Source: Ignavibacteriota bacterium
GTDB taxonomy: Bacteria > Bacteroidota > Ignavibacteria > CAWHAG01
Direction: 5' to 3'
Assembly (NCBI GenBank): GCA_963827285.1
Contig: CAWHAG010000001.1
Coordinates: 274,682-338,681 of the forward strand
Length of the DNA stretch: 64,000 nt
A program made the translations under genes and the position numbers. Below are positions 1 through 64,000 of the stretch, one piece after another (position 1 is the stretch's first letter; each line of letters begins with the position of its first letter). The notes under the pieces are model-generated. The model ran no database searches. It was not told the DNA's origin and saw only the letters and a program-made list of their open reading frames with translations.

Positions 1-728
1 AACACATCTATGCCCACATCCCGCTGAATGATCTCCGCGTAGTGTCGAAGTGCTCTATCAAGCAATTCAACGTCCCGCGGTATTGCTCCTTTCTGAGGTG
101 CATAGACGAACGATGCGCCTCCAGAGCCACAGAGCTTGTTCGTAACGTCTGTCGCACCGATGATTTCAATGTTGTGGATTCTCTTGTCAATGTCCGAAAT
201 ATCCATACGTGCAAGATCGAGGAGTGTGGCACCACCTTGCTGAAGCTCACGACCGTGTGAGTCAAGCAATTGTACCCCTAATGCTTAAGCCATGCCGGCA
301 CCGCCGTCATTAGTCGCACTTCCTCCGAGTCCAACAATGATTCTCTTCACACGCTGATCCATTGCAGCACGGATAAGTTGGCCGACACCGTATGTGGTCG
401 TAACCTTTGGATCTCGCTTTTCAAGTGGAACGAGCGTGATACCCGCTGCTGCCGCCATTTCAATCACCGCTGTCGTTCCATCGCCCAGGACTCCCCAGGT
501 TGCCTTTACCTTCTGATAGGGTAGAGGTCCCGAGACCTCCGACTCATAGAAGGTTCCGTTCGAGGCAGAGATGAGCGCGTCCACCGTGCCCTCACCGCCA
601 TCGGCAATCGGAAGAGCAAGAACTTCTGCGATGGGGAGTGCTTTCTCCACTGCTTGGGTCATGATGTCAGCGGCTTTCCGGGCTGTGAGCGAGCCTTTGA
701 ATGAGTCGGGTGCGACGAGAACAGTCAT
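1..728 (-). pseudogene. glycerate kinase (GlxK/GarK family), interrupted by an in-frame TAA at 285-287; 3' end runs off the window
   Basis: ORF 285-728 begins MTVLVAPDSFKGSL...LPIADGGEGTVDA...GLGGSATNDGGAGMA, typical glycerate kinase. The same frame continues past the stop as ALGVQLLDSHG...GATDVTNKLCGSGGASFVYAPQKGA... down to position 3. The stop sits where the family has a conserved Gln (CAA vs TAA). Confidence 0.6.
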
Positions 729-1038
729 GGGTGTCAGGTTACATGGGTATCAGGTTACAGAGGTCAGATTTCAGTTGGAGGTTGACCAAAAAGATCACAA
801 ATTGTCACCCCGAAGTTGTTTCGGGGTCTGAAAACAGCCCAGAACAGATGCTGAAACAAGTTCAGCATGACAACAGTCATGCATTCGTTTACTTTCTGTT
901 CAACCTCTTACCCTGTTTAACTGAAAGATAAGCATTTCCAGAATCTTCCTCAATGGAAAAATGATTTGTGAATCTGCGCCTTTTTTTGTAGATTGAGACA
1001 GTCGAATATCCAACGAGCATTATTCTCAGGGGAACAGT

Positions 1039-1819
1039 ATGATTGACATCGCCATCCAAGCTGCTCGAGAGGCAGGCAAGTTCTTGAAAGCCAATCTCGG
1101 CAAGGTCAGGAATATCGAACACAAACGGGAAGAAATCAATCTCGTTACAGAAGTTGACAGGAAATCCGAAGCGATCATCATTGATATGATCAGACAGCAT
1201 TACCCGCACCATGATATCTTAGCCGAGGAGACTGGAAGTCATAACAAGGCATCAGACTTCAAGTGGATCATTGACCCACTCGATGGCACAACGAACTACA
1301 CACATGGACTGCCTATCTATGGCGTGTCCATTGGACTTGAGAAGCGCGGGGAGATCATTCTTGGCGTTGTGTATAATCCTAATCTTGATGAATTGTTCGT
1401 TGCCGAGAAAGGGGGCGGTGCATTCCTGAATCATCGGCGCATCAAGGTTTCTGAGACCAAAGAGTTTATCAAGAGCCTCTTGATAACGGGGTTCCCTTAC
1501 AGTGTAAAAGAGAATCCCGGCAACTGTATCGAGCACTTCAATAATTTCCTGGTCTCAGCGCGGGCAGTCCGTCGCCTTGGCTCGGCATCGTTGGACATGT
1601 GCTACCTCGCCTGCGGGCGCTTCGATGGATTCTGGGAAGTGTTCTTGAATCCCTGGGATTCTGCTGCTGGGTATCTGATGATTCTTGAGGCGGGAGGAAA
1701 GGTCACCGATTTCGCTGGCAGACCATACAGCATCTATTCAGAAGCCGATATTAGCGAGCAACGGTAGAATTCATGAGCAGATGATGGAGATATTGAGAAA
1801 GGGAAATGTTGGTCAATAA
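1039..1819 (+). CDS. inositol monophosphatase family protein (SuhB-like) with apparent frameshift near the C-terminus
   Basis: 242-aa ORF with IMPase motifs (LAEETG, WIIDPLDGTTNY, WDSAAG). ORF stops at 1767 (…SEADISEQR*), but the +1 frame from about 1742 reads ILASNGRIHEQMMEILRKGNVGQ* ending at 1819, the canonical IMPase C-terminus. Confidence 0.75.
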
Positions 1820-2000
1820 GTCTGGATTTTGACAGCGATGTTCTCTTATGCGCTTATCAGAGGTTACCGAGGCGGGCACGGACCACCCCCATACCCGTGC
1901 GGTAAAGCCGGCACGATGGCGCCGATTACACCACAGGGCTGTGGACAGTGCAAGCCTGTATAAAGTATCGAATGGATTGTCCGGAGAAAGCGCGATGATG

Positions 2001-3206
2001 TTACGCCGCCTTTCGCCTTACCAACCTAATCCTAAACGTTGTCCCTTTTCCAATCGTGCTTTCTTTCACGAAGAGCTTGCCCTTGTGATAATTCTCGATG
2101 ATGCGTTTCGAGAGGCTCAAGCCTAATCCCCAGCCACGTTTCTTCGTGCTGAATCCTGGACGGAAAATATCCTTTTTGTACTTCATCTCAATTCCTTTGC
2201 CAGTATCGGTCACATCAATGTAAGTCACGTTCCCTCTCTGAGACAGCGAAAAGGTTATTTTCCCTTGCCCATTCTCGATTGCATCTAAAGCGTTCTTCAC
2301 CAAGTTTTCCAGCACCCATTCAAAGAGTTCACAGTTGATCATCGCCGTGTACTGCTCTGATGTAGCTGCGGTGATTTCAACTCTCTTTCCCATCTGAGGA
2401 AGTCGTCGTTCAAAATAGCGAATGATGTTCTGAACAACGTCATTGAGATTCTCTTCCTTCAGAACTGGCTTCGAGCCGATTTTTGAAAAACGAGACGCGA
2501 TCTTGTTCAGCCGGTTGACGTCGTTCTCAAGCTCCTGTATCGTTTCCATGAGCCTCCCATCACTGCCAGCGTTCCCTTTGAGGATTTCAACCCATCCCAT
2601 CAAACTGGAAAGCGGTGTTCCGAGTTGGTGAGCTGTCTCCCGCGCCATCCCAACCCAGATATTGCTTTGCTCACTCCTCTTGATGTAGCTGAATCCGATG
2701 TAGCCGATGAAGATGAGCAATCCACCAAGAACAATCTCAACGTAGGGTAGCCACCGAAGTCGCGTGACAAGTGTTGACTCGCCATAGTGGACATAATTGA
2801 TCACAGTATCTTGATGGGCAACTTTTATAGGAGTATGGTCTCGATCCATCGCGGGGATAAGACTGGCAACATATTCCCCTTTCTTGTTTTCATCCCAAGA
2901 GGAATCTACATCAACGTTTTTATATGAAATAACCACGTGGTTTGAGGCATCGCTCAGAATAAGCGGGAGATCAATCTTCACCGTGTTTTCCTGAACGATT
3001 TCCTGAAAGATGAAACCGAATTCGGCACTTGGTGTCTCCTCGTTGGCAATGAATTGCAGGGATTTGGCGTAGAGGTCAGCGATCTCCCGTTCGCGTTTCT
3101 GTAACTTCTCTACAATGGTTTGTGTGTACCACAGCGTCCCAATAATGATCGCAACGGCGATGACTACTAGTGCAGCTTTGATGTTGATAGATATTGGACC
3201 TTTCAT
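2001..3206 (-). CDS. sensor histidine kinase (two N-terminal TM helices, HisKA + HATPase_c)
   Basis: 401 aa; ETAHQLGTPLSSLMGW H-box; C-terminal DTGKGI...GWGLGLSL ATPase motifs. Confidence 0.8.
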   Translation of the reverse strand: MKGPISINIKAALVVIAVAIIIGTLWYTQTIVEKLQKREREIADLYAKSLQFIANEETPSAEFGFIFQEIVQENTVKIDLPLILSDASNHVVISYKNVDVDSSWDENKKGEYVASLIPAMDRDHTPIKVAHQDTVINYVHYGESTLVTRLRWLPYVEIVLGGLLIFIGYIGFSYIKRSEQSNIWVGMARETAHQLGTPLSSLMGWVEILKGNAGSDGRLMETIQELENDVNRLNKIASRFSKIGSKPVLKEENLNDVVQNIIRYFERRLPQMGKRVEITAATSEQYTAMINCELFEWVLENLVKNALDAIENGQGKITFSLSQRGNVTYIDVTDTGKGIEMKYKKDIFRPGFSTKKRGWGLGLSLSKRIIENYHKGKLFVKESTIGKGTTFRIRLVRRKAA

Positions 3207-3281
3207 AGAATCCTCTCCTCAATGTGATAGGGGAATATACTCAATTACCCTCATCGAGGCTATCCAAAAAATTTTCCCCTG

Positions 3282-5165
3282 CTACTTCTCACTGCTTTGT
3301 TGGAAGAACTTCTTTATCCCTCTGTAAATCGCTCCAGCGACTCTTCTCTGAAATGCCCCGTTCATCAGAAGAGCCTCTTGCTTTGGAAGAATGATGAACG
3401 CTGGCTCGACAAGGACAGAAATTGTCTCGTGAATGCGGCACATATACAGATTGTCCCAGTAGAGTCCGAAGTTCGGGAGTTTCAACTCCCTCGTGATTGC
3501 CTCTTGAATATCATAGGCTAAGGGATATGCCTGAGGATGATAGTAGTAAGTGCTGCTGCCGTTCCACACACGTGGGTCAACGCCATCGGGAACAGCATTG
3601 TTGTGAATGCTGATCATAATGTCAGGATGATAACTGACTACCACAGGTCGCCGCTGGCGTAAAGGAAGCGGATCAGTTGTGTGAGTAAGGTACACTTTTG
3701 CACCACTTTGTTCCAACAGCCTCTTGAGATCCAATGAGATTTTAAGATTGACATCCTTCTCCAGTGTCCCCCTTGGTCCAATGGCACCGGGATCAGGAGT
3801 GTGTCCGGGATCAAGGCAGATGGTACGCCCCTTCAGAACATTTCTCCCTGAACCGAGTTTCGGTGGACGCTTGATGTCCAGCAACAGGTTTGTCCCATCG
3901 TATCTCACCGTATAACCCCACTGTTGTTTCCCATTCAGATTGATCACAACCTGCATCATATCATTCTGCAGTTGTGACCACGTGATGTCTCGGATAGTCC
4001 TATCGCCAAAGTCATGGCGGATCCAGTCAAGGTCGGAAACGACACCGTAGAGGGTCAAGACCAGTCGTTGTGGATCAGTTGATTGCCCAATCTTGTAAGG
4101 GAGTCTTTCATGCAGTGCAAACTTCACTTCCACTTTGTCGGCGTACCCTTCTGTTCTAATGATCTCCAAGGTGCTGCGAGGTGGGGGAGTTCCCATAGGA
4201 AGCTCCTTCGTAGCATTCTTTGGAACCCAGATGTCTTCCGTGGGAGCAATTTTGAGTCGTGTCCAGTCGCCCTTTTTCCCGGTAGCAACTGCCTTCACTC
4301 CTCGCGGTATGAAAAGGTTGTAGCCAAGCTCCGCACCGGTGCGGGCGATGGTCATACTGTCTGAGAATTCGACCACACGAAGGATCGTGGAATTGTCAAC
4401 GGAGAGTTTTCCTTTCGCTTCTTTAGAAAGCTCACCAAGTTCTTCATGCTTCAGATGGAAAATAATCTTCGCACCAATGAGAGCGGTATCCGGCAAAAGA
4501 TAATGTCCTCTGTAGATTCCTTGAATAGTATCACCAGTAGCCTTTGCACCGCTGCCGAACACCGCCTCACCCCAATAGTAGTTGTCCACCATGCTGGTCT
4601 CTGTCATCGGAATGTTTCGTATCACTCCCTCGATGTCGAATGAAGCCGCACAGTGTGGCGTTCCTTTGAACTCAACGGTGAAGGCTTCGTGAGGACTGAG
4701 AACCACATTATCATCAGGCTGCATTGAGTAGGTCGTATCAATTAGCAGCGTATCACGGCGAGAGGTTTTGAGCGGCACAGGAGCAAAGGCGTAAACAACG
4801 AGCGTATCCTCCTTCCCATTAAATCGCGCGATGCAGGTGAATCGCACATTTACAGTAACAGTGTCTTGACCGGATATGATTTGTTTTTCTTTGTCAAGAA
4901 AGATTATAGGGGCAAGAGCGAGAAATGCACCATCCATCTCGACCTTTGCCTCTATGCCATTGACACATACTTTTGCCGATGGTGGAGAGACAGTTCCAAT
5001 GGCAAATGTTGGCGCTTTGGAATAGGAGATCCTCTCGCGCTCATTAGGATAGACAACTGTGAGCTTGATACTCTGGGAATTCGGGACTCCGTCGTGAGGT
5101 TCAGCCCGAAGGGTTGCTGACACCAGCAGACAAACAGATGCGAAGAAGAGACTTCTCATGAGCAT
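3282..5165 (-). CDS. N-acetylmuramoyl-L-alanine amidase (Amidase_3 C-terminal domain, large N-terminal extension)
   Basis: 627 aa with signal peptide; C-terminal ICLDPGHTPDPGAIG...ISIHNNA...AFIILPKQEALL matches Amidase_3. Confidence 0.75.
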   Translation of the reverse strand: MLMRSLFFASVCLLVSATLRAEPHDGVPNSQSIKLTVVYPNERERISYSKAPTFAIGTVSPPSAKVCVNGIEAKVEMDGAFLALAPIIFLDKEKQIISGQDTVTVNVRFTCIARFNGKEDTLVVYAFAPVPLKTSRRDTLLIDTTYSMQPDDNVVLSPHEAFTVEFKGTPHCAASFDIEGVIRNIPMTETSMVDNYYWGEAVFGSGAKATGDTIQGIYRGHYLLPDTALIGAKIIFHLKHEELGELSKEAKGKLSVDNSTILRVVEFSDSMTIARTGAELGYNLFIPRGVKAVATGKKGDWTRLKIAPTEDIWVPKNATKELPMGTPPPRSTLEIIRTEGYADKVEVKFALHERLPYKIGQSTDPQRLVLTLYGVVSDLDWIRHDFGDRTIRDITWSQLQNDMMQVVINLNGKQQWGYTVRYDGTNLLLDIKRPPKLGSGRNVLKGRTICLDPGHTPDPGAIGPRGTLEKDVNLKISLDLKRLLEQSGAKVYLTHTTDPLPLRQRRPVVVSYHPDIMISIHNNAVPDGVDPRVWNGSSTYYYHPQAYPLAYDIQEAITRELKLPNFGLYWDNLYMCRIHETISVLVEPAFIILPKQEALLMNGAFQRRVAGAIYRGIKKFFQQSSEK

Positions 5166-5204
5166 AAGGTTTCATTACAGGAGATATTGAGGAGCAACTA
5201 TGAA

Positions 5205-5834
5205 TTAGAGTTCCATCGCTTCATTGACGATGCGAAGGATATCTTCCGTCAGCGTTTGAATCCTAGATGTCGCTGATTGCATCTCCGCTAGCATCTGTGC
5301 GCTGAAGTCTCTGTCGCTTATTGAGCTGAGATTGATCCACACATTCAAGGCGGCGCTTTCGCTAGCAGCTCTCAACATCAAGGCAGCAACTCCTGCATCA
5401 CTGATCGAATTCTGGTTTCCTTTCTGTGCTACTACCTTGGTGAGTTCCAGCATACGAGCGCAGTCGCTCATAACTTCCATTGGCACTATTGCCGCCTGTT
5501 TCGTTGCCTGTTCTACAGCATCGCGTCGCACTTGTTTCTGTGAATCAGTATCCTTCGGTAAACCGTAAGCGCCCATCACCTTGTTGAAGGCTTCGGTGTC
5601 TTTGTCAATCAACTCAATGAAGATTCTTCTCAATTCTTCTGACGCTTTCAGCACGTCGGAGATCTCCTCGGTTACCTCAAGATACTTCTTTTTTCCAATG
5701 GTGAGATTACACACCATGGAGGTCAGTGCTGCACCGAGTGCCCCTAACAATGCGGCTACGCTGCCTCCGCCTGGAGCGGGTGAGTTAGAGGCGAGTTCGT
5801 TGAGAAAATCATTGACGGTCCTATCTACAAGCAT
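5205..5834 (-). CDS. formimidoyltetrahydrofolate cyclodeaminase (FTCD C-domain / cyclodeaminase-cyclohydrolase family)
   Basis: Motif NDFLNELASNSPAPGGGSVAALLGALGAAL. Start taken at internal Met (MLVDRTVNDF); track ORF extends to 5894. Confidence 0.75.
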   Translation of the reverse strand: MLVDRTVNDFLNELASNSPAPGGGSVAALLGALGAALTSMVCNLTIGKKKYLEVTEEISDVLKASEELRRIFIELIDKDTEAFNKVMGAYGLPKDTDSQKQVRRDAVEQATKQAAIVPMEVMSDCARMLELTKVVAQKGNQNSISDAGVAALMLRAASESAALNVWINLSSISDRDFSAQMLAEMQSATSRIQTLTEDILRIVNEAMEL

Positions 5835-6010
5835 AAGGGTTTCTCCAGAAACTGCAGTGTATGATGTTGAGTTCAGCGATTCTGATTTGACCAAATCAGA
5901 TTAGGATCAGTCGCGAGCAACACGGGATTACAGTTTGGGGATTGTGGATTACGGACTGATTCGAGATCTCTGGCCATTACGAAATCTAGAACGGGCAAGC
6001 TAATTTCGAT

Positions 6011-7045
6011 CTAGATTTGATATTCGATAATCTTTTTCTCTGAATCGAAGACATCCAACTGGCTAAGTCCCAAGCGATCAATCGCCACCTGAATCAATTC
6101 TTCTTCTGATACTTCAACGGTCTTTCCATCTCTTTCAAGATAGAACTTTCCCGCTATAAGCAGTGCTTTCTTCGGCGTAAGTCCGACAATTTCGCTGCCG
6201 GTCGCTTTGAAGCCAAGTTTCTCCGCTTCTTTTCTCACTTCCTCGAATGCGACGTGTGGTGGTGTGATTTCATAGTTGACGAGGTTGATGGATACCTGCG
6301 CAATGTTATGCGCTTCAAGCAACACGCCCATGGCTTTCACAGCCTTGAGGGAACCGGGAGTCATCACTTTCTCGCCGTGCTCGTCTAGGACAAATTCACC
6401 CTTAGCGTTCTTCAATGCTCGTCCACTTTCTCGTATCCTCGAGGCAATTTCCTGAGCGACTTTTGAATCGTTTGTATTTAGATTGACGTTGTAGGCGATC
6501 AGGAACACTCTTGCCCCAGTCACTGTCGCGCCGGACTTCGCATTGAACGTCCCCGGACCATAGTCAGGCTGCCAGGTTGGATCCTTCAGCTTCTCAGGCA
6601 AGCCTTCATATTCTCCCTTGCGAATGTTGGCAAGGTTCTTCCTTTCGGGTCTCGTCGCGGCTTCTTCGTAGAGATAGATTGGAATGCTCAGTTCCTCGCT
6701 GACTCGTTTGCCATATTCGTTCGCGAGTCGAACGCAATCCACCATTGCTACTCCGGAGACCGGCACGAACGGCACAACGTCTGTGGCGCCAATGCGCGGA
6801 TGCTCACCTTTGTGCTTTGTCATATCAATCAGCTCAGATGCCGTCTTCGTTGCTTGAAAAGCCGCTTCTTTCACAGATTCAGGTCCCCCGACGAAGGTGA
6901 CAACCGTTCGGTTGTAATCTCTATCAGGTTCAACGCTGAGCAGTTTCACACCCGAGATTCTGCGGATGCTGTCAGCAATCGCATTGATAATATCGAGGTT
7001 CCGTCCCTCACTGAAGTTGGGAACGCATTCAACAATCTGATTCAA
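6011..7045 (-). CDS. ftcD: glutamate formimidoyltransferase
   Basis: N-terminus MNQIVECVPNFSEGRN is the classic formiminotransferase signature; 344 aa. Confidence 0.85.
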   Translation of the reverse strand: MNQIVECVPNFSEGRNLDIINAIADSIRRISGVKLLSVEPDRDYNRTVVTFVGGPESVKEAAFQATKTASELIDMTKHKGEHPRIGATDVVPFVPVSGVAMVDCVRLANEYGKRVSEELSIPIYLYEEAATRPERKNLANIRKGEYEGLPEKLKDPTWQPDYGPGTFNAKSGATVTGARVFLIAYNVNLNTNDSKVAQEIASRIRESGRALKNAKGEFVLDEHGEKVMTPGSLKAVKAMGVLLEAHNIAQVSINLVNYEITPPHVAFEEVRKEAEKLGFKATGSEIVGLTPKKALLIAGKFYLERDGKTVEVSEEELIQVAIDRLGLSQLDVFDSEKKIIEYQI

Positions 7046-7093
7046 TGGTTCTCCTTTAGAAAGTGTTGTAGATCACGGGTTGGAGCTTGCCTC

Positions 7094-8347
7094 TCATCGC
7101 CGATTGAACTCTAAGACCTTGCCTTGCTTGATAACCGTCTCCACATGGTTCACGCCGAAGTGATAGGGGAGATATTGGTAATTCGGAATATCGAGAATGA
7201 GCATATCGGCTTTCTTGCCGACTTCAATGCTTCCAATGTCACTAGACAGACCAATTGCTGCGGCAGCATTCAACGTTGAGGCAACAATAGCCTCTTCCGG
7301 TGTCATCTTCATCTGTGTGCAGGCAATGGTCATCATCAGTTGCATATTTTCACTCATGCACGAGCCGGGATTGAAATCAGTAGCGATGGCGACTGGAACT
7401 CCCACGTCAATTAACTTCCTTGCAGGTGCGTAACTATGACCAAGGAAGAAAGAGACGCCGGGCAACAACACGGCGATCGTGCCTTTTTCCTTCATAGCTC
7501 GGATGCCGGCATCTCTGGTATGCTCAAGATGGTCAGCAGAAATCGCCGCAACCTCCGCAGCAAGTTCTGCACCATTGCCTGAAGTCAATTCATCTGCGTG
7601 GACCTTCGGTGTCAGTCCAAACTTCTTTCCTTCCTCCAAGATCCGCTTTGAATCTTCAAGGCTCAGGAATCCTTGTTCGCAGAACACATCGCAGAATCTT
7701 GCCAGTTTCTTCTTACCAACGTAGGGGATCATCTCCGAAACCACCAGCTCAACAAAATCCTTCTTCCTTCCCTTGAACTCTGGAGGGATTGCATGCGCGC
7801 CAAGAAATGTTGGCACGAGGTCAAGAATGTGTTCCTTGTTTAGTTCTTTGATCGCCTCCAGCATTTTGATTTCGTTCTTGAAATCCAAACCATATCCGCT
7901 TTTGACCTCGGCCGTTGTAGTGCCAAAACGAAGCATGGAATCAAGTCGTTTGTCGGTAGCTTTCTTCAGTTGCTTCTTTGTGGCTTCCCTTACCGCCATG
8001 ACCGTGTTGATGATTCCGCCGCCCCGTTCAGCAATCTCACGATACGTCATCCCTTGCGTTCGCAAGGCAAACTCGTTCTCACGACTGCCAACGAACGCAA
8101 CGTGGGTGTGGGCATCTACAAAACCAGGCATAACTACTCTGTCGGATGCGTCGAGGACGTGCGCATCTGAACCGATTTCAAAACCGAACTCGTCGGTGCG
8201 ACCCACCCACTTGATTATTCCGTTCTCACTCAGAACGGAACCGTTTTCGATGACGCGCACGTCGAGCATCTCCTTGCCACTTTTGATATGCTTGCCGCCT
8301 CCTGCGATAGTCACCAATTGTTTGGCATTTCGGACGATAAGACGCAT
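7094..8347 (-). CDS. hutI: imidazolonepropionase
   Basis: Amidohydrolase motifs FVDAHTHV, KVHADE, ATDFNPGS; about 416 aa from internal Met MRLIVRNAK (track ORF starts further upstream at 8482). Confidence 0.85.
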   Translation of the reverse strand: MRLIVRNAKQLVTIAGGGKHIKSGKEMLDVRVIENGSVLSENGIIKWVGRTDEFGFEIGSDAHVLDASDRVVMPGFVDAHTHVAFVGSRENEFALRTQGMTYREIAERGGGIINTVMAVREATKKQLKKATDKRLDSMLRFGTTTAEVKSGYGLDFKNEIKMLEAIKELNKEHILDLVPTFLGAHAIPPEFKGRKKDFVELVVSEMIPYVGKKKLARFCDVFCEQGFLSLEDSKRILEEGKKFGLTPKVHADELTSGNGAELAAEVAAISADHLEHTRDAGIRAMKEKGTIAVLLPGVSFFLGHSYAPARKLIDVGVPVAIATDFNPGSCMSENMQLMMTIACTQMKMTPEEAIVASTLNAAAAIGLSSDIGSIEVGKKADMLILDIPNYQYLPYHFGVNHVETVIKQGKVLEFNRR

Positions 8348-8367
8348 CTTATTATTTATCGGATGAA

Positions 8368-8682
8368 TCAATTGAGTGAAAACTCTGTGATTTGAGAAGA
8401 GACATTGTAGTTCTTGATAGCTGATCCGTAGCCGTACTTCAGCGCTAGATTGTATCCGTACGTCTCGTGAAAACGGGACCAACCTATCGCGGAATATGGT
8501 AGGAGTCCCGCGTATCTCTCTTTTGAGATGTATTCATCACGCACAGCAAGCCAACCTATCCCCCCGTGCACGCCAATGCCTTCCGAAAAGGCGGTTTGGT
8601 GATTTAATGAATCCTGGCTGTGTAGAATGGTGGTAATCAAAGGAATGAAACAAGGGATTAGAACTAACGAAGAAGTTTTCAT
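8368..8682 (-). CDS. hypothetical small secreted protein (signal peptide, Tyr/Gly-rich C-terminus)
   Basis: ORF 8368-8706; MKTSSLVLIPCFIPLITTILHSQ signal-like N-terminus; no recognisable family. Confidence 0.3.
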   Translation of the reverse strand: MKTSSLVLIPCFIPLITTILHSQDSLNHQTAFSEGIGVHGGIGWLAVRDEYISKERYAGLLPYSAIGWSRFHETYGYNLALKYGYGSAIKNYNVSSQITEFSLN

Positions 8683-9129
8683 TTTCGTGTGGAAACTTTG
8701 TATCATTCGTCAGTTGTTCTACTGTTGCGAGGACGAACAAATCGGTTTGCTTTGTTCGTGGATAATGAAACCATGCAGTATGTCGTTTCAAGTGTAAGAA
8801 TTTTTGTTATCTTTGTCAAGTCTTTTCTATGTGCTCGCGTGGAGTGAAGGCTGCTAGTTCATAGCTTCCATCGGGGAACGGAAGGGAAACCTCTTACCAC
8901 TGCGTGAAGGCGCCGGCACAACTATCGTCCTAGCCATCTCTGGATGACCATGATAAGAGAATCCGTTATTTGTGTCCTTTTGACTTGATTATGACGACTA
9001 ATAATGTTAGATTGTAATGTGCAATTATCGCTGACTACGCGCGATGGAGATGTGAGATGTTTTCGGTGCCTTCTACTGAATTAAATCTAGACTGCTAATT
9101 CCTTCTTGCTTGACATCCTTGGTTGCTTC

Positions 9130-10362
9130 ATGAATCAGCGCAAACTCTACCACACGATCGAAAGCATCGCTTCTCAGAAATTTGATACTGATGAAGCATT
9201 ATTGAAACATGTGCTCGAAGAGGTACTCCGAAAGGAGCAGGTGAATGTGAAGGGTGGACGAATATGGAAGTTAAGACCCAACAAACGTTCCTACACTTTG
9301 GTATACCAGACGGGAGATGTAGATCACATACCCGAGGGATTTACTATACGGATTTCCGAGTATCCGATTTTCTTGGAAGTAGGACGGCGCAAATCGGCGT
9401 TGGCTGATGAAACGAATCGGTATCTTCGGAAGAAAGGAATCACAACCTATTCAGCGACAGGGGTCGGTGAGAAGCTCCGATTCCAGAACCAACCGCTGTA
9501 TTCGTATATCATTGCCTTGAACACCGATTCGGTAGATGAGCGCTTTCTCTACACATTGAATATTGTGAGCAACGCCGTCACTTCAGTGATGAAAAGCAGG
9601 AACATAGAGAAGAAGGCGCAGGAGTTAGAAAGGGATTTGGACAAGGCGCGGGAAATCCAGCAGAGCATTCTGCCAGCACATGAATACCACTTTGCGCAGT
9701 ATGAGTTGTTTGGAGCATCACTGGCCGACCGAATCGTTGGCGGAGATTTCTTTGATTATCTGGAAATTGGCGATGATGGCGAACGACTCGGTGTAGCAAT
9801 TGGAGATGCTGTGAGCAAGGGACTCTCAGCGGCAGTAGAAGCGCTATATGTTTCAGGGGCATTGAGGATGGGGGTGGATTACCAGACAAAATTGGGTTTG
9901 CTTGTAAGGAAGGTCAGTAACTTGGTGAACAAGACTTTTCCCGATGATAGATTCGTCACTCTGTTCTTCGTAGAACTCTTAAACACCAAGAACGGTCTCT
10001 GCATTTATGTCAACGCGGGTCATAACAATCCGATGTTGTTCAAGTCAGAGGTTAATAGCGTAGAGCTGCTGGAGGTCACGGGACCTGCCCTTGGACTTTC
10101 CCCAGATCAGAAATACTCAGTGGAAAACATCAACATGAAGCTGGGGGATATCTTACTGTGCTATACCGATGGTATCACGGAAGCGCCTAATGCCAATTTC
10201 GAGCTGTACAGTGAAGCACGACTTGCCCGCAAATTGGCGGAGGCGAAGGACTTGAGTGCAAAGGAAATTACACAATCCATTTTGGAAGAGGTGCAGCTTT
10301 TCAGTGCTGAGGCACCTTATGCGGATGACAAGACCATAGTGACGGTCAAGAGAATCAAGTAG
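9130..10362 (+). CDS. PP2C-type serine phosphatase (SpoIIE/RsbU family) with N-terminal sensory region
   Basis: C-terminal half has GGDFFDY...GDAVSKGLSAA...CYTDGITEA PP2C/SpoIIE motifs; track ORF begins at a TTG (9106), ATG at 9130. Confidence 0.8.
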   Translation: MNQRKLYHTIESIASQKFDTDEALLKHVLEEVLRKEQVNVKGGRIWKLRPNKRSYTLVYQTGDVDHIPEGFTIRISEYPIFLEVGRRKSALADETNRYLRKKGITTYSATGVGEKLRFQNQPLYSYIIALNTDSVDERFLYTLNIVSNAVTSVMKSRNIEKKAQELERDLDKAREIQQSILPAHEYHFAQYELFGASLADRIVGGDFFDYLEIGDDGERLGVAIGDAVSKGLSAAVEALYVSGALRMGVDYQTKLGLLVRKVSNLVNKTFPDDRFVTLFFVELLNTKNGLCIYVNAGHNNPMLFKSEVNSVELLEVTGPALGLSPDQKYSVENINMKLGDILLCYTDGITEAPNANFELYSEARLARKLAEAKDLSAKEITQSILEEVQLFSAEAPYADDKTIVTVKRIK

Positions 10363-10387
10363 GCTCTAGGTTTGGCAGCAAAAAAGC

Positions 10388-11986
10388 ATGCTTCAGCGAC
10401 TGCTATACTGTTTCCTTTTCTCCATAGTTCTTTCGGCTGGGACTTCCGCAGAGATTGTGAAAGTAGTGTTCGAAGGTAGTAAGCAGCCTACCCAGTTGGT
10501 CGCTGCGTTTAACGAGCGAGAAGTTCTTTATGGTTCTCTCAAGGATTTGTCTGACGCTCTTTCTCTTCAGGTCTATTACAACAGCACGACGAAGAAACTT
10601 GAGGTGAAGTGTGGGCAATACAGGATCAAAGCATCGGCGAACAACCCATTCATTGTAATTGCAGATAGATCAAACAATTCCACAACGTATCAACTTCCTC
10701 TCAATGTGATTCTCGCTTCGGATGCGATTTTCGTTCCTCTCCAATTCTTCATCCCTCTTTTGAATACGGTGTGTGGTAGCGAGCTCTCTTACAGGGGCAT
10801 GGATAAGGTCATTGCGGTCAAATCGGCGAAGCCGGGAAACAAATCTCCGTGCATGGAAAGGCTATTCGATATTTCGAGTTTGAAAGTGGAGGAGAAGAAG
10901 AATGGTTACTTGATACGCATTACCGCTGCAAGGAGGTTCACTGACTATGAAAGTTTCATCGGTCGCGACGGCTCACTCTATACTACCATAGCAAATGCAA
11001 AGGGAGATGTTGATCGGCTTCAAGCGACGAAACCCGTTGGCATTGTAAGGATGGTGGAGGCTATCCAATCGCCAACCGCGTTGCAACTGAACGTTCGATT
11101 AAACCGCAAAGCTGAAAGCAGTGATATCTTCCAGGATCCTCAAAGCAACGACCTGTTGATTCCAGTGTATCTTCCCATTCGCTCTGAGCGCATTGATAGC
11201 ATCTATCGGTCAGAGCAGCAGAGACTACGTCAGCAGGAGCAGAAGGCGAAGGGACGTAAAGACTGGAAACTTGACCGTATTGTCATTGACCCTGGTCATG
11301 GCGGCAAAAGTGTTGGCACCATTGGTCTATCCGGTGTCTATGAAAAGAAGCTGGCGCTGGCAATCGCACTGAAGCTCGGCAAACTAATTGAGAAGAATCT
11401 GAAGGGCGTTAAGGTTGTCTACACGCGCCAGGATGATAGCTCTGTCGAACTCTATCGAAGAGGTCAAATTGCAAACGAGGCAGGAGGGAAACTCTTTATC
11501 AGCATTCACTGCAACTCCATGCCGAAGAAGCCTTATAAGACAAATGGCTTTGAGATCTATCTGCTTCGCCCTGGAAGAGTAGATGAAGCAATTGCCATTG
11601 CAGAGCGGGAGAATTCAGTCATCAAGTTGGAAGAAGGGTACGCGAAGAGACCAGAATACAAGGAGTTGACAGATGAAAACTTCATTCTTGTTACCATGGC
11701 ACAAAGCGCTTACATGAAGTACAGCGAGCGGTTTGCCCAGTTGGTGTCTGGGGAGATGAGTGGAAAGTCACGGATCGAAAATCGCGGTGTCATGCAAGCA
11801 GGATTCTTTGTGTTGGTTGGGGCTTCGATGCCGTCTGTTCTAATTGAAGCGGGGTATCTCTCCAACAGGCGCGATGAGAAATTCCTGAAGAGCTCATCAG
11901 GCCAACAGGAGATCGCGACAGGGATTTTCAAGGCAGTCAGGAAGTACAAAGTTGAATATGAAAAAGCACTGCAGGAGGGAAAGTAA
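10388..11986 (+). CDS. N-acetylmuramoyl-L-alanine amidase (Amidase_3, AmiC-like) with N-terminal extension
   Basis: IVIDPGHGGKSVG...LFISIHCNS...GFFVLVGASMPSVLIEAGYLSN matches Amidase_3; signal peptide. Confidence 0.85.
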   Translation: MLQRLLYCFLFSIVLSAGTSAEIVKVVFEGSKQPTQLVAAFNEREVLYGSLKDLSDALSLQVYYNSTTKKLEVKCGQYRIKASANNPFIVIADRSNNSTTYQLPLNVILASDAIFVPLQFFIPLLNTVCGSELSYRGMDKVIAVKSAKPGNKSPCMERLFDISSLKVEEKKNGYLIRITAARRFTDYESFIGRDGSLYTTIANAKGDVDRLQATKPVGIVRMVEAIQSPTALQLNVRLNRKAESSDIFQDPQSNDLLIPVYLPIRSERIDSIYRSEQQRLRQQEQKAKGRKDWKLDRIVIDPGHGGKSVGTIGLSGVYEKKLALAIALKLGKLIEKNLKGVKVVYTRQDDSSVELYRRGQIANEAGGKLFISIHCNSMPKKPYKTNGFEIYLLRPGRVDEAIAIAERENSVIKLEEGYAKRPEYKELTDENFILVTMAQSAYMKYSERFAQLVSGEMSGKSRIENRGVMQAGFFVLVGASMPSVLIEAGYLSNRRDEKFLKSSSGQQEIATGIFKAVRKYKVEYEKALQEGK

Positions 11987-12029
11987 GTTAGATCCCAGCC
12001 TTCTCCGAGAAGGCTGACGTCTGGTAATG

Positions 12030-12074
12030 AAAGTCCCAATCCCACATAAGCAGGATTGGGACTTTTGCTTTCTC
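12030..12074 (+). terminator. Rho-independent terminator between convergent genes
   Basis: 13-bp perfect inverted repeat AAAGTCCCAATCC / GGATTGGGACTTT with 10-nt loop, followed by TTGCTTTCTC; a second hairpin CAGCCTT...AAGGCTG lies just upstream. Confidence 0.7.
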
Positions 12075-12097
12075 AACCGTTTGAGATGGTAGTGTTG

Positions 12098-13507
12098 TCA
12101 AAACCTATAAGACAGTGTGAACAAGAAATTATCCGTTGTCACCTTCTCATCAGTGCGTGAAGATTGATCATCGTACTGGACACGGTATGTGCTGAATGAC
12201 CCGCGGGCGTACGCGCCGTCAATCATCAATGTCTCGCTCACTAAGAACCCAATTCCCACAGTCCAATACTTATGCTGTCGGTCTGAGATGCCTTTATCTT
12301 CAGCGTAAGGTGATGGACGATATCCGTAACCAGCACGTAACTGCACGTTAATATCAGGAATGGTGTATTCACCACCTATTCTCAGGCTTGTCACCGCTTG
12401 AAGAAACTGTTTAATGTCGGTATTCAATGCAGCAACGTCAGAGTTAGCATCATCAAATCGAAGTTGCGTGTAATCAGTGTAATCCACATCGCCAGACACG
12501 GTGAATCCGGCGTAACTCACTGATACGCCTCCTCCAAACACCCATGGTGTCACCACATCGTATTTGTCGGTGCCGGGGAGTTTGTAGTAATAGGTGTCCC
12601 CGTTGTCGAAATAGCTGTTGCCGTCAGTGGAGTAATCTTCCCGGATAGTGTAGATTGAGGGCGTTTTGATTGTCGCGCCGAATCGTAGAACGTCCTTCCA
12701 CCGATACAATAGCCCAAACTTTCCCCCCACCCCGCTGATGTCCCCAGTAATGATGTTGTGCAGCGTCAAGCTTCTGAAATCCCAGGGGAGTGTATTATAG
12801 ACATTCTTCGTGTCCTCCTCGATGAAATTTCTATCATAGGTGTAGGTTCCCGATAATATGTTGAGTGTTAATCCAACGGATAAATCTTGCGCAATATCAA
12901 GTGCACCTGCAAAGGACCAGTTGTTTAATCCTCCTCCTTCGAGCACAGTCCCTCGCTGATTGACATTTCTTTGAATAGGAGTATTTCCAAGGCTATCATT
13001 CAAATAAAGTTGATATGCTATGTCTTGATCGTAATTCTTGTTATAGAGTGTTGGGATAATGGAGCTATTCGGGTTGAAGTTGTTAAACGAAAGTGTGGTT
13101 GTAAAGTCATTTACTCGGTTGTAGCCAACTGCAAATGTCAGACTACCTCGAATCGTCGGGAATGGGTACACAAAGCCAATGTTGTTCAAGCCGGTTGAGC
13201 TGTTGGATGAACTGCTTGACGCGTTCAAGAACGTGCCGTTGTTCTGATATGACAGCGTCGAGAGCCCACCCATCAGTTCCATTCGTTTGACTTGTGCTAA
13301 TCCCGCCGGGTTCCAGAATGTTGCGCTGTAATCGTCAGCGACGCCCGTGTAAGCTCCGCCCATTCCTAGAGAACGAGCACCAATACCGAGTCCAGGTACC
13401 GCCAACCGCAAGGCATCCTCGATAAATTGTGCTTCTGAAGTCTGTACCGCAAACAACAATATACAAAGCGTGATCGCTGTCCATCCGATATTCATTTTGA
13501 TTTTCAT
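12098..13507 (-). CDS. outer-membrane beta-barrel protein, FadL/TodX/PorV-like
   Basis: Signal peptide; N-terminal LAVPGLGIGARSLGMGGAYTGVADDYSATFWNPAGLA resembles the FadL-family N-terminus; C-terminal LSYRF aromatic barrel end. Confidence 0.7.
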   Translation of the reverse strand: MKIKMNIGWTAITLCILLFAVQTSEAQFIEDALRLAVPGLGIGARSLGMGGAYTGVADDYSATFWNPAGLAQVKRMELMGGLSTLSYQNNGTFLNASSSSSNSSTGLNNIGFVYPFPTIRGSLTFAVGYNRVNDFTTTLSFNNFNPNSSIIPTLYNKNYDQDIAYQLYLNDSLGNTPIQRNVNQRGTVLEGGGLNNWSFAGALDIAQDLSVGLTLNILSGTYTYDRNFIEEDTKNVYNTLPWDFRSLTLHNIITGDISGVGGKFGLLYRWKDVLRFGATIKTPSIYTIREDYSTDGNSYFDNGDTYYYKLPGTDKYDVVTPWVFGGGVSVSYAGFTVSGDVDYTDYTQLRFDDANSDVAALNTDIKQFLQAVTSLRIGGEYTIPDINVQLRAGYGYRPSPYAEDKGISDRQHKYWTVGIGFLVSETLMIDGAYARGSFSTYRVQYDDQSSRTDEKVTTDNFLFTLSYRF

Positions 13508-13576
13508 GGTTGTCACCTATCAAGTTTATGAAGTGAAGAATCGTCGTGAATTAGGCTGTAGCATTCTCTCCATAAA

Positions 13577-14275
13577 CTATTTTCCTCTTGTTGAACCGCT
13601 TGTTCTCTTGCCTCCGCTATCGCTCTTGCCATCGTCTGAACTCTCGTCTCTTTGAGCATCGTTAGAACGTATATCTGTTGTGTTACTGTTGTCCCTTGAA
13701 TTACTGGTCGAGTCCTGCCGTACTGACCCCCGGGCGTCTTTCTGCGGCGATGAACCCGCTGTGTTTTCACTGCTGGTTGATGCACCAGCGGCGGAAGGAA
13801 CGCTTCTTGCCGGCGGAGGAATGTTGATTGTGTTAGGACTACTTCCTCTTTGACTGCCGATATTCCGCCTGCTATCATCATACTGGCTGTCAACTGAAGT
13901 CTTCCCACTTCCGCCACCGGATTGAACCGCTCCCCCCCGCGTATAATCATACCACCACGGATAATGATAGTAATTCCACCGCCGACCATGGGTTGTAATG
14001 GCTCGATTTTGCTCACCATTGATGGTGCCGTCGTCTCCGCGGCTGAGATTGCCAAACAAAGCTACATCGTGGTCGTAGGTGTTGTCGCTGTATCGCTCCG
14101 TGTGACAGCTTGAGCACTCATCTCGGTAGCCAATCGTCGCTCGGTAACCATTCTCGCTATCATCTTTCATTGCTACTTCTGGATGCTTAAGCACAGTGTA
14201 GCAACCAGAGATGCCAAGAGCGAACAGGACAACAAGTCCGAGATATTCTTTCCTTCTAATAAGTCTCATCTTCAT
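13577..14275 (-). CDS. low-complexity lipoprotein (lipobox ISGC; Tyr/Trp-rich core; Ser/Thr/Gly/Arg/Asp-rich tail)
   Basis: MKMRLIRRKEYLGLVVLFALGISGCYT...; WNYYHYPWWYDYTRGG; long disordered S/G/R/D tail. Confidence 0.6.
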   Translation of the reverse strand: MKMRLIRRKEYLGLVVLFALGISGCYTVLKHPEVAMKDDSENGYRATIGYRDECSSCHTERYSDNTYDHDVALFGNLSRGDDGTINGEQNRAITTHGRRWNYYHYPWWYDYTRGGAVQSGGGSGKTSVDSQYDDSRRNIGSQRGSSPNTINIPPPARSVPSAAGASTSSENTAGSSPQKDARGSVRQDSTSNSRDNSNTTDIRSNDAQRDESSDDGKSDSGGKRTSGSTRGK

Positions 14276-14845
14276 TTGCCTCTGTGAGCTTTTTCTACCG
14301 GCTATCGTCCTCTGGTGCTTCCTCCTCCTCGGCTGCCCCCACTGCTTCCGCCCCCGCCACTTCCACCCCGACTTCCTCCACCGCTTCCTCCTCTGGTACC
14401 TCCACTGCTACTTGGTGGGGGAGAGTAACTTGGTGAGGATGATTAAGCCGGAGGAGTATAACTCGATGGCGTAGCTCCTGATTTCGGAGAACTTGACGAT
14501 TGTGACGAAGGATGCGAATTGGTGCGTGTCCTGCTCCTTCCGCTCTCTGTCCTGGGACGAATGCTGGGCACCGGCACGGGTTTCAGTTCATTGGGGACAA
14601 CGTATTTGCTTTTGCCTTTAGGATTATCATCTCTTGTGCTTCCGCCTCTCGATTTACTATCTCTCGAACTTCCGCCTCGTGTATTGCCTTGACCTCGTGT
14701 CCCGCTTCCACCCTGGTTGCCTTCAACTCGTGTTCCTCCTCCAGCACGGTCAGCGCCGACGGTCGGATTCCGGTCTGTTCCAGTGCGAGTTCTGTCTGTA
14801 CCCGCTGCACCGCGGGTCGTGCTTTCCTTCGTTGTGCTTTCGGTT

Positions 14846-15415
14846 CTAGTTCCCGTAGCCGATGGTGGATTGAAGGAAGAAACCTGCTCCACCGGTAGAT
14901 ACGCCCCGCGTTGAACCAGCGCCACGAGTTGAACCAAAGTCTCTCGTCCTTGAGCGATCCTTGTTATAACCGTAGTAAGTGCCGTAGTAGTAGGGATTAT
15001 AGTCGCCGTAGTAACCCCCGTAGTAGTAATTCCCGTAAGGGTAATACCACCCAGGACTGTAGCCGCCGTAGTACCACCATGGATGCCAATACCAATCGGG
15101 GTACCAGTACGAACTCGACCAATAGTAATTGCCCCCGTACCAATCATCGTAAGATGGGTCGAACCAATAGGAGGACGGATAATAGAACCGGAAGTAGAAC
15201 CTATGACGAGGGTAGCCATAGAAGTAATAGTTGTTGACAACATTGCCGCGCGCCGTATCCGTAGAGGCGTAGGTGCTATCTTGGTCATAGTATTCATTGG
15301 AGTAACTCTCGTCTGACCTCATAGTGGCGACTTGTGTGTAGCAGCCTGAGATCAGCAGACCCATCCCCAGAAGTCCGATCAGTAGAGTTAGTGTTGCTTT
15401 CGCCTTTCTGTTCAT
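14846..15415 (-). CDS. paralogous Tyr/Trp/Gly-rich lipoprotein (lipobox ISGC); apparent frameshift, tail probably continues to 14443
   Basis: MNRKAKATLTLLIGLLGMGLLISGCYT...; extreme aromatic stretch (YYWSSSYWYPDWYWHPWWYYGGY...). The S/T/R/G-rich tail continues in another frame (ORF 14443-15297, C-terminal part), mirroring the tail of the 13577-14275 paralog. Confidence 0.6.
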   Translation of the reverse strand: MNRKAKATLTLLIGLLGMGLLISGCYTQVATMRSDESYSNEYYDQDSTYASTDTARGNVVNNYYFYGYPRHRFYFRFYYPSSYWFDPSYDDWYGGNYYWSSSYWYPDWYWHPWWYYGGYSPGWYYPYGNYYYGGYYGDYNPYYYGTYYGYNKDRSRTRDFGSTRGAGSTRGVSTGGAGFFLQSTIGYGN

Positions 15416-15824
15416 GGCTCTGCTCCTTTATATATTTGGGTTTGTGATCTATTCACTATTCTGAACAATTCGTATGCCAGAAGGTTCCTCATGGATATCG
15501 TCATTCCATACCGCTTTAAGTCGTTGTTTTTCAGTGTCGTCTAACCGTCGGGCAAAGAATCCTTGAACCACCAGTGTATGGCATTCTCAACTGTATCGTT
15601 GAGTTTTAAGCACACATAGCTTTGCCCATGCACAAATTAGCGAAAAGAGCTGAGAAAGTCAAGCGTGACTTTCATCTTGAATCCACAAGAGACTCAACAG
15701 GAAGTCCCTCAACACAGCGGCTATTGCCGATAACCAATACGGAGAGAGTCTGCCTGTGGCCTCGTGCGCTCGACATCTTTCATCGTGTTGCAGATGCTGT
15801 GAGAACGGCAGGTGACGCGTCATG

Positions 15825-16725
15825 CTAACGGTGTTCTCGTTCCGATAGTGCACTTGCTTTTAGGTAATCCCGAAAATTCCTGTGTCCATCAACCACCTCA
15901 TTGTGTTGAAGGTTGGTGTAGAGGAAAACAAGCCGATGCTTTCGCAGATCCTCTGGTGTCACATCTGCTTCTTTTCTCGCAAGATGCGGAATGCCCCAAC
16001 TCTCCAAATCAGAGATCAATGCTTCGGTCTCGTCCTTTGTCCCGCCATCCTTTGTGTAAATGCTGATAAGTTTGCCGTTGTGATGATCAAGCCAGTACAC
16101 GTACTTTTCCGTTTGTCCGTAAAGTGCGTCGAACAGAAACACCTCTTTGATATGATCAGTTAATCCACCACGCATGAGGATAAAGGAAATAACGTGATAG
16201 CCCCCACTATGACCCGAGAGGATGATGTCCCCTATTTGCCTGCTTGTCGTTTTCTTCTGCTGAAAGAGCCACTCGATAATATCACTCATAAACCTCTCGA
16301 ATCCTTCTGGATCTTCCAGTTTGCCACCGAACGAATCGGGAGAGTTGCGAGGTCCCTGAGGGAACGATCAAGATGGCGTTTTTCTCACTCTCACTGAACT
16401 GCTCGATGAGCTGAAAACGACGCAACACACTGTCAACATTGTTCCACCAACCATGGAAGTGAACGGCGAAGTCAACTCTTTCTGTCTGCCTATACCCTTT
16501 CGGAATGAACATTGCTACGCTGCTGTCGTTGTAGTGTTTATCGGCCGGATAGATCACGTTGTCATATTTGTGTCCTTCAGCTCGTTTTGGATGAGGAAAT
16601 GGTGCGGAAGAAAGCTGCGTAATGATTAGCTCACCGAACTGGGTATATCGTTGATCTGGATTTTGGGCCTGCAGAGCGACTGCTGTTGAAAGCATTGGAG
16701 CGAGTAGTAGTGAAAGTTTATTCAT
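15825..16725 (-). pseudogene. alpha/beta-hydrolase (esterase-like, GHSGG nucleophile elbow) split by a frameshift near 16355-16368
   Basis: ORF 16282-16725 (signal peptide...AVHFHGWWNN...NAILIVP) and ORF 15825-16289 (MSDIIEWL...IGDIILSGHSGGYHV...) are adjacent. The frame of the second reads back as ...QGPRNSPDSFGGKLEDPEGFERF-MSDIIEWL, joining the first after ILIVP. Confidence 0.65.
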
Positions 16726-16832
16726 AAATCATGATGGTGCGTGTTAGAGAGAGTTGTGGTCACTCATATGAAGACGAAAGCAAGTAGCGAGATCCTTTTG
16801 TTTCTCGCTTCTCGTCTCCTGTAAATGCAGAA

Positions 16833-16910
16833 GTGAGCGCCTGTCGCTTGCAGCGCCATCTGGAGCAAGACATAGACTCACAATCTTGCGCCATGGCGCC
16901 GAAGGCGCTC
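16833..16910. repeat. conserved intergenic element, copy 1 (GCGCCATGGCGC palindrome plus AGATGGCGCTGCAAGCGACAGGCGCTCAC core)
   Basis: A 29-nt block GTGAGCGCCTGTCGCTTGCAGCGCCATCT here is identical to the reverse complement of 62689-62717; both copies also carry GCGCCATGGCGC. Confidence 0.6.
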
Positions 16911-17037
16911 ATTCGATTTGGTGCCAGGAGGCTTTAGCATCACATCGTGGCACTCCGTGCCACTTCTGATTTCCATCTTCCTCATTGTAGGAAGAAGAAT
17001 GTCTTACCACGCCACTTTCAAGCTAGTCCAGAAGATT

Positions 17038-20000
17038 CTATTCCGTAATGTCCAGGCTCACCTCGTTAGCATTTCCTCTTACCTCTGGATAATACATCAG
17101 CGAGGCAAGCGATGGCATCACGTGGTAGTTTCCAGGAATCTGTGCACGAACGATGTAAGTAAAGGCATGTTCACCTGAATAGAAATATCGTGCAAAGAAC
17201 GCGACTTTCTCATCTCGCACGTCTCGCTCTTCCCACCACCATCGCCATCCATAATACTCGCCGCCGCTGTAGCCATCCTCATCTGCAATCTTGTATCCAT
17301 CTGTTTTCCGAATCACCTCGCAGCCTGAGGGCAGTGGATCTTCGAGCATGAAATATTCATAGTTGTCGTCAGAGTAAATGTGCAACTTTACGAAGATCTC
17401 GTCTCCTGACTTCACGGTCCCAGTGAAGGGCTGTTTCACATAGACGATCTCCTCACTCCTTCTCTGCTTCACAAGTTTGAAATACTCCCTTGTTACTTTG
17501 AATCCGGCACTCTTCGGCTGGATGTTTTCATCTGCTGAGTAATACATCACCCGGGAGGTGAAGTAAAGTTTCCCGTCGCCGTATTTTTCCACCCGAATCC
17601 GGTTTTCACCCTGCCTGAGCGAACGCCCGTTCACCTTCACGCGCGCCTCTTTAGAGAACACATCATCCTGTGTGACTTTCTTCTCCATGACCATCTGGTC
17701 ATTCACATACACTTTCGTTAGATAGTTCGGCTGAAGCTCCTTGCTGTTCTTCAAATAGTCCGCCAAGGCAAAGATGATGATTGCTGTCTGTCGCGTCGAG
17801 TTCCATGAGAACCCGTGCCGCTGACTCAATAGCCAGTGCACGCCCTTCCTGATGAGGTCGCTGTTGCCCTTCATTTCAATCAATGCCTTGAGTGCAAAGG
17901 CGGTGGTTTCAACAGCGTCGTCCTGCCAGTTGTAGTGCCAACTCTTGCCTGTCCAGTAAATCGCCGTTCCGGTGCTGGTAGTGCCGGCCTCCAGTTGATT
18001 AACAAGTGTCATCGCCGTCGCCTTGTCGCCTTGATGGTAACTTGCTAATGCCAGGAGCGACCGTGCATAGTTGTTAATACCCCTCGTATCGAACCGTGCC
18101 AACTGACCATCAATGATGGACTTCTCCAAAACCTTCTCTTGCTCATTGGCGAACGTCATCACGTAGATCACATACGCATGTGTCGTGGGGTCAAGTTTCA
18201 CTGTGCTCTCCAGGTGTCCCTTCAAGTTCCAGATCCCTTTCGAAATCACATTTTCAGGAATCTCGTAGTTGGCGCGCTTTGCAAGTGAGAGACCATAGAC
18301 GACGTATGCTGTCATAAACGGGTCAGACTGATCGTTTTCCCACCAGCCCCATCCTCCGTCTTCATGCTGGAAGTTGTAAAGTCGCTTCAAGCCTTTCTCC
18401 ACCATCTTCGGGATCTCTTTTTTCACATCCTCCGCTAATGGCACATTCAAGTCGCGCATCGTGTTTGCCACGATGACTGTTGGCAGGAATCTGCTCATTG
18501 TCTGCTCAACGCAGCCATAAGGATAACCTATCAAATCGTCAAGTGCACCAAGTATGCTCGAGGCAAGCGATGGAGAGATACTGACGTAGAACTGTGCGCT
18601 GCTCAAATCCACAGCTTGCGGGATATTCACGGTTGCTGTCTTGACCTCCCGATTTGCATCAATATCAATCACCTGCGCCTCCGCGATCTGCAATCCATGA
18701 GGCAACACCGGTACTTTCACTTCCATCGCATCGGATTCCTCGTTGGTGAGTGCCTTGGCTAACAGCTTGGCTTCACCAGGGCTGGAGGTTCTCACCTTCC
18801 AATCAATCTTCACCTCACCATTTCTTGGAACAGTTATGATCTTCTCAGTCCCCTCAACGTTAAGATTGGTTGCCGACAAACTGACTTTCGTTTGTTTGTC
18901 TTCGCTGAGGTAATTGTGCACGATGGTCGCAATCAGCAGTTCATCTTTCTGCATGAAGAATCTCGGCGTCTCCATCCGAACTATCAAGTTCTTGCGTGCA
19001 ATGACTCTGCTGATTTCACTGCCAACTTCCGTTTCTCTGGTCATGGCGCGAACGGTTGCTCGCCAGGTCGTCAAGTTGTCTGGATACTTCACTTGTACTT
19101 TGGCAATGCCGTTCCCATCCGTCACAAGTGTTGGCTGCCACAGCATCATATCCTTGAACTCTCGACGAGTCGCCGGTTCCATGAAGAGTTGCCCCTTGAC
19201 ATCACCAAGAGCGATGCGCTCTCGCTCCGATCTTGTTGCCATCAGTGGAGCTGCTTCACCCGCCTTCTTGTTGTCAGAGTATTCTTCTTTCCTCAGACCT
19301 CGAGAATAGCCGTAGAAGTTGAAGAACAGCGATGATGATGTCTGGACGGAGTTGTATCGTATGTTGTAGAAGAACTTTTTGATGTCCGTCGTTCTCTCGG
19401 GCGAGATCGCATACACGCTTTCGTCCACCACACCGACGGAGACTTCCGCATTGCGTACCGATCTACCGTTTTCGTCAGTGACCTTCACCGTCAACTCACC
19501 TTGATCCTGCGGCTTGTAGGTCTGCTTGTCATTCAGAATTTCGACGTTGAGAAACTTCTCCTGCGGGATAATGAGCACTCGCTTGCTCTGATTGTAAAAG
19601 TTGTCATTGAAGAGAGTCGAAACAGAGAGGTATATATTTGGACGATAGTTATCTTTCAATTTCACATCAATCACTTTAGAAACCCCATCAAATCGTTCGA
19701 CGTTCTGATCAAGAATGTCCTCACCTTCAACGGTCACCAGTGCGTCAATTCCAGAAGTCGGCAGCACGATCAGAGCATGCATTGTCTCGCCGGCAGTGTA
19801 ACTGTCTTTGTCGGGAATTATTTGAATCTTTGCGGATTCCTCCCCCCAGTACGCGTAGTAACGCTCGTCTGTGACATAAAGATAGCTGGTCTCATCAATG
19901 TAGTTGTTGCGCGAATCCCTTGCACTGACGACCAAGCGATAGTAGCCGTTCTCCTGTACTGAGAAGTTCACTGTGCCGCTGCCATCACGATTCGTCGCGC

Positions 20001-21840
20001 TGCTTAGAGTCATCACTTCCTGCTCGTGATGCTGATAGTTGTATCGCTTTACATTGTTATCCCAGTATTCTGTTCTATCCCACCACTGTCGGATGACCTT
20101 GACAGCGAAGTTTGCCATCACACCATTTTCCTTGAAATCTGCGATTCGTACCTTGAGTCGAACATCTTCCTTCGGCTTATAGACGTATTTATCCGTCTGC
20201 GAGGAAATATAGAACAGCCCTCGTGTCACCTCCACGCTCTTGGCACCTGAGATCGCCCTTCGGCTGTTATCTATGACATTCGCTTGAATGCGATAGACGT
20301 AGTCTTCTCTTGCCTTGACATCGGTATAGTAGGTGAGTTCGAACCTTCCGTTGTTGTCAACTTTCCCCGTGCCGCTATCGAGCAGTTCCTGACGATAGGT
20401 GTAATACTCTTCATCTTCTTCGTAATACCACGCATAATCTGTTCCCTTCCACCACGGACGCCAGTAGCGACTGCGATAGATATAATACTCAACGTCGGCG
20501 TTCGTCACAGGGCTACCAAAGTAATAGTCCGCCTTGACGGTCGCCTTGATAACATCACCTTTCGCGTAATGATCCTTGTCGAATGCAACTTCAACTTTGT
20601 ATTCTGGCTTCTTATATTCCTGGACTTCGAAGTTGTTAGTGTAAGTCCTATTCTCGACAACGGTTTGGATGTTGTAGAAACCCAGTGGTGGTTCCTCGGC
20701 AAGTCTCAGACTCCCATGGAAACTTCCAAACTCGTTTGTCTTCATTGAGTCTTTGTAGACGACACTGCCTCTCGAATCGGTGACGGTAATCTTCACAAGT
20801 TGATTTGGGAAATTCACCAACTGTCCTTCATCGTCTTTCTTTCTTACAATACCTTTGAAGAAGACATCCTGTCCTGGACGATACACGGGACGCTCGGTAT
20901 AGACGTACACATAATACCCCTGTTCTCTATCATAGGAGTAGTAATAAGGATCGGAGATGACAAGGTTTCCATCCTTGATACCCATTATCAGAATATTGCC
21001 GCCGCCGTATTCCCAGTCGAACTCTTCACCTTCCTCTTCAGTCGGAGTTGCTTGCTCTTTCTTTTCTATCGTTAGTGTATAGAGTCCTTTCTTGTCAGTT
21101 GTTCCTTTCCCAATCTTCTTATTCTTTTCATAGAAGGACAGTTCAAAGTCAGAAATCGGCTCACCGGTCTTCTTGTCCACGACATACGCAACCAATTTGG
21201 TTCCAGACCGTTTTGTGACCATCCCACACTTTGAGATCACCAGCATGGTGTAGGCAACTTTGTCAAGAGCTCTGCCCTCGACGAGATAGACACCAGCCTC
21301 TTTGATGTCTGCTCGCACCGTCTGGTAGTTCCACCATTCCTTTGTTTTGATAATCTGCTCCGTCCACTCCTTCACGATCTTGTAGCCCTCGAGTTCTTTG
21401 GGAACTTTCTGTTGCTCTTCAGCTGCCTTCTTTTCCTCCGCTTTTTCTATTCCTGCCATATCGCGGATGTTCACCCGGCTTTCGGCTTTCATGTAGGCGC
21501 GGGCAATCTGCCGAGCATCTCGCTGGATTTTGTTAGCAGCTTCACCGAAGATTTTGAAGATACTCGTCTCGTTGAGGCTTCTGAGATCTGGATGGTGCGG
21601 ATTCCTTTGCTTTTGGAAGAATTTGACAGGGTCGTCAATCTGATACACCCGAAGCTTAATGGTTCCTGAAAGATTATATGTCTCGAGTTGGAACGTGACC
21701 TCATCGCCGGGTGAGAACACTTTCGAGGTTGATAGGTAGAAGCTGTAATCTTTGTCCGCCACTCTCATGGCTGAAAGGAACAGGAGAGCAAACAGCGCAA
21801 GTGGCAGAACAACTCCTCTACGACTGATGATCTGTTTCAT
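17038..21840 (-). CDS. alpha-2-macroglobulin family protein (bacterial A2M, thioester-containing)
   Basis: 1600 aa, signal peptide; thioester motif YPYGCVEQT (CxEQ); size and architecture typical of bacterial A2M. Confidence 0.85.
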   Translation of the reverse strand: MKQIISRRGVVLPLALFALLFLSAMRVADKDYSFYLSTSKVFSPGDEVTFQLETYNLSGTIKLRVYQIDDPVKFFQKQRNPHHPDLRSLNETSIFKIFGEAANKIQRDARQIARAYMKAESRVNIRDMAGIEKAEEKKAAEEQQKVPKELEGYKIVKEWTEQIIKTKEWWNYQTVRADIKEAGVYLVEGRALDKVAYTMLVISKCGMVTKRSGTKLVAYVVDKKTGEPISDFELSFYEKNKKIGKGTTDKKGLYTLTIEKKEQATPTEEEGEEFDWEYGGGNILIMGIKDGNLVISDPYYYSYDREQGYYVYVYTERPVYRPGQDVFFKGIVRKKDDEGQLVNFPNQLVKITVTDSRGSVVYKDSMKTNEFGSFHGSLRLAEEPPLGFYNIQTVVENRTYTNNFEVQEYKKPEYKVEVAFDKDHYAKGDVIKATVKADYYFGSPVTNADVEYYIYRSRYWRPWWKGTDYAWYYEEDEEYYTYRQELLDSGTGKVDNNGRFELTYYTDVKAREDYVYRIQANVIDNSRRAISGAKSVEVTRGLFYISSQTDKYVYKPKEDVRLKVRIADFKENGVMANFAVKVIRQWWDRTEYWDNNVKRYNYQHHEQEVMTLSSATNRDGSGTVNFSVQENGYYRLVVSARDSRNNYIDETSYLYVTDERYYAYWGEESAKIQIIPDKDSYTAGETMHALIVLPTSGIDALVTVEGEDILDQNVERFDGVSKVIDVKLKDNYRPNIYLSVSTLFNDNFYNQSKRVLIIPQEKFLNVEILNDKQTYKPQDQGELTVKVTDENGRSVRNAEVSVGVVDESVYAISPERTTDIKKFFYNIRYNSVQTSSSLFFNFYGYSRGLRKEEYSDNKKAGEAAPLMATRSERERIALGDVKGQLFMEPATRREFKDMMLWQPTLVTDGNGIAKVQVKYPDNLTTWRATVRAMTRETEVGSEISRVIARKNLIVRMETPRFFMQKDELLIATIVHNYLSEDKQTKVSLSATNLNVEGTEKIITVPRNGEVKIDWKVRTSSPGEAKLLAKALTNEESDAMEVKVPVLPHGLQIAEAQVIDIDANREVKTATVNIPQAVDLSSAQFYVSISPSLASSILGALDDLIGYPYGCVEQTMSRFLPTVIVANTMRDLNVPLAEDVKKEIPKMVEKGLKRLYNFQHEDGGWGWWENDQSDPFMTAYVVYGLSLAKRANYEIPENVISKGIWNLKGHLESTVKLDPTTHAYVIYVMTFANEQEKVLEKSIIDGQLARFDTRGINNYARSLLALASYHQGDKATAMTLVNQLEAGTTSTGTAIYWTGKSWHYNWQDDAVETTAFALKALIEMKGNSDLIRKGVHWLLSQRHGFSWNSTRQTAIIIFALADYLKNSKELQPNYLTKVYVNDQMVMEKKVTQDDVFSKEARVKVNGRSLRQGENRIRVEKYGDGKLYFTSRVMYYSADENIQPKSAGFKVTREYFKLVKQRRSEEIVYVKQPFTGTVKSGDEIFVKLHIYSDDNYEYFMLEDPLPSGCEVIRKTDGYKIADEDGYSGGEYYGWRWWWEERDVRDEKVAFFARYFYSGEHAFTYIVRAQIPGNYHVMPSLASLMYYPEVRGNANEVSLDITE

Positions 21841-22222
21841 AAAGCACCTTGGCTTTAGTAGAGTTCATGGCAGTTTCTGTTTTTATACTGGATTTGCAGT
21901 GCGACTTCTAAATCGCTGCTTTAGAAGCGAGATAAATCTTGCGCTACGATCTATCGAAACTTGCTCAACAGAGTAGTGGTTTCTGTCTTGTACACTTGTT
22001 ATATGTCCGTTAAGAAGGTTATGTTCCTAAAGGGGAAGCGAAAAGGCAAGGCACAGTTAGCCAAGGACCTACTATGGGCTGAAGCGTTGTAGGACGAGCT
22101 TCAGCTCGTCGTGCGACATGAATGTCGCGCTTCATCCTTTTCCGCAAAAGGTGTTAATGTCTGAGTTATCCCGGCTTGTCAGGCTTGGGAACTCGCAATG
22201 ACAGGTTCTTTTCCGGTCACCC

Positions 22223-23110
22223 TTATCCCTCAACAAAACAGACGCTATTCCACAATGTATTCTCTCCATCTTTATAGACCGCATACTGGAAGTCCTTTCT
22301 CACACTTGCCGCACCAATTTCCCCTTTCTTGCTTAGAGCGATAACGCCGACCTGAAAATCACGGGTGCCGTTCATCTTGAGCATTCTCTTAATCGCTAGC
22401 TCACACGCTTGTTGCGGAGTCATTCCTTCTCTCATCTTCTCTACGACGAGAAAACTGCTGCATGCTCGTATCACTTGCTCTCCGTTACCTGTTGCTGCGG
22501 CGGCACCAACTTCGTTATCAACATATAGCCCTGCACCGATGATGGGCGAGTCTCCAACACGCCCTCGCTTCTTGAACGCAAGTCCGCTTGTCGTGCAGGC
22601 ACCGGAGAGATTTCCGTCGCTGTCGAGGGCGAGCAGACCAATTGTATCGTGGTCTTCCTCATTTGGCATAGGTGGACGCCAGTTCGCTTTATCGCTAAGG
22701 GCGTTCCAGTCCAACCACCTATTGCGCGCATGTTCCGTCAGCAAGTCTGTTTTCTCGAAGCCGTGAGCCAGTGCAAATTCTAGTGCGCCCTCACCGGCAA
22801 GCATCACGTGTTTGGTCTCCTCCATCACAAGTCGGGCAACAGAAATCGGATTCTTGATATGTTCAAGAAACGCAACGGCACCAGCATTGCCACGCCAGTC
22901 CATAATCGCGGCGTCAAGCGTCACCTGACCGGTTTCATCGGGCATACCGCCGTAACCGACACTCGTCACTGTGGCATCATCCTCTGCGACACGCACCCCC
23001 TGTTCCACCGCGTCAAGTGCACTGCCGCCACTGATGAGCACCTTCCACGCCGCTTCATTTGCCGCAAGACCATGCTTCCAGGTTGATATAACAGTAGGCT
23101 TGTTTTCCAT
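22223..23110 (-). CDS. isoaspartyl peptidase / L-asparaginase (Ntn-hydrolase, plant-type asparaginase family)
   Basis: HDTIGLLALDSDGNLSGACTTSGLAFKKRGRVGDSPIIGAGLYVDNEVGAAAATGNGE matches the asparaginase_2 family. Confidence 0.8.
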   Translation of the reverse strand: MENKPTVISTWKHGLAANEAAWKVLISGGSALDAVEQGVRVAEDDATVTSVGYGGMPDETGQVTLDAAIMDWRGNAGAVAFLEHIKNPISVARLVMEETKHVMLAGEGALEFALAHGFEKTDLLTEHARNRWLDWNALSDKANWRPPMPNEEDHDTIGLLALDSDGNLSGACTTSGLAFKKRGRVGDSPIIGAGLYVDNEVGAAAATGNGEQVIRACSSFLVVEKMREGMTPQQACELAIKRMLKMNGTRDFQVGVIALSKKGEIGAASVRKDFQYAVYKDGENTLWNSVCFVEG

Positions 23111-23113
23111 TCT

Positions 23114-25069
23114 CTATTTGCTGATGATCATTTTGTTTGTTTCAGTGAAACCCTTTGCCGACAGACGATAGAAGTACACACCGCTGGATAGAATGTCGAA
23201 TGTTCCCGCAAAGCGGGATCGAATATCGAATGTCACACGGTAGTTTCCAGGATTTTTTTCTTCATTTACCAAGGTTGCCACTTCTCTTCCAAGCACATCG
23301 AAGACTTTCAGCGTCACGTGTTCGCGCTGTGGAAGTGAGAAACGAATCGTGGTGGCAGGATTGAAGGGATTCGGATAATTTCGTTCAAGCCGATAGCCTT
23401 GCGGCGCCATGGGCAGAGATTCTTTCACGCTTGTGATGGCCGTCGTTGACAGCAAAACCCGAGATGGACAACTCGCATCGTGATAAATACAATTCGTCGC
23501 GACAAGCGTATCGCCTGGTTTGTAAAGAACACCGCCATTATTCAGGTTGATATCAAAACGTGGGTAGTCCGATGAACTCACATCAATCCGCAACTGGTGT
23601 CCCTTCAGAAACGTCATTGCAAGATTTTGCAGTTCAGTCGTCACAGGATATATTTGCCCGGGTGTCATTAAATCTTCCACACTGTACGAATTGCGGAAGC
23701 GCATTCGTCTGATACCAGCCGTCAGAATCATGGAGCGTCCGTCGGGGTACACATCGCACAAACGTACACCGAAGTCTGTATCTTTTCTGTTGGATGACAC
23801 ATAGAGTCGAACTTCTGTTGCTCCGTCCACCATCAAATCATTTTGGAGAACCGGAGTGGTGTACGTGAGAACATCGCTGCGGCTTTCAACACGCTGTCGC
23901 TGGTCGAGCGGTCCACCCTGAACCGACGGGTCAAACGGATTAAATCTCACACCGCCGTAAGAGGGTGTAGGATCGCGCGGATTGTACCTCAACGAATCAG
24001 GTGTGGCACTCTGTGGTGGTGCAGCTCGTGATAACAAGCCGCCCGATTGCAGATACAACGTATCCGTTGCACCGCCGAGCGAATACCAATCGCTTGTTGA
24101 GCGCCATTCATCTGTTCCCATCTGGTAGTAGCGTATAGTCGGGTTTTGGTCGTACCCGCTCTGCATGTTCCGCAGATAGTAATCAAAGAAACGCATTGCT
24201 GCGGTATCAGAGATCCCAACGGCGTTCGGATACTCTAACTCTCCTTGCTTCGATTTTCCTATTTCTGAATGCATCCAGGGACCGATAATGAATTTGTGCT
24301 TCGAGCGAACTGATGGTGCACTTCTCGCTTTAAGATCATGAAAAGCACGAATCACATCATCAGGATAATGGTCGTACCATCCACCAATCAGAAGCATGGG
24401 TACGGCAATCGAATCGGGATAATCCGAACTTGTCTCGAGGAGCCTCCACATCGGATTATATGATGGGTTTGCTAATATGAACTCCGTCGGGAGAAACCCG
24501 AGTCTTTCCATCGTCTCATTGTGTTCCTTCAGGTAATCGCCACCATAATAAAAATTCGAGTACGCAATTTTATAATCTTTCACCAGCGGCATACTGCAGA
24601 CAAGATGCGGCGGATGGTGTTTGGCTGTCTGAAACTGAATGAGACCCAGAGCGGACGGTCCCCACGTACCGACTTTGCCATTGCACCACCGCCGATATGC
24701 TATCCATTCAACGGCATCGTAGCCATCCAAGCCTCTATCGTAGCCGGATACATCCGCATCCTTCGAGCCGTAGAATCCACGCCAATCAACAACTACGCAA
24801 TTGTAATGCACACTGTCGTAAGGAAACGATGAGCCGCCTGCTTCCGGCAGACCAACTCTGATGCGATAATAATTTTTGTTGTATGGTGTCTGGACGAGGA
24901 TGACGGGCTTTGCTGCAGTGGTGTCAAGGGAATATAGATCAGCCGCAAGAACTTTTCCATCACGGGTCGGAATCGTGATGGGAATGTAACGCGCTGTATC
25001 TTGAGCGAACATCCTGGAACCGAGCGTTGTTATAAGACAGACGATCAGATAATAAACTGTGATTTTCAT
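23114..25069 (-). CDS. CocE/NonD-family hydrolase (S15 Xaa-Pro dipeptidyl-peptidase-like) with T9SS C-terminal sorting domain
   Basis: 651 aa, signal peptide; YNCVVVDWRGFYGSKD region; C-terminal ERNYPNPFNPATTIRFSLP...VFDVLGREVATLV...GVYFYRL...KMIISK is a T9SS CTD. Confidence 0.7.
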   Translation of the reverse strand: MKITVYYLIVCLITTLGSRMFAQDTARYIPITIPTRDGKVLAADLYSLDTTAAKPVILVQTPYNKNYYRIRVGLPEAGGSSFPYDSVHYNCVVVDWRGFYGSKDADVSGYDRGLDGYDAVEWIAYRRWCNGKVGTWGPSALGLIQFQTAKHHPPHLVCSMPLVKDYKIAYSNFYYGGDYLKEHNETMERLGFLPTEFILANPSYNPMWRLLETSSDYPDSIAVPMLLIGGWYDHYPDDVIRAFHDLKARSAPSVRSKHKFIIGPWMHSEIGKSKQGELEYPNAVGISDTAAMRFFDYYLRNMQSGYDQNPTIRYYQMGTDEWRSTSDWYSLGGATDTLYLQSGGLLSRAAPPQSATPDSLRYNPRDPTPSYGGVRFNPFDPSVQGGPLDQRQRVESRSDVLTYTTPVLQNDLMVDGATEVRLYVSSNRKDTDFGVRLCDVYPDGRSMILTAGIRRMRFRNSYSVEDLMTPGQIYPVTTELQNLAMTFLKGHQLRIDVSSSDYPRFDINLNNGGVLYKPGDTLVATNCIYHDASCPSRVLLSTTAITSVKESLPMAPQGYRLERNYPNPFNPATTIRFSLPQREHVTLKVFDVLGREVATLVNEEKNPGNYRVTFDIRSRFAGTFDILSSGVYFYRLSAKGFTETNKMIISK

Positions 25070-25383
25070 TCTATCACGACCATTGATTTTTGTTGGACAT
25101 ATTCACCGTCGCGAAGTTGATAAAGATATACACCGCTGGATAGAATGTCGAGTGTCGAATAACGAATGTCGTATGTCGCACGATAGTTCCCAGGACTCTT
25201 TTCTTCACTTACCAGGGTTGCCACTTCTCTGTCCAATACATCAAAGACCTCGAGAGAAACAGATGTAGAATTCGGGACTCGAAATTTGTCATTGGATTGA
25301 AGGGGTTTGGATAGTTCTGGGATAGCCGATGGTTGCTCTCTGTCATCCGTGTGGATAGCACTTCCACGATGGAACTGATTCAA
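25066..25383 (-). pseudogene. orphan T9SS C-terminal-domain remnant (frameshifted, no catalytic domain upstream)
   Basis: ORF encodes ...VSLEVFDVLDREVATLVSEEKSPGNYRATYDIRYSTLDILSSGVYLYQLRDG...; QNYPNPFNP is in a different frame just upstream and preceded by a stop; DNA is clearly related to the 3' end of the adjacent S15 gene (23141-23300). Confidence 0.6.
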
Positions 25384-25460
25384 CAGATCAAATATTGGTG
25401 GATAAATCTGTGCATATCCGTCACATCCGCGTTATCCGTGGTCCATTTTCTTCTGGTGGT

Positions 25461-26903
25461 TTAAGCCTTCCTCCACACAGTCCCTTCTCTTTTGTCTTCA
25501 AGTATCACGCCGAGATTCTCCAATTCTTCACGGATTTTGTCTGAGAGTGCCCAGTTCTTATTTGCTCGTGCTTCATTCCGTAGATTTATCAAAAGACTAA
25601 TTAGACGATCCTCTGATACTGCGCCCTCTGCTTTTCGTGTACCCAATTCTCTCGGAACAATACCGAGTACCTCATGACCAAGTTCACGATAGAGCGCATC
25701 AGCGTTTGTCAATGACTCTGAGCTAAGCTGTTCCCCAGAATTTAGAACAGTGTTGACCTCCTTGCTTAGATCGAACAGGACAGCGATCGCCTGAGGGGTG
25801 TTGAAGTCATCGTCCATCGCTTCAATGAACTTTTCTTTATATCCAGAGAGATTGATAATCTCTACTTTCTTGCCTGGTTGATTCTTCGCAATCTCAATGT
25901 GCAGCTGCTCTACCGTATGAAGAAGTCTCTCTAACCCCTTCTTTGCTCCATCCATTGCTGCATCGCTGAAATCCAATGTGCTGCGATAATGTCTTTGCAG
26001 AACAAAGAAACGCACCACGAGAGGATCGTATTTGTTGAACAACTCTTTCAGATAAACAGCGTTGCCAAGCGATTTACCCATCTTCTGACCGTCAACAGTC
26101 ACCATGTTGTTATGCATCCAGTACTTCACAAATGGCTTCGCTGTCGCAGCTTCGCTCTGGGCAATCTCACACTCGTGATGAGGAAATTCATTTTCGATTC
26201 CGCCTCCATGTAGGTCGAAGCTTTCACCGAGATACTTCATGCTCATTGCTGAACACTCGATATGCCAGCCGGGAAATCCTTTTCCCCACGGACTCTGCCA
26301 CTGCATGATATGCTCTGGCTCAGCTCGTTTCCAGAGAGCGAAATCAGCAGGGTGCTTCTTCTCCTCCTTCACATCAATTCGCACGCCAGCCTCCATATCC
26401 TCAACTTTTCTCCCGGAGAGTCTTCCGTATTCATGGAATTTGCTCACATCGAAATACACCGAGCCGTTGACTTCGTAGGCATAACCTTTCGCCAGCAGGT
26501 CCTTGATCATTTCGATCTGTTCAATGATATGACCGCTTGGGCGGGGAGATATGTCCGGACGCAAGATACCGAGCTTATCCATATCCTCAAAGTAACTGCG
26601 CATGTAGGTCTCGACCATCTGCATCGGCTGTAAACTGTCGCGCGCTGCACCGTGCAGAATGCGATCCTCGCCTGATTCGAGCATGTGACCAACGTCCGTG
26701 ATGTTCTGGACATAGAGCACTCTGTAACCGAGATACCGCAGGTAGCGGACAATCACATCGAAGGATACATAGCTCTTGGCGTGTCCGATGTGCGAGTGGT
26801 CATAGACCGTTGGACCGCAGACGTAGATTCCTACTCTGCCTTCCTGCAGTGGTCGAAATTCTTCTTTCTGGCGTGCGAGAGTGTTGTAGATATGAAGAGA
26901 CAT
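25461..26903 (-). CDS. cysS: cysteine--tRNA ligase
   Basis: 480 aa; HIGH motif (HIGHAKSY) and KMSKS-type motif (KMGKSLGN). Confidence 0.95.
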
Positions 26904-27031
26904 AGACTATCAAATGAGTATGGCTTTCTGTCTTTCAAACATGATAATAGGACACTGATTTGACGGATTCGACCGATTCACACGGATTATTCTCTGTCCC
27001 GCTTTGCGGGATTCAATCCGTGTTCCATTTT

Positions 27032-28753
27032 TCATTTCGTTATTTCCATTAGTTCTCTTGCTCCTCTCAAGCTCGCCTCCGTCACTTCCTCACCGCTCAT
27101 TAGTTTGGCAATCTCTCGAACTCGTTCATCGAGCTCGAGTTTTCGAATGGTGGTCGCAGCTCGCTTCCTGTCCACTGTCTTTTCAACGACGAAGTGCGTC
27201 TCGGCTAAGCCGGCAATCTGAGGGAGATGGGTGATGGCAATGATCTGATGGAAGTTCGAGAGCGTCTTTAGACTGATTCCCACTTTCTGTGCGATGCGAC
27301 CGCTGATACCGATGTCAATCTCATCAAACACGAGTATCGGAAGTCTGTCAGATTTTGCGAGAATCATCTTCAGCGCAAGCATCACACGAGAAATCTCACC
27401 ACCGGAAGCAACCTTCACGAGAGGCTTGACATCTTCGCCGATGTTTGTGGAAATATGGAACTCGACAAAATCAATTCCACATGGAGTTGTCTCATAAAAC
27501 TCCCTCCCTAGTTTCACATAACCCTTGGTCGGATTTCTGGAGTCTGCTTTCTGGCTCCTGTTCTCGATTTTGACTTCAAAACTCCCGTTGCTGATGCCAA
27601 GCTCCTTGAGGGCGTTCACTACTTGCCCGCTCAAGCGACCTGCCACTTCGCGTCGCTTTGTGGATAGTCTCTGAGCTAAGTTCGAACATTTTCTTCTCTC
27701 GCCTTCGATCGTTGCCTGCAGCTTCTGGATCTCAGTCTCGAAGTTCTCGGCGAGGGCAAACTCTTTCCCGATCTTCTGACGATGCTCGATCACCGTTTCC
27801 AGCGAACCGCCATATTTTTTCTTCAAGTGAGTAAGCTGACCCAGCCGATCTCGAATCTCCTCCAACCGCTCAGGATTAAATTCAATGCGTGCATTGTAAC
27901 TCTGGATGGTTTTCCGCAGCTCGTCCACAATCACTTCTGCAGAACGACATTCCTCCGTTGCTTCATGAAACGACTTATCTATCTGAGCAAGGTCATCCAA
28001 CTGATTCCGGGCAAGGACGAGTTGATCGTGTATGGAACCATCGTTCTCATACAAGAGTTGATACAGTCTCGTTGTTGCATCGTACAATCGTTCCGCGTTC
28101 TCCAGTATTCTCAATTCTGCTTCCAGTTCCTCCATCTCGCCCACACGGGGATTGACACTGTCAATCTCTTTGATCTGAAACTCGTATAGTTCCTTTCTCT
28201 CCTTGAGTAGTGCTTCTCTGTCTATCAGGGATTTCAGTTCTGCGAAGAGGCTGTTCAATTCTTGATAGGAAGTCTTGAACTCCTCCACCATTCCGCCTAA
28301 GCCGGCAAAGTCGTCCAGCAGTTCAATATGTGTTTCCGATTTCAAGAGCGACTGATGCTCATGCTGACCATGTAAATCCACTAGCATGTCGCCCACCTCT
28401 TTCAAGAACGATAGTGTTACCGGTGTGTCATTGATGAAGCATCGGCTTTGCACCTTGACGGAAACATCACGTCGCAGGATAACTTCTTCAGCGCATTCGA
28501 TTTGATGCTGTTCCAGAAGTGCTTTGAGTGTTTGGTTGCCTGAGACGTTCAACACTCCTTCAACGATTGCTTTCTCAGTTCCTCTGCGGATTTCCTCGAT
28601 GGTTGCACGCTCACCGAGCAGGAGACCCAGTGCATCAATGATGATGGATTTCCCGGCACCCGTCTCGCCCGTCAATATGTTCAGTCCGCTGTCAAACTGG
28701 ACTTGGATACTCTCGATCAGGGCGTAGTCTTGAATGTGAAGCGACTTGAGCAT
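27032..28753 (-). CDS. recN: DNA repair protein RecN
   Basis: 573 aa; N-terminal Walker A LNILTGETGAGKSIIIDAL; SMC-like coiled-coil architecture. Confidence 0.9.
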   Translation of the reverse strand: MLKSLHIQDYALIESIQVQFDSGLNILTGETGAGKSIIIDALGLLLGERATIEEIRRGTEKAIVEGVLNVSGNQTLKALLEQHQIECAEEVILRRDVSVKVQSRCFINDTPVTLSFLKEVGDMLVDLHGQHEHQSLLKSETHIELLDDFAGLGGMVEEFKTSYQELNSLFAELKSLIDREALLKERKELYEFQIKEIDSVNPRVGEMEELEAELRILENAERLYDATTRLYQLLYENDGSIHDQLVLARNQLDDLAQIDKSFHEATEECRSAEVIVDELRKTIQSYNARIEFNPERLEEIRDRLGQLTHLKKKYGGSLETVIEHRQKIGKEFALAENFETEIQKLQATIEGERRKCSNLAQRLSTKRREVAGRLSGQVVNALKELGISNGSFEVKIENRSQKADSRNPTKGYVKLGREFYETTPCGIDFVEFHISTNIGEDVKPLVKVASGGEISRVMLALKMILAKSDRLPILVFDEIDIGISGRIAQKVGISLKTLSNFHQIIAITHLPQIAGLAETHFVVEKTVDRKRAATTIRKLELDERVREIAKLMSGEEVTEASLRGARELMEITK

Positions 28754-28907
28754 GGTGGTAAGGAGAACGGAAATCCCAATTTCACTTCTATAGAATCACG
28801 ACACAATTTAAGGATTCTTTCGGTGAAATTCAAGCGAGCGGTGGGAAAATGCTGCAGTTAAGTCTGAGAGAGCCTCAAGACTGGAAGATCTTCTCCTGCT
28901 GCTTTGT

Positions 28908-29822
28908 TCATTTTAGATAAACTACACGGATCGTTCTCATCTTATGATTCCATCTGAGCCGAATAAGATACACTCCAGAGCCAACGTTGCCTCCAAAATC
29001 ATTTCTGCCATCCCAGCGCACACTGTGCTTTCCGGCTCCCAGTCGCTGTGGGGGGATTATTGTCCCTATCATCATTCCCAGTGCGTTATAAACCTCCCCC
29101 TTAACCTCCCCCGCTTGTGGAAGGTGATACACGATAGTGACAATACTGTTAAATGGATTCGGGAAACTCTGTTCAACAACGAAATCTGATGGCAATTCCG
29201 CCCTTGTTTGAGTGCTTGATACAAGGAGGCTCCCATACCTCTTTCCGTTGATGATTGCCCCAATGAGATAAAACCTAATCCCCCACTCTGCGAGTATATA
29301 ATAAGGTCCGAATTCATCTGCGAAATCAATCAGCTTCACATCCACACCGCGACCATACTCGATTTCCCTGGTTTCAACTGCATCGCCAAGAACAACCGCC
29401 TTACCATAGCCTACCATCGTTGCTGTCCCTGATCCACTTCTATAACTCATCCATGTCTCACCAACCTGCGCACCCAACTTGTCCATCAAGAACTCACCTG
29501 ACTCTCCTATATAGCGGCTATATCGGTAAGTGTTCAACGAATCGTCAATACGTATGGGTAGCCCGCCATCAAAGACATGGTACTTTTTCCCATTCGGCAT
29601 CAACGTATCTCGGATTATTTCTGCTGTTGTGATTGAGGTGTCCCCGGGCCAACCACCCTCTACCCTATACTGCCAGGCATTCCCTACTTGCAACGGATAG
29701 AAATTTTTCGTGGTGTCTGGTTGGGCAGATAAGCGGAACACGAGTAGAATTAACGGCAACGCTGCGGACAGTACTTTCGTCGTCACATTTCTCTGCACAG
29801 GAAAACGTTTAAGAAGAAGCAT
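28908..29822 (-). CDS. hypothetical secreted protein with T9SS-type C-terminal sorting domain
   Basis: 304 aa, signal peptide; C-terminal FPNPFNS...VYNALGMMIGTII...GVYLIRL resembles a T9SS CTD. Confidence 0.6.
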   Translation of the reverse strand: MLLLKRFPVQRNVTTKVLSAALPLILLVFRLSAQPDTTKNFYPLQVGNAWQYRVEGGWPGDTSITTAEIIRDTLMPNGKKYHVFDGGLPIRIDDSLNTYRYSRYIGESGEFLMDKLGAQVGETWMSYRSGSGTATMVGYGKAVVLGDAVETREIEYGRGVDVKLIDFADEFGPYYILAEWGIRFYLIGAIINGKRYGSLLVSSTQTRAELPSDFVVEQSFPNPFNSIVTIVYHLPQAGEVKGEVYNALGMMIGTIIPPQRLGAGKHSVRWDGRNDFGGNVGSGVYLIRLRWNHKMRTIRVVYLK

Positions 29823-30002
29823 GGACTTCCTTCAGAGTTATGTTTCAAAATGCATCTTCCGATAATTCCACAAAGGATTTCAGAATCGGAAGAACTCTAA
29901 GATGTTTATCTCCGGATGCGATCCAGGGGCCGAACAGCCCTGCACTTCACTGTGGCGATAGGTTAGAATCTTCTCGGTTGACCAACTACAGATACAAACG
30001 CA

Positions 30003-30047
30003 AAATCCCTATGCCACCTACCGTCATGGTAATTGGCATAGGGATTT
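30003..30047 (-). terminator. terminator-like hairpin (14-bp perfect inverted repeat) about 450 nt downstream of rplS
   Basis: AAATCCCTATGCCA ... TGGCATAGGGATTT with 17-nt loop; on the minus strand it is followed by TTTTGCGTTTGT. Confidence 0.5.
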
Positions 30048-30499
30048 CCTCAGCCGTCCGCCTAAGGCGGATGGCGGAGTTGAGAGGTCCCGTCACGACG
30101 GGACTTCAGTGCATGGTATCTCACCTTTGCGCTCTTCATGCGCACCCAACCGTCAATATAGCTTCACTAACTCGACACAGCTCGCTCGCTATTCCCACGC
30201 CAACAACATAATTAAAAGAAACCCGAAAGTCAAGAACTTTTCACGGAGACGACAGGTTTGGAGGATGGCTTTCGACAAGAGTCCGGTTCGGACCGCCACA
30301 TCTCTCAGAATTCATCCAGTGTCAGTCTCTAGCGCGCGTTTCTCTTCCTTATTTCAAGAGATTGATTTGGACTGGCCGTTACATCAAGGCAGGCTGGGGC
30401 GGCAAGTCTAGTCTAGGGCGGTGGTGGCGATCGCCTCTAAATGATGCGGAAGTGCACTCAGTATCCATGCTGTTTACATTCATCTGCCGCTGCCGAATC

Positions 30500-30844
30500 T
30501 CATGCTGCACTTGTCTTCTGGCGAACAGCTTTGGTAGCAAGTTGACGAAGATAGTATAACTTCGCTCTGCGGACTCTTCCTTTTTGGATCAGATCAACCT
30601 TCGCTACTCTTGGCGAGTGTAGTGGGAATGTGCGTTCAACACCAACACCGTCAGATATCTTTCTTACGGTGAATGTCGTCCCCATGCCCATTCCGCGCCG
30701 ACCGATGACGATACCTTGAAACTCCTGAATGCGCTCTTTATCGCCTTCAATTACTCTAACATGAACATTTACGGTATCCCCTGGTTCAAACCTCGGTATA
30801 TCGGTCTTCATCTGGGTTGCTTCGACAAGTTTCAATTTATCCAT
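30500..30844 (-). CDS. rplS: 50S ribosomal protein L19
   Basis: 114 aa; [30 protein letters not shown]...RRAKLYYLR matches L19. Confidence 0.95.
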
Positions 30845-30915
30845 GTTATCATCTCCAGTTTTCTATGACAAAAGTGAAAAACATCCCATCGTACAGACAG
30901 AACGGTGTTCTGTCC

Positions 30916-31587
30916 CTACAAGAGATCTTTTCTCCGCTGTTCTGTTCGCTCCAGTGCTTGTTCCTCACGCCACCGTTTTATTTCGGCATGATTGCCTGAT
31001 AGGAGCACTTCCGGTACTCTCATCCCCCGATACTCTGGCGGACGGGTGTAGTGTGGACAATCCAACTTACCACTTTGGAATGAGTCCGTCAGCAATGACT
31101 CACCATCGCTGAGTACACCTGGGATCAACCGCACTACAGCATCAAGAATGACAAGGGCAGGAAGCTCACCTCCGGTTAAAACATAGTCGCCGATGGAAAT
31201 CTCACGCGTAATGAGAACCTGACGTACACGCTCATCCACACCCTTATAGTGACCACACAGCAGAATCAGATTGCTCTTCAGTGAAAGCTCGTTCGCCAGT
31301 CTCTGACTGAACAGCTCTCCGTCAGGTGTTGGAAAGATGATTTCATCATACCCCCGCTGAGTTTTCAGTCGTTCAATACATTCAAAGATCGGTTCCGGTT
31401 TCAAGATCATTCCCGCTCCACCGCCATAGGGAGCGTCATCAATCGTCTTGTGCTTGTCGTGTGTATAGTCTCTCAGATTATGAACCACAATCTCTACCAG
31501 CCCCTTTTCTCCTGCCCGCTTGATGATGCTCTCACTCAGCGGACTCTCCAGCAATTTGGGCAAACCAGATATGACGTCAATTCTCAT
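30916..31587 (-). CDS. trmD: tRNA (guanine37-N1)-methyltransferase
   Basis: 223 aa; [13 protein letters not shown]... TrmD signature and conserved operon position. Confidence 0.9.
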
Positions 31588-31626
31588 CGCACATGCGAGA
31601 TTAGTGACCCATTACCTGTCGTTCAT

Positions 31627-32139
31627 TTATTCCAATAATCCTTCCATCACATGAATAACCATCTTCCGTTTCTGCACGTTCACTTCTTTCACCACGGGCT
31701 TAATCGCTGGTATCAGAACTTCTCGCTCTTCCGTCCTAAGCACGTACACATCGTTTGCCGGTAGTACCATCACATCAACGATTTCGCCGAGTCGTTGACC
31801 CTCTTCGTCGAACACCGATACACCAATAATGTCATGGATGTAGTACGCATCATTCGGCAGCTTGACCACCGTCTCTTCGGTGATGTAGATTCCTTGATGA
31901 ACAAGTGCATCTGCTTCACTGCCACTGTCAATGCCAAAGAATTTTAGGAAGACATTCTTGCCCCTGATTCTCACGCGTTCAATGCGATACCTCTCAACGC
32001 ACTCACTGCTCGCTCCGACGAACACGTCACTCAGATCATAAAACCGTTTGATGAAATCCGTAAACGGTGAAATCCTGACCTCACCTTTGACACCAACACT
32101 CCTCGTGATGGCACCAATCAGAAATAACTCGTTGCCCAT
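31627..32139 (-). CDS. rimM: 16S rRNA processing protein RimM
   Basis: LFLIGAITRSVGVKGEVRI N-terminus; sits between rpsP and trmD. Confidence 0.85.
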   Translation of the reverse strand: MGNELFLIGAITRSVGVKGEVRISPFTDFIKRFYDLSDVFVGASSECVERYRIERVRIRGKNVFLKFFGIDSGSEADALVHQGIYITEETVVKLPNDAYYIHDIIGVSVFDEEGQRLGEIVDVMVLPANDVYVLRTEEREVLIPAIKPVVKEVNVQKRKMVIHVMEGLLE

Positions 32140-32242
32140 AGAACACGCAGAGGGAAGTCTCACTCACAACAGCCCATAGGCAAGGAACCTTCCGTCTTCT
32201 TCATGATGAAATCAATGAAGTTGGTCCAGCATTGATGCTGCG

Positions 32243-32689
32243 TTACTGCTGTGCCTCCGCGGGAGGCGCGGCTTCTGTGCTGCTCGGTTGTTCTGCAGCT
32301 TCCTTTCTCTTCTTTCTCTTTATCTCCGCCCTTCTGACTTTTCGATCTGCCTCGCGCGTTGCTTTCTCCGGCTGCATCATCTGCCACTTCTCCAGAGCGG
32401 CTCGGATCGCGTCCTCATCGGCGCCCTTCCTCAACAGATGCCACTTCAGCATGATTCCCTTGCGTCGGAGAAGACTGCGTACGGTATCCGATGGTTGGGC
32501 ACCTCGTTTTAACCAATAGAACACTCGCTCCTCTTTGAGATCAATCTGAGCTGGTTCCGTACGTGGGTTATACGCACCAACGGCTTCGAGAAATCGTCCG
32601 TCTCTAGGTGAACGCGAATCGGCTGCAACGATCTTGTACATGGGCAAGTTTCTTCTCCCCATGCGTCTGAGTCTCAGTCTGACTGCCAA
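32243..32689 (-). CDS. rpsP: 30S ribosomal protein S16 with Lys/Arg/Glu-rich C-terminal extension
   Basis: MAVRLRLRRMGRRNLPMYKIVAADSRSPRDGRFLEAVGAYNP matches S16; 148 aa. Confidence 0.9.
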   Translation of the reverse strand: MAVRLRLRRMGRRNLPMYKIVAADSRSPRDGRFLEAVGAYNPRTEPAQIDLKEERVFYWLKRGAQPSDTVRSLLRRKGIMLKWHLLRKGADEDAIRAALEKWQMMQPEKATREADRKVRRAEIKRKKRKEAAEQPSSTEAAPPAEAQQ

Positions 32690-32734
32690 GTGTGGATGTT
32701 CCTCCCTATAAAGTGATCTTGCTGATGTGTGTAT

Positions 32735-34066
32735 CTAAAAACCTGTGGGTAGTCTCATTCCCTGCATCATTCGCCCATGTTTCCCTCTTGTCATCTGCTT
32801 CATCATCTTCTGCATTTCGCTGAACTGTTTCAGAAGACGGTTCACGTCCTGAACCGTCGTCCCGCTTCCCATGGCAATCCGCTTCCGCCGACTTCCGTTG
32901 ATGACATTTGGCTTCTGCCGTTCCTCTTTTGTCATTGAGTTGATGATGGCTTCGATCTTGACAAACGCTTTTTCATCAACATCAACATTGCGTATCGCCT
33001 TGCCTACCCCGGGAATCATGCCCAGAATATCTCCAAGCGAACCCATCTTCTTGATTTGCTGAATCTGATCAAAGAAATCCTCAAAAGTGAACTGACTCTT
33101 CCGAATCTTTTCTTCCAACTTCTGTGCTTGCCGTTCGTCAAACTGCTCCTGAGCTTTTTCCACAAGCGTCACAATGTCCCCCATACCAAGGATGCGAGAT
33201 GCCATCCGATCAGGATAGAACGGTTCCAAGGCATCCAGTTTCTCCCCTACACTCACGAACTTGATGGGCTTATCCACGACAGAACGGATGGAGAGGGCAG
33301 CGCCGCCTCGTGTGTCGCCGTCTAATTTCGTTAGAACCACACCGTCATAGTCCAGCCTGTCGTGGAAGGCTTTTGCCGTGTTCACGGCGTCTTGTCCGGT
33401 CATCGAATCAACCACAAACAGAATCTCATGCGGCTCGACACGATTCTTGATCTCCTCCACCTCCTTCATCATCTCTTCGTCAATGTGCATGCGTCCAGCC
33501 GTGTCTATGATAACGATATCGCGGGCATTCTGTCGGGCATAGTCGAGTGCACCCTGAGCAATGGCAACGGCATCATTCTCGCCGCCTGAGACGACCGGAA
33601 CGTCTATCTGGTTTCCTAGAAGCCTCAGTTGTTCAATGGCTGCTGGACGATAGATGTCCGCCGCCACGAGCAGAGGATGTCGTCCCTTACTTTTCAGATG
33701 GTTTGCCAGTTTCGCACAGAATGTCGTCTTTCCAGAGCCTTGCAGTCCAGCGATCATCACGACGGTAGGCGGTGAAGGCGAGAGTCTAATGTCTGCTTTC
33801 GACGAACCCATCAACTTCACGAGTTCATCGTGAATGATCTTCACGATGAGTTGACCAGGTGTGATGCTCGTCAGGACTTCCTGTCCAACGGCACGCTTCT
33901 GGACATCCTCGACAAACTGTTTAGCAACCTTGTAGTTGACGTCGGCATCTAACAACGCGCGACGGACTTCCCGCATCGAGTCAGCAACGTTGCTTTCCGT
34001 AATCTTTCCTTGACCACGGAGTCTTTTGAACACCGTCTCAAGTTTCTGGCTCAAGTCCTCAAACAT
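32735..34066 (-). CDS. ffh: signal recognition particle protein Ffh
   Basis: SRP54-type GTPase ([14 protein letters not shown]) with Met-rich C-terminal M domain; start taken at MFEDLSQ. Confidence 0.95.
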
Positions 34067-34194
34067 TCTGCATCTTCGACTGTTCTCGACACTTTCTGTT
34101 TTTAATGCCAACAAATGTAACAAAAAAATGCGAGTTATGCAAGTTTTTTCACCCCCTTGCTTCCCAACAGATTATTTCGTAAATTTGCGTCGTC

Positions 34195-35259
34195 ATGCAA
34201 CGGAAGAAGAATCTCAAAGGCTTGATGATAGATAAAATAGCGTCCTTCGTTGAGGAAATCGGAGAACAACGTTATCGCGCTAATCAAATTTTCTATTGGC
34301 TCTATAACAAGGGCGTTTCGAGCTTCGCGGAGATGTCGGATCTCTCGAAGTCGCTCCGAGCAAAACTTGATGAAGTCGCCTGCATAGAACAAATCAAACT
34401 TGTCAGAACACAGATCTCCCGCCACGACGGCACCTCTGAGTTTCTGTTCGAGCTGCACGATGGATCGAAGATCGAGAGCGTGTTGATCCCTGCGGAGAGT
34501 GCTGATGACAGCGAAGGGAAAAGACTCACGCTTTGCATTTCAACGCAGGTAGGTTGCCCGCTTGACTGCAAGTTCTGCGCAACGGGGACAATGGGCTATA
34601 GGCGGAATCTTACCGCAAGCGAAATCGTTGACCAACTCTTGCAGGTGCAAAAACAGAGTCAAAAGAGAATTACAAACCTTGTCTATATGGGAATGGGTGA
34701 GCCATTGATGAACTATGACAATGTCCTGAAGTCGGTGGATATTATCATGAACGAACGCTCCATTGCCATCAACGCAAAGCATATTACGATTTCCACGGTA
34801 GGACTTGCGGATAAGATCATACAACTGGCAGACGATAAGAAGAAGGTCAAATTAGCGATTTCGCTTCACTCAACTGATAACGCCCTCCGTACAAGGCTAA
34901 TGCCAATCAACAAGAAATTCAATCTCGAGAGCCTTATGGCTGCTGTACAGTATTATTACAGGAAGACGAAGCGCCGTCCGACGTATGAATATATTTTGTT
35001 CGATGATTTGAATGACACTGATGAGGACATCAAACGGTTCACGAGACTTGCCAGAATGGTGCCGTGTAAGATCAACATCATTCCTTTTCATCCGATAGAG
35101 TTCACCAAGCCGACGGGATTTGCTGCTCAGCTTAAACCGAGCAGGCGAGCAGAGAAGTTCATTGAGAAGCTACGTAGTGCAAATTTCACGGTGATGATGC
35201 GAAGCAGTGCAGGCGAAGACATTGATGCGGCGTGTGGTCAGTTAGCGGTCAGGAGTTAA
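34195..35259 (+). CDS. rlmN: 23S rRNA (adenine2503-C2)-methyltransferase, radical SAM
   Basis: 354 aa; CPLDCKFCATG radical-SAM cysteine motif; divergent from ffh. Confidence 0.9.
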   Translation: MQRKKNLKGLMIDKIASFVEEIGEQRYRANQIFYWLYNKGVSSFAEMSDLSKSLRAKLDEVACIEQIKLVRTQISRHDGTSEFLFELHDGSKIESVLIPAESADDSEGKRLTLCISTQVGCPLDCKFCATGTMGYRRNLTASEIVDQLLQVQKQSQKRITNLVYMGMGEPLMNYDNVLKSVDIIMNERSIAINAKHITISTVGLADKIIQLADDKKKVKLAISLHSTDNALRTRLMPINKKFNLESLMAAVQYYYRKTKRRPTYEYILFDDLNDTDEDIKRFTRLARMVPCKINIIPFHPIEFTKPTGFAAQLKPSRRAEKFIEKLRSANFTVMMRSSAGEDIDAACGQLAVRS

Positions 35260-35365
35260 TTGCACAAAGAGGGAACGATGTTCAGCCTTCAGGTTATCAG
35301 CGTACGGTGAGCCAATTGACCATCTAACCAATTAACCGATACACCAGTACACCAATACACCAACA

Positions 35366-36016
35366 ATGCGACTTATCATATTCGGTCCGCCCGGTGTAGG
35401 CAAAGGCACTCAGGCGCAAATCCTTTCTCAGGAGTATCAGATTCCCCATATATCCACTGGCGATATTCTGCGCGAGGCTATTCGAGAAGGCACAGACCTC
35501 GGGAAGAGGGCGGAATCATATTCGAGCAAAGGGGAACTGGTTCCCGATGAGGTCATGATTGGAATCGTTCGCGAGGTACTCAGCTCGGAACGGTGTCGCA
35601 ACGGATTCGTTCTAGATGGATTCCCACGCACTGTTGCGCAGGCAAACGCACTGAGTGAACTCTTTGAGGAGCTTAACATTACCCTGAGCCGTGTAGTCAA
35701 CCTTGAGGTGAACGAATCCAAACTTATTCTCCGCCTGACACAGCGGCGGCAGTGCAAGAACTGCGGATCAGTGTTCAATCTCATCATTGACAAGCTGGAT
35801 GGCAGCAATTGTCCTGTGTGCTACGGCGTTGGAACAATCTATCAGCGGGATGATGACAAAGAGGAGACCATCAGACATCGGCTCAAGGTCTATCACGAGT
35901 CCACGCTTCCTGTCAAGGCATTTTATCAAGCAATCGGATTGCTGACTGATATTAACGGTGATGGAGAGATCGAGGCAATTCATCAAAGTATTCTAGATGC
36001 CTTGCGTTCGCCGTAA
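35366..36016 (+). CDS. adk: adenylate kinase
   Basis: GPPGVGKGTQ P-loop; zinc-lid CKNCG...CPVC. Confidence 0.95.
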   Translation: MRLIIFGPPGVGKGTQAQILSQEYQIPHISTGDILREAIREGTDLGKRAESYSSKGELVPDEVMIGIVREVLSSERCRNGFVLDGFPRTVAQANALSELFEELNITLSRVVNLEVNESKLILRLTQRRQCKNCGSVFNLIIDKLDGSNCPVCYGVGTIYQRDDDKEETIRHRLKVYHESTLPVKAFYQAIGLLTDINGDGEIEAIHQSILDALRSP

Positions 36017-36214
36017 GCAAATCTGCGCTCTCTTCATGTTGTCTCGACTTGATTCATGATTGAGCATGGTTGGACATGCTGCGCACTCCCAGAGTGCGTG
36101 GCACGTCCAATTTGAGGGCTGGGAAATCTCGTTGCGTTTCTGTCTTGATTCCCTCCTGAAAGTTTGTTATATTGCTTGCGGAGAACGTTCGACGTAAAAC
36201 CTGTGCGTAACGAC

Positions 36215-38569
36215 ATGCGCTACATCACCATCGTTACTCTTCTCTATTTCGTGACAACGTCTCTTCACGGACAAGAGCCTGTTTTCACCTTCAGCGGCAC
36301 CGTCTGCGACGCGGAGACCAAACAAGCAATGGCTAGCGTGATCGTTCGGGTGCTTGGCACAGCCAAAGGGACCGTTGGGGGCAGCGATGGCTCGTTCCGT
36401 ATTTCACTGCCGGCAGGAACCTATGCGTTTGCCATTAGCAGCGTTGGTTACGTTCCTGACACGCTCCGTATCACGTTGAAGAATAATCTCACACGTGCCA
36501 TTGAGCTGCAACCTTCCTCGATTCTTTTGCCTGAAGTTGTGACGACAGCCGAGGACCCGGGCATAGGCATCATCCGCAAGGCAATAGCCAACAAACGCAA
36601 ATGGATGGACCTGCTGCGTTCTTATCAATTCGAAGCATACACAAAGCAGATTCTGAATAAAGATAGTGCCATTGCCAGCATTACCGAATCATATACAACC
36701 GGATACTGGCAGAAAGAACATGGTCTGCGCGAAGTCATTCGCCAGCGCAGGCAGACGGAAAACATTCGTGCGGAACAGAACTTTGCCTCCGTCGGGCAAA
36801 TCCTTAATTTTAATGACGATGAAATTCTCCTCGGTGGTTACACCTTTGTTGGACCAACTGCGCCTGAGGCACTTGATAATTACGATTACAAGTTGGAACG
36901 CACGTATGAATCCAAAGGGGTGCGGATTTACGAACTGCGGATTAAACCAATCGGCAAAATGAAGCCGCTCTGGGATGGTACCATCAACATTGCGGATAGT
37001 ACATTTGCGGTGATGAAGGTGAACGTGATGCCGAACGACGTTTTTAGGTTTCCGTTCGTCAGCGGTTTGAAAGTTCACTACGGACAGCAATTCGGTCTGT
37101 TTGATAAGATCTACTGGATGCCGGTGGACATTACGATTCAAGCATCCCTTGGAGTCAATATTCCCGGGATTTCTTTTCCGAAGTTCGGATTTGAACAGCG
37201 CTCGGCGCTGTATGAATATGTCATCAATGTGACTATTCCCGACACGATCTTTGAAAAGCGGCGCATCACAACGGATTCAACCGCAACGAAATTTGATTCA
37301 ACGTACTGGACGCGCAATGTAGTGCTGCCGCTTACTGCCGTTGAGCAAACTGCATACAAAACGCTCGACAGCACGGCAACACTCGATAAACAATTTCGAC
37401 CTGGCGGGGCATTGACGACGTTGGGTGACGTGCTTACATCGCCTGTTCAGTATCTCGACCTGCACTTTAATCGTGTTGAAGGAGCATTTGTTGGTGGACA
37501 GGCATCCTTCTATAATGTTCTGATAGATGGGATGACTATTTCAGGGAATCTCGGCTATGGATTTTCAGACAAGGTCTGGAAGTGGAAGGCAGGACTTCGA
37601 CAGCGTTTGATGCAACGACCCTTCCTGAGCGTTCGTGGTGAGGTGTATCGAGATCTATCGTACCGTCCGGATGGGGATTTCTATGGCTCGTTTCTCATTA
37701 GTCTCGCCGCGCTGTTTGATAAGAACGATTACCGCGACTATTACCTGGCTTCCGGTTGGAATGCAGCCGTGCATGTCGAACCACTCCGTTGGTCTTTCTT
37801 CGATGCAGGCTATCGCAGTGAAAAGCAGACCACTATTCAGAACACGACGGACTTCAGTCTGTTTGCGCGTGACCGCTCGTTTCACGCGAACCCGCCGATT
37901 CGTGAAGGGAATCTGCGCAGCGTTGAATTCTCCTTTGGGCTGAACAGAAACATTTTCGCAACTCCTTTTGTGTCGAGTTCGCTCTTTCGGGATGAAATGC
38001 CGCTCACAATTTCCTTTGAGCATTCCGATGCCTCGCTGGGCAGCGACTTTGATTTCACACGCTACTCCGCCGTCTTCTCCATGCGGCAGACGACATTTCT
38101 GCCAAGTCTTCTCTTTTCACCGTATCTGAATATTCGTGCTGCCGCAGGAACTTCACGAGGCGTCTTGCCGCCACAGCGGCTGTTTGATTTGGAGTCACGC
38201 TATAGTGGCATCGCTCCGTTTGGTGTGCTGCGAGGCGCAAACGTGAAAGAATTTACAGGCGACAGTTACATCGCTGTTGCTCTCGAACACAATTTTCGTT
38301 CAGTCCCGTTTCGCTGGCTTGGTATTTCCTTTCTCGATGAAGCAAATATCGGATTGATTCTTTCCGGTGCTGCTGGCAGGACATGGCTTCGCGATGAAAC
38401 GAAAAATGCGCTGCCATTTGCGGTTCAAAATATGGATGGTTGGTATTATGAAGCAGGATTTGGCATCGGCGGCATCCTTGCCTTCTTCCGGATGGATTTC
38501 ACATGGAGATTATCGCAACTTCATGGCGACCCATTCTTCTTCTCAGTATCCGTGGCGGAATTCTTCTAG
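36215..38569 (+). CDS. outer-membrane protein with CarboxypepD_reg-like N-terminal domain (DUF5686-like)
   Basis: About 785 aa from internal ATG; signal peptide; FTFSGTVCDAETKQAMASVIVRV...GSDGSFRI carboxypeptidase-regulatory-like fold; function not recognised. Confidence 0.6.
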   Translation: MRYITIVTLLYFVTTSLHGQEPVFTFSGTVCDAETKQAMASVIVRVLGTAKGTVGGSDGSFRISLPAGTYAFAISSVGYVPDTLRITLKNNLTRAIELQPSSILLPEVVTTAEDPGIGIIRKAIANKRKWMDLLRSYQFEAYTKQILNKDSAIASITESYTTGYWQKEHGLREVIRQRRQTENIRAEQNFASVGQILNFNDDEILLGGYTFVGPTAPEALDNYDYKLERTYESKGVRIYELRIKPIGKMKPLWDGTINIADSTFAVMKVNVMPNDVFRFPFVSGLKVHYGQQFGLFDKIYWMPVDITIQASLGVNIPGISFPKFGFEQRSALYEYVINVTIPDTIFEKRRITTDSTATKFDSTYWTRNVVLPLTAVEQTAYKTLDSTATLDKQFRPGGALTTLGDVLTSPVQYLDLHFNRVEGAFVGGQASFYNVLIDGMTISGNLGYGFSDKVWKWKAGLRQRLMQRPFLSVRGEVYRDLSYRPDGDFYGSFLISLAALFDKNDYRDYYLASGWNAAVHVEPLRWSFFDAGYRSEKQTTIQNTTDFSLFARDRSFHANPPIREGNLRSVEFSFGLNRNIFATPFVSSSLFRDEMPLTISFEHSDASLGSDFDFTRYSAVFSMRQTTFLPSLLFSPYLNIRAAAGTSRGVLPPQRLFDLESRYSGIAPFGVLRGANVKEFTGDSYIAVALEHNFRSVPFRWLGISFLDEANIGLILSGAAGRTWLRDETKNALPFAVQNMDGWYYEAGFGIGGILAFFRMDFTWRLSQLHGDPFFFSVSVAEFF

Positions 38570-38884
38570 TTGGCACTTGCCGCTATGGGGGAGCTTTGGA
38601 TTCCGCCGGTTAATTCAAGCGACCTACGGGATAGAAGCAAGGGAGCGGAGAGGTTATTCATTTGTACTTTGTGTGTAGAGTTAAGCAGAGGTTGTCCCCA
38701 TGAGAGATGCAGCGCGAAATGTCATGCTGCATGATGTGAAGTATCGTCATTCGCGATGTTGCACGGGCTGATTCAGAATCGGGAACTGAGCCTGTCCAGG
38801 GACCATGGGAACGCCTTCAAACAGCTACAGGATTGTCGGCTTCAGATTCTTTTTGGGTTATTGACAGACAGGGGAAAGCCTTCC

Positions 38885-41830
38885 ATGAGGAGACATCTCT
38901 CACTTATCCTCCTACTGCTTGGCAGCATCAGCTACGGCTTCAGTCTTCTCATACATACTCGTCCACAGCACGAGACGAACGGCATTTCATCAAGGAGTCA
39001 TACGCTTCAGCAACCCTCTGACAGGAATTATTTGCCAGGTGTTGTCGTTGTAAAGTTCAAATCGGCAATCAGACATGCCCTCGGCAAGACCTCTGTACAA
39101 GAATCTTCCTTGAATTTCGTCTTCAACAAGTATTCGGTCTATGAGACAAGGCAGTTGTTTCCACAGCATGAACAGGCGCCACCGCGACCTGAACAGGTTG
39201 ACCTCTCTCGCATCTACATGATCCGCTACAACGCCAGCAACGACGCTGGAGAAGCAGCCAAGGATTTCGCGCGGGAGGAAGTGGTGGAATATGCTGAGCC
39301 GCATTACATTCACAGGGTGATGTTCACTCCTAACGATCCAATGTTCAACGTGAACCAATGGTATTTGAAGAAGATTCATGCCGAGCAAGCATGGGATATC
39401 ACGCAAGGTGATACGAGTGTGGTGATAGGGATCATTGATACTGGTGTGGATTGGGTCCACCCCGATCTTGCGGCAAACATCTGGATGAACCCTCGACCAG
39501 GGGGGAATCCCCAATATCCCAACGACATACGAGGATGGGACTTCGGCGGACTACATGGTACACCGGATAACGACCCAAACGAAGACCAACCCGATCACGG
39601 GACAGCAATTGCTGGGTTAGCATCTTCTGTTACGAATAATGGCATCGGTATCGCTGGTATGGGATTCAAATCCAAGATCATGGCAGTCAAAGTAACGCAA
39701 GATGATCAACGGAACGCTTCAGGTCCCTTGATACTTTACGGCTACGAAGGTATTGTCTATGCTGCTGATAATGGTGCGGCGATTATCAATTGCAGTTGGG
39801 GGCGACCCGGTAAGCAATCAACCTCTTCCAAGTATGAACAAGAGGTAATCAACTATGCTTACCAAAAAGATGCACTAGTTGTTGCAGCAGTCGGAAACGC
39901 TAATACTTCAACGAGGTACACCCCTGCTGCATACAACCATGTGCTCGCAGTTGCTGCTACTGATCCCAACGACCATAGATCCGTGTGGTCCTACGATTTC
40001 GCATCCAATTATGGACCATGGGTTGACGTCACGGCACCCGGTTCAGCTATGTTCAGCACATGGAAAGAGAATTCCTACACATATTCGTTGAATGGAACAT
40101 CCTTTGCGAGTGCTCTGGTTTCTGGCGTGGCAGCATTGGTGAAGTCGTTGCATCCTTCATGGACGCCTGACCAGGTCGCTGAGCAAGTGAGAGTTGCTGC
40201 CGACAAGATTGACTCGCTTAATCCCGGCTTCGCGGGTCAATTAGGCTCTGGCAGAGTAAACGCCTACCGTGCTGTGACGCAGCAGTCCCCGGCTGTCAGA
40301 GTTGTCTCTGTCATAATCAACGATTGGGCTGGTGGGAACAATGATGGGATTGCCGATCCTGGAGAAACAATCTCCATAGTGATGACATTTGAGAACTTCC
40401 TTGCTCCAGCATCAAATGCACAGGTGGAGATCACGACGACAGATCCATATGTGACCATGGTCAATGGCACTCTCATTACGCTCGGCACATTGGGCACGTT
40501 AGATTCAGTTAGCAATCGCATGCATCCAATGGTTGTGAAGATTTCCCCCTCGGTGCCAGAGAACTATGAAATCAGCTTCGCCGTCTCCGTTGTGGACAGT
40601 GACTACAGAGATGTCACGACCTTTGGAGTACCGGTCCAGCCGACGTTTAGGGACATGAACATCAACGACGTCGTTCTGACTATGACAAGTAGCGGGAGTC
40701 TCGGATTCAATGACTTCCCGGCAAACTTACAAGGGTCGGGCTTCACCTTCAAGAACATCTTTCAGAACCTTCTTCTTGAAGGTGCTCTCATGGTTGGGGT
40801 AAGTGGTTCGAAGGTGTCCAATGTTGCGCGAGATGAAACTGGAGTTTATCCAAACCGACATTTCGTAACGCTCCAGGACCTTCGAGTGGCTACCCCCGGG
40901 ACTGTTGCGGATCAAGAAGGCGTCGCGATTTTCAATGACGATGGTGCAGGAACAAACAAGATTGGGATCCGAGTAACACTGCGCAGCTACGCGTTTGTGA
41001 ATCCCCCTGATGAGAAGTACGTCATGTTGAAATACACACTTGAGAACACCGCAGACTCGACGATCACGAACTTACACGCGGGTCTGTTTTTCGATTGGGA
41101 TATCAATGGTGGCTCGAACAATGTCGCTGACTTTGACAGAGATCATCGCATGGGATATGTCTATGATACCGGAAGCGCAGTTGGGACGTACGTAGGTGTA
41201 ACGTTGGTGAGTCCGGACGGAATCTGTTACAGAGCAATTGATAATGCTGGGAAGAATGGGTGGGGCATTTACGATGGATTCAGCCTTGCTGAAAAATGGG
41301 AGGCGTTGAGTGGTGGGACATCGTCACATCTGACAGCAGGTCCAGGCGATGTCTCTCACGTCGTTTCGGCTGGTCCACTGGAGATCGCTCCGGGACAGAA
41401 GAAGGTGATCGGCTTTGCTGTGATGGGTGGAGATAGCTTGGCGGATTTGAGGAGCACGGCTGAGACAGCGATGGTGAAGTGGAAACAGATCCTTGATTCC
41501 AACGAAATGCCACCTGTGCCGTACGAGTTTGCATTGTATCAGAATTATCCGAATCCCTTCAATCCAACGACAACTATCAAGTATCAAGTTGCGAACTCAG
41601 GATTTGTTACTCTGAGAGTGTTCGATTTGCTTGGAAGGGAAGTCACCTCGTTGGTCCAGGAGTATCAAACTCCAGGACTGTATCAAGTCGCGTTCGATGC
41701 TCGAAGCTCGATGTCTAGTTCTCTTGCGAGTGGCGTGTATTTCTGTGATCTTCAGGTCTCAACCGCATCGGGTAAGGGCAACTACCACACTCAGTTTCGA
41801 GACGTGAAGAAAATGTTGATACTGAAATGA
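38885..41830 (+). CDS. S8 subtilisin-family serine peptidase with T9SS C-terminal sorting domain
   Basis: Catalytic triad contexts DTGVDWVHPDL, HGTAIAG, GTSFASALVSG; C-terminal LYQNYPNPFNPTTTIKY...GVYFCDL CTD; start at ATG with signal peptide. Confidence 0.85.
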   Translation: MRRHLSLILLLLGSISYGFSLLIHTRPQHETNGISSRSHTLQQPSDRNYLPGVVVVKFKSAIRHALGKTSVQESSLNFVFNKYSVYETRQLFPQHEQAPPRPEQVDLSRIYMIRYNASNDAGEAAKDFAREEVVEYAEPHYIHRVMFTPNDPMFNVNQWYLKKIHAEQAWDITQGDTSVVIGIIDTGVDWVHPDLAANIWMNPRPGGNPQYPNDIRGWDFGGLHGTPDNDPNEDQPDHGTAIAGLASSVTNNGIGIAGMGFKSKIMAVKVTQDDQRNASGPLILYGYEGIVYAADNGAAIINCSWGRPGKQSTSSKYEQEVINYAYQKDALVVAAVGNANTSTRYTPAAYNHVLAVAATDPNDHRSVWSYDFASNYGPWVDVTAPGSAMFSTWKENSYTYSLNGTSFASALVSGVAALVKSLHPSWTPDQVAEQVRVAADKIDSLNPGFAGQLGSGRVNAYRAVTQQSPAVRVVSVIINDWAGGNNDGIADPGETISIVMTFENFLAPASNAQVEITTTDPYVTMVNGTLITLGTLGTLDSVSNRMHPMVVKISPSVPENYEISFAVSVVDSDYRDVTTFGVPVQPTFRDMNINDVVLTMTSSGSLGFNDFPANLQGSGFTFKNIFQNLLLEGALMVGVSGSKVSNVARDETGVYPNRHFVTLQDLRVATPGTVADQEGVAIFNDDGAGTNKIGIRVTLRSYAFVNPPDEKYVMLKYTLENTADSTITNLHAGLFFDWDINGGSNNVADFDRDHRMGYVYDTGSAVGTYVGVTLVSPDGICYRAIDNAGKNGWGIYDGFSLAEKWEALSGGTSSHLTAGPGDVSHVVSAGPLEIAPGQKKVIGFAVMGGDSLADLRSTAETAMVKWKQILDSNEMPPVPYEFALYQNYPNPFNPTTTIKYQVANSGFVTLRVFDLLGREVTSLVQEYQTPGLYQVAFDARSSMSSSLASGVYFCDLQVSTASGKGNYHTQFRDVKKMLILK

Positions 41831-41966
41831 ATCAGTCGTGCTCTATTCACTCAAGGAGGGTGTGTGAATCTTGCTATCGTCTAATTCAAGATCTGACGGT
41901 GCCCTTTGGTCTAATTGCGCATTGGACTCTATCGCTTACATAATTAGGATTAGGAGAATCTTGGAA

Positions 41967-44867
41967 ATGAAAAACCGTTTGCTCATCGTTGTCTTACTTC
42001 TGGTTGGCATAAGCTATGGATTTGCACTGGCGACTCGTCCTCATTCCTCTAAGCAGACGGCAACAATAGCATCCTTTGGCAGCACACACAAGCAGTTGTC
42101 CGAGAAGAATTATCTTCCCAATGTTGTTGTCGTCAAATTCAAATCTGCGATCAGCCAGGCGCTTGGGAAAACGTCAGTTGATGAGCCTTCATTGAGTTTC
42201 ATCTTCAAGAAATTCTCTGTCAACAGCACGCAGCGGATGTTCCCTGACCACGATAGAGCGCCAACATCACCTGAGCGGGTTGATCTATCGAGATTCTACG
42301 AGATCCATTACTACGGCAACTATGATCCAGTGAATGTTGCGAGAGAGTTTGCCAAGGAAGCCGTGGTCGAATATGCCGAACCTTACTACATTCACAAATT
42401 AGCTTATGTCCCAAACGATCCGGCATACACAGGAGGTACTCAATGGTACTTGAAAACCATTCAAGCTGAACAGGCGTGGAATATCACCCAGGGGGATACC
42501 AGTGTTGTAATTGGTATTGTGGACACGGGCGTGGATTGGACTCACCCGGACCTTGCTGCTAATATCTGGGCAAATCCTAAACCCGGCTGGAATCCTAATT
42601 TTCCCAATGATGTTCGTGGATGGGATTTTGGCGGCTTGAACGGTACACCGGACAATGATCCGAATGAAGACCGTCCTGACCATGGAACAGGCGTTGCCGG
42701 TGTGGCATCTGCTGTGACGAACAACGGAATTGGCATCGCCGGCATTGGATTCAGATGCAGGATTATGGCGGTGAAAGTCGCTCAAGATGATCAAAGAGAT
42801 GTTTATGGCAATCCGTACATTGTCTATGGATTTCAGGGGATTGTCTATGCGGCTGATAATGGTGCCTCCGTAATCAACTGCAGTTGGGGTGGGGAAGGTT
42901 ATTCTCGCTATGAGCAAGAGGTCATCAACTACGCGTGTGAGAAAGGTGCCTTGGTGGTTGCCGCGGCTGGAAACGATAACACCTCAGTGATGTTCACACC
43001 TGCCGGGTATAACCACGTGCTGGCTGCTGCCGCAACCGATTCTCGTGACCGTAGAGCAGTCTGGCTCAGCGGTCAAGCGTCGAACTACGGAGAGTGGATT
43101 GATGTCTCTGCCCCCGGCTCAAGTATCTATATGACGTGGAAAGGCAATCAATATACGTACAACTCAGGAACCTCGTTTTCCAGTCCACTGACTGCAGGTG
43201 TCGCAGCATTGGTGAAATCATTGCATCCTGCCTGGACGCCAGATCAAATCGCCGAACAAGTCCGAGTCTCTGCCGACAAGATTGACTCGCTCAACACCGG
43301 ATACGCTGGGAAACTTGGCTTTGGGAGGATCAACGCCTATCGTGCTTTGACGGTTGTCTCTCCGGCAGTTAGGATTTCATCCTCCTCAGTGAGCGATTCT
43401 ATTGGCGGAAATAATGATGGCGTTGTTGATCCAGGAGAGACAATTCACATCACGCTCACACTGAAGAATCTGCTTGCCCCAACAACCAATGCGACGATTC
43501 GCTTCAGCTCGACAGATTCGAGTGTCAGGATTCTTGACGGAGATGTTTTCCAGGCAGGCAAGCTCTTGACACTGCAAGAGACTGATAACAAATCCCGTCC
43601 ACTTATTGTGCACGTTGCTAACACGGTGCCAGAAAATCACTATGTGAATTTCACGGCGAACATTTCCGATGGTGACTACAATGATGTCGCAACATTCAGA
43701 ATCCTCGTGCGACCGACGTTCGAGGATCACAACACTGATATCGTAACAATGACGGTTTCCAGCAAAGGAACGCTTGCATTCAATGATTATCCCACTAATC
43801 TTCAGGGAAGTGGCTTTACTTTCAAGGATAGATTTGAGAATCTTCTCTTTGAAGGCGCTTTGATGATAGGGATCAGCAGCACGCAAGTCTCAAACGCAGC
43901 GCGAGATGAAACCGGCAATCAGCAGTGCGATCATTTTGTCCCACTTCAATCCTTCAAGATAAGAAGTCCGGGCACTGTTGCTGATCAGGAAGGATTGTCA
44001 GTTCTGAATGATGACGGTGCGGGAAGAAGCACGATCGGCGTTCGCGTCACGCTGAAGAGTTACGCATTCAAGGACCCGCCTAACGATGGTTATGTCCTGC
44101 TGAGATATCTTCTCGAGAATACGACAGCCTCCAACATCTCAAACCTGTACGCTGGATTGTTTCTCGATTGGGATATCGGTCCAGACGGGGCAAACAATCA
44201 GGCTGACTACGATGGAGAACATAACTTGGGGTATGTCTATAATGTCAAGCGTACTGTGAAGACGTACTGCGGTGTAGCGTTGATGAGCAGCACCGCTTCT
44301 GTCGGTTATTGGGCGATTGATAATGACCAAAGCACTCCGGGTGCTCCATGGGGTATCTATGATGGATTCACCATCGCAGAAAAATGGCAAGCGCTGAGCA
44401 GCGGTGTCGGGAGGACTCCAAGCAGCGTTGGAGATGTCTCTCAAGTTCTCTCAACAGGACCACTGACGATCGCACCCGGGAAGACAGTCGAAGTTGGATT
44501 TGCTGTGTTAGGTGGAGACACCTTGTCTGATATGCAAGCCAACGTAGAGGTGGCGCTGAGAAAATGGAAGCAGATCACCCTTGAAGATATTAATACTGTT
44601 CCCGAGGAATTCGCACTTTATCAAAACTATCCAAATCCATTTAACCCGGCGACAACAATCATCTACGATTTGCCTTCGGACAACTTCGTGAGTCTGAAAG
44701 TGTATGATCTGCTCGGACGGGAAGTGGCAACATTGGTCAGCGAACGTCAGAAGGCCGGACGCTATATTAGAGAGTTCACGAGCAGCACGCTCTCGAGCGG
44801 TGTGTATTTCTATCGCCTGGAAGCAGGAGGATTTGGTGAGGCGAGGAAGATGTTGATCATCCGATAG
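41967..44867 (+). CDS. S8 subtilisin-family serine peptidase, tandem paralog, with T9SS C-terminal sorting domain
   Basis: Colinear with the upstream S8 gene (DTGVDWTHPDL, HGTGVAG, GTSFSSPLTAG); C-terminal LYQNYPNPFNPATTIIY...GVYFYRL. Confidence 0.85.
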   Translation: MKNRLLIVVLLLVGISYGFALATRPHSSKQTATIASFGSTHKQLSEKNYLPNVVVVKFKSAISQALGKTSVDEPSLSFIFKKFSVNSTQRMFPDHDRAPTSPERVDLSRFYEIHYYGNYDPVNVAREFAKEAVVEYAEPYYIHKLAYVPNDPAYTGGTQWYLKTIQAEQAWNITQGDTSVVIGIVDTGVDWTHPDLAANIWANPKPGWNPNFPNDVRGWDFGGLNGTPDNDPNEDRPDHGTGVAGVASAVTNNGIGIAGIGFRCRIMAVKVAQDDQRDVYGNPYIVYGFQGIVYAADNGASVINCSWGGEGYSRYEQEVINYACEKGALVVAAAGNDNTSVMFTPAGYNHVLAAAATDSRDRRAVWLSGQASNYGEWIDVSAPGSSIYMTWKGNQYTYNSGTSFSSPLTAGVAALVKSLHPAWTPDQIAEQVRVSADKIDSLNTGYAGKLGFGRINAYRALTVVSPAVRISSSSVSDSIGGNNDGVVDPGETIHITLTLKNLLAPTTNATIRFSSTDSSVRILDGDVFQAGKLLTLQETDNKSRPLIVHVANTVPENHYVNFTANISDGDYNDVATFRILVRPTFEDHNTDIVTMTVSSKGTLAFNDYPTNLQGSGFTFKDRFENLLFEGALMIGISSTQVSNAARDETGNQQCDHFVPLQSFKIRSPGTVADQEGLSVLNDDGAGRSTIGVRVTLKSYAFKDPPNDGYVLLRYLLENTTASNISNLYAGLFLDWDIGPDGANNQADYDGEHNLGYVYNVKRTVKTYCGVALMSSTASVGYWAIDNDQSTPGAPWGIYDGFTIAEKWQALSSGVGRTPSSVGDVSQVLSTGPLTIAPGKTVEVGFAVLGGDTLSDMQANVEVALRKWKQITLEDINTVPEEFALYQNYPNPFNPATTIIYDLPSDNFVSLKVYDLLGREVATLVSERQKAGRYIREFTSSTLSSGVYFYRLEAGGFGEARKMLIIR

Positions 44868-44913
44868 GCTACTCGATGTTTGAGTAGCTAAGAGTGAACG
44901 ATCCTATTTAACC

Positions 44914-44950
44914 AAAGTCCTGATGCCTCATCGGGACTTTTTCTTTTCTT
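44914..44950 (+). terminator. Rho-independent terminator after the second S8 peptidase gene
   Basis: AAAGTCCTGATG-CCT-CATCGGGACTTT hairpin followed by TTCTTTTCTT. Confidence 0.7.
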
Positions 44951-44988
44951 GATAAATAGAATATATTTTGTTATATTCAGTTCGAAAA

Positions 44989-45777
44989 ATGAGAAAGCGA
45001 CAGATGAACAAATTAAAGATTCTGGTCTCTAACGATGACGGCATTGATTCTCCGGGACTTTTTGCTCTTGTGCAGGAGTTGAAGAAGATCGCTGACGTCA
45101 CCATCGTCGCGCCGGATAAACAGCAAAGCGCCGTTGGTCACGCTATCACCGTACGGTTACCACTGAGGGCGCACAAGTTTCACAAAGATGGGAAATTCTA
45201 TGGCTACGCGGTGAACGGTACACCCGCAGACTGTGTGAAACTGGGCGTGCGAACGTTGATGCGAGAGAAACCAGATCTGGTCATCTCGGGAATCAATCAC
45301 GGCTCGAATGTCGCAGTGAACGTTATCTACTCCGGGACGGTTTCCGCAGCCACGGAGGGCACGATTCTCGGGATCCCTTCAATTGCGGTTTCGCTGGCAA
45401 CCTACGATGAACCGGACTTCTCTTACGCCGCGAAGTTCACTCAGAAGCTCGCAGCGATGATCGTTCAGAATGGACTGCCGGAAAGAACGCTCTTGAATAT
45501 CAATGTGCCGCCTGTCCCGGAATGCGAGATCAAGGGTATCGTTGTCACCAAACAAGGCAAATCGAACTGGGATGATACATACGATGTGCGGAAGGATCCC
45601 AACGGTCGAACGTATTACTGGCTGACTGGGGAGTTCAATGTCCTTGACCAAGAGGACGATGCCGATTTCATCGCCATCAGAAATAACATGGTCTCGATGA
45701 CGCCAATTCACTACAACCTAACAGACTATGAGATGTTCGAGAAGATGAAGCAGTGGGATTTAGACAGACTGCGATAG
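44989..45777 (+). CDS. surE: 5'/3'-nucleotidase SurE
   Basis: KILVSNDDGIDSPG N-terminal signature; promoter-like TTGATA-17-TATATT just upstream. Confidence 0.9.
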   Translation: MRKRQMNKLKILVSNDDGIDSPGLFALVQELKKIADVTIVAPDKQQSAVGHAITVRLPLRAHKFHKDGKFYGYAVNGTPADCVKLGVRTLMREKPDLVISGINHGSNVAVNVIYSGTVSAATEGTILGIPSIAVSLATYDEPDFSYAAKFTQKLAAMIVQNGLPERTLLNINVPPVPECEIKGIVVTKQGKSNWDDTYDVRKDPNGRTYYWLTGEFNVLDQEDDADFIAIRNNMVSMTPIHYNLTDYEMFEKMKQWDLDRLR

Positions 45778-46080
45778 GATTGTGTGAACATTCACTGCGG
45801 CAATCGTCGGTAAGCTGCAGAACAGATTTCAGCAGATATGCTGGTTGTCCCGCGGAGCGGGATTCCGCTACCGCGGAACAGATTACCGGTTGGTGCTGGA
45901 GAGATCTGATGACCTGTAACCCGAAATCTCTCTCATCATTCACATACATTTCCGTCGGAGGTGGATAAGTGGCGCAAAGTGGTGCTTTTCAGCATCATGG
46001 TGCGTGGCAGTCACTCCATGGCGTTACAGGCGCTGACCTCTGACTTAAATCTAAGAACAACATAGGAGAACGATAACGAA

Positions 46081-47241
46081 ATGAAGATAGGTATCCTCAC
46101 GGGTGGGGGAGACGTCCCTGGACTAAACCCATGTATTAAAGCCGTGGTCTATCATGCTGTTGATGCTGGACATCAAGTGATTGGTATTCGTCGTGGATGG
46201 GGAGGCTTGCTCTATTATAATATGGACGATCCCAGCTCGCAGGTGGAGTGGGTCATTCCGTTAAGCAAAGCAAACACACGAACCATTGACCGCTCCGGTG
46301 GAACGTTCATTCACACGTCGAGAACGAATCCGGGAAAGGTGCGCCCCCAAGAAACTCCAAAGTTTTTGCAGGACCCTAAACATCCCTGGAAGAAAGATGA
46401 TCCTCCCGCAGATTTCACACCACATGTCTTGGGTGTGCTTGAGAAGCTGGGTATCAACGTAATGATTCCCATCGGCGGTGATGACACCTTGAGCTACGCA
46501 GTGCGCCTGCATCAAGAGGGATTTCCAGTGGTAGCTATTCCTAAGACTATGGACAACGATGTTTTTGGCACGGACTACTGTATCGGATTTTCGACTGCGG
46601 TGACGCGCAGTGTGGATTTCATTACAGCGCTGAGGACGCCTGCCGGCTCACACGAGCGTATCGCCATCGTGGAGCTGTTTGGGAGGAATTCTGGAGAGAC
46701 ATCACTTATTTCTGCCTATCTCGCCGGTGTGGACAGAGCGATTATCTCCGAAGTGCACTTTGATCCTGAAAAATTAGCAGGTCTGCTAATGGAGGATAGA
46801 CGCAACAATCCCAGCGGCTACGCGATCATGACCATCTCTGAAGGTGCCCAGATGATTGCTGGAAAGATTATTGAATATGGTCAGGAAGATGCCTTTGGTC
46901 ACAAGAAACTCGGAGGCATTGGGATGTTAACAAGCGAAGCGGTGCATCAGTTGACAGGCGCCCATACCATTTACCAACAGGTCGCATATCTGATGCGAAG
47001 TGGCGAGCCAGATGCACTTGATAGAATGGTTGCTATCAGTTACGCGAACCTGGCAACTGATCTGGCCATGAAAGGTGAATATGGAAAGATGGTCGCGCTC
47101 CAAGGAGGCAAGTACACCACCGTTCCCCTGGATACAATAACGAAGGGCGCGAAGCGTGTGGATGTTGAGGAACTCTATGATGTGGAGCAATACCGTCCCA
47201 AAGTTGCCCATATTCTTGGCAAGCCGATGTTCCTTTACTAG
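46081..47241 (+). CDS. pfk: 6-phosphofructokinase (ATP- or PPi-dependent not resolved)
   Basis: [23 protein letters not shown]...[11 protein letters not shown] motifs; 386 aa. Confidence 0.85.
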
Positions 47242-47312
47242 ATGGGTATCTCAATGCAGCAAGATTGCCACGCACATCCGAAATGCGTGGCAATTCAACC
47301 TGCTACGTATTC

Positions 47313-48812
47313 CTACCCCACCCTACTTTCAGACTTCCTTGCTTTTCTTCCGTGCCAATACCAATAGACGGGCAATCCGAGCAAGACAATAACCAGACCG
47401 GGCCATGTATATCTTGGTTTAACAAGAAGCAAATCAAGCGAGATCAAAGAGGCGACGATGACATATAATGCGGGCACAATCGGATAGCCGAAGGCTCTGT
47501 ACGGGCGCTGCGTGTTGGGCTGCTTGCGACGCAGAATGAACAAACCGACAATCGTAAGAACATAGAATATCAACACTGCAAAAATCACGTAGTCCAGCAA
47601 GTCACTATACGTGCCCGATAAACACAGCAGACTTGCCCAAACGCCCTGCACGATCAGTCCCTTTGCGGGAACACTCTTTTCACTCAGTGTTCCTACCCCT
47701 TTGAAGAAGAGTTTATCTTTCGACATTGCGTAGTACACGCGTGCCCCAGCCAGTATCAATCCGTTGTTACATCCGAACGTCGAGATCATGATGAACGCTG
47801 CCATGATGATAGCTGCTGCGTCGCCAAAGATGATCCAGGCTGCCGCTGTTCCAACGCGGTCATCAGCTGCAAACTGTATTCCGCGAGCCATCACATCAGC
47901 ACCAGCTTGTGAGCCGTGGAGAGGAAGAACGTTTATGTAGACGATGTTGGCGAGAAAATAAAGCACTGTCACAGTACCTGTCCCCAATACCAGACTCCAC
48001 GGAATGTTTCTTCTCGGATTGACAACCTCGCCTGCAGTGAATGTGATGTTGTTCCAAGCATCAGAAGCAAACAGAGAGCCGACCATTGCGGCGCCGAGCG
48101 CAGTCAATATCGCAAGGCCACTCAGTCGCTCAATCGAGATTTGATTCCCACTGATGTGCATCCATGATGCGCTCCAGAAGTCACTCAAGTTAGCAGCGAT
48201 CGCTTGGGCATTTCGTCCAATGAAAAATCCAAGCAAGATGAGACCCAACAGCGCTGTGGTTTTGGTGACAGTGAAAATATTCTGCACAACCTTCCCTGTT
48301 TGGATTCCTCTCGTGTTGATCCAGGTCAAAACGATGATTGAGAGGATAGCGAACGCCTGTGTCACAGAGATGGAGAACGAACCAATAGTCAGAATCTTAT
48401 TGCTCTCCGAAATCCACGGAACTAGAACGCCGGTAAAACGTGCAAAGGCAACCGCCACCGCCGCAATTGTACCCGTTTGAATTACCAGAAACAATGTCCA
48501 TCCATAGAGAAATCCCAGTGAAGGTCCATACGCCTCACGCAGATATACGTATTGTCCACCGGCATGGGGCATCATCGCAGCGAGTTCACCGTAGCTGAGT
48601 GCCGCAACAACTGTGATAACGCCTGTCACCAACCATGTTACAAGCAACCAACCGGGAGAACCAACGGTGCGAGCGATGTCAGCCGAGACGATGAAAATGC
48701 CTGAGCCAATCATTGACCCAATGACAATCATCGTTGAATCGAGCAAGCCAAGTCTCCGGTTGAATTCTCGGCTTACTGTGGTTGTTGTCTTGGTTACTTC
48801 AGCACTGTCCAT
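47313..48812 (-). CDS. amino acid permease (APC superfamily)
   Basis: 499 aa, 12 predicted TM segments, GSGIF motif region. Confidence 0.8.
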   Translation of the reverse strand: MDSAEVTKTTTTVSREFNRRLGLLDSTMIVIGSMIGSGIFIVSADIARTVGSPGWLLVTWLVTGVITVVAALSYGELAAMMPHAGGQYVYLREAYGPSLGFLYGWTLFLVIQTGTIAAVAVAFARFTGVLVPWISESNKILTIGSFSISVTQAFAILSIIVLTWINTRGIQTGKVVQNIFTVTKTTALLGLILLGFFIGRNAQAIAANLSDFWSASWMHISGNQISIERLSGLAILTALGAAMVGSLFASDAWNNITFTAGEVVNPRRNIPWSLVLGTGTVTVLYFLANIVYINVLPLHGSQAGADVMARGIQFAADDRVGTAAAWIIFGDAAAIIMAAFIMISTFGCNNGLILAGARVYYAMSKDKLFFKGVGTLSEKSVPAKGLIVQGVWASLLCLSGTYSDLLDYVIFAVLIFYVLTIVGLFILRRKQPNTQRPYRAFGYPIVPALYVIVASLISLDLLLVKPRYTWPGLVIVLLGLPVYWYWHGRKARKSESRVG

Positions 48813-48898
48813 GTCCGTCCTTTTGGTTCAAGAGCCACAATGGATTGTGGATTCAAAATCTCTTTTGATCTGCGTCACGACGAGGCAGGCAAGGCGGC

Positions 48899-50404
48899 TT
48901 ATTCACGATTCTCGCTAGCGCGCCGACGTGCCATGACGCTGTGATATCTGCCGTAGGAAAAGTATATTACAAACCCTATGAGGAGCCAGATTATCAGTCG
49001 GAGCCAGTTTTCTGCCGGCAGCGAGAACATGAGCAACAAACACATCGCTATGCCGAGAATCGGGACAATGGGAACAAGTGGTGCACGGAATGGGCGCTCG
49101 GCATTGGGATGGGTGCGTCGCATGATGAGCACTGCCGAGCAAACAATCACAAATGCTAGTAGGGTCCCGATGTTCACCAGCTCAGCCAGAATTCTGAGAG
49201 GCAAGAATGCGGCTAATGAAGCGACAAAGAGACCTGTGAGGATGGTTGATTTCCACGGCGTGCGAAAACGAGGGTGTACTGCCCCAAAGAAGTTAGGTGG
49301 CAGCAGGCCGTCGCGAGCTACCGCGAGAAGAACACGCGGTTGGCTAAGCATCATCACCAGCAGTACCGACGTGATTCCAGCAAGTGCACCAAGCGAGATC
49401 AGGAGTTGCGCCCACTGAAGTCCCACCTGTTTGAAAGCATCCGATACTGGTGCATCAATGTTAATCTTATTGTATGGGACCATTCCTGTTAGCACCGCTG
49501 ACACTGCGATGTATAGCACGGTGCAAATGATCAACGAGGCGATGATGCCGATTGGCACGTCGCGCCGAGGATTGCGGGCTTCCTCAGCGTGTGTTGATAC
49601 CGAATCAAAGCCGATGTAGGCAAAGAATATCATGGCAGCACCAGCTAACATCCCGAGTGGTTCGCCGCCCAGACCTGTCTGGCCAACTATGGTCTTGCCG
49701 AAGAAGCTGATGCCGGTGAGTCCGTACGGGGCAAACGGCTGCCAATTCTTTGGGTCAATGTAAAAGGCTCCGAGCACAATCACGAGCAGGACAATTGCAA
49801 GCTTCGCGATCACCATTGACGCATTGAACGTCGCGCTCTCTCTGATACCTTTGACGAGAATAGCTGTGACGATTGCGGTGATGATGATGGCGGGTAAGTC
49901 AAGAAGCGTACCGGTGGTTGCCAGAAGCCCCGTATCTGGATTGAAATCAAATGGTGCTCTCGTAAGTGCATGGGGTATCTTAATTCCAAAGATGCCGATG
50001 AAGTCTTGAAAATAGTGCGACCATCCATGAGCTACAGTGGCGGATCCGACCGCATACTCCAGTACCAAATCCCAGCCGATGATCCAAGCGAACAGCTCTC
50101 CGAGCGTGGCGTAGGCATAAGTGTAAGCTGACCCGGCAATGGGCACCATCGAAGCAAACTCAGCGTAGCAGAGTGCTGCAAAGACGCACGCGACCCCCGC
50201 AACGACGAATGAGAGCGTGAGTGCTGCGCCCGCTTTGTCGTGTGCGGCTACACCTGTCAGAACAAAAATGCCTGTGCCGATGATTGCACCGACACCGAGA
50301 CTTGTTAGAGTAACTGGGCCAAGGATGCGCCGCAGTCGGTTCTCGCCTTTCATCTCTTCGAGCATTAAGGCAAGCGGTTTCGTTGCGAAAAGATTCTTAG
50401 CCAT
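48899..50404 (-). CDS. amino acid permease (APC superfamily), tandem paralog
   Basis: 501 aa; SLGVGAIIGTGIFVLTG typical APC N-terminus. Confidence 0.8.
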   Translation of the reverse strand: MAKNLFATKPLALMLEEMKGENRLRRILGPVTLTSLGVGAIIGTGIFVLTGVAAHDKAGAALTLSFVVAGVACVFAALCYAEFASMVPIAGSAYTYAYATLGELFAWIIGWDLVLEYAVGSATVAHGWSHYFQDFIGIFGIKIPHALTRAPFDFNPDTGLLATTGTLLDLPAIIITAIVTAILVKGIRESATFNASMVIAKLAIVLLVIVLGAFYIDPKNWQPFAPYGLTGISFFGKTIVGQTGLGGEPLGMLAGAAMIFFAYIGFDSVSTHAEEARNPRRDVPIGIIASLIICTVLYIAVSAVLTGMVPYNKINIDAPVSDAFKQVGLQWAQLLISLGALAGITSVLLVMMLSQPRVLLAVARDGLLPPNFFGAVHPRFRTPWKSTILTGLFVASLAAFLPLRILAELVNIGTLLAFVIVCSAVLIMRRTHPNAERPFRAPLVPIVPILGIAMCLLLMFSLPAENWLRLIIWLLIGFVIYFSYGRYHSVMARRRASENRE

Positions 50405-50689
50405 TTGTTAAACCCCCGAAGTTTTTTCTGGAGAGGTCGGCGACTTCCAGAGCTTGTCTCAATCCCTGTCCAGTGTGTGCTGCTTCGACCATAAGACCAG
50501 TAGTAGAGTTCTTCGCAAACAGATTCAGTGGCATTAAACCTCCTATGGAGTTTTGTTATGAGCAAGATGGTTTAACCGTAGATAGCATGGATTCTGCACA
50601 AGAAGTTGGAAATGAGTGGATAGGGAGCTGATTAGTGTTGAAGATTATAACGAAAAAAAACTACTTTGTCAAGAAACCACGGAAGAAAC

Positions 50690-50718
50690 TTGACTTTTTC
50701 TGAGCGAATTAGTATATT
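50690..50718 (+). promoter_or_regulatory. rRNA operon promoter P1 (TTGACT-17-TATATT) with A-rich upstream stretch
   Basis: Sigma70-like hexamers at consensus spacing about 215 nt upstream of 16S. Confidence 0.6.
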
Positions 50719-50750
50719 CTCAATGTCAAGTTGCCAAGAGAAGAAAGTTC

Positions 50751-50779
50751 TTGACTTGAGATGTTTTTTTTTGTATATT
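50751..50779 (+). promoter_or_regulatory. rRNA operon promoter P2 (TTGACT-17-TATATT)
   Basis: Hexamers identical to P1, 61 nt downstream, followed by a T-run. Confidence 0.6.
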
Positions 50780-50930
50780 GAACTCCCATCTTAGATGGGG
50801 ACTTTCTCGTGAGTTCTTTGAAACATAGTGTGCATACCAAGTCAATTTAGCAGAGTTTCACACCTCGTCCTTCCGCCGCAAGTGGAAGGACAAGATTGAA
50901 CTCGAAGTTGTCTTTGAAAGAATACAACGG

Positions 50931-52466
<1,536 letters not shown>

Positions 52467-52566
52467 AGTTCTCTCTCGACGGTGTCGAGGGTAAACATCC
52501 TTTCCTGCTAAATCTGATTTTACTATGCACACTATTTTATTGAAGTCAGCTTGGCTACACTCACAA

Positions 52567-52640
<74 letters not shown>

Positions 52641-52671
52641 CACAGGTGTGTGTTCCCAACCGAGAGACTAC

Positions 52672-52744
52672 GGGGCTATAGCTCAATTGGGAGAGCGCCT
52701 GCCTTGCACGCAGGAGGTTATCGGTTCGATCCCGATTAGCTCCA
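52672..52744 (+). tRNA. tRNA-Ala (anticodon TGC)
   Basis: GGGGCTATAGCTCAATTGGGAGAGCGCCTGCCTTGCACGCAGGAGG...; G3-U70 identity pair present. Confidence 0.9.
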
Positions 52745-52805
52745 CTGGGAGAGCGTGGCGCCGTTAGGCGCCAAGGTAGTCGGTTCAAGCGCGATTAGCT
52801 CCACA
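52745..52805 (+). other. tRNA-Ala-derived fragment (D-loop and 3' acceptor retained, anticodon arm replaced by GGCGCC hairpin)
   Basis: CTGGGAGAGCG...GGTTCAAGCGCGATTAGCTCCAC parallels the tRNA-Ala 3' two-thirds immediately upstream; no 5' acceptor strand. Confidence 0.5.
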
Positions 52806-53186
52806 AAGAGTGATTGGTTAGGGAAGCAATATTTGTCATATCAGATTTGGTTGCGCTGATAGGTGTTATCATTGCGGTGCGGGATACTTACACCTTGCGC
52901 AAGGAGAAAAAAGCAAAAAGGGTTTAGTTTGATATAAGAAATAGGGTAGGCGATTCTCGCTTATCATCCAAAAGTGTTCTTTGACAATTGAGAAGAGTTC
53001 ATCAGCTTCGAGGTAAGTAGTTGTGGCGCATTTGGCGCCATAAATTCTGCCCATGGTGCCACGAACAAACATCTTGAAGTTTGATGACTGCAAAGAAAGA
53101 CCTAGCAGTATTTCCGTAGTATTTGTTGATGCACCGAGTCCGATTCCCAATCGGACCAGACTATCTGTGTATCAATAAAGATTTTT

Positions 53187-56267
<3,081 letters not shown>

Positions 56268-56348
56268 TAATCTTTATTGATATCAGATGGTGGTGCATCA
56301 ACAAATGGTTCGGAAGTAACTCTTCTCGATTGTCTAAACGTTAGAATT

Positions 56349-56466
56349 CCCTGGCGACAATATCACGGGTGTAACACCTCTTCCCATTCCGAACAGAGCA
56401 GTTAAGCCCCGTAGAGCCGATGGTACTGCATGGGCAACTGTGTGGGAGAGTAGGTCGTTGCCAGGG
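56349..56466 (+). rRNA. rrf: 5S ribosomal RNA
   Basis: CCCTGGCGAC...CCGAACAGAGCAGTTAAGCCCCGTAGAGCCGATGGTACTG...GTTGCCAGGG; followed by a T-run. Confidence 0.9.
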
Positions 56467-56515
56467 ATTCTCTTTTTCCACCAACCCACGGAATTCTCAA
56501 AGGAGGGAAGGTCAC

Positions 56516-57094
56516 ATGAAACGTCTCTCTGTGGTTGTTGCCTTCTTAGCGATTCCCCTGCTGTATCCTAACCTGCACGCTCAAGAGAATATCTCTACGA
56601 CGCAGTCAATCTCTCTGCAACCAATCTTCTGGATTGAGAGCGTGCTTCCAAGAGAATGGATAGGGGTTTCAGGTCAGTATGAGTTGGGTGTTGCAGTGGA
56701 TAGGAGCTTAACGTGGAGGATGTTCTGGCTTCGTATGGCACGGATGGCATTCGGGGATTTTACAGGACTCGAAGCAGTTGGCATATCCGCCGAGTATCGT
56801 ATTTATCTAGAGGACGATCTTCAGGGATGGCACCTCGGTCCCTTTGTGGAAGGCTCTCGGTGCGGGTGGCGCGCATACGGTGGAGGTGTCTTTGGCAATT
56901 ACGCCAAGAATGTATTTGATTTTGGCATACAGGCTGGGCACAAGTGGATCTCAAAACACCACGTCTCCTTTGATATTTCTGTGAGAGCAGCATGGTTCAG
57001 TCATTCGGTGGAAAGAGGCTATGCCACATTTCTGCCTAGAGGTGATTTCGAACCGAACGGACACCTGCTCGTGAGCATCGGATACGCTTTCTAG
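56516..57094 (+). CDS. hypothetical small outer-membrane beta-barrel-like protein
   Basis: ATG preceded by AAGGAGGGAAGG RBS; signal peptide MKRLSVVVAFLAIPLL...AQ; ends GYAF; about 192 aa. Confidence 0.6.
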   Translation: MKRLSVVVAFLAIPLLYPNLHAQENISTTQSISLQPIFWIESVLPREWIGVSGQYELGVAVDRSLTWRMFWLRMARMAFGDFTGLEAVGISAEYRIYLEDDLQGWHLGPFVEGSRCGWRAYGGGVFGNYAKNVFDFGIQAGHKWISKHHVSFDISVRAAWFSHSVERGYATFLPRGDFEPNGHLLVSIGYAF

Positions 57095-57875
57095 CTGATC
57101 CGTAGCTGGCAGTCGCGAGTATGTAAATCATATTGCTTAGACTTGACAATCGTGTTCTTACCACGCCGGAAAGGAACAGGATATCACATGCGAAATCCCT
57201 TCATAGAATTCCACCCTTGTCTCTCACCTTCATAGAAGAGAGTCTCCTTGTCGAACTGATCTAGCAGTCGAATCAATCATGAAACATCAAGGTCAAGTTC
57301 CAACCTCGCAGTGATCTCACTTCTCACGCTCGCTCATCTTATCCTCGAGAGTCTCTCCACATCAATCCATCTATTCTCAGAGCAATCAGCCTCATTCCAA
57401 AACTCAGTTTCCAAGAATGAATTCCATTGTGAATGCTGGTGTCATTCCAAGGAGGTCCATCTGCAAATCTTACCAATGACACCGAAATATTTACCTGGGA
57501 AATCTGAACGAAAAAGAATTCGCCAAAGAAATCCAAACGGTGCTTAGTTTTTGCTAAATCCGGGGGATCAGATATCAACTTGAAAGCGAAGAGAAAATGG
57601 TACGATGATTGCATACGATAAATTAGTGGAACTCTCTCTAGTGGTGGACTTCCCATCAAGATTTGTCGGAATCAAAAGGATGAACATTTAGTTCTACGAT
57701 TCAAAGGGAAAGGCCAGTTCGTGGGTCCTCTGAATCAAGTCCCCAGGGTGAGCTTTCGCTTCGCATGACATGATGCACAACACCACTTGAAACCAGTCAT
57801 CTACAGAGCGGCCAAGAACTTCATTGACAAATCGTCTCGGCGTTCTTCCATCCATCAAGGTTGGGACGTGACACA

Positions 57876-60800
57876 ATGCTGAAACAACTCCTTCGTTTCA
57901 TAGCCAGTCTCGAACTCATACTTATCGTTGGCGCGACGCTGAATGCTGGATCTCTGATCCCCCCTCGGCACTTGGGTGAACTGTCAAGTCTAAGCGATGC
58001 AGCACTATTGGGGAGAGCGAGAGCATCTCGCGTTGTGAAACATGGTTCACTTTTGTTCACCCGGACATCTTTCGAGGTGTTGGATGTGATGCGGGGATCT
58101 GTGCGGAAGGGTGATAGCGTTTGTGTTGAGACTCCCGGAGGGGCGGGGGATGGTGTGGCTTGGTTGGTGCTCGGTTCGCCGCGATTCTTGGAGGGGCAAG
58201 TTTATCTCCTATTCCTAAATCGCAAATCCCCTGATGTGTGGCAGCCGCGTATGCTCTCGTATGGATTGCTGCAGCGCGTTAGAGGTCGCGATGGCACAAA
58301 TCTTCTTGTTCCACTTGCTGAGAGAGACGGACTTCAGCCCTTTCCACGTCCAGATGGAGTTGTCCCCGAGCCCGTTGGTATCTACCGAGAGAAGATGCTC
58401 CTCAGCCATCTGACACAAGTCGTGCGAGGAGAAATCCGGTGGAACTCGAAGGCTGTACTAGCACCCAGCGAGGTGATACCTACAGAAGCGTTGCAGGTGT
58501 TGGCTCCACCTTCTCAGTGTGCGTTCATGAATTATGGAGGTCTGAACATAAGGTGGAACGTGTTCGATGGTGGCGGACAGGTCACTGTCAGTGCTAATGC
58601 GACTGGAGACAACTCTCTTCCTGGAGGTGGCTTCGCAGAGGTGCAAGGGGCTGTCTCGGATTGGATGAGCGTTCCTAACACCACCATCAACCTCGGCTAC
58701 GGGGGTGCCATGAGCTACGCCATGACCTGTACCGGAAATCAGGACACGCCCGCCTCTGGTGTCAACATAGTAATGTTCAACGACCCATGCTCGGATATTC
58801 CTGATCTTTCAGGCTGCACTGGGACGCTGGCATTCGGTGGACCATGGTTCGGCGGCACACACACGTTTGATGGCGCTACGTGGTACTCTATTCAGAGCTG
58901 CTTTGTCGTGGTGAACAACGGTGTAGGTTGTCTGGGTAGCGCCAACTACCGGCGAATGATAGCTCACGAGTTGGGCCACGGTTTGGGCTTTGGTCACTTC
59001 AGCGACCCCAATGCTCTCATGTATGCCTACTGCTGCAACTCTATCAGCTCGACGGACATAACGTGTGCACAATACCTTTATCCCGTGGTGCTTTCAGCAC
59101 CTTCACTCTTGTCTCCATCAGATGGTGGGACAGATGTTTCAACGAGCCCGACGTTGAGTTGGAACGCTTCCAGCGGTGCGACTTCGTATCGGTTGCAGGT
59201 TTCGACCAGTTCAGGCTTCGCGACAACAGTGTATGATCAAAGCGGAATTACGGGTACTTCTCAGGCTGTGACAGGTCTTTCAAACAATACGATGTATTAC
59301 TGGCGAGCGAACGCGACTAACGCTGGAGGGACAAGCGCTTGGTCCAGCATCTGGAGTTTCACTACAGCGGGTGGCGTGACTCCGTCACCTCCAGTGCTTG
59401 CCTCCCCCGCAAATGGTGCAACAAGTGTTTCAACGAGTCCGACATTAAGCTGGAACGCCGCGAGTGGCGCGACATCATATCGGTTGCAGGTGTCAACAAA
59501 TTCAAGTTTCTCGTCAACGGTGTTTGATCAAAGTGAAATCACAAGCACTTCTCAGGTGGTGACAGGTCTATCGAACAATACGATGTATTACTGGCGAGTG
59601 AACGCCACTAATACTGCAGGGACAAGTGTCCGGTCTAGTGTATGGAACTTCACAACGATTGCTGGCGTACCGTCAGCACCAACGCTTGCTTCACCTTCCA
59701 ATGGTGCAACAGGAGTATCAACAAGTCCGACCTTGAGTTGGAATGCTTCGAGTGGAGCGACATCCTATCGCCTGCAGGTCTCTACAAGTTTAAGTTTTTC
59801 GACAACAGTGTTTGATCAGAGTGAGACAACTGGAACATCGCGGCTCGTGAGTGGGCTATCGAATAACACCATCTACTACTGGCGAGTGAACGCAACTAAT
59901 GCTGGAGGGACAAGCGGTTGGTCTGGCATGTGGAGTTTCACAACGACGGGTGGGGTCGCTCCCTCAACACCAATGCTTGCCTCGCCGGCAAATGGTGCGA
60001 CTGGAGTCTCAACAAGTCCGGCATTGAGTTGGAACACTTCTAGCGGTGCGGCTTCGTATCGGCTGCAGGTTTCCATGACTTCTGGTTTCGCGACAACAGT
60101 GATAGACTCCGGTGGAATAGTGGGAACGTCAGTCTTGTTGAGCAGTCTTGTCAACAACACTACCTACTTCTGGCGTGTAAATGCGACAAACGCTGGAGGG
60201 ACAAGCGATTGGTCTAGTGTGTGGAATTTCACAACGACTGTGGCAGCTCCCTCGCCGCCAACTCTTGCCTCTCCGTCAAATGGTGCAACTGGAGTCTCAA
60301 CAGGTCCGACATTGAGTTGGAACACTTCTAGCGGTGCGGCTTCGTATCGGCTGCAGGTTTCCATGACTTCTGGTTTCGCGACAACAGTGATAGACTCCGG
60401 TGGAATAGTGGGAACGTCAGTCTTGTTGAGCAGTCTTGTCAACAACACTACCTACTTCTGGCGTGTAAATGCGACAAACGCTGGAGGGACAAGCGATTGG
60501 TCTAGTGTGTGGAATTTCACAACGACTGTGGCAGCTCCCTCGCCGCCAACTCTTGCCTCTCCGTCAAATGGTGCAACTGGAGTCTCAACAGGTCCAACAT
60601 TGACTTGGAACGCTTCCAGCTCTGCAACTTCGTATCGGCTGCAGGTTTCCATCACTCCTGATTTCGTGACGACAGTGATAGACTCTGGTGGAATGGCAGG
60701 AACATCAGTCATGCTGAGTAGTCTTGTCAACAACACCACTTACTACTGGAGAGTGAGTGCAACAAACGTTGGAGGAACAGGCGCCTGGTCAAGCGTCTGG

Positions 60801-62585
60801 AGCCTCACAACCATTGTGGGACCCCCATCACCGCCTCTACTCGTTTCTCCTTCGGACGGCGCGATCGGTGTTTCGACGAGTGAGACGCTAGTCTGGAATG
60901 GCTCAGCGAATGCTGCATCATATCGCCTGCAGGTTTCCATCAATCCAGATTTCTCGGAGATCTCGTTCGATCAAAGCAGCATCGCGAGTACTTCGCAGGT
61001 CGTAACTGGACTTTCAAACAACTCAGCATATTACTGGAAGGTGAATGCGGTGAATGCTGGTGGAACTAGTATCTGGTCAAACGTCTGGTCTTTCACAACC
61101 ATGCTTGCTCCACCAATTCTCGCCTCACCTTCAGATGGTGCGACGGGTGTTTCAACTGATCCAACACTGACCTGGAGCAGATCCAGCGGTGCGACATCGT
61201 GTTGGATACAAATCTCCACCAGCGCAGACTTCTCTTCTCTCATCATCAACCAGAGTGGAATCCCGCTTCCGCTGTACAAGGCGAACAGTCTATCCAGTAA
61301 CACAACGTATCATTGGAGGGTTAATGCAGGAAATGCAGGAAGAACAAGTGTCTGGTCGAGCGTCTGGAGTTTCACGACGGTTGTAGCGGCTCCATCAATC
61401 CCGAGCCTTGCATCTCCATCGAATGGTGCTGCAGGTGTCTCCACAAATCCCACCTTGGATTGGAACGCCTCATCAGGTGCAACATCATATCGGCTGCAAG
61501 TTTCCACCAGTTCTCATTTTGAAACGACGGCCACTGACACGAGCGGGATTCCGGGAACGTCAGTCCGGACCAATGGCTTAGCCAACCATAGGACATACTA
61601 TTGGAGACTGAGCGCGACGAACGTAGGGGGAACGAGTGATTGGTCATCCGTGTGGGATTTTATGACCACCAACAGGGCGCCCAAACTCATTCTCGGTGCT
61701 TACGACACCACGATCAATCAAGGTGAACTTCTAAGCTTCAGCGTTGCAGCGGCAGACTCGGATTACGACCCATTGGCGTTCACGGGGTTCAATCTCCCAC
61801 CAGGAGCTACGCTTGATTCACTCAGTCCCACAAGTCGGGTGTTCGACTGGACACCCACGTACACCCAAGAGGGAGTCTTCAGCAACATCAAGATCGTTGT
61901 CTCCGATGGTGATTCATCAGACAACGCACAGTTTACGATCACTATCAGGAAAGTGAATAGAGCTCCAGCACGGTTCGCTCTTGTATCTCCGACATCAGGA
62001 GATACAGTCGCACTGACGTTTCCATCCAAACCGATTGTCTTTCGTTGGCACAAGTCAATAGATCCGGACGTTTCAGATACAGTCAGGTACTCGCTGCGTG
62101 TAACGGGTTCAGGATTCGATGACATGGTGGCTAATATCAAGGATACGACCGTGTTGCTCGATATCATGTCCCGCCTCAAGAACTCAAGCATTTACTTGTG
62201 GTATGTGGTTGCTACCGACGGACAGCTTGCATCAAACTCGGATTCTGCCACCTTCAGAACATCCTCAAGAGTCACGGGCATGCCTGACAACGTCAAGAAG
62301 ATGCCGACAGAATTTGCGTTACATCAAAATTATCCCAATCCGTTCAATCCATCTACAGAGGTTGTTTTCGCCGTTCCAAACCGGTGTCGTGTGAAGATAG
62401 ACATCTTCAGCGTTCTGGGCAACGTAGTATGTGAAATGACAGATGCAGAGTACCCGGCGGGTGTTTATCGTGTGCGATGGAACGGGCAAAGCACATCAGG
62501 AGCTGCGGTTTCAAGCGGTGTCTATTTCTATCGGATGATAACTGAGACTGGAGTGTTCACTAAAAGAATGGTTTTGCTGCGATGA
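57876..62585 (+). CDS. giant secreted metzincin-like zinc metalloprotease with nine tandem Fn3-like repeats, cadherin/Ig-like domains and T9SS C-terminal sorting domain
   Basis: HELGHGLGFGH (HExxHxxGxxH) followed by ALMY Met-turn; nine units of about 96 aa (SP.NGATGVSTSPTLSWNASSGATSYRLQVS...YYWRVNATNAGGTS.WSS.W.FTT); C-terminal FALHQNYPNPFNPSTEVVF...GVYFYRM CTD. Track ORF starts at a TTG (57861). Confidence 0.8.
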   Translation: MLKQLLRFIASLELILIVGATLNAGSLIPPRHLGELSSLSDAALLGRARASRVVKHGSLLFTRTSFEVLDVMRGSVRKGDSVCVETPGGAGDGVAWLVLGSPRFLEGQVYLLFLNRKSPDVWQPRMLSYGLLQRVRGRDGTNLLVPLAERDGLQPFPRPDGVVPEPVGIYREKMLLSHLTQVVRGEIRWNSKAVLAPSEVIPTEALQVLAPPSQCAFMNYGGLNIRWNVFDGGGQVTVSANATGDNSLPGGGFAEVQGAVSDWMSVPNTTINLGYGGAMSYAMTCTGNQDTPASGVNIVMFNDPCSDIPDLSGCTGTLAFGGPWFGGTHTFDGATWYSIQSCFVVVNNGVGCLGSANYRRMIAHELGHGLGFGHFSDPNALMYAYCCNSISSTDITCAQYLYPVVLSAPSLLSPSDGGTDVSTSPTLSWNASSGATSYRLQVSTSSGFATTVYDQSGITGTSQAVTGLSNNTMYYWRANATNAGGTSAWSSIWSFTTAGGVTPSPPVLASPANGATSVSTSPTLSWNAASGATSYRLQVSTNSSFSSTVFDQSEITSTSQVVTGLSNNTMYYWRVNATNTAGTSVRSSVWNFTTIAGVPSAPTLASPSNGATGVSTSPTLSWNASSGATSYRLQVSTSLSFSTTVFDQSETTGTSRLVSGLSNNTIYYWRVNATNAGGTSGWSGMWSFTTTGGVAPSTPMLASPANGATGVSTSPALSWNTSSGAASYRLQVSMTSGFATTVIDSGGIVGTSVLLSSLVNNTTYFWRVNATNAGGTSDWSSVWNFTTTVAAPSPPTLASPSNGATGVSTGPTLSWNTSSGAASYRLQVSMTSGFATTVIDSGGIVGTSVLLSSLVNNTTYFWRVNATNAGGTSDWSSVWNFTTTVAAPSPPTLASPSNGATGVSTGPTLTWNASSSATSYRLQVSITPDFVTTVIDSGGMAGTSVMLSSLVNNTTYYWRVSATNVGGTGAWSSVWSLTTIVGPPSPPLLVSPSDGAIGVSTSETLVWNGSANAASYRLQVSINPDFSEISFDQSSIASTSQVVTGLSNNSAYYWKVNAVNAGGTSIWSNVWSFTTMLAPPILASPSDGATGVSTDPTLTWSRSSGATSCWIQISTSADFSSLIINQSGIPLPLYKANSLSSNTTYHWRVNAGNAGRTSVWSSVWSFTTVVAAPSIPSLASPSNGAAGVSTNPTLDWNASSGATSYRLQVSTSSHFETTATDTSGIPGTSVRTNGLANHRTYYWRLSATNVGGTSDWSSVWDFMTTNRAPKLILGAYDTTINQGELLSFSVAAADSDYDPLAFTGFNLPPGATLDSLSPTSRVFDWTPTYTQEGVFSNIKIVVSDGDSSDNAQFTITIRKVNRAPARFALVSPTSGDTVALTFPSKPIVFRWHKSIDPDVSDTVRYSLRVTGSGFDDMVANIKDTTVLLDIMSRLKNSSIYLWYVVATDGQLASNSDSATFRTSSRVTGMPDNVKKMPTEFALHQNYPNPFNPSTEVVFAVPNRCRVKIDIFSVLGNVVCEMTDAEYPAGVYRVRWNGQSTSGAAVSSGVYFYRMITETGVFTKRMVLLR
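59110..61670 (+). repeat. intragenic tandem repeat, nine units of about 288 bp (coding Fn3-like modules)
   Basis: Periodic antisense ORFs (59876-60160, 60164-60448, 60452-60739) and near-identical protein units; units 4 and 5 (about 60030-60300 and 60318-60588) look identical over roughly 270 bp by eye. Confidence 0.8.
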
Positions 62586-62668
62586 GACGAGAGTTCTGGT
62601 TGAGAGGGGGAATCTCGAACGTTCCAAGTTCTGTGAGGCAAGGTGCAAGAAGTCAGAGGTGGTGCGAA

Positions 62669-62717
62669 GCGCCATGGCGCCACATCGAAGATGGCGCTGC
62701 AAGCGACAGGCGCTCAC
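62669..62717. repeat. conserved intergenic element, copy 2 (inverted relative to copy 1)
   Basis: GCGCCATGGCGC at 62669-62680 and AGATGGCGCTGCAAGCGACAGGCGCTCAC at 62689-62717; same orientation relative to the upstream gene as copy 1. Confidence 0.6.
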
Positions 62718-63009
62718 AAGAATCCAGAAGCCAGAAGTCAGCGTTGTATCGGGAACAAAGTGGTTCGTTCCCGCCGAGGATTGTGCATTGCATAATTGCT
62801 GAAAATGGTGTGAGACTTCTCAGTGTCGAAGATCGTGTCACTAGAAGAATGTCCTCCCAGTCTTGATATGTTGCTGAACTCATTACGCTTTCCTCTGTAG
62901 TCAGTTGCTCTTCTACTGTTTTCTCCGTATATTTGATCAGCACGAAAGAGGCGTGATTATCCAGCCGTGTTAGTGAATTCCGCCTAGGAACATTCCTCAG
63001 AGGCGTCAT

Positions 63010-64000
63010 ATGAAAACTCCGGTCGCCGTTCTGTTAGCTCTTCTGTTGCTTTATTCAGTTGCAGTTGGTCAATACTGTAATCTCTCCAATAATGCTGGAC
63101 AGTCGGTTGAGCCACAACTTGCCGTGGACAAATCGGGCGGTATTCATGTTGTGTGGATGGATAACACCCCTGGCAACCGGGAAATTTTCTACGCACGCGG
63201 TTCCGGGGTAGGATGGAGTTCGTCATACAACATTTCGGCAACACCCACCGATTCAAAACATCCGCGAATGGTTGTAGACTCGCTTGGCTGGGTTGATGTA
63301 GTCTGGGAAGAACATCTTCCGTCCAAGGTTGATATCATCCACGCCAGATTTAACATCCTTGCTAATACTCCTATCAAGAAAGATACACTTACTGCGTCAC
63401 TTGATAGCTCGTCCTACAGTCCCGACATCGCATTCGTCCTGAACAAACCATCAGTTTGTTGGATTTCTAAGGATGGAAATCTGGGCAAACTATACTGGTC
63501 GTACTTTGAGCCTATGCAACAGGTTTGGTTTGCCAGGGCACTGGATGATTCCGTTGACATCAGCCTTTGTCGCATCACTTCGGGGAATTATGGCTCGGTC
63601 ATTTATCTGAAGATGAAAAAGAACTGGGATGGTCTATGTTACGTGTTTGGCATTTATACTCGCTGTCCGGAGTTCGGAGTGATTGCTGACACTGTGCACG
63701 ATCATTATTACCAGATCTTCAATTCGCGAGCAAACTTCGAAGTGGTGACCGAACCATCTGCAACCCGCTCAGAGAAACTTAATGCGTGTGGGCAGCTCAT
63801 TTCGTCAGACGTGTTGCACCTCATTTTTCATGGACCGCATTTTACGGCGTGCGCATGCGACTATGATATTAGCTACATCAAGCATGATGGGACTGCTTGG
63901 GGAAACTGGAAGGTTCTTGCTCACGACGATCGAGAATTCATTCAGTGGGGAAAAGTAAGCCTCGCTTCGTTGAACAGCAGGTTCATTGTTGCGGCTTATG
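63010..64000 (+). CDS. hypothetical secreted protein, 3'-partial (runs off window)
   Basis: ATG at 63010, signal peptide MKTPVAVLLALLLLYSVAVGQ, open frame to the window end; not in the ORF track, presumably because no stop is reached. Confidence 0.5.
   Translation, partial: MKTPVAVLLALLLLYSVAVGQYCNLSNNAGQSVEPQLAVDKSGGIHVVWMDNTPGNREIFYARGSGVGWSSSYNISATPTDSKHPRMVVDSLGWVDVVWEEHLPSKVDIIHARFNILANTPIKKDTLTASLDSSSYSPDIAFVLNKPSVCWISKDGNLGKLYWSYFEPMQQVWFARALDDSVDISLCRITSGNYGSVIYLKMKKNWDGLCYVFGIYTRCPEFGVIADTVHDHYYQIFNSRANFEVVTEPSATRSEKLNACGQLISSDVLHLIFHGPHFTACACDYDISYIKHDGTAWGNWKVLAHDDREFIQWGKVSLASLNSRFIVAAY

Follow-up and report, generated by a model that had tools for sequence, protein, structure and literature searches.

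What protein is encoded by a large open reading frame in the window (the whole 64-kb stretch of DNA analysed), and how did two of its tandem repeats come to be nearly the same? The original prediction was of a 1570-aa metzincin with nine repeats of 96 aa, two of them apparently identical. The gene is real and encodes a large secreted zinc protease on a nine-domain stalk. [quoted passage not shown]

Gene and Domain Architecture

The open reading frame as listed extends from a TTG at 57861 to 62585 (1574 aa), but the ATG at 57876 aligns with the starts of the homologues and gives 1569 aa plus the stop codon. The predicted single large frame is retained while its length is not, the figure of 1570 aa having included the stop codon. 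From the N-terminus, a putative signal peptide and a head of 410 aa are followed by nine Fn3-like units of ~96 aa, then by an Ig-like He_PIG domain, a weakly matching tenth Fn3-like domain and, at the end, a T9SS sorting domain of type A:

57876..62585, forward strand: whole gene (ATG to TGA), secreted multidomain matrixin-like metalloprotease, 1569 aa
57876..57947, forward strand: putative Sec signal peptide, aa 1-24, a hydrophobic N-terminus by eye with predicted cleavage after LNA at the family AxA site
57948..58355, forward strand: N-terminal OB-fold domain (N-domain), aa ~25-160, of predicted NTR/TIMP-like fold, in profragment position
58356..58487, forward strand: linker between N-domain and catalytic domain, aa 161-204, with a confident AF2 helix at aa 172-183
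58488..59093, forward strand: matrixin-like metzincin catalytic domain, aa ~205-406
58965..58997, forward strand: zinc-binding motif HELGHGLGFGH, aa 364-374, intact and conserved in the family
59019..59021, forward strand: Met-turn M382 in ALMYA, methionine in 74/76 family members
59094..61682, forward strand: array of nine Fn3-like units, by unit HMM and by Pfam fn3 and Ig_Rha78A_N
61698..61946, forward strand: Ig-like He_PIG / Big_9 domain, PF05345 37.2 bits (cut-off 24) and PF17963 25.3 bits (cut-off 23.6)
61980..62237, forward strand: divergent, weak tenth Fn3-like domain, unit HMM 11.9 bits, domain E 9e-6 within its own protein, no Pfam match
62331..62573, forward strand: T9SS type A C-terminal sorting domain, TIGR04183 37.5 bits (cut-off 23) and PF18962 (Por_Secre_tail) 29.6 bits on the isolated tail, above the cut-off of 27, but 22.1 bits in the whole protein, below it

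Profile and fold matches back the earlier domain calls, from the metzincin and the nine Fn3-like modules to the Ig/cadherin-like domain and the T9SS sorting domain. Cleavage after LNA is suggested by the family alignment, in which alanine occupies position -3 in 51/76 and position -1 in 67/76 members. Promoter and terminator scans gave site numbers not above those of shuffled sequence. An upstream gene of 192 aa is kept only in the one close relative and does not stand beside the distant homologues.

That close relative (L003) has 91% DNA identity, and its sequence ends in unit 2. Exact look-ups of the protein, with ATG and with TTG start, gave no match in a large public protein collection in which ten tested neighbours of the gene are present, and a search for homologues of the last 300 aa returned no self match, the best match having 61% identity. 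When genome and metagenome contigs were scanned with the 410-aa head, no second nine-unit gene came to light; the head relatives found there are 55-65% identical, carry two or three weak PKD/Fn3-like domains and total ~700-830 aa.

Catalytic Domain

The product is predicted to be a zinc endopeptidase of the matrixin (MMP-like) type, MEROPS M10A, a member of the metzincin clan. The zinc histidines and the Met-turn of the HExxHxxGxxH protease call were re-inspected and are all intact, and the motif is almost invariant among 76 family members (H364 in 76/76, E365 in 73/76, H368 in 75/76, G371 in 72/76 and H374 in 75/76). The match to Pfam Matrixin PF00413 is modest (31.1 bits, cut-off 24) and covers profile positions 52-158 of 159 only. 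The AlphaFold model of the head is of high confidence and shows a complete metzincin fold, including the β-sheet, the active-site helix and the C-terminal helix; its best fold matches are MMPs. In sequence and in fold the nearest relatives are MMPs, ahead of other metzincins. The cysteine-switch propeptide of animal MMPs, PRCGxPD, does not occur in the translated sequence, and the N-terminal region holds an OB-fold domain instead.

The best named matches of the head come from Thermoanaerobaculia, which prompted the idea that the head had recently been acquired from Acidobacteriota by horizontal transfer. It was not adopted, since the GC3 of the head (0.554) lies inside the range of host genes (0.475-0.619) and a relative with 54% identity bears a Bacteroidota-type CHU_C-associated Ig domain.

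Proposed Secretion Route and Stalk

The putative Sec signal peptide would deliver the protein to the periplasm, and the C-terminal type A domain would then route it through the type IX secretion system. Such domains are as a rule cleaved away, and the cargo ends up attached to the outer membrane. Two subtilases in the window share the same C-terminal T9SS tail, and Ffh is nearest to Ignavibacteria, Kryptonia and Bacteroidota, the host being taken as an Ignavibacteria/Bacteroidota-like bacterium; T9SS machinery genes were not identified within the 64-kb window. With the anchor at the C-terminus and the protease at the opposite end, the domains in between, namely nine Fn3-like units, one Ig-like domain and a tenth, Fn3-like one, would form a stalk, of ~30-40 nm if each unit spans about 3.5 nm. 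Such a stalk may keep the catalytic head off the cell or aid the binding of polymeric substrates.

Two described systems are comparable in architecture. The karilysin/KLIKK proteases of Tannerella forsythia consist of a signal peptide, a profragment, a catalytic domain, a C-terminal extension and a T9SS CTD (PMC4404884). The present gene has this same layout and a bacterial matrixin-type catalytic domain, the comparison with karilysin being by description. The karilysin profragment has 14 residues (PMC4404884), whereas an OB-fold domain of ~135 residues plus a linker takes its position here; the extension consists of nine Fn3-like units and Ig-like domains, and the CTD is of classical type A rather than KLIKK type. 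Cytophagalysin CPL1 of Cytophaga, a metzincin of 137 kDa with eight Ig-like domains, the last of which resembles a T9SS CTD (PMC11674741), is likewise a large multidomain metzincin from the same superphylum. However, it is a member of the pappalysin family and no matrixin, its Ig-like domains occur as intercalated pairs rather than as a tandem array of one unit type, and a TIMP-like domain is not part of its description.

The Fn3-Like Repeat Array

The nine predicted repeats of 96 aa are present in the assembled sequence as nine units of 93-97 aa, each with a unit-HMM score of 146-159 bits:

59094-59384, forward strand: U1
59385-59672, forward strand: U2
59673-59963, forward strand: U3
59964-60251, forward strand: U4
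60252-60539, forward strand: U5
60540-60827, forward strand: U6
60828-61106, forward strand: U7
61107-61394, forward strand: U8
61395-61682, forward strand: U9

Pfam fn3 PF00041 (120.7 bits over seven stretches) and Ig_Rha78A_N PF25788 (138.5 bits over six stretches) identify the units as fibronectin type III-like at the level of sequence profiles. TRF recovers the six youngest units only (period 288, 5.8 copies, 80% matches). The old units have pairwise DNA identities of 55-76% and saturated dS (pS 0.56-0.87), with dN/dS of 0.08-0.22 among them, values that mark an old array kept under purifying selection. Units 1 and 2 are orthologous in the 91% relative, so the array predates the split from it.

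Length-variable arrays of near-identical DNA repeats, in which copy number shifts through unequal recombination, are known from bacterial surface proteins. The present gene resembles them in having tandem β-sandwich units of ~90-100 aa between a functional head and a cell-surface anchor, and probably in a copy number altered by such recombination, but differs in that a single pair is identical and the remaining units are synonymously saturated. A test for concerted evolution found the units mostly not near-identical at the DNA level, with one identical tract, of 286 bp, as the sole exception. Outside it, all unit pairs are 55-84% identical, in agreement with the earlier statement that the other units differ at many positions. 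Since only one copy pair is identical and dS is otherwise saturated, the array is not homogenised and not obviously hypervariable.

The selection on the units, together with the state of the gene in the close relative, raises the alternative of a protein that serves mainly for adhesion or binding, in which the Fn3 array is the functional part and the protease head is inactive or dispensable. In L003 the zinc motif contains a 1-nt deletion and a His-to-Asp change, while the Fn3 units stay open in the shifted frame; protease activity may thus be dispensable in that lineage, or the L003 contig may be wrong. NCBIfam also has a class of T9SS-dependent inactivated metalloproteases, although the match to NF052323 is confined to the tail and reaches 22.8 bits against a cut-off of 600. 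In the present gene, by contrast, no zinc ligand has been lost, nor the catalytic glutamate or the Met-turn; each of these residues is shared by at least 73 of the 76 family members, and the confident model of the head is that of a complete metzincin. The adhesin alternative is therefore unlikely, and a protease on a stalk is the preferred reading.

A Probable Recent Duplication within the Array

The identical tract consists of two exact copies at an offset of 288 bp, out of register with the domain borders:

60022..60307, forward strand: first copy of the direct repeat, exact over 286 bp and covering U4 positions 59-288 and U5 positions 1-56
60310..60595, forward strand: second copy of the direct repeat, exact over 286 bp and covering U5 positions 59-288 and U6 positions 1-56
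60304..60309, forward strand: recombination junction in U5, GTCC microhomology followed by GA (GG in U4 and AA in U6 at the same site)

Units 4 and 5 had been described as identical over about 270 bp. The identity is confirmed, and is exact over 286 bp, but it is not that of unit 4 with unit 5 in register, where U4 and U5 are 96.5% identical in DNA and 94.8% in protein. At the 81-84% identity of neighbouring units, the chance of 286 straight matches is about 1e-22 to 1e-27. U5 is a hybrid, with the sequence of U6 at positions 1-56 and that of U4 at positions 59-288, each without a mismatch. Across the 56 sites at which U4 and U6 differ, U5 has nine U6 bases, one U4 base, one U6 base and then 45 U4 bases, so that the switch point contains the 4-bp microhomology GTCC and one discordant base. 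The discordant base is accounted for by a single substitution, because the Ala codon at 60020-60022 is unique to U4 and all eight other units have Thr. The tract would originally have been 292 bp (288 bp plus 4 bp of microhomology) and would have been shortened to 286 bp by this one later substitution, whose direction is deduced from the comparison of units.

A tandem duplication, gene conversion and assembly collapse or expansion had all been offered as origins of the identical pair. The first is favoured, as a very recent single in-frame duplication of 288 bp that took the array from eight to nine units, and the other two fit the sequence less well. In the proposed course of events, an ancestral U4-U6 order would have become U4, a hybrid of U6 head and U4 tail (now U5), and U6, by unequal exchange or replication slippage at the 4-bp microhomology, with one point change thereafter.

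Could the additional unit instead be an assembly artefact, the true number being eight or another, with the extra 288 bp introduced by a consensus error or by a repeat loop traversed wrongly? Assemblies are classically prone to error at identical tandem copies, the short-read contig of the 91% relative is broken within the array, and the public protein collection has no entry for this protein. Nevertheless, a k-mer loop needs a shared word of at least k-1 bases, while U4 and U6 share only GTCC at the junction and their longest shared run, of 25 bp, is at unit positions 89-113, away from it. Past the junction, a pure loop would also leave U5 identical to U4 throughout, but position 58 differs, and the duplication is precisely in frame (96 codons). 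Furthermore, the contig of 1,630,525 bp runs unbroken through the array and through a whole rRNA operon of 5.5 kb, at both of which the short-read contig of the relative breaks. This suggests a long-read assembly whose reads could span the 2.6-kb array and weakens the doubt over the repeat number. An artefact is accordingly quite improbable.

Gene conversion is common between tandem paralogous units. Here it would have acted on nine pre-existing units, a tract from U4/U5 replacing its counterpart in U5/U6 or the other way round, and it might explain why the tract, at 286 bp, falls short of 288 bp and why there is a mosaic base at the junction. It is nevertheless very unlikely, because the tract would have to start at the donor end and be one period long within 4 bp by a coincidence that tandem duplication yields automatically, two abutting conversions are still less parsimonious, and the 2-bp shortfall is explicable by the U4 substitution. 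The duplication appears to be a clean, datable case of a surface-protein stalk growing one domain at a time. Growth of this kind is textbook biology, and it serves chiefly as a caution on copy number in assemblies.

The Predicted N-Terminal TIMP/NTR-Like Domain

Beside the ordinary finding on the repeats, the TIMP-like head is the unexpected part and the interesting lead, its predicted shape being that of the inhibitors which animals direct against MMPs (TIMPs); the domain was overlooked in the original prediction. Two independent structure searches with the predicted fold of aa 25-160 returned only TIMP/NTR modules at the top, namely N-TIMP-1, -2 and -3, the PCOLCE NTR, complement C345C and agrin NtA, and the predicted structure has an NTR-type OB fold. 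The two-domain model of the N-domain with the catalytic domain has a pTM of 0.54. At the sequence level, aa 1-295 match no Pfam family at E up to 0.1, the TIMP and NTR families PF00965 and PF01759 (MEROPS I35) included, and a profile of 27 N-domains, searched against the PDB up to E 10, retrieved neither TIMP nor NTR chains. The N-domain is without Cys1 and the CxC, and has neither conserved cysteines in aa 25-160 nor the three conserved disulfides of the TIMP N-domain. The predicted mature N-terminus is GSLIPP here and [T/A/S][S/T][I/V][V/A]PP in the family, a strongly conserved motif that recalls the CTCVPP of TIMP-1. As in TIMPs, the domain begins at the mature N-terminus, here a predicted one. 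TIMPs bind the zinc of the MMP through their free amino group at the N-terminus (PMC9890683).

A tentative and rather doubtful interpretation is that the N-domain is a built-in TIMP, an NTR-fold module in cis whose conserved N-terminus, freed by loss of the signal peptide, would enter the active site and chelate the zinc in the manner of animal TIMPs, and so leave the enzyme latent until export and processing. The profragment confers latency in T9SS proteases (PMC4404884), and the TIMP/NTR-shaped domain, which is placed in the same way, may hold the enzyme quiet until export. The differences from TIMPs are that these are separate inhibitors with cysteines, whereas the N-domain is fused in cis, has no similarity at the sequence level and is only conjectured to inhibit. 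Bacterial metzincins with an OB-fold or TIMP-like partner are known from Listeria (Mtz/Tim) and T. forsythia (karilysin/potempin A) (PMC8235301, PMC9890683), but those partners are separate-gene lipoproteins that act in trans, potempin A by a loop-based 'bilobal' mechanism, while here both parts lie on one polypeptide. A paper of 2021 noted no prior record of TIMP-like bacterial proteins (PMC8235301).

If the interpretation is correct, the MMP-TIMP pairing, supposedly an animal invention, would have a widespread bacterial counterpart, ancestral or convergent. The family would offer an experimental handle on the latency of secreted proteases, and on the origin of the NTR/TIMP fold and of MMP-TIMP regulation. 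Bacterial MMP-like enzymes are many and barely characterised, and karilysin is the sole MMP-like enzyme outside mammals to have been studied structurally and functionally (PMC9890683). Proteins with an MMP-like domain behind a TIMP-shaped one would make up a large unannotated bacterial family: it comprises at least 376 clusters at 50% identity, and the position of the N-domain is N-terminal in nearly all of the matches listed.

Gene organization

The protease is encoded by a single long plus-strand open reading frame, which in the ORF listing of the window starts at 57861 (TTG) or 57876 (ATG) and ends at 62585. Since alignment puts the starts of the homologues at the ATG at 57876, the product is 1569 aa long, and the coordinates 57876-62585 of the original prediction are right. 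The flanking features are as follows.

50924-56466, + strand: complete rRNA operon (16S 50924-52460, two tRNAs, 23S 53186-56268, 5S 56350-56466), directly upstream of the protease region
56516-57094, + strand: gene for a 192-aa protein that has a signal peptide and ends in YAF, between the rRNA operon and the protease gene
~63010-64000, + strand: gene for a secreted protein with a signal peptide (MKTPVAVLLALLLLYSVAVGQ...), starting ~420 bp past the protease gene and incomplete at the window end

The rRNA operon is intact in the order 16S-tRNA-tRNA-23S-5S and is useful for placement of the organism. The 192-aa protein looks like a small outer-membrane beta-barrel and has no match in Pfam or NCBIfam. 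Its gene, the longest ORF version of which overlaps the 5S rRNA gene, is kept upstream of the protease in a relative that is 91% identical to window 56437-59658 (Logan SRR29366193 contig, L003) but not beside distant homologues. A large public protein collection has no record of the protease itself: neither start gave an exact hit, and a homology search with the C-terminus did not recover it. Every one of the 10 other window proteins tested is present there, on one NCBI/ENA contig of 1,630,525 bp.

Domain architecture

Both predicted motifs are present, the zinc motif HELGHGLGFGH at aa 364-374 and the Met-turn with methionine M382, and on re-inspection all three zinc-binding histidines (H364, H368, H374) are there. 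In the family alignment H364 is conserved in 76/76 sequences and E365, H368, G371, H374 and M382 each in 72-75/76. Pfam Matrixin matches at 31.1 bits (cut-off 24) over the second two-thirds of its profile. Among all PDB sequences, the family profile matches only MMPs (MMP-7, -1, -12, -9, -8 and -3; best E 1.5e-8), in alignments limited to the active-site helix, the Met-turn and the last helix. Together with an AlphaFold2 model of the first 410 aa (mean pLDDT 89.8, 76-sequence input), these results indicate that the head of the protein is a matrixin-like metzincin, presumably an active peptidase. In L003, a 1-nt deletion and a substitution cluster lie within the zinc motif (L003:2500-2620, matching window ~58965-58997); the ORF is split as found and the motif reads HELGDGLGFGH once the frame is restored, so that this lineage has either a pseudogene or an inactivated protease, unless the contig is in error.

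The catalytic domain is followed by the domains below.

59094-61682, + strand: nine Fn3-like units (U1-U9) of 93-97 aa, each 146-159 bits against the unit HMM
After the nine units, + strand: He_PIG/Big_9 Ig-like domain, 37.2 bits against a cut-off of 24
After the Ig-like domain, + strand: a weak tenth Fn3-like domain
C-terminal, + strand: type A T9SS sorting domain, TIGR04183 37.5 bits against 23 and, for the isolated tail, PF18962 29.6 against 27

Pfam gives the nine-unit array 120.7 bits for fn3 and 138.5 bits for Ig_Rha78A_N, and no second ORF of the window has such a unit. The nine tandem modules, Ig-like domain and T9SS tail of the original prediction are thus all borne out, and the gene is real and of an ordinary type, encoding a large, probably T9SS-exported metzincin on an Fn3-like stalk.

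Origin of the identical repeat

Units 4 and 5 had looked identical by eye over ~270 bp. A k-mer self-comparison reveals a single long exact direct repeat of 286 bp, 60022-60307 = 60310-60595, at an offset of 288, so that the identity is exact but is shifted out of register with the domain borders and does not make U4 equal to U5. U5 is exactly U6 at unit positions 1-56 and exactly U4 at positions 59-288. At the 56 sites distinguishing U4 from U6, U5 follows U6 nine times, U4 once, U6 once and then U4 45 times. Given the 81-84% identity of neighbouring units, the chance of a 286-bp identity is ~1e-22 or lower.

Of the origins first offered (duplication, gene conversion or assembly error), one recent in-frame tandem duplication best explains this pattern, as far as sequence can tell. 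If U6 of one copy recombined once, unequally, with U4 of the other, the product would be U4, a hybrid with a U6 head and a U4 tail (U5), and U6, and the stretch of identity left behind would span one period and, in addition, the microhomology where the switch took place. The only sequence common to U4 and U6 there is GTCC, which predicts a tract of 292 bp; the observed 286 bp would then reflect one later base change. The natural candidate is 60021, where U4 has GCA (Ala) and every other unit, U5 and U6 included, encodes Thr; position 57 of U6 or of U5 is an equally good site for the change.

Mis-assembly fits less well. A de Bruijn-graph loop gives the same layout of two units flanking their hybrid, but can form only at a common word of at least k-1 bases, whereas the U4/U6 junction shares 4 and the longest U4/U6 common run (25 bp, unit positions 89-113) lies away from it; the loop also predicts U5 = U4 at position 58, where U5 differs. 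Furthermore, the assembly passes through the 5.5-kb rRNA operon within a 1.63-Mb contig, whereas the short-read contig L003 starts at the 5S gene and stops in unit 2; this continuity, rather than the reads themselves, suggests that the window was assembled from long reads able to span the 2.6-kb array. Gene conversion needs a coincidence of length that the duplication does not, since a lone tract must be one period +/-4 bp and begin at the end of its donor.

Age and distribution of the array

The other units differ at many positions, as originally noted. U1, U2 and U3 form one group (74.6-76.0% DNA identity) and U4, U5 and U6 a second, while U7, U8 and U9 each stand alone, with 55-65% identity to every other unit. 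Synonymous differences between old units are saturated (proportion 0.56-0.87), dN/dS is ~0.1-0.2, and U1 and U2 are collinear in the 91% relative, implying that the array is ancient, has not been homogenised and is maintained by purifying selection. U4 and U6 show an intermediate divergence (80.6% identity, dS ~0.5), and with one difference per 292 bp the U5 duplication is, by sequence divergence, very recent.

Head homologues elsewhere are usually 600-830 aa long, with 2-3 PKD, TIG or Fn3-like domains or SLH/T9SS tails, and the few of 1250-1740 aa carry other tails; the nine-unit array is apparently lineage-specific. Two distant family members of ~1730 aa (P0349, P0367) join the same TIMP-like and matrixin head to a tail rarely expected on a protease: galactose-binding-like domains plus, at the C-terminus, an FGE-sulfatase (formylglycine-generating-enzyme-like) domain.

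The N-terminal domain

No Pfam or NCBIfam entry matches the first ~160 residues, yet they are conserved family-wide. The model of isolated aa 21-190 (pLDDT 94.8, pTM 0.91) is ranked by Foldseek closest to TIMP-2 (E 1.7e-4), then agrin NtA, PCOLCE NTR, C3, N-TIMP-3 and TIMP-1, and this predicted TIMP/NTR shape adds interest beyond the duplication. Searching with a profile built from 27 N-domains recovers no TIMP/NTR chain at E up to 10; lacking CxC, disulfides and a profile match, the domain is not a TIMP family member as judged by defining sequence features. It occurs in 376 clusters at E up to 0.001 (HMMER, 1.84 billion representatives); of the 150 listed, nearly all have it beginning no later than residue 60.

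In T9SS proteases the signal peptide is typically followed by a latency-conferring N-terminal profragment, the catalytic domain, an extension and the CTD (PMC4404884), and the N-domain occupies the profragment position. TIMPs block MMPs through the free alpha-amino group of their first residue (PMC9890683). Like them, the domain, with its predicted TIMP fold, starts at the predicted mature N-terminus (A at -3 of the signal-peptidase site in 51/76, at -1 in 67/76), and its N-terminal [T/A/S][S/T][I/V][V/A]PPx[N/D]LGELA is among its best-conserved residues (prolines in 68/76 and 62/76). Given position, fold, start and conserved peptide together, a TIMP-like latency domain acting in cis is the most attractive reading; the specific mechanism of N-terminal insertion is a tentative and rather doubtful proposal. 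The domain conserves no Cys, Asp or His that might act as a classical switch residue. It may instead be a generic prodomain or foldase, or may bind a substrate or partner as other NTR modules do. A metzincin and a TIMP-like lipoprotein are paired in Listeria, where no prior bacterial TIMP-like records were found by the authors (PMC8235301); the OB-fold potempins act in trans (PMC9890683), and TIMPs go unmentioned in a 2025 survey of bacterial MMPs (PMC12587646). No description of an N-domain/MMP-like fusion was found in the literature searched, the coverage of which is incomplete.

Host and secretome

Further secretome genes lie in the window.

38756-41830 and 41871-44867, + strand: two tandem S8 subtilases of ~1000 aa, each with a T9SS sorting tail
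17038-21840, - strand: alpha-2-macroglobulin

The subtilase pair and alpha-2-macroglobulin show a protease-rich secretome along this stretch, which also encodes a DUF5686 outer-membrane protein. Together with Ffh, which shares 72-76% identity with proteins named Ignavibacteria, Ignavibacteriae, Kryptonia, Chlorobiaceae and Bacteroidota, these genes place the host among the Bacteroidota/Ignavibacteria-like members of the FCB group, which are expected to have type IX secretion.
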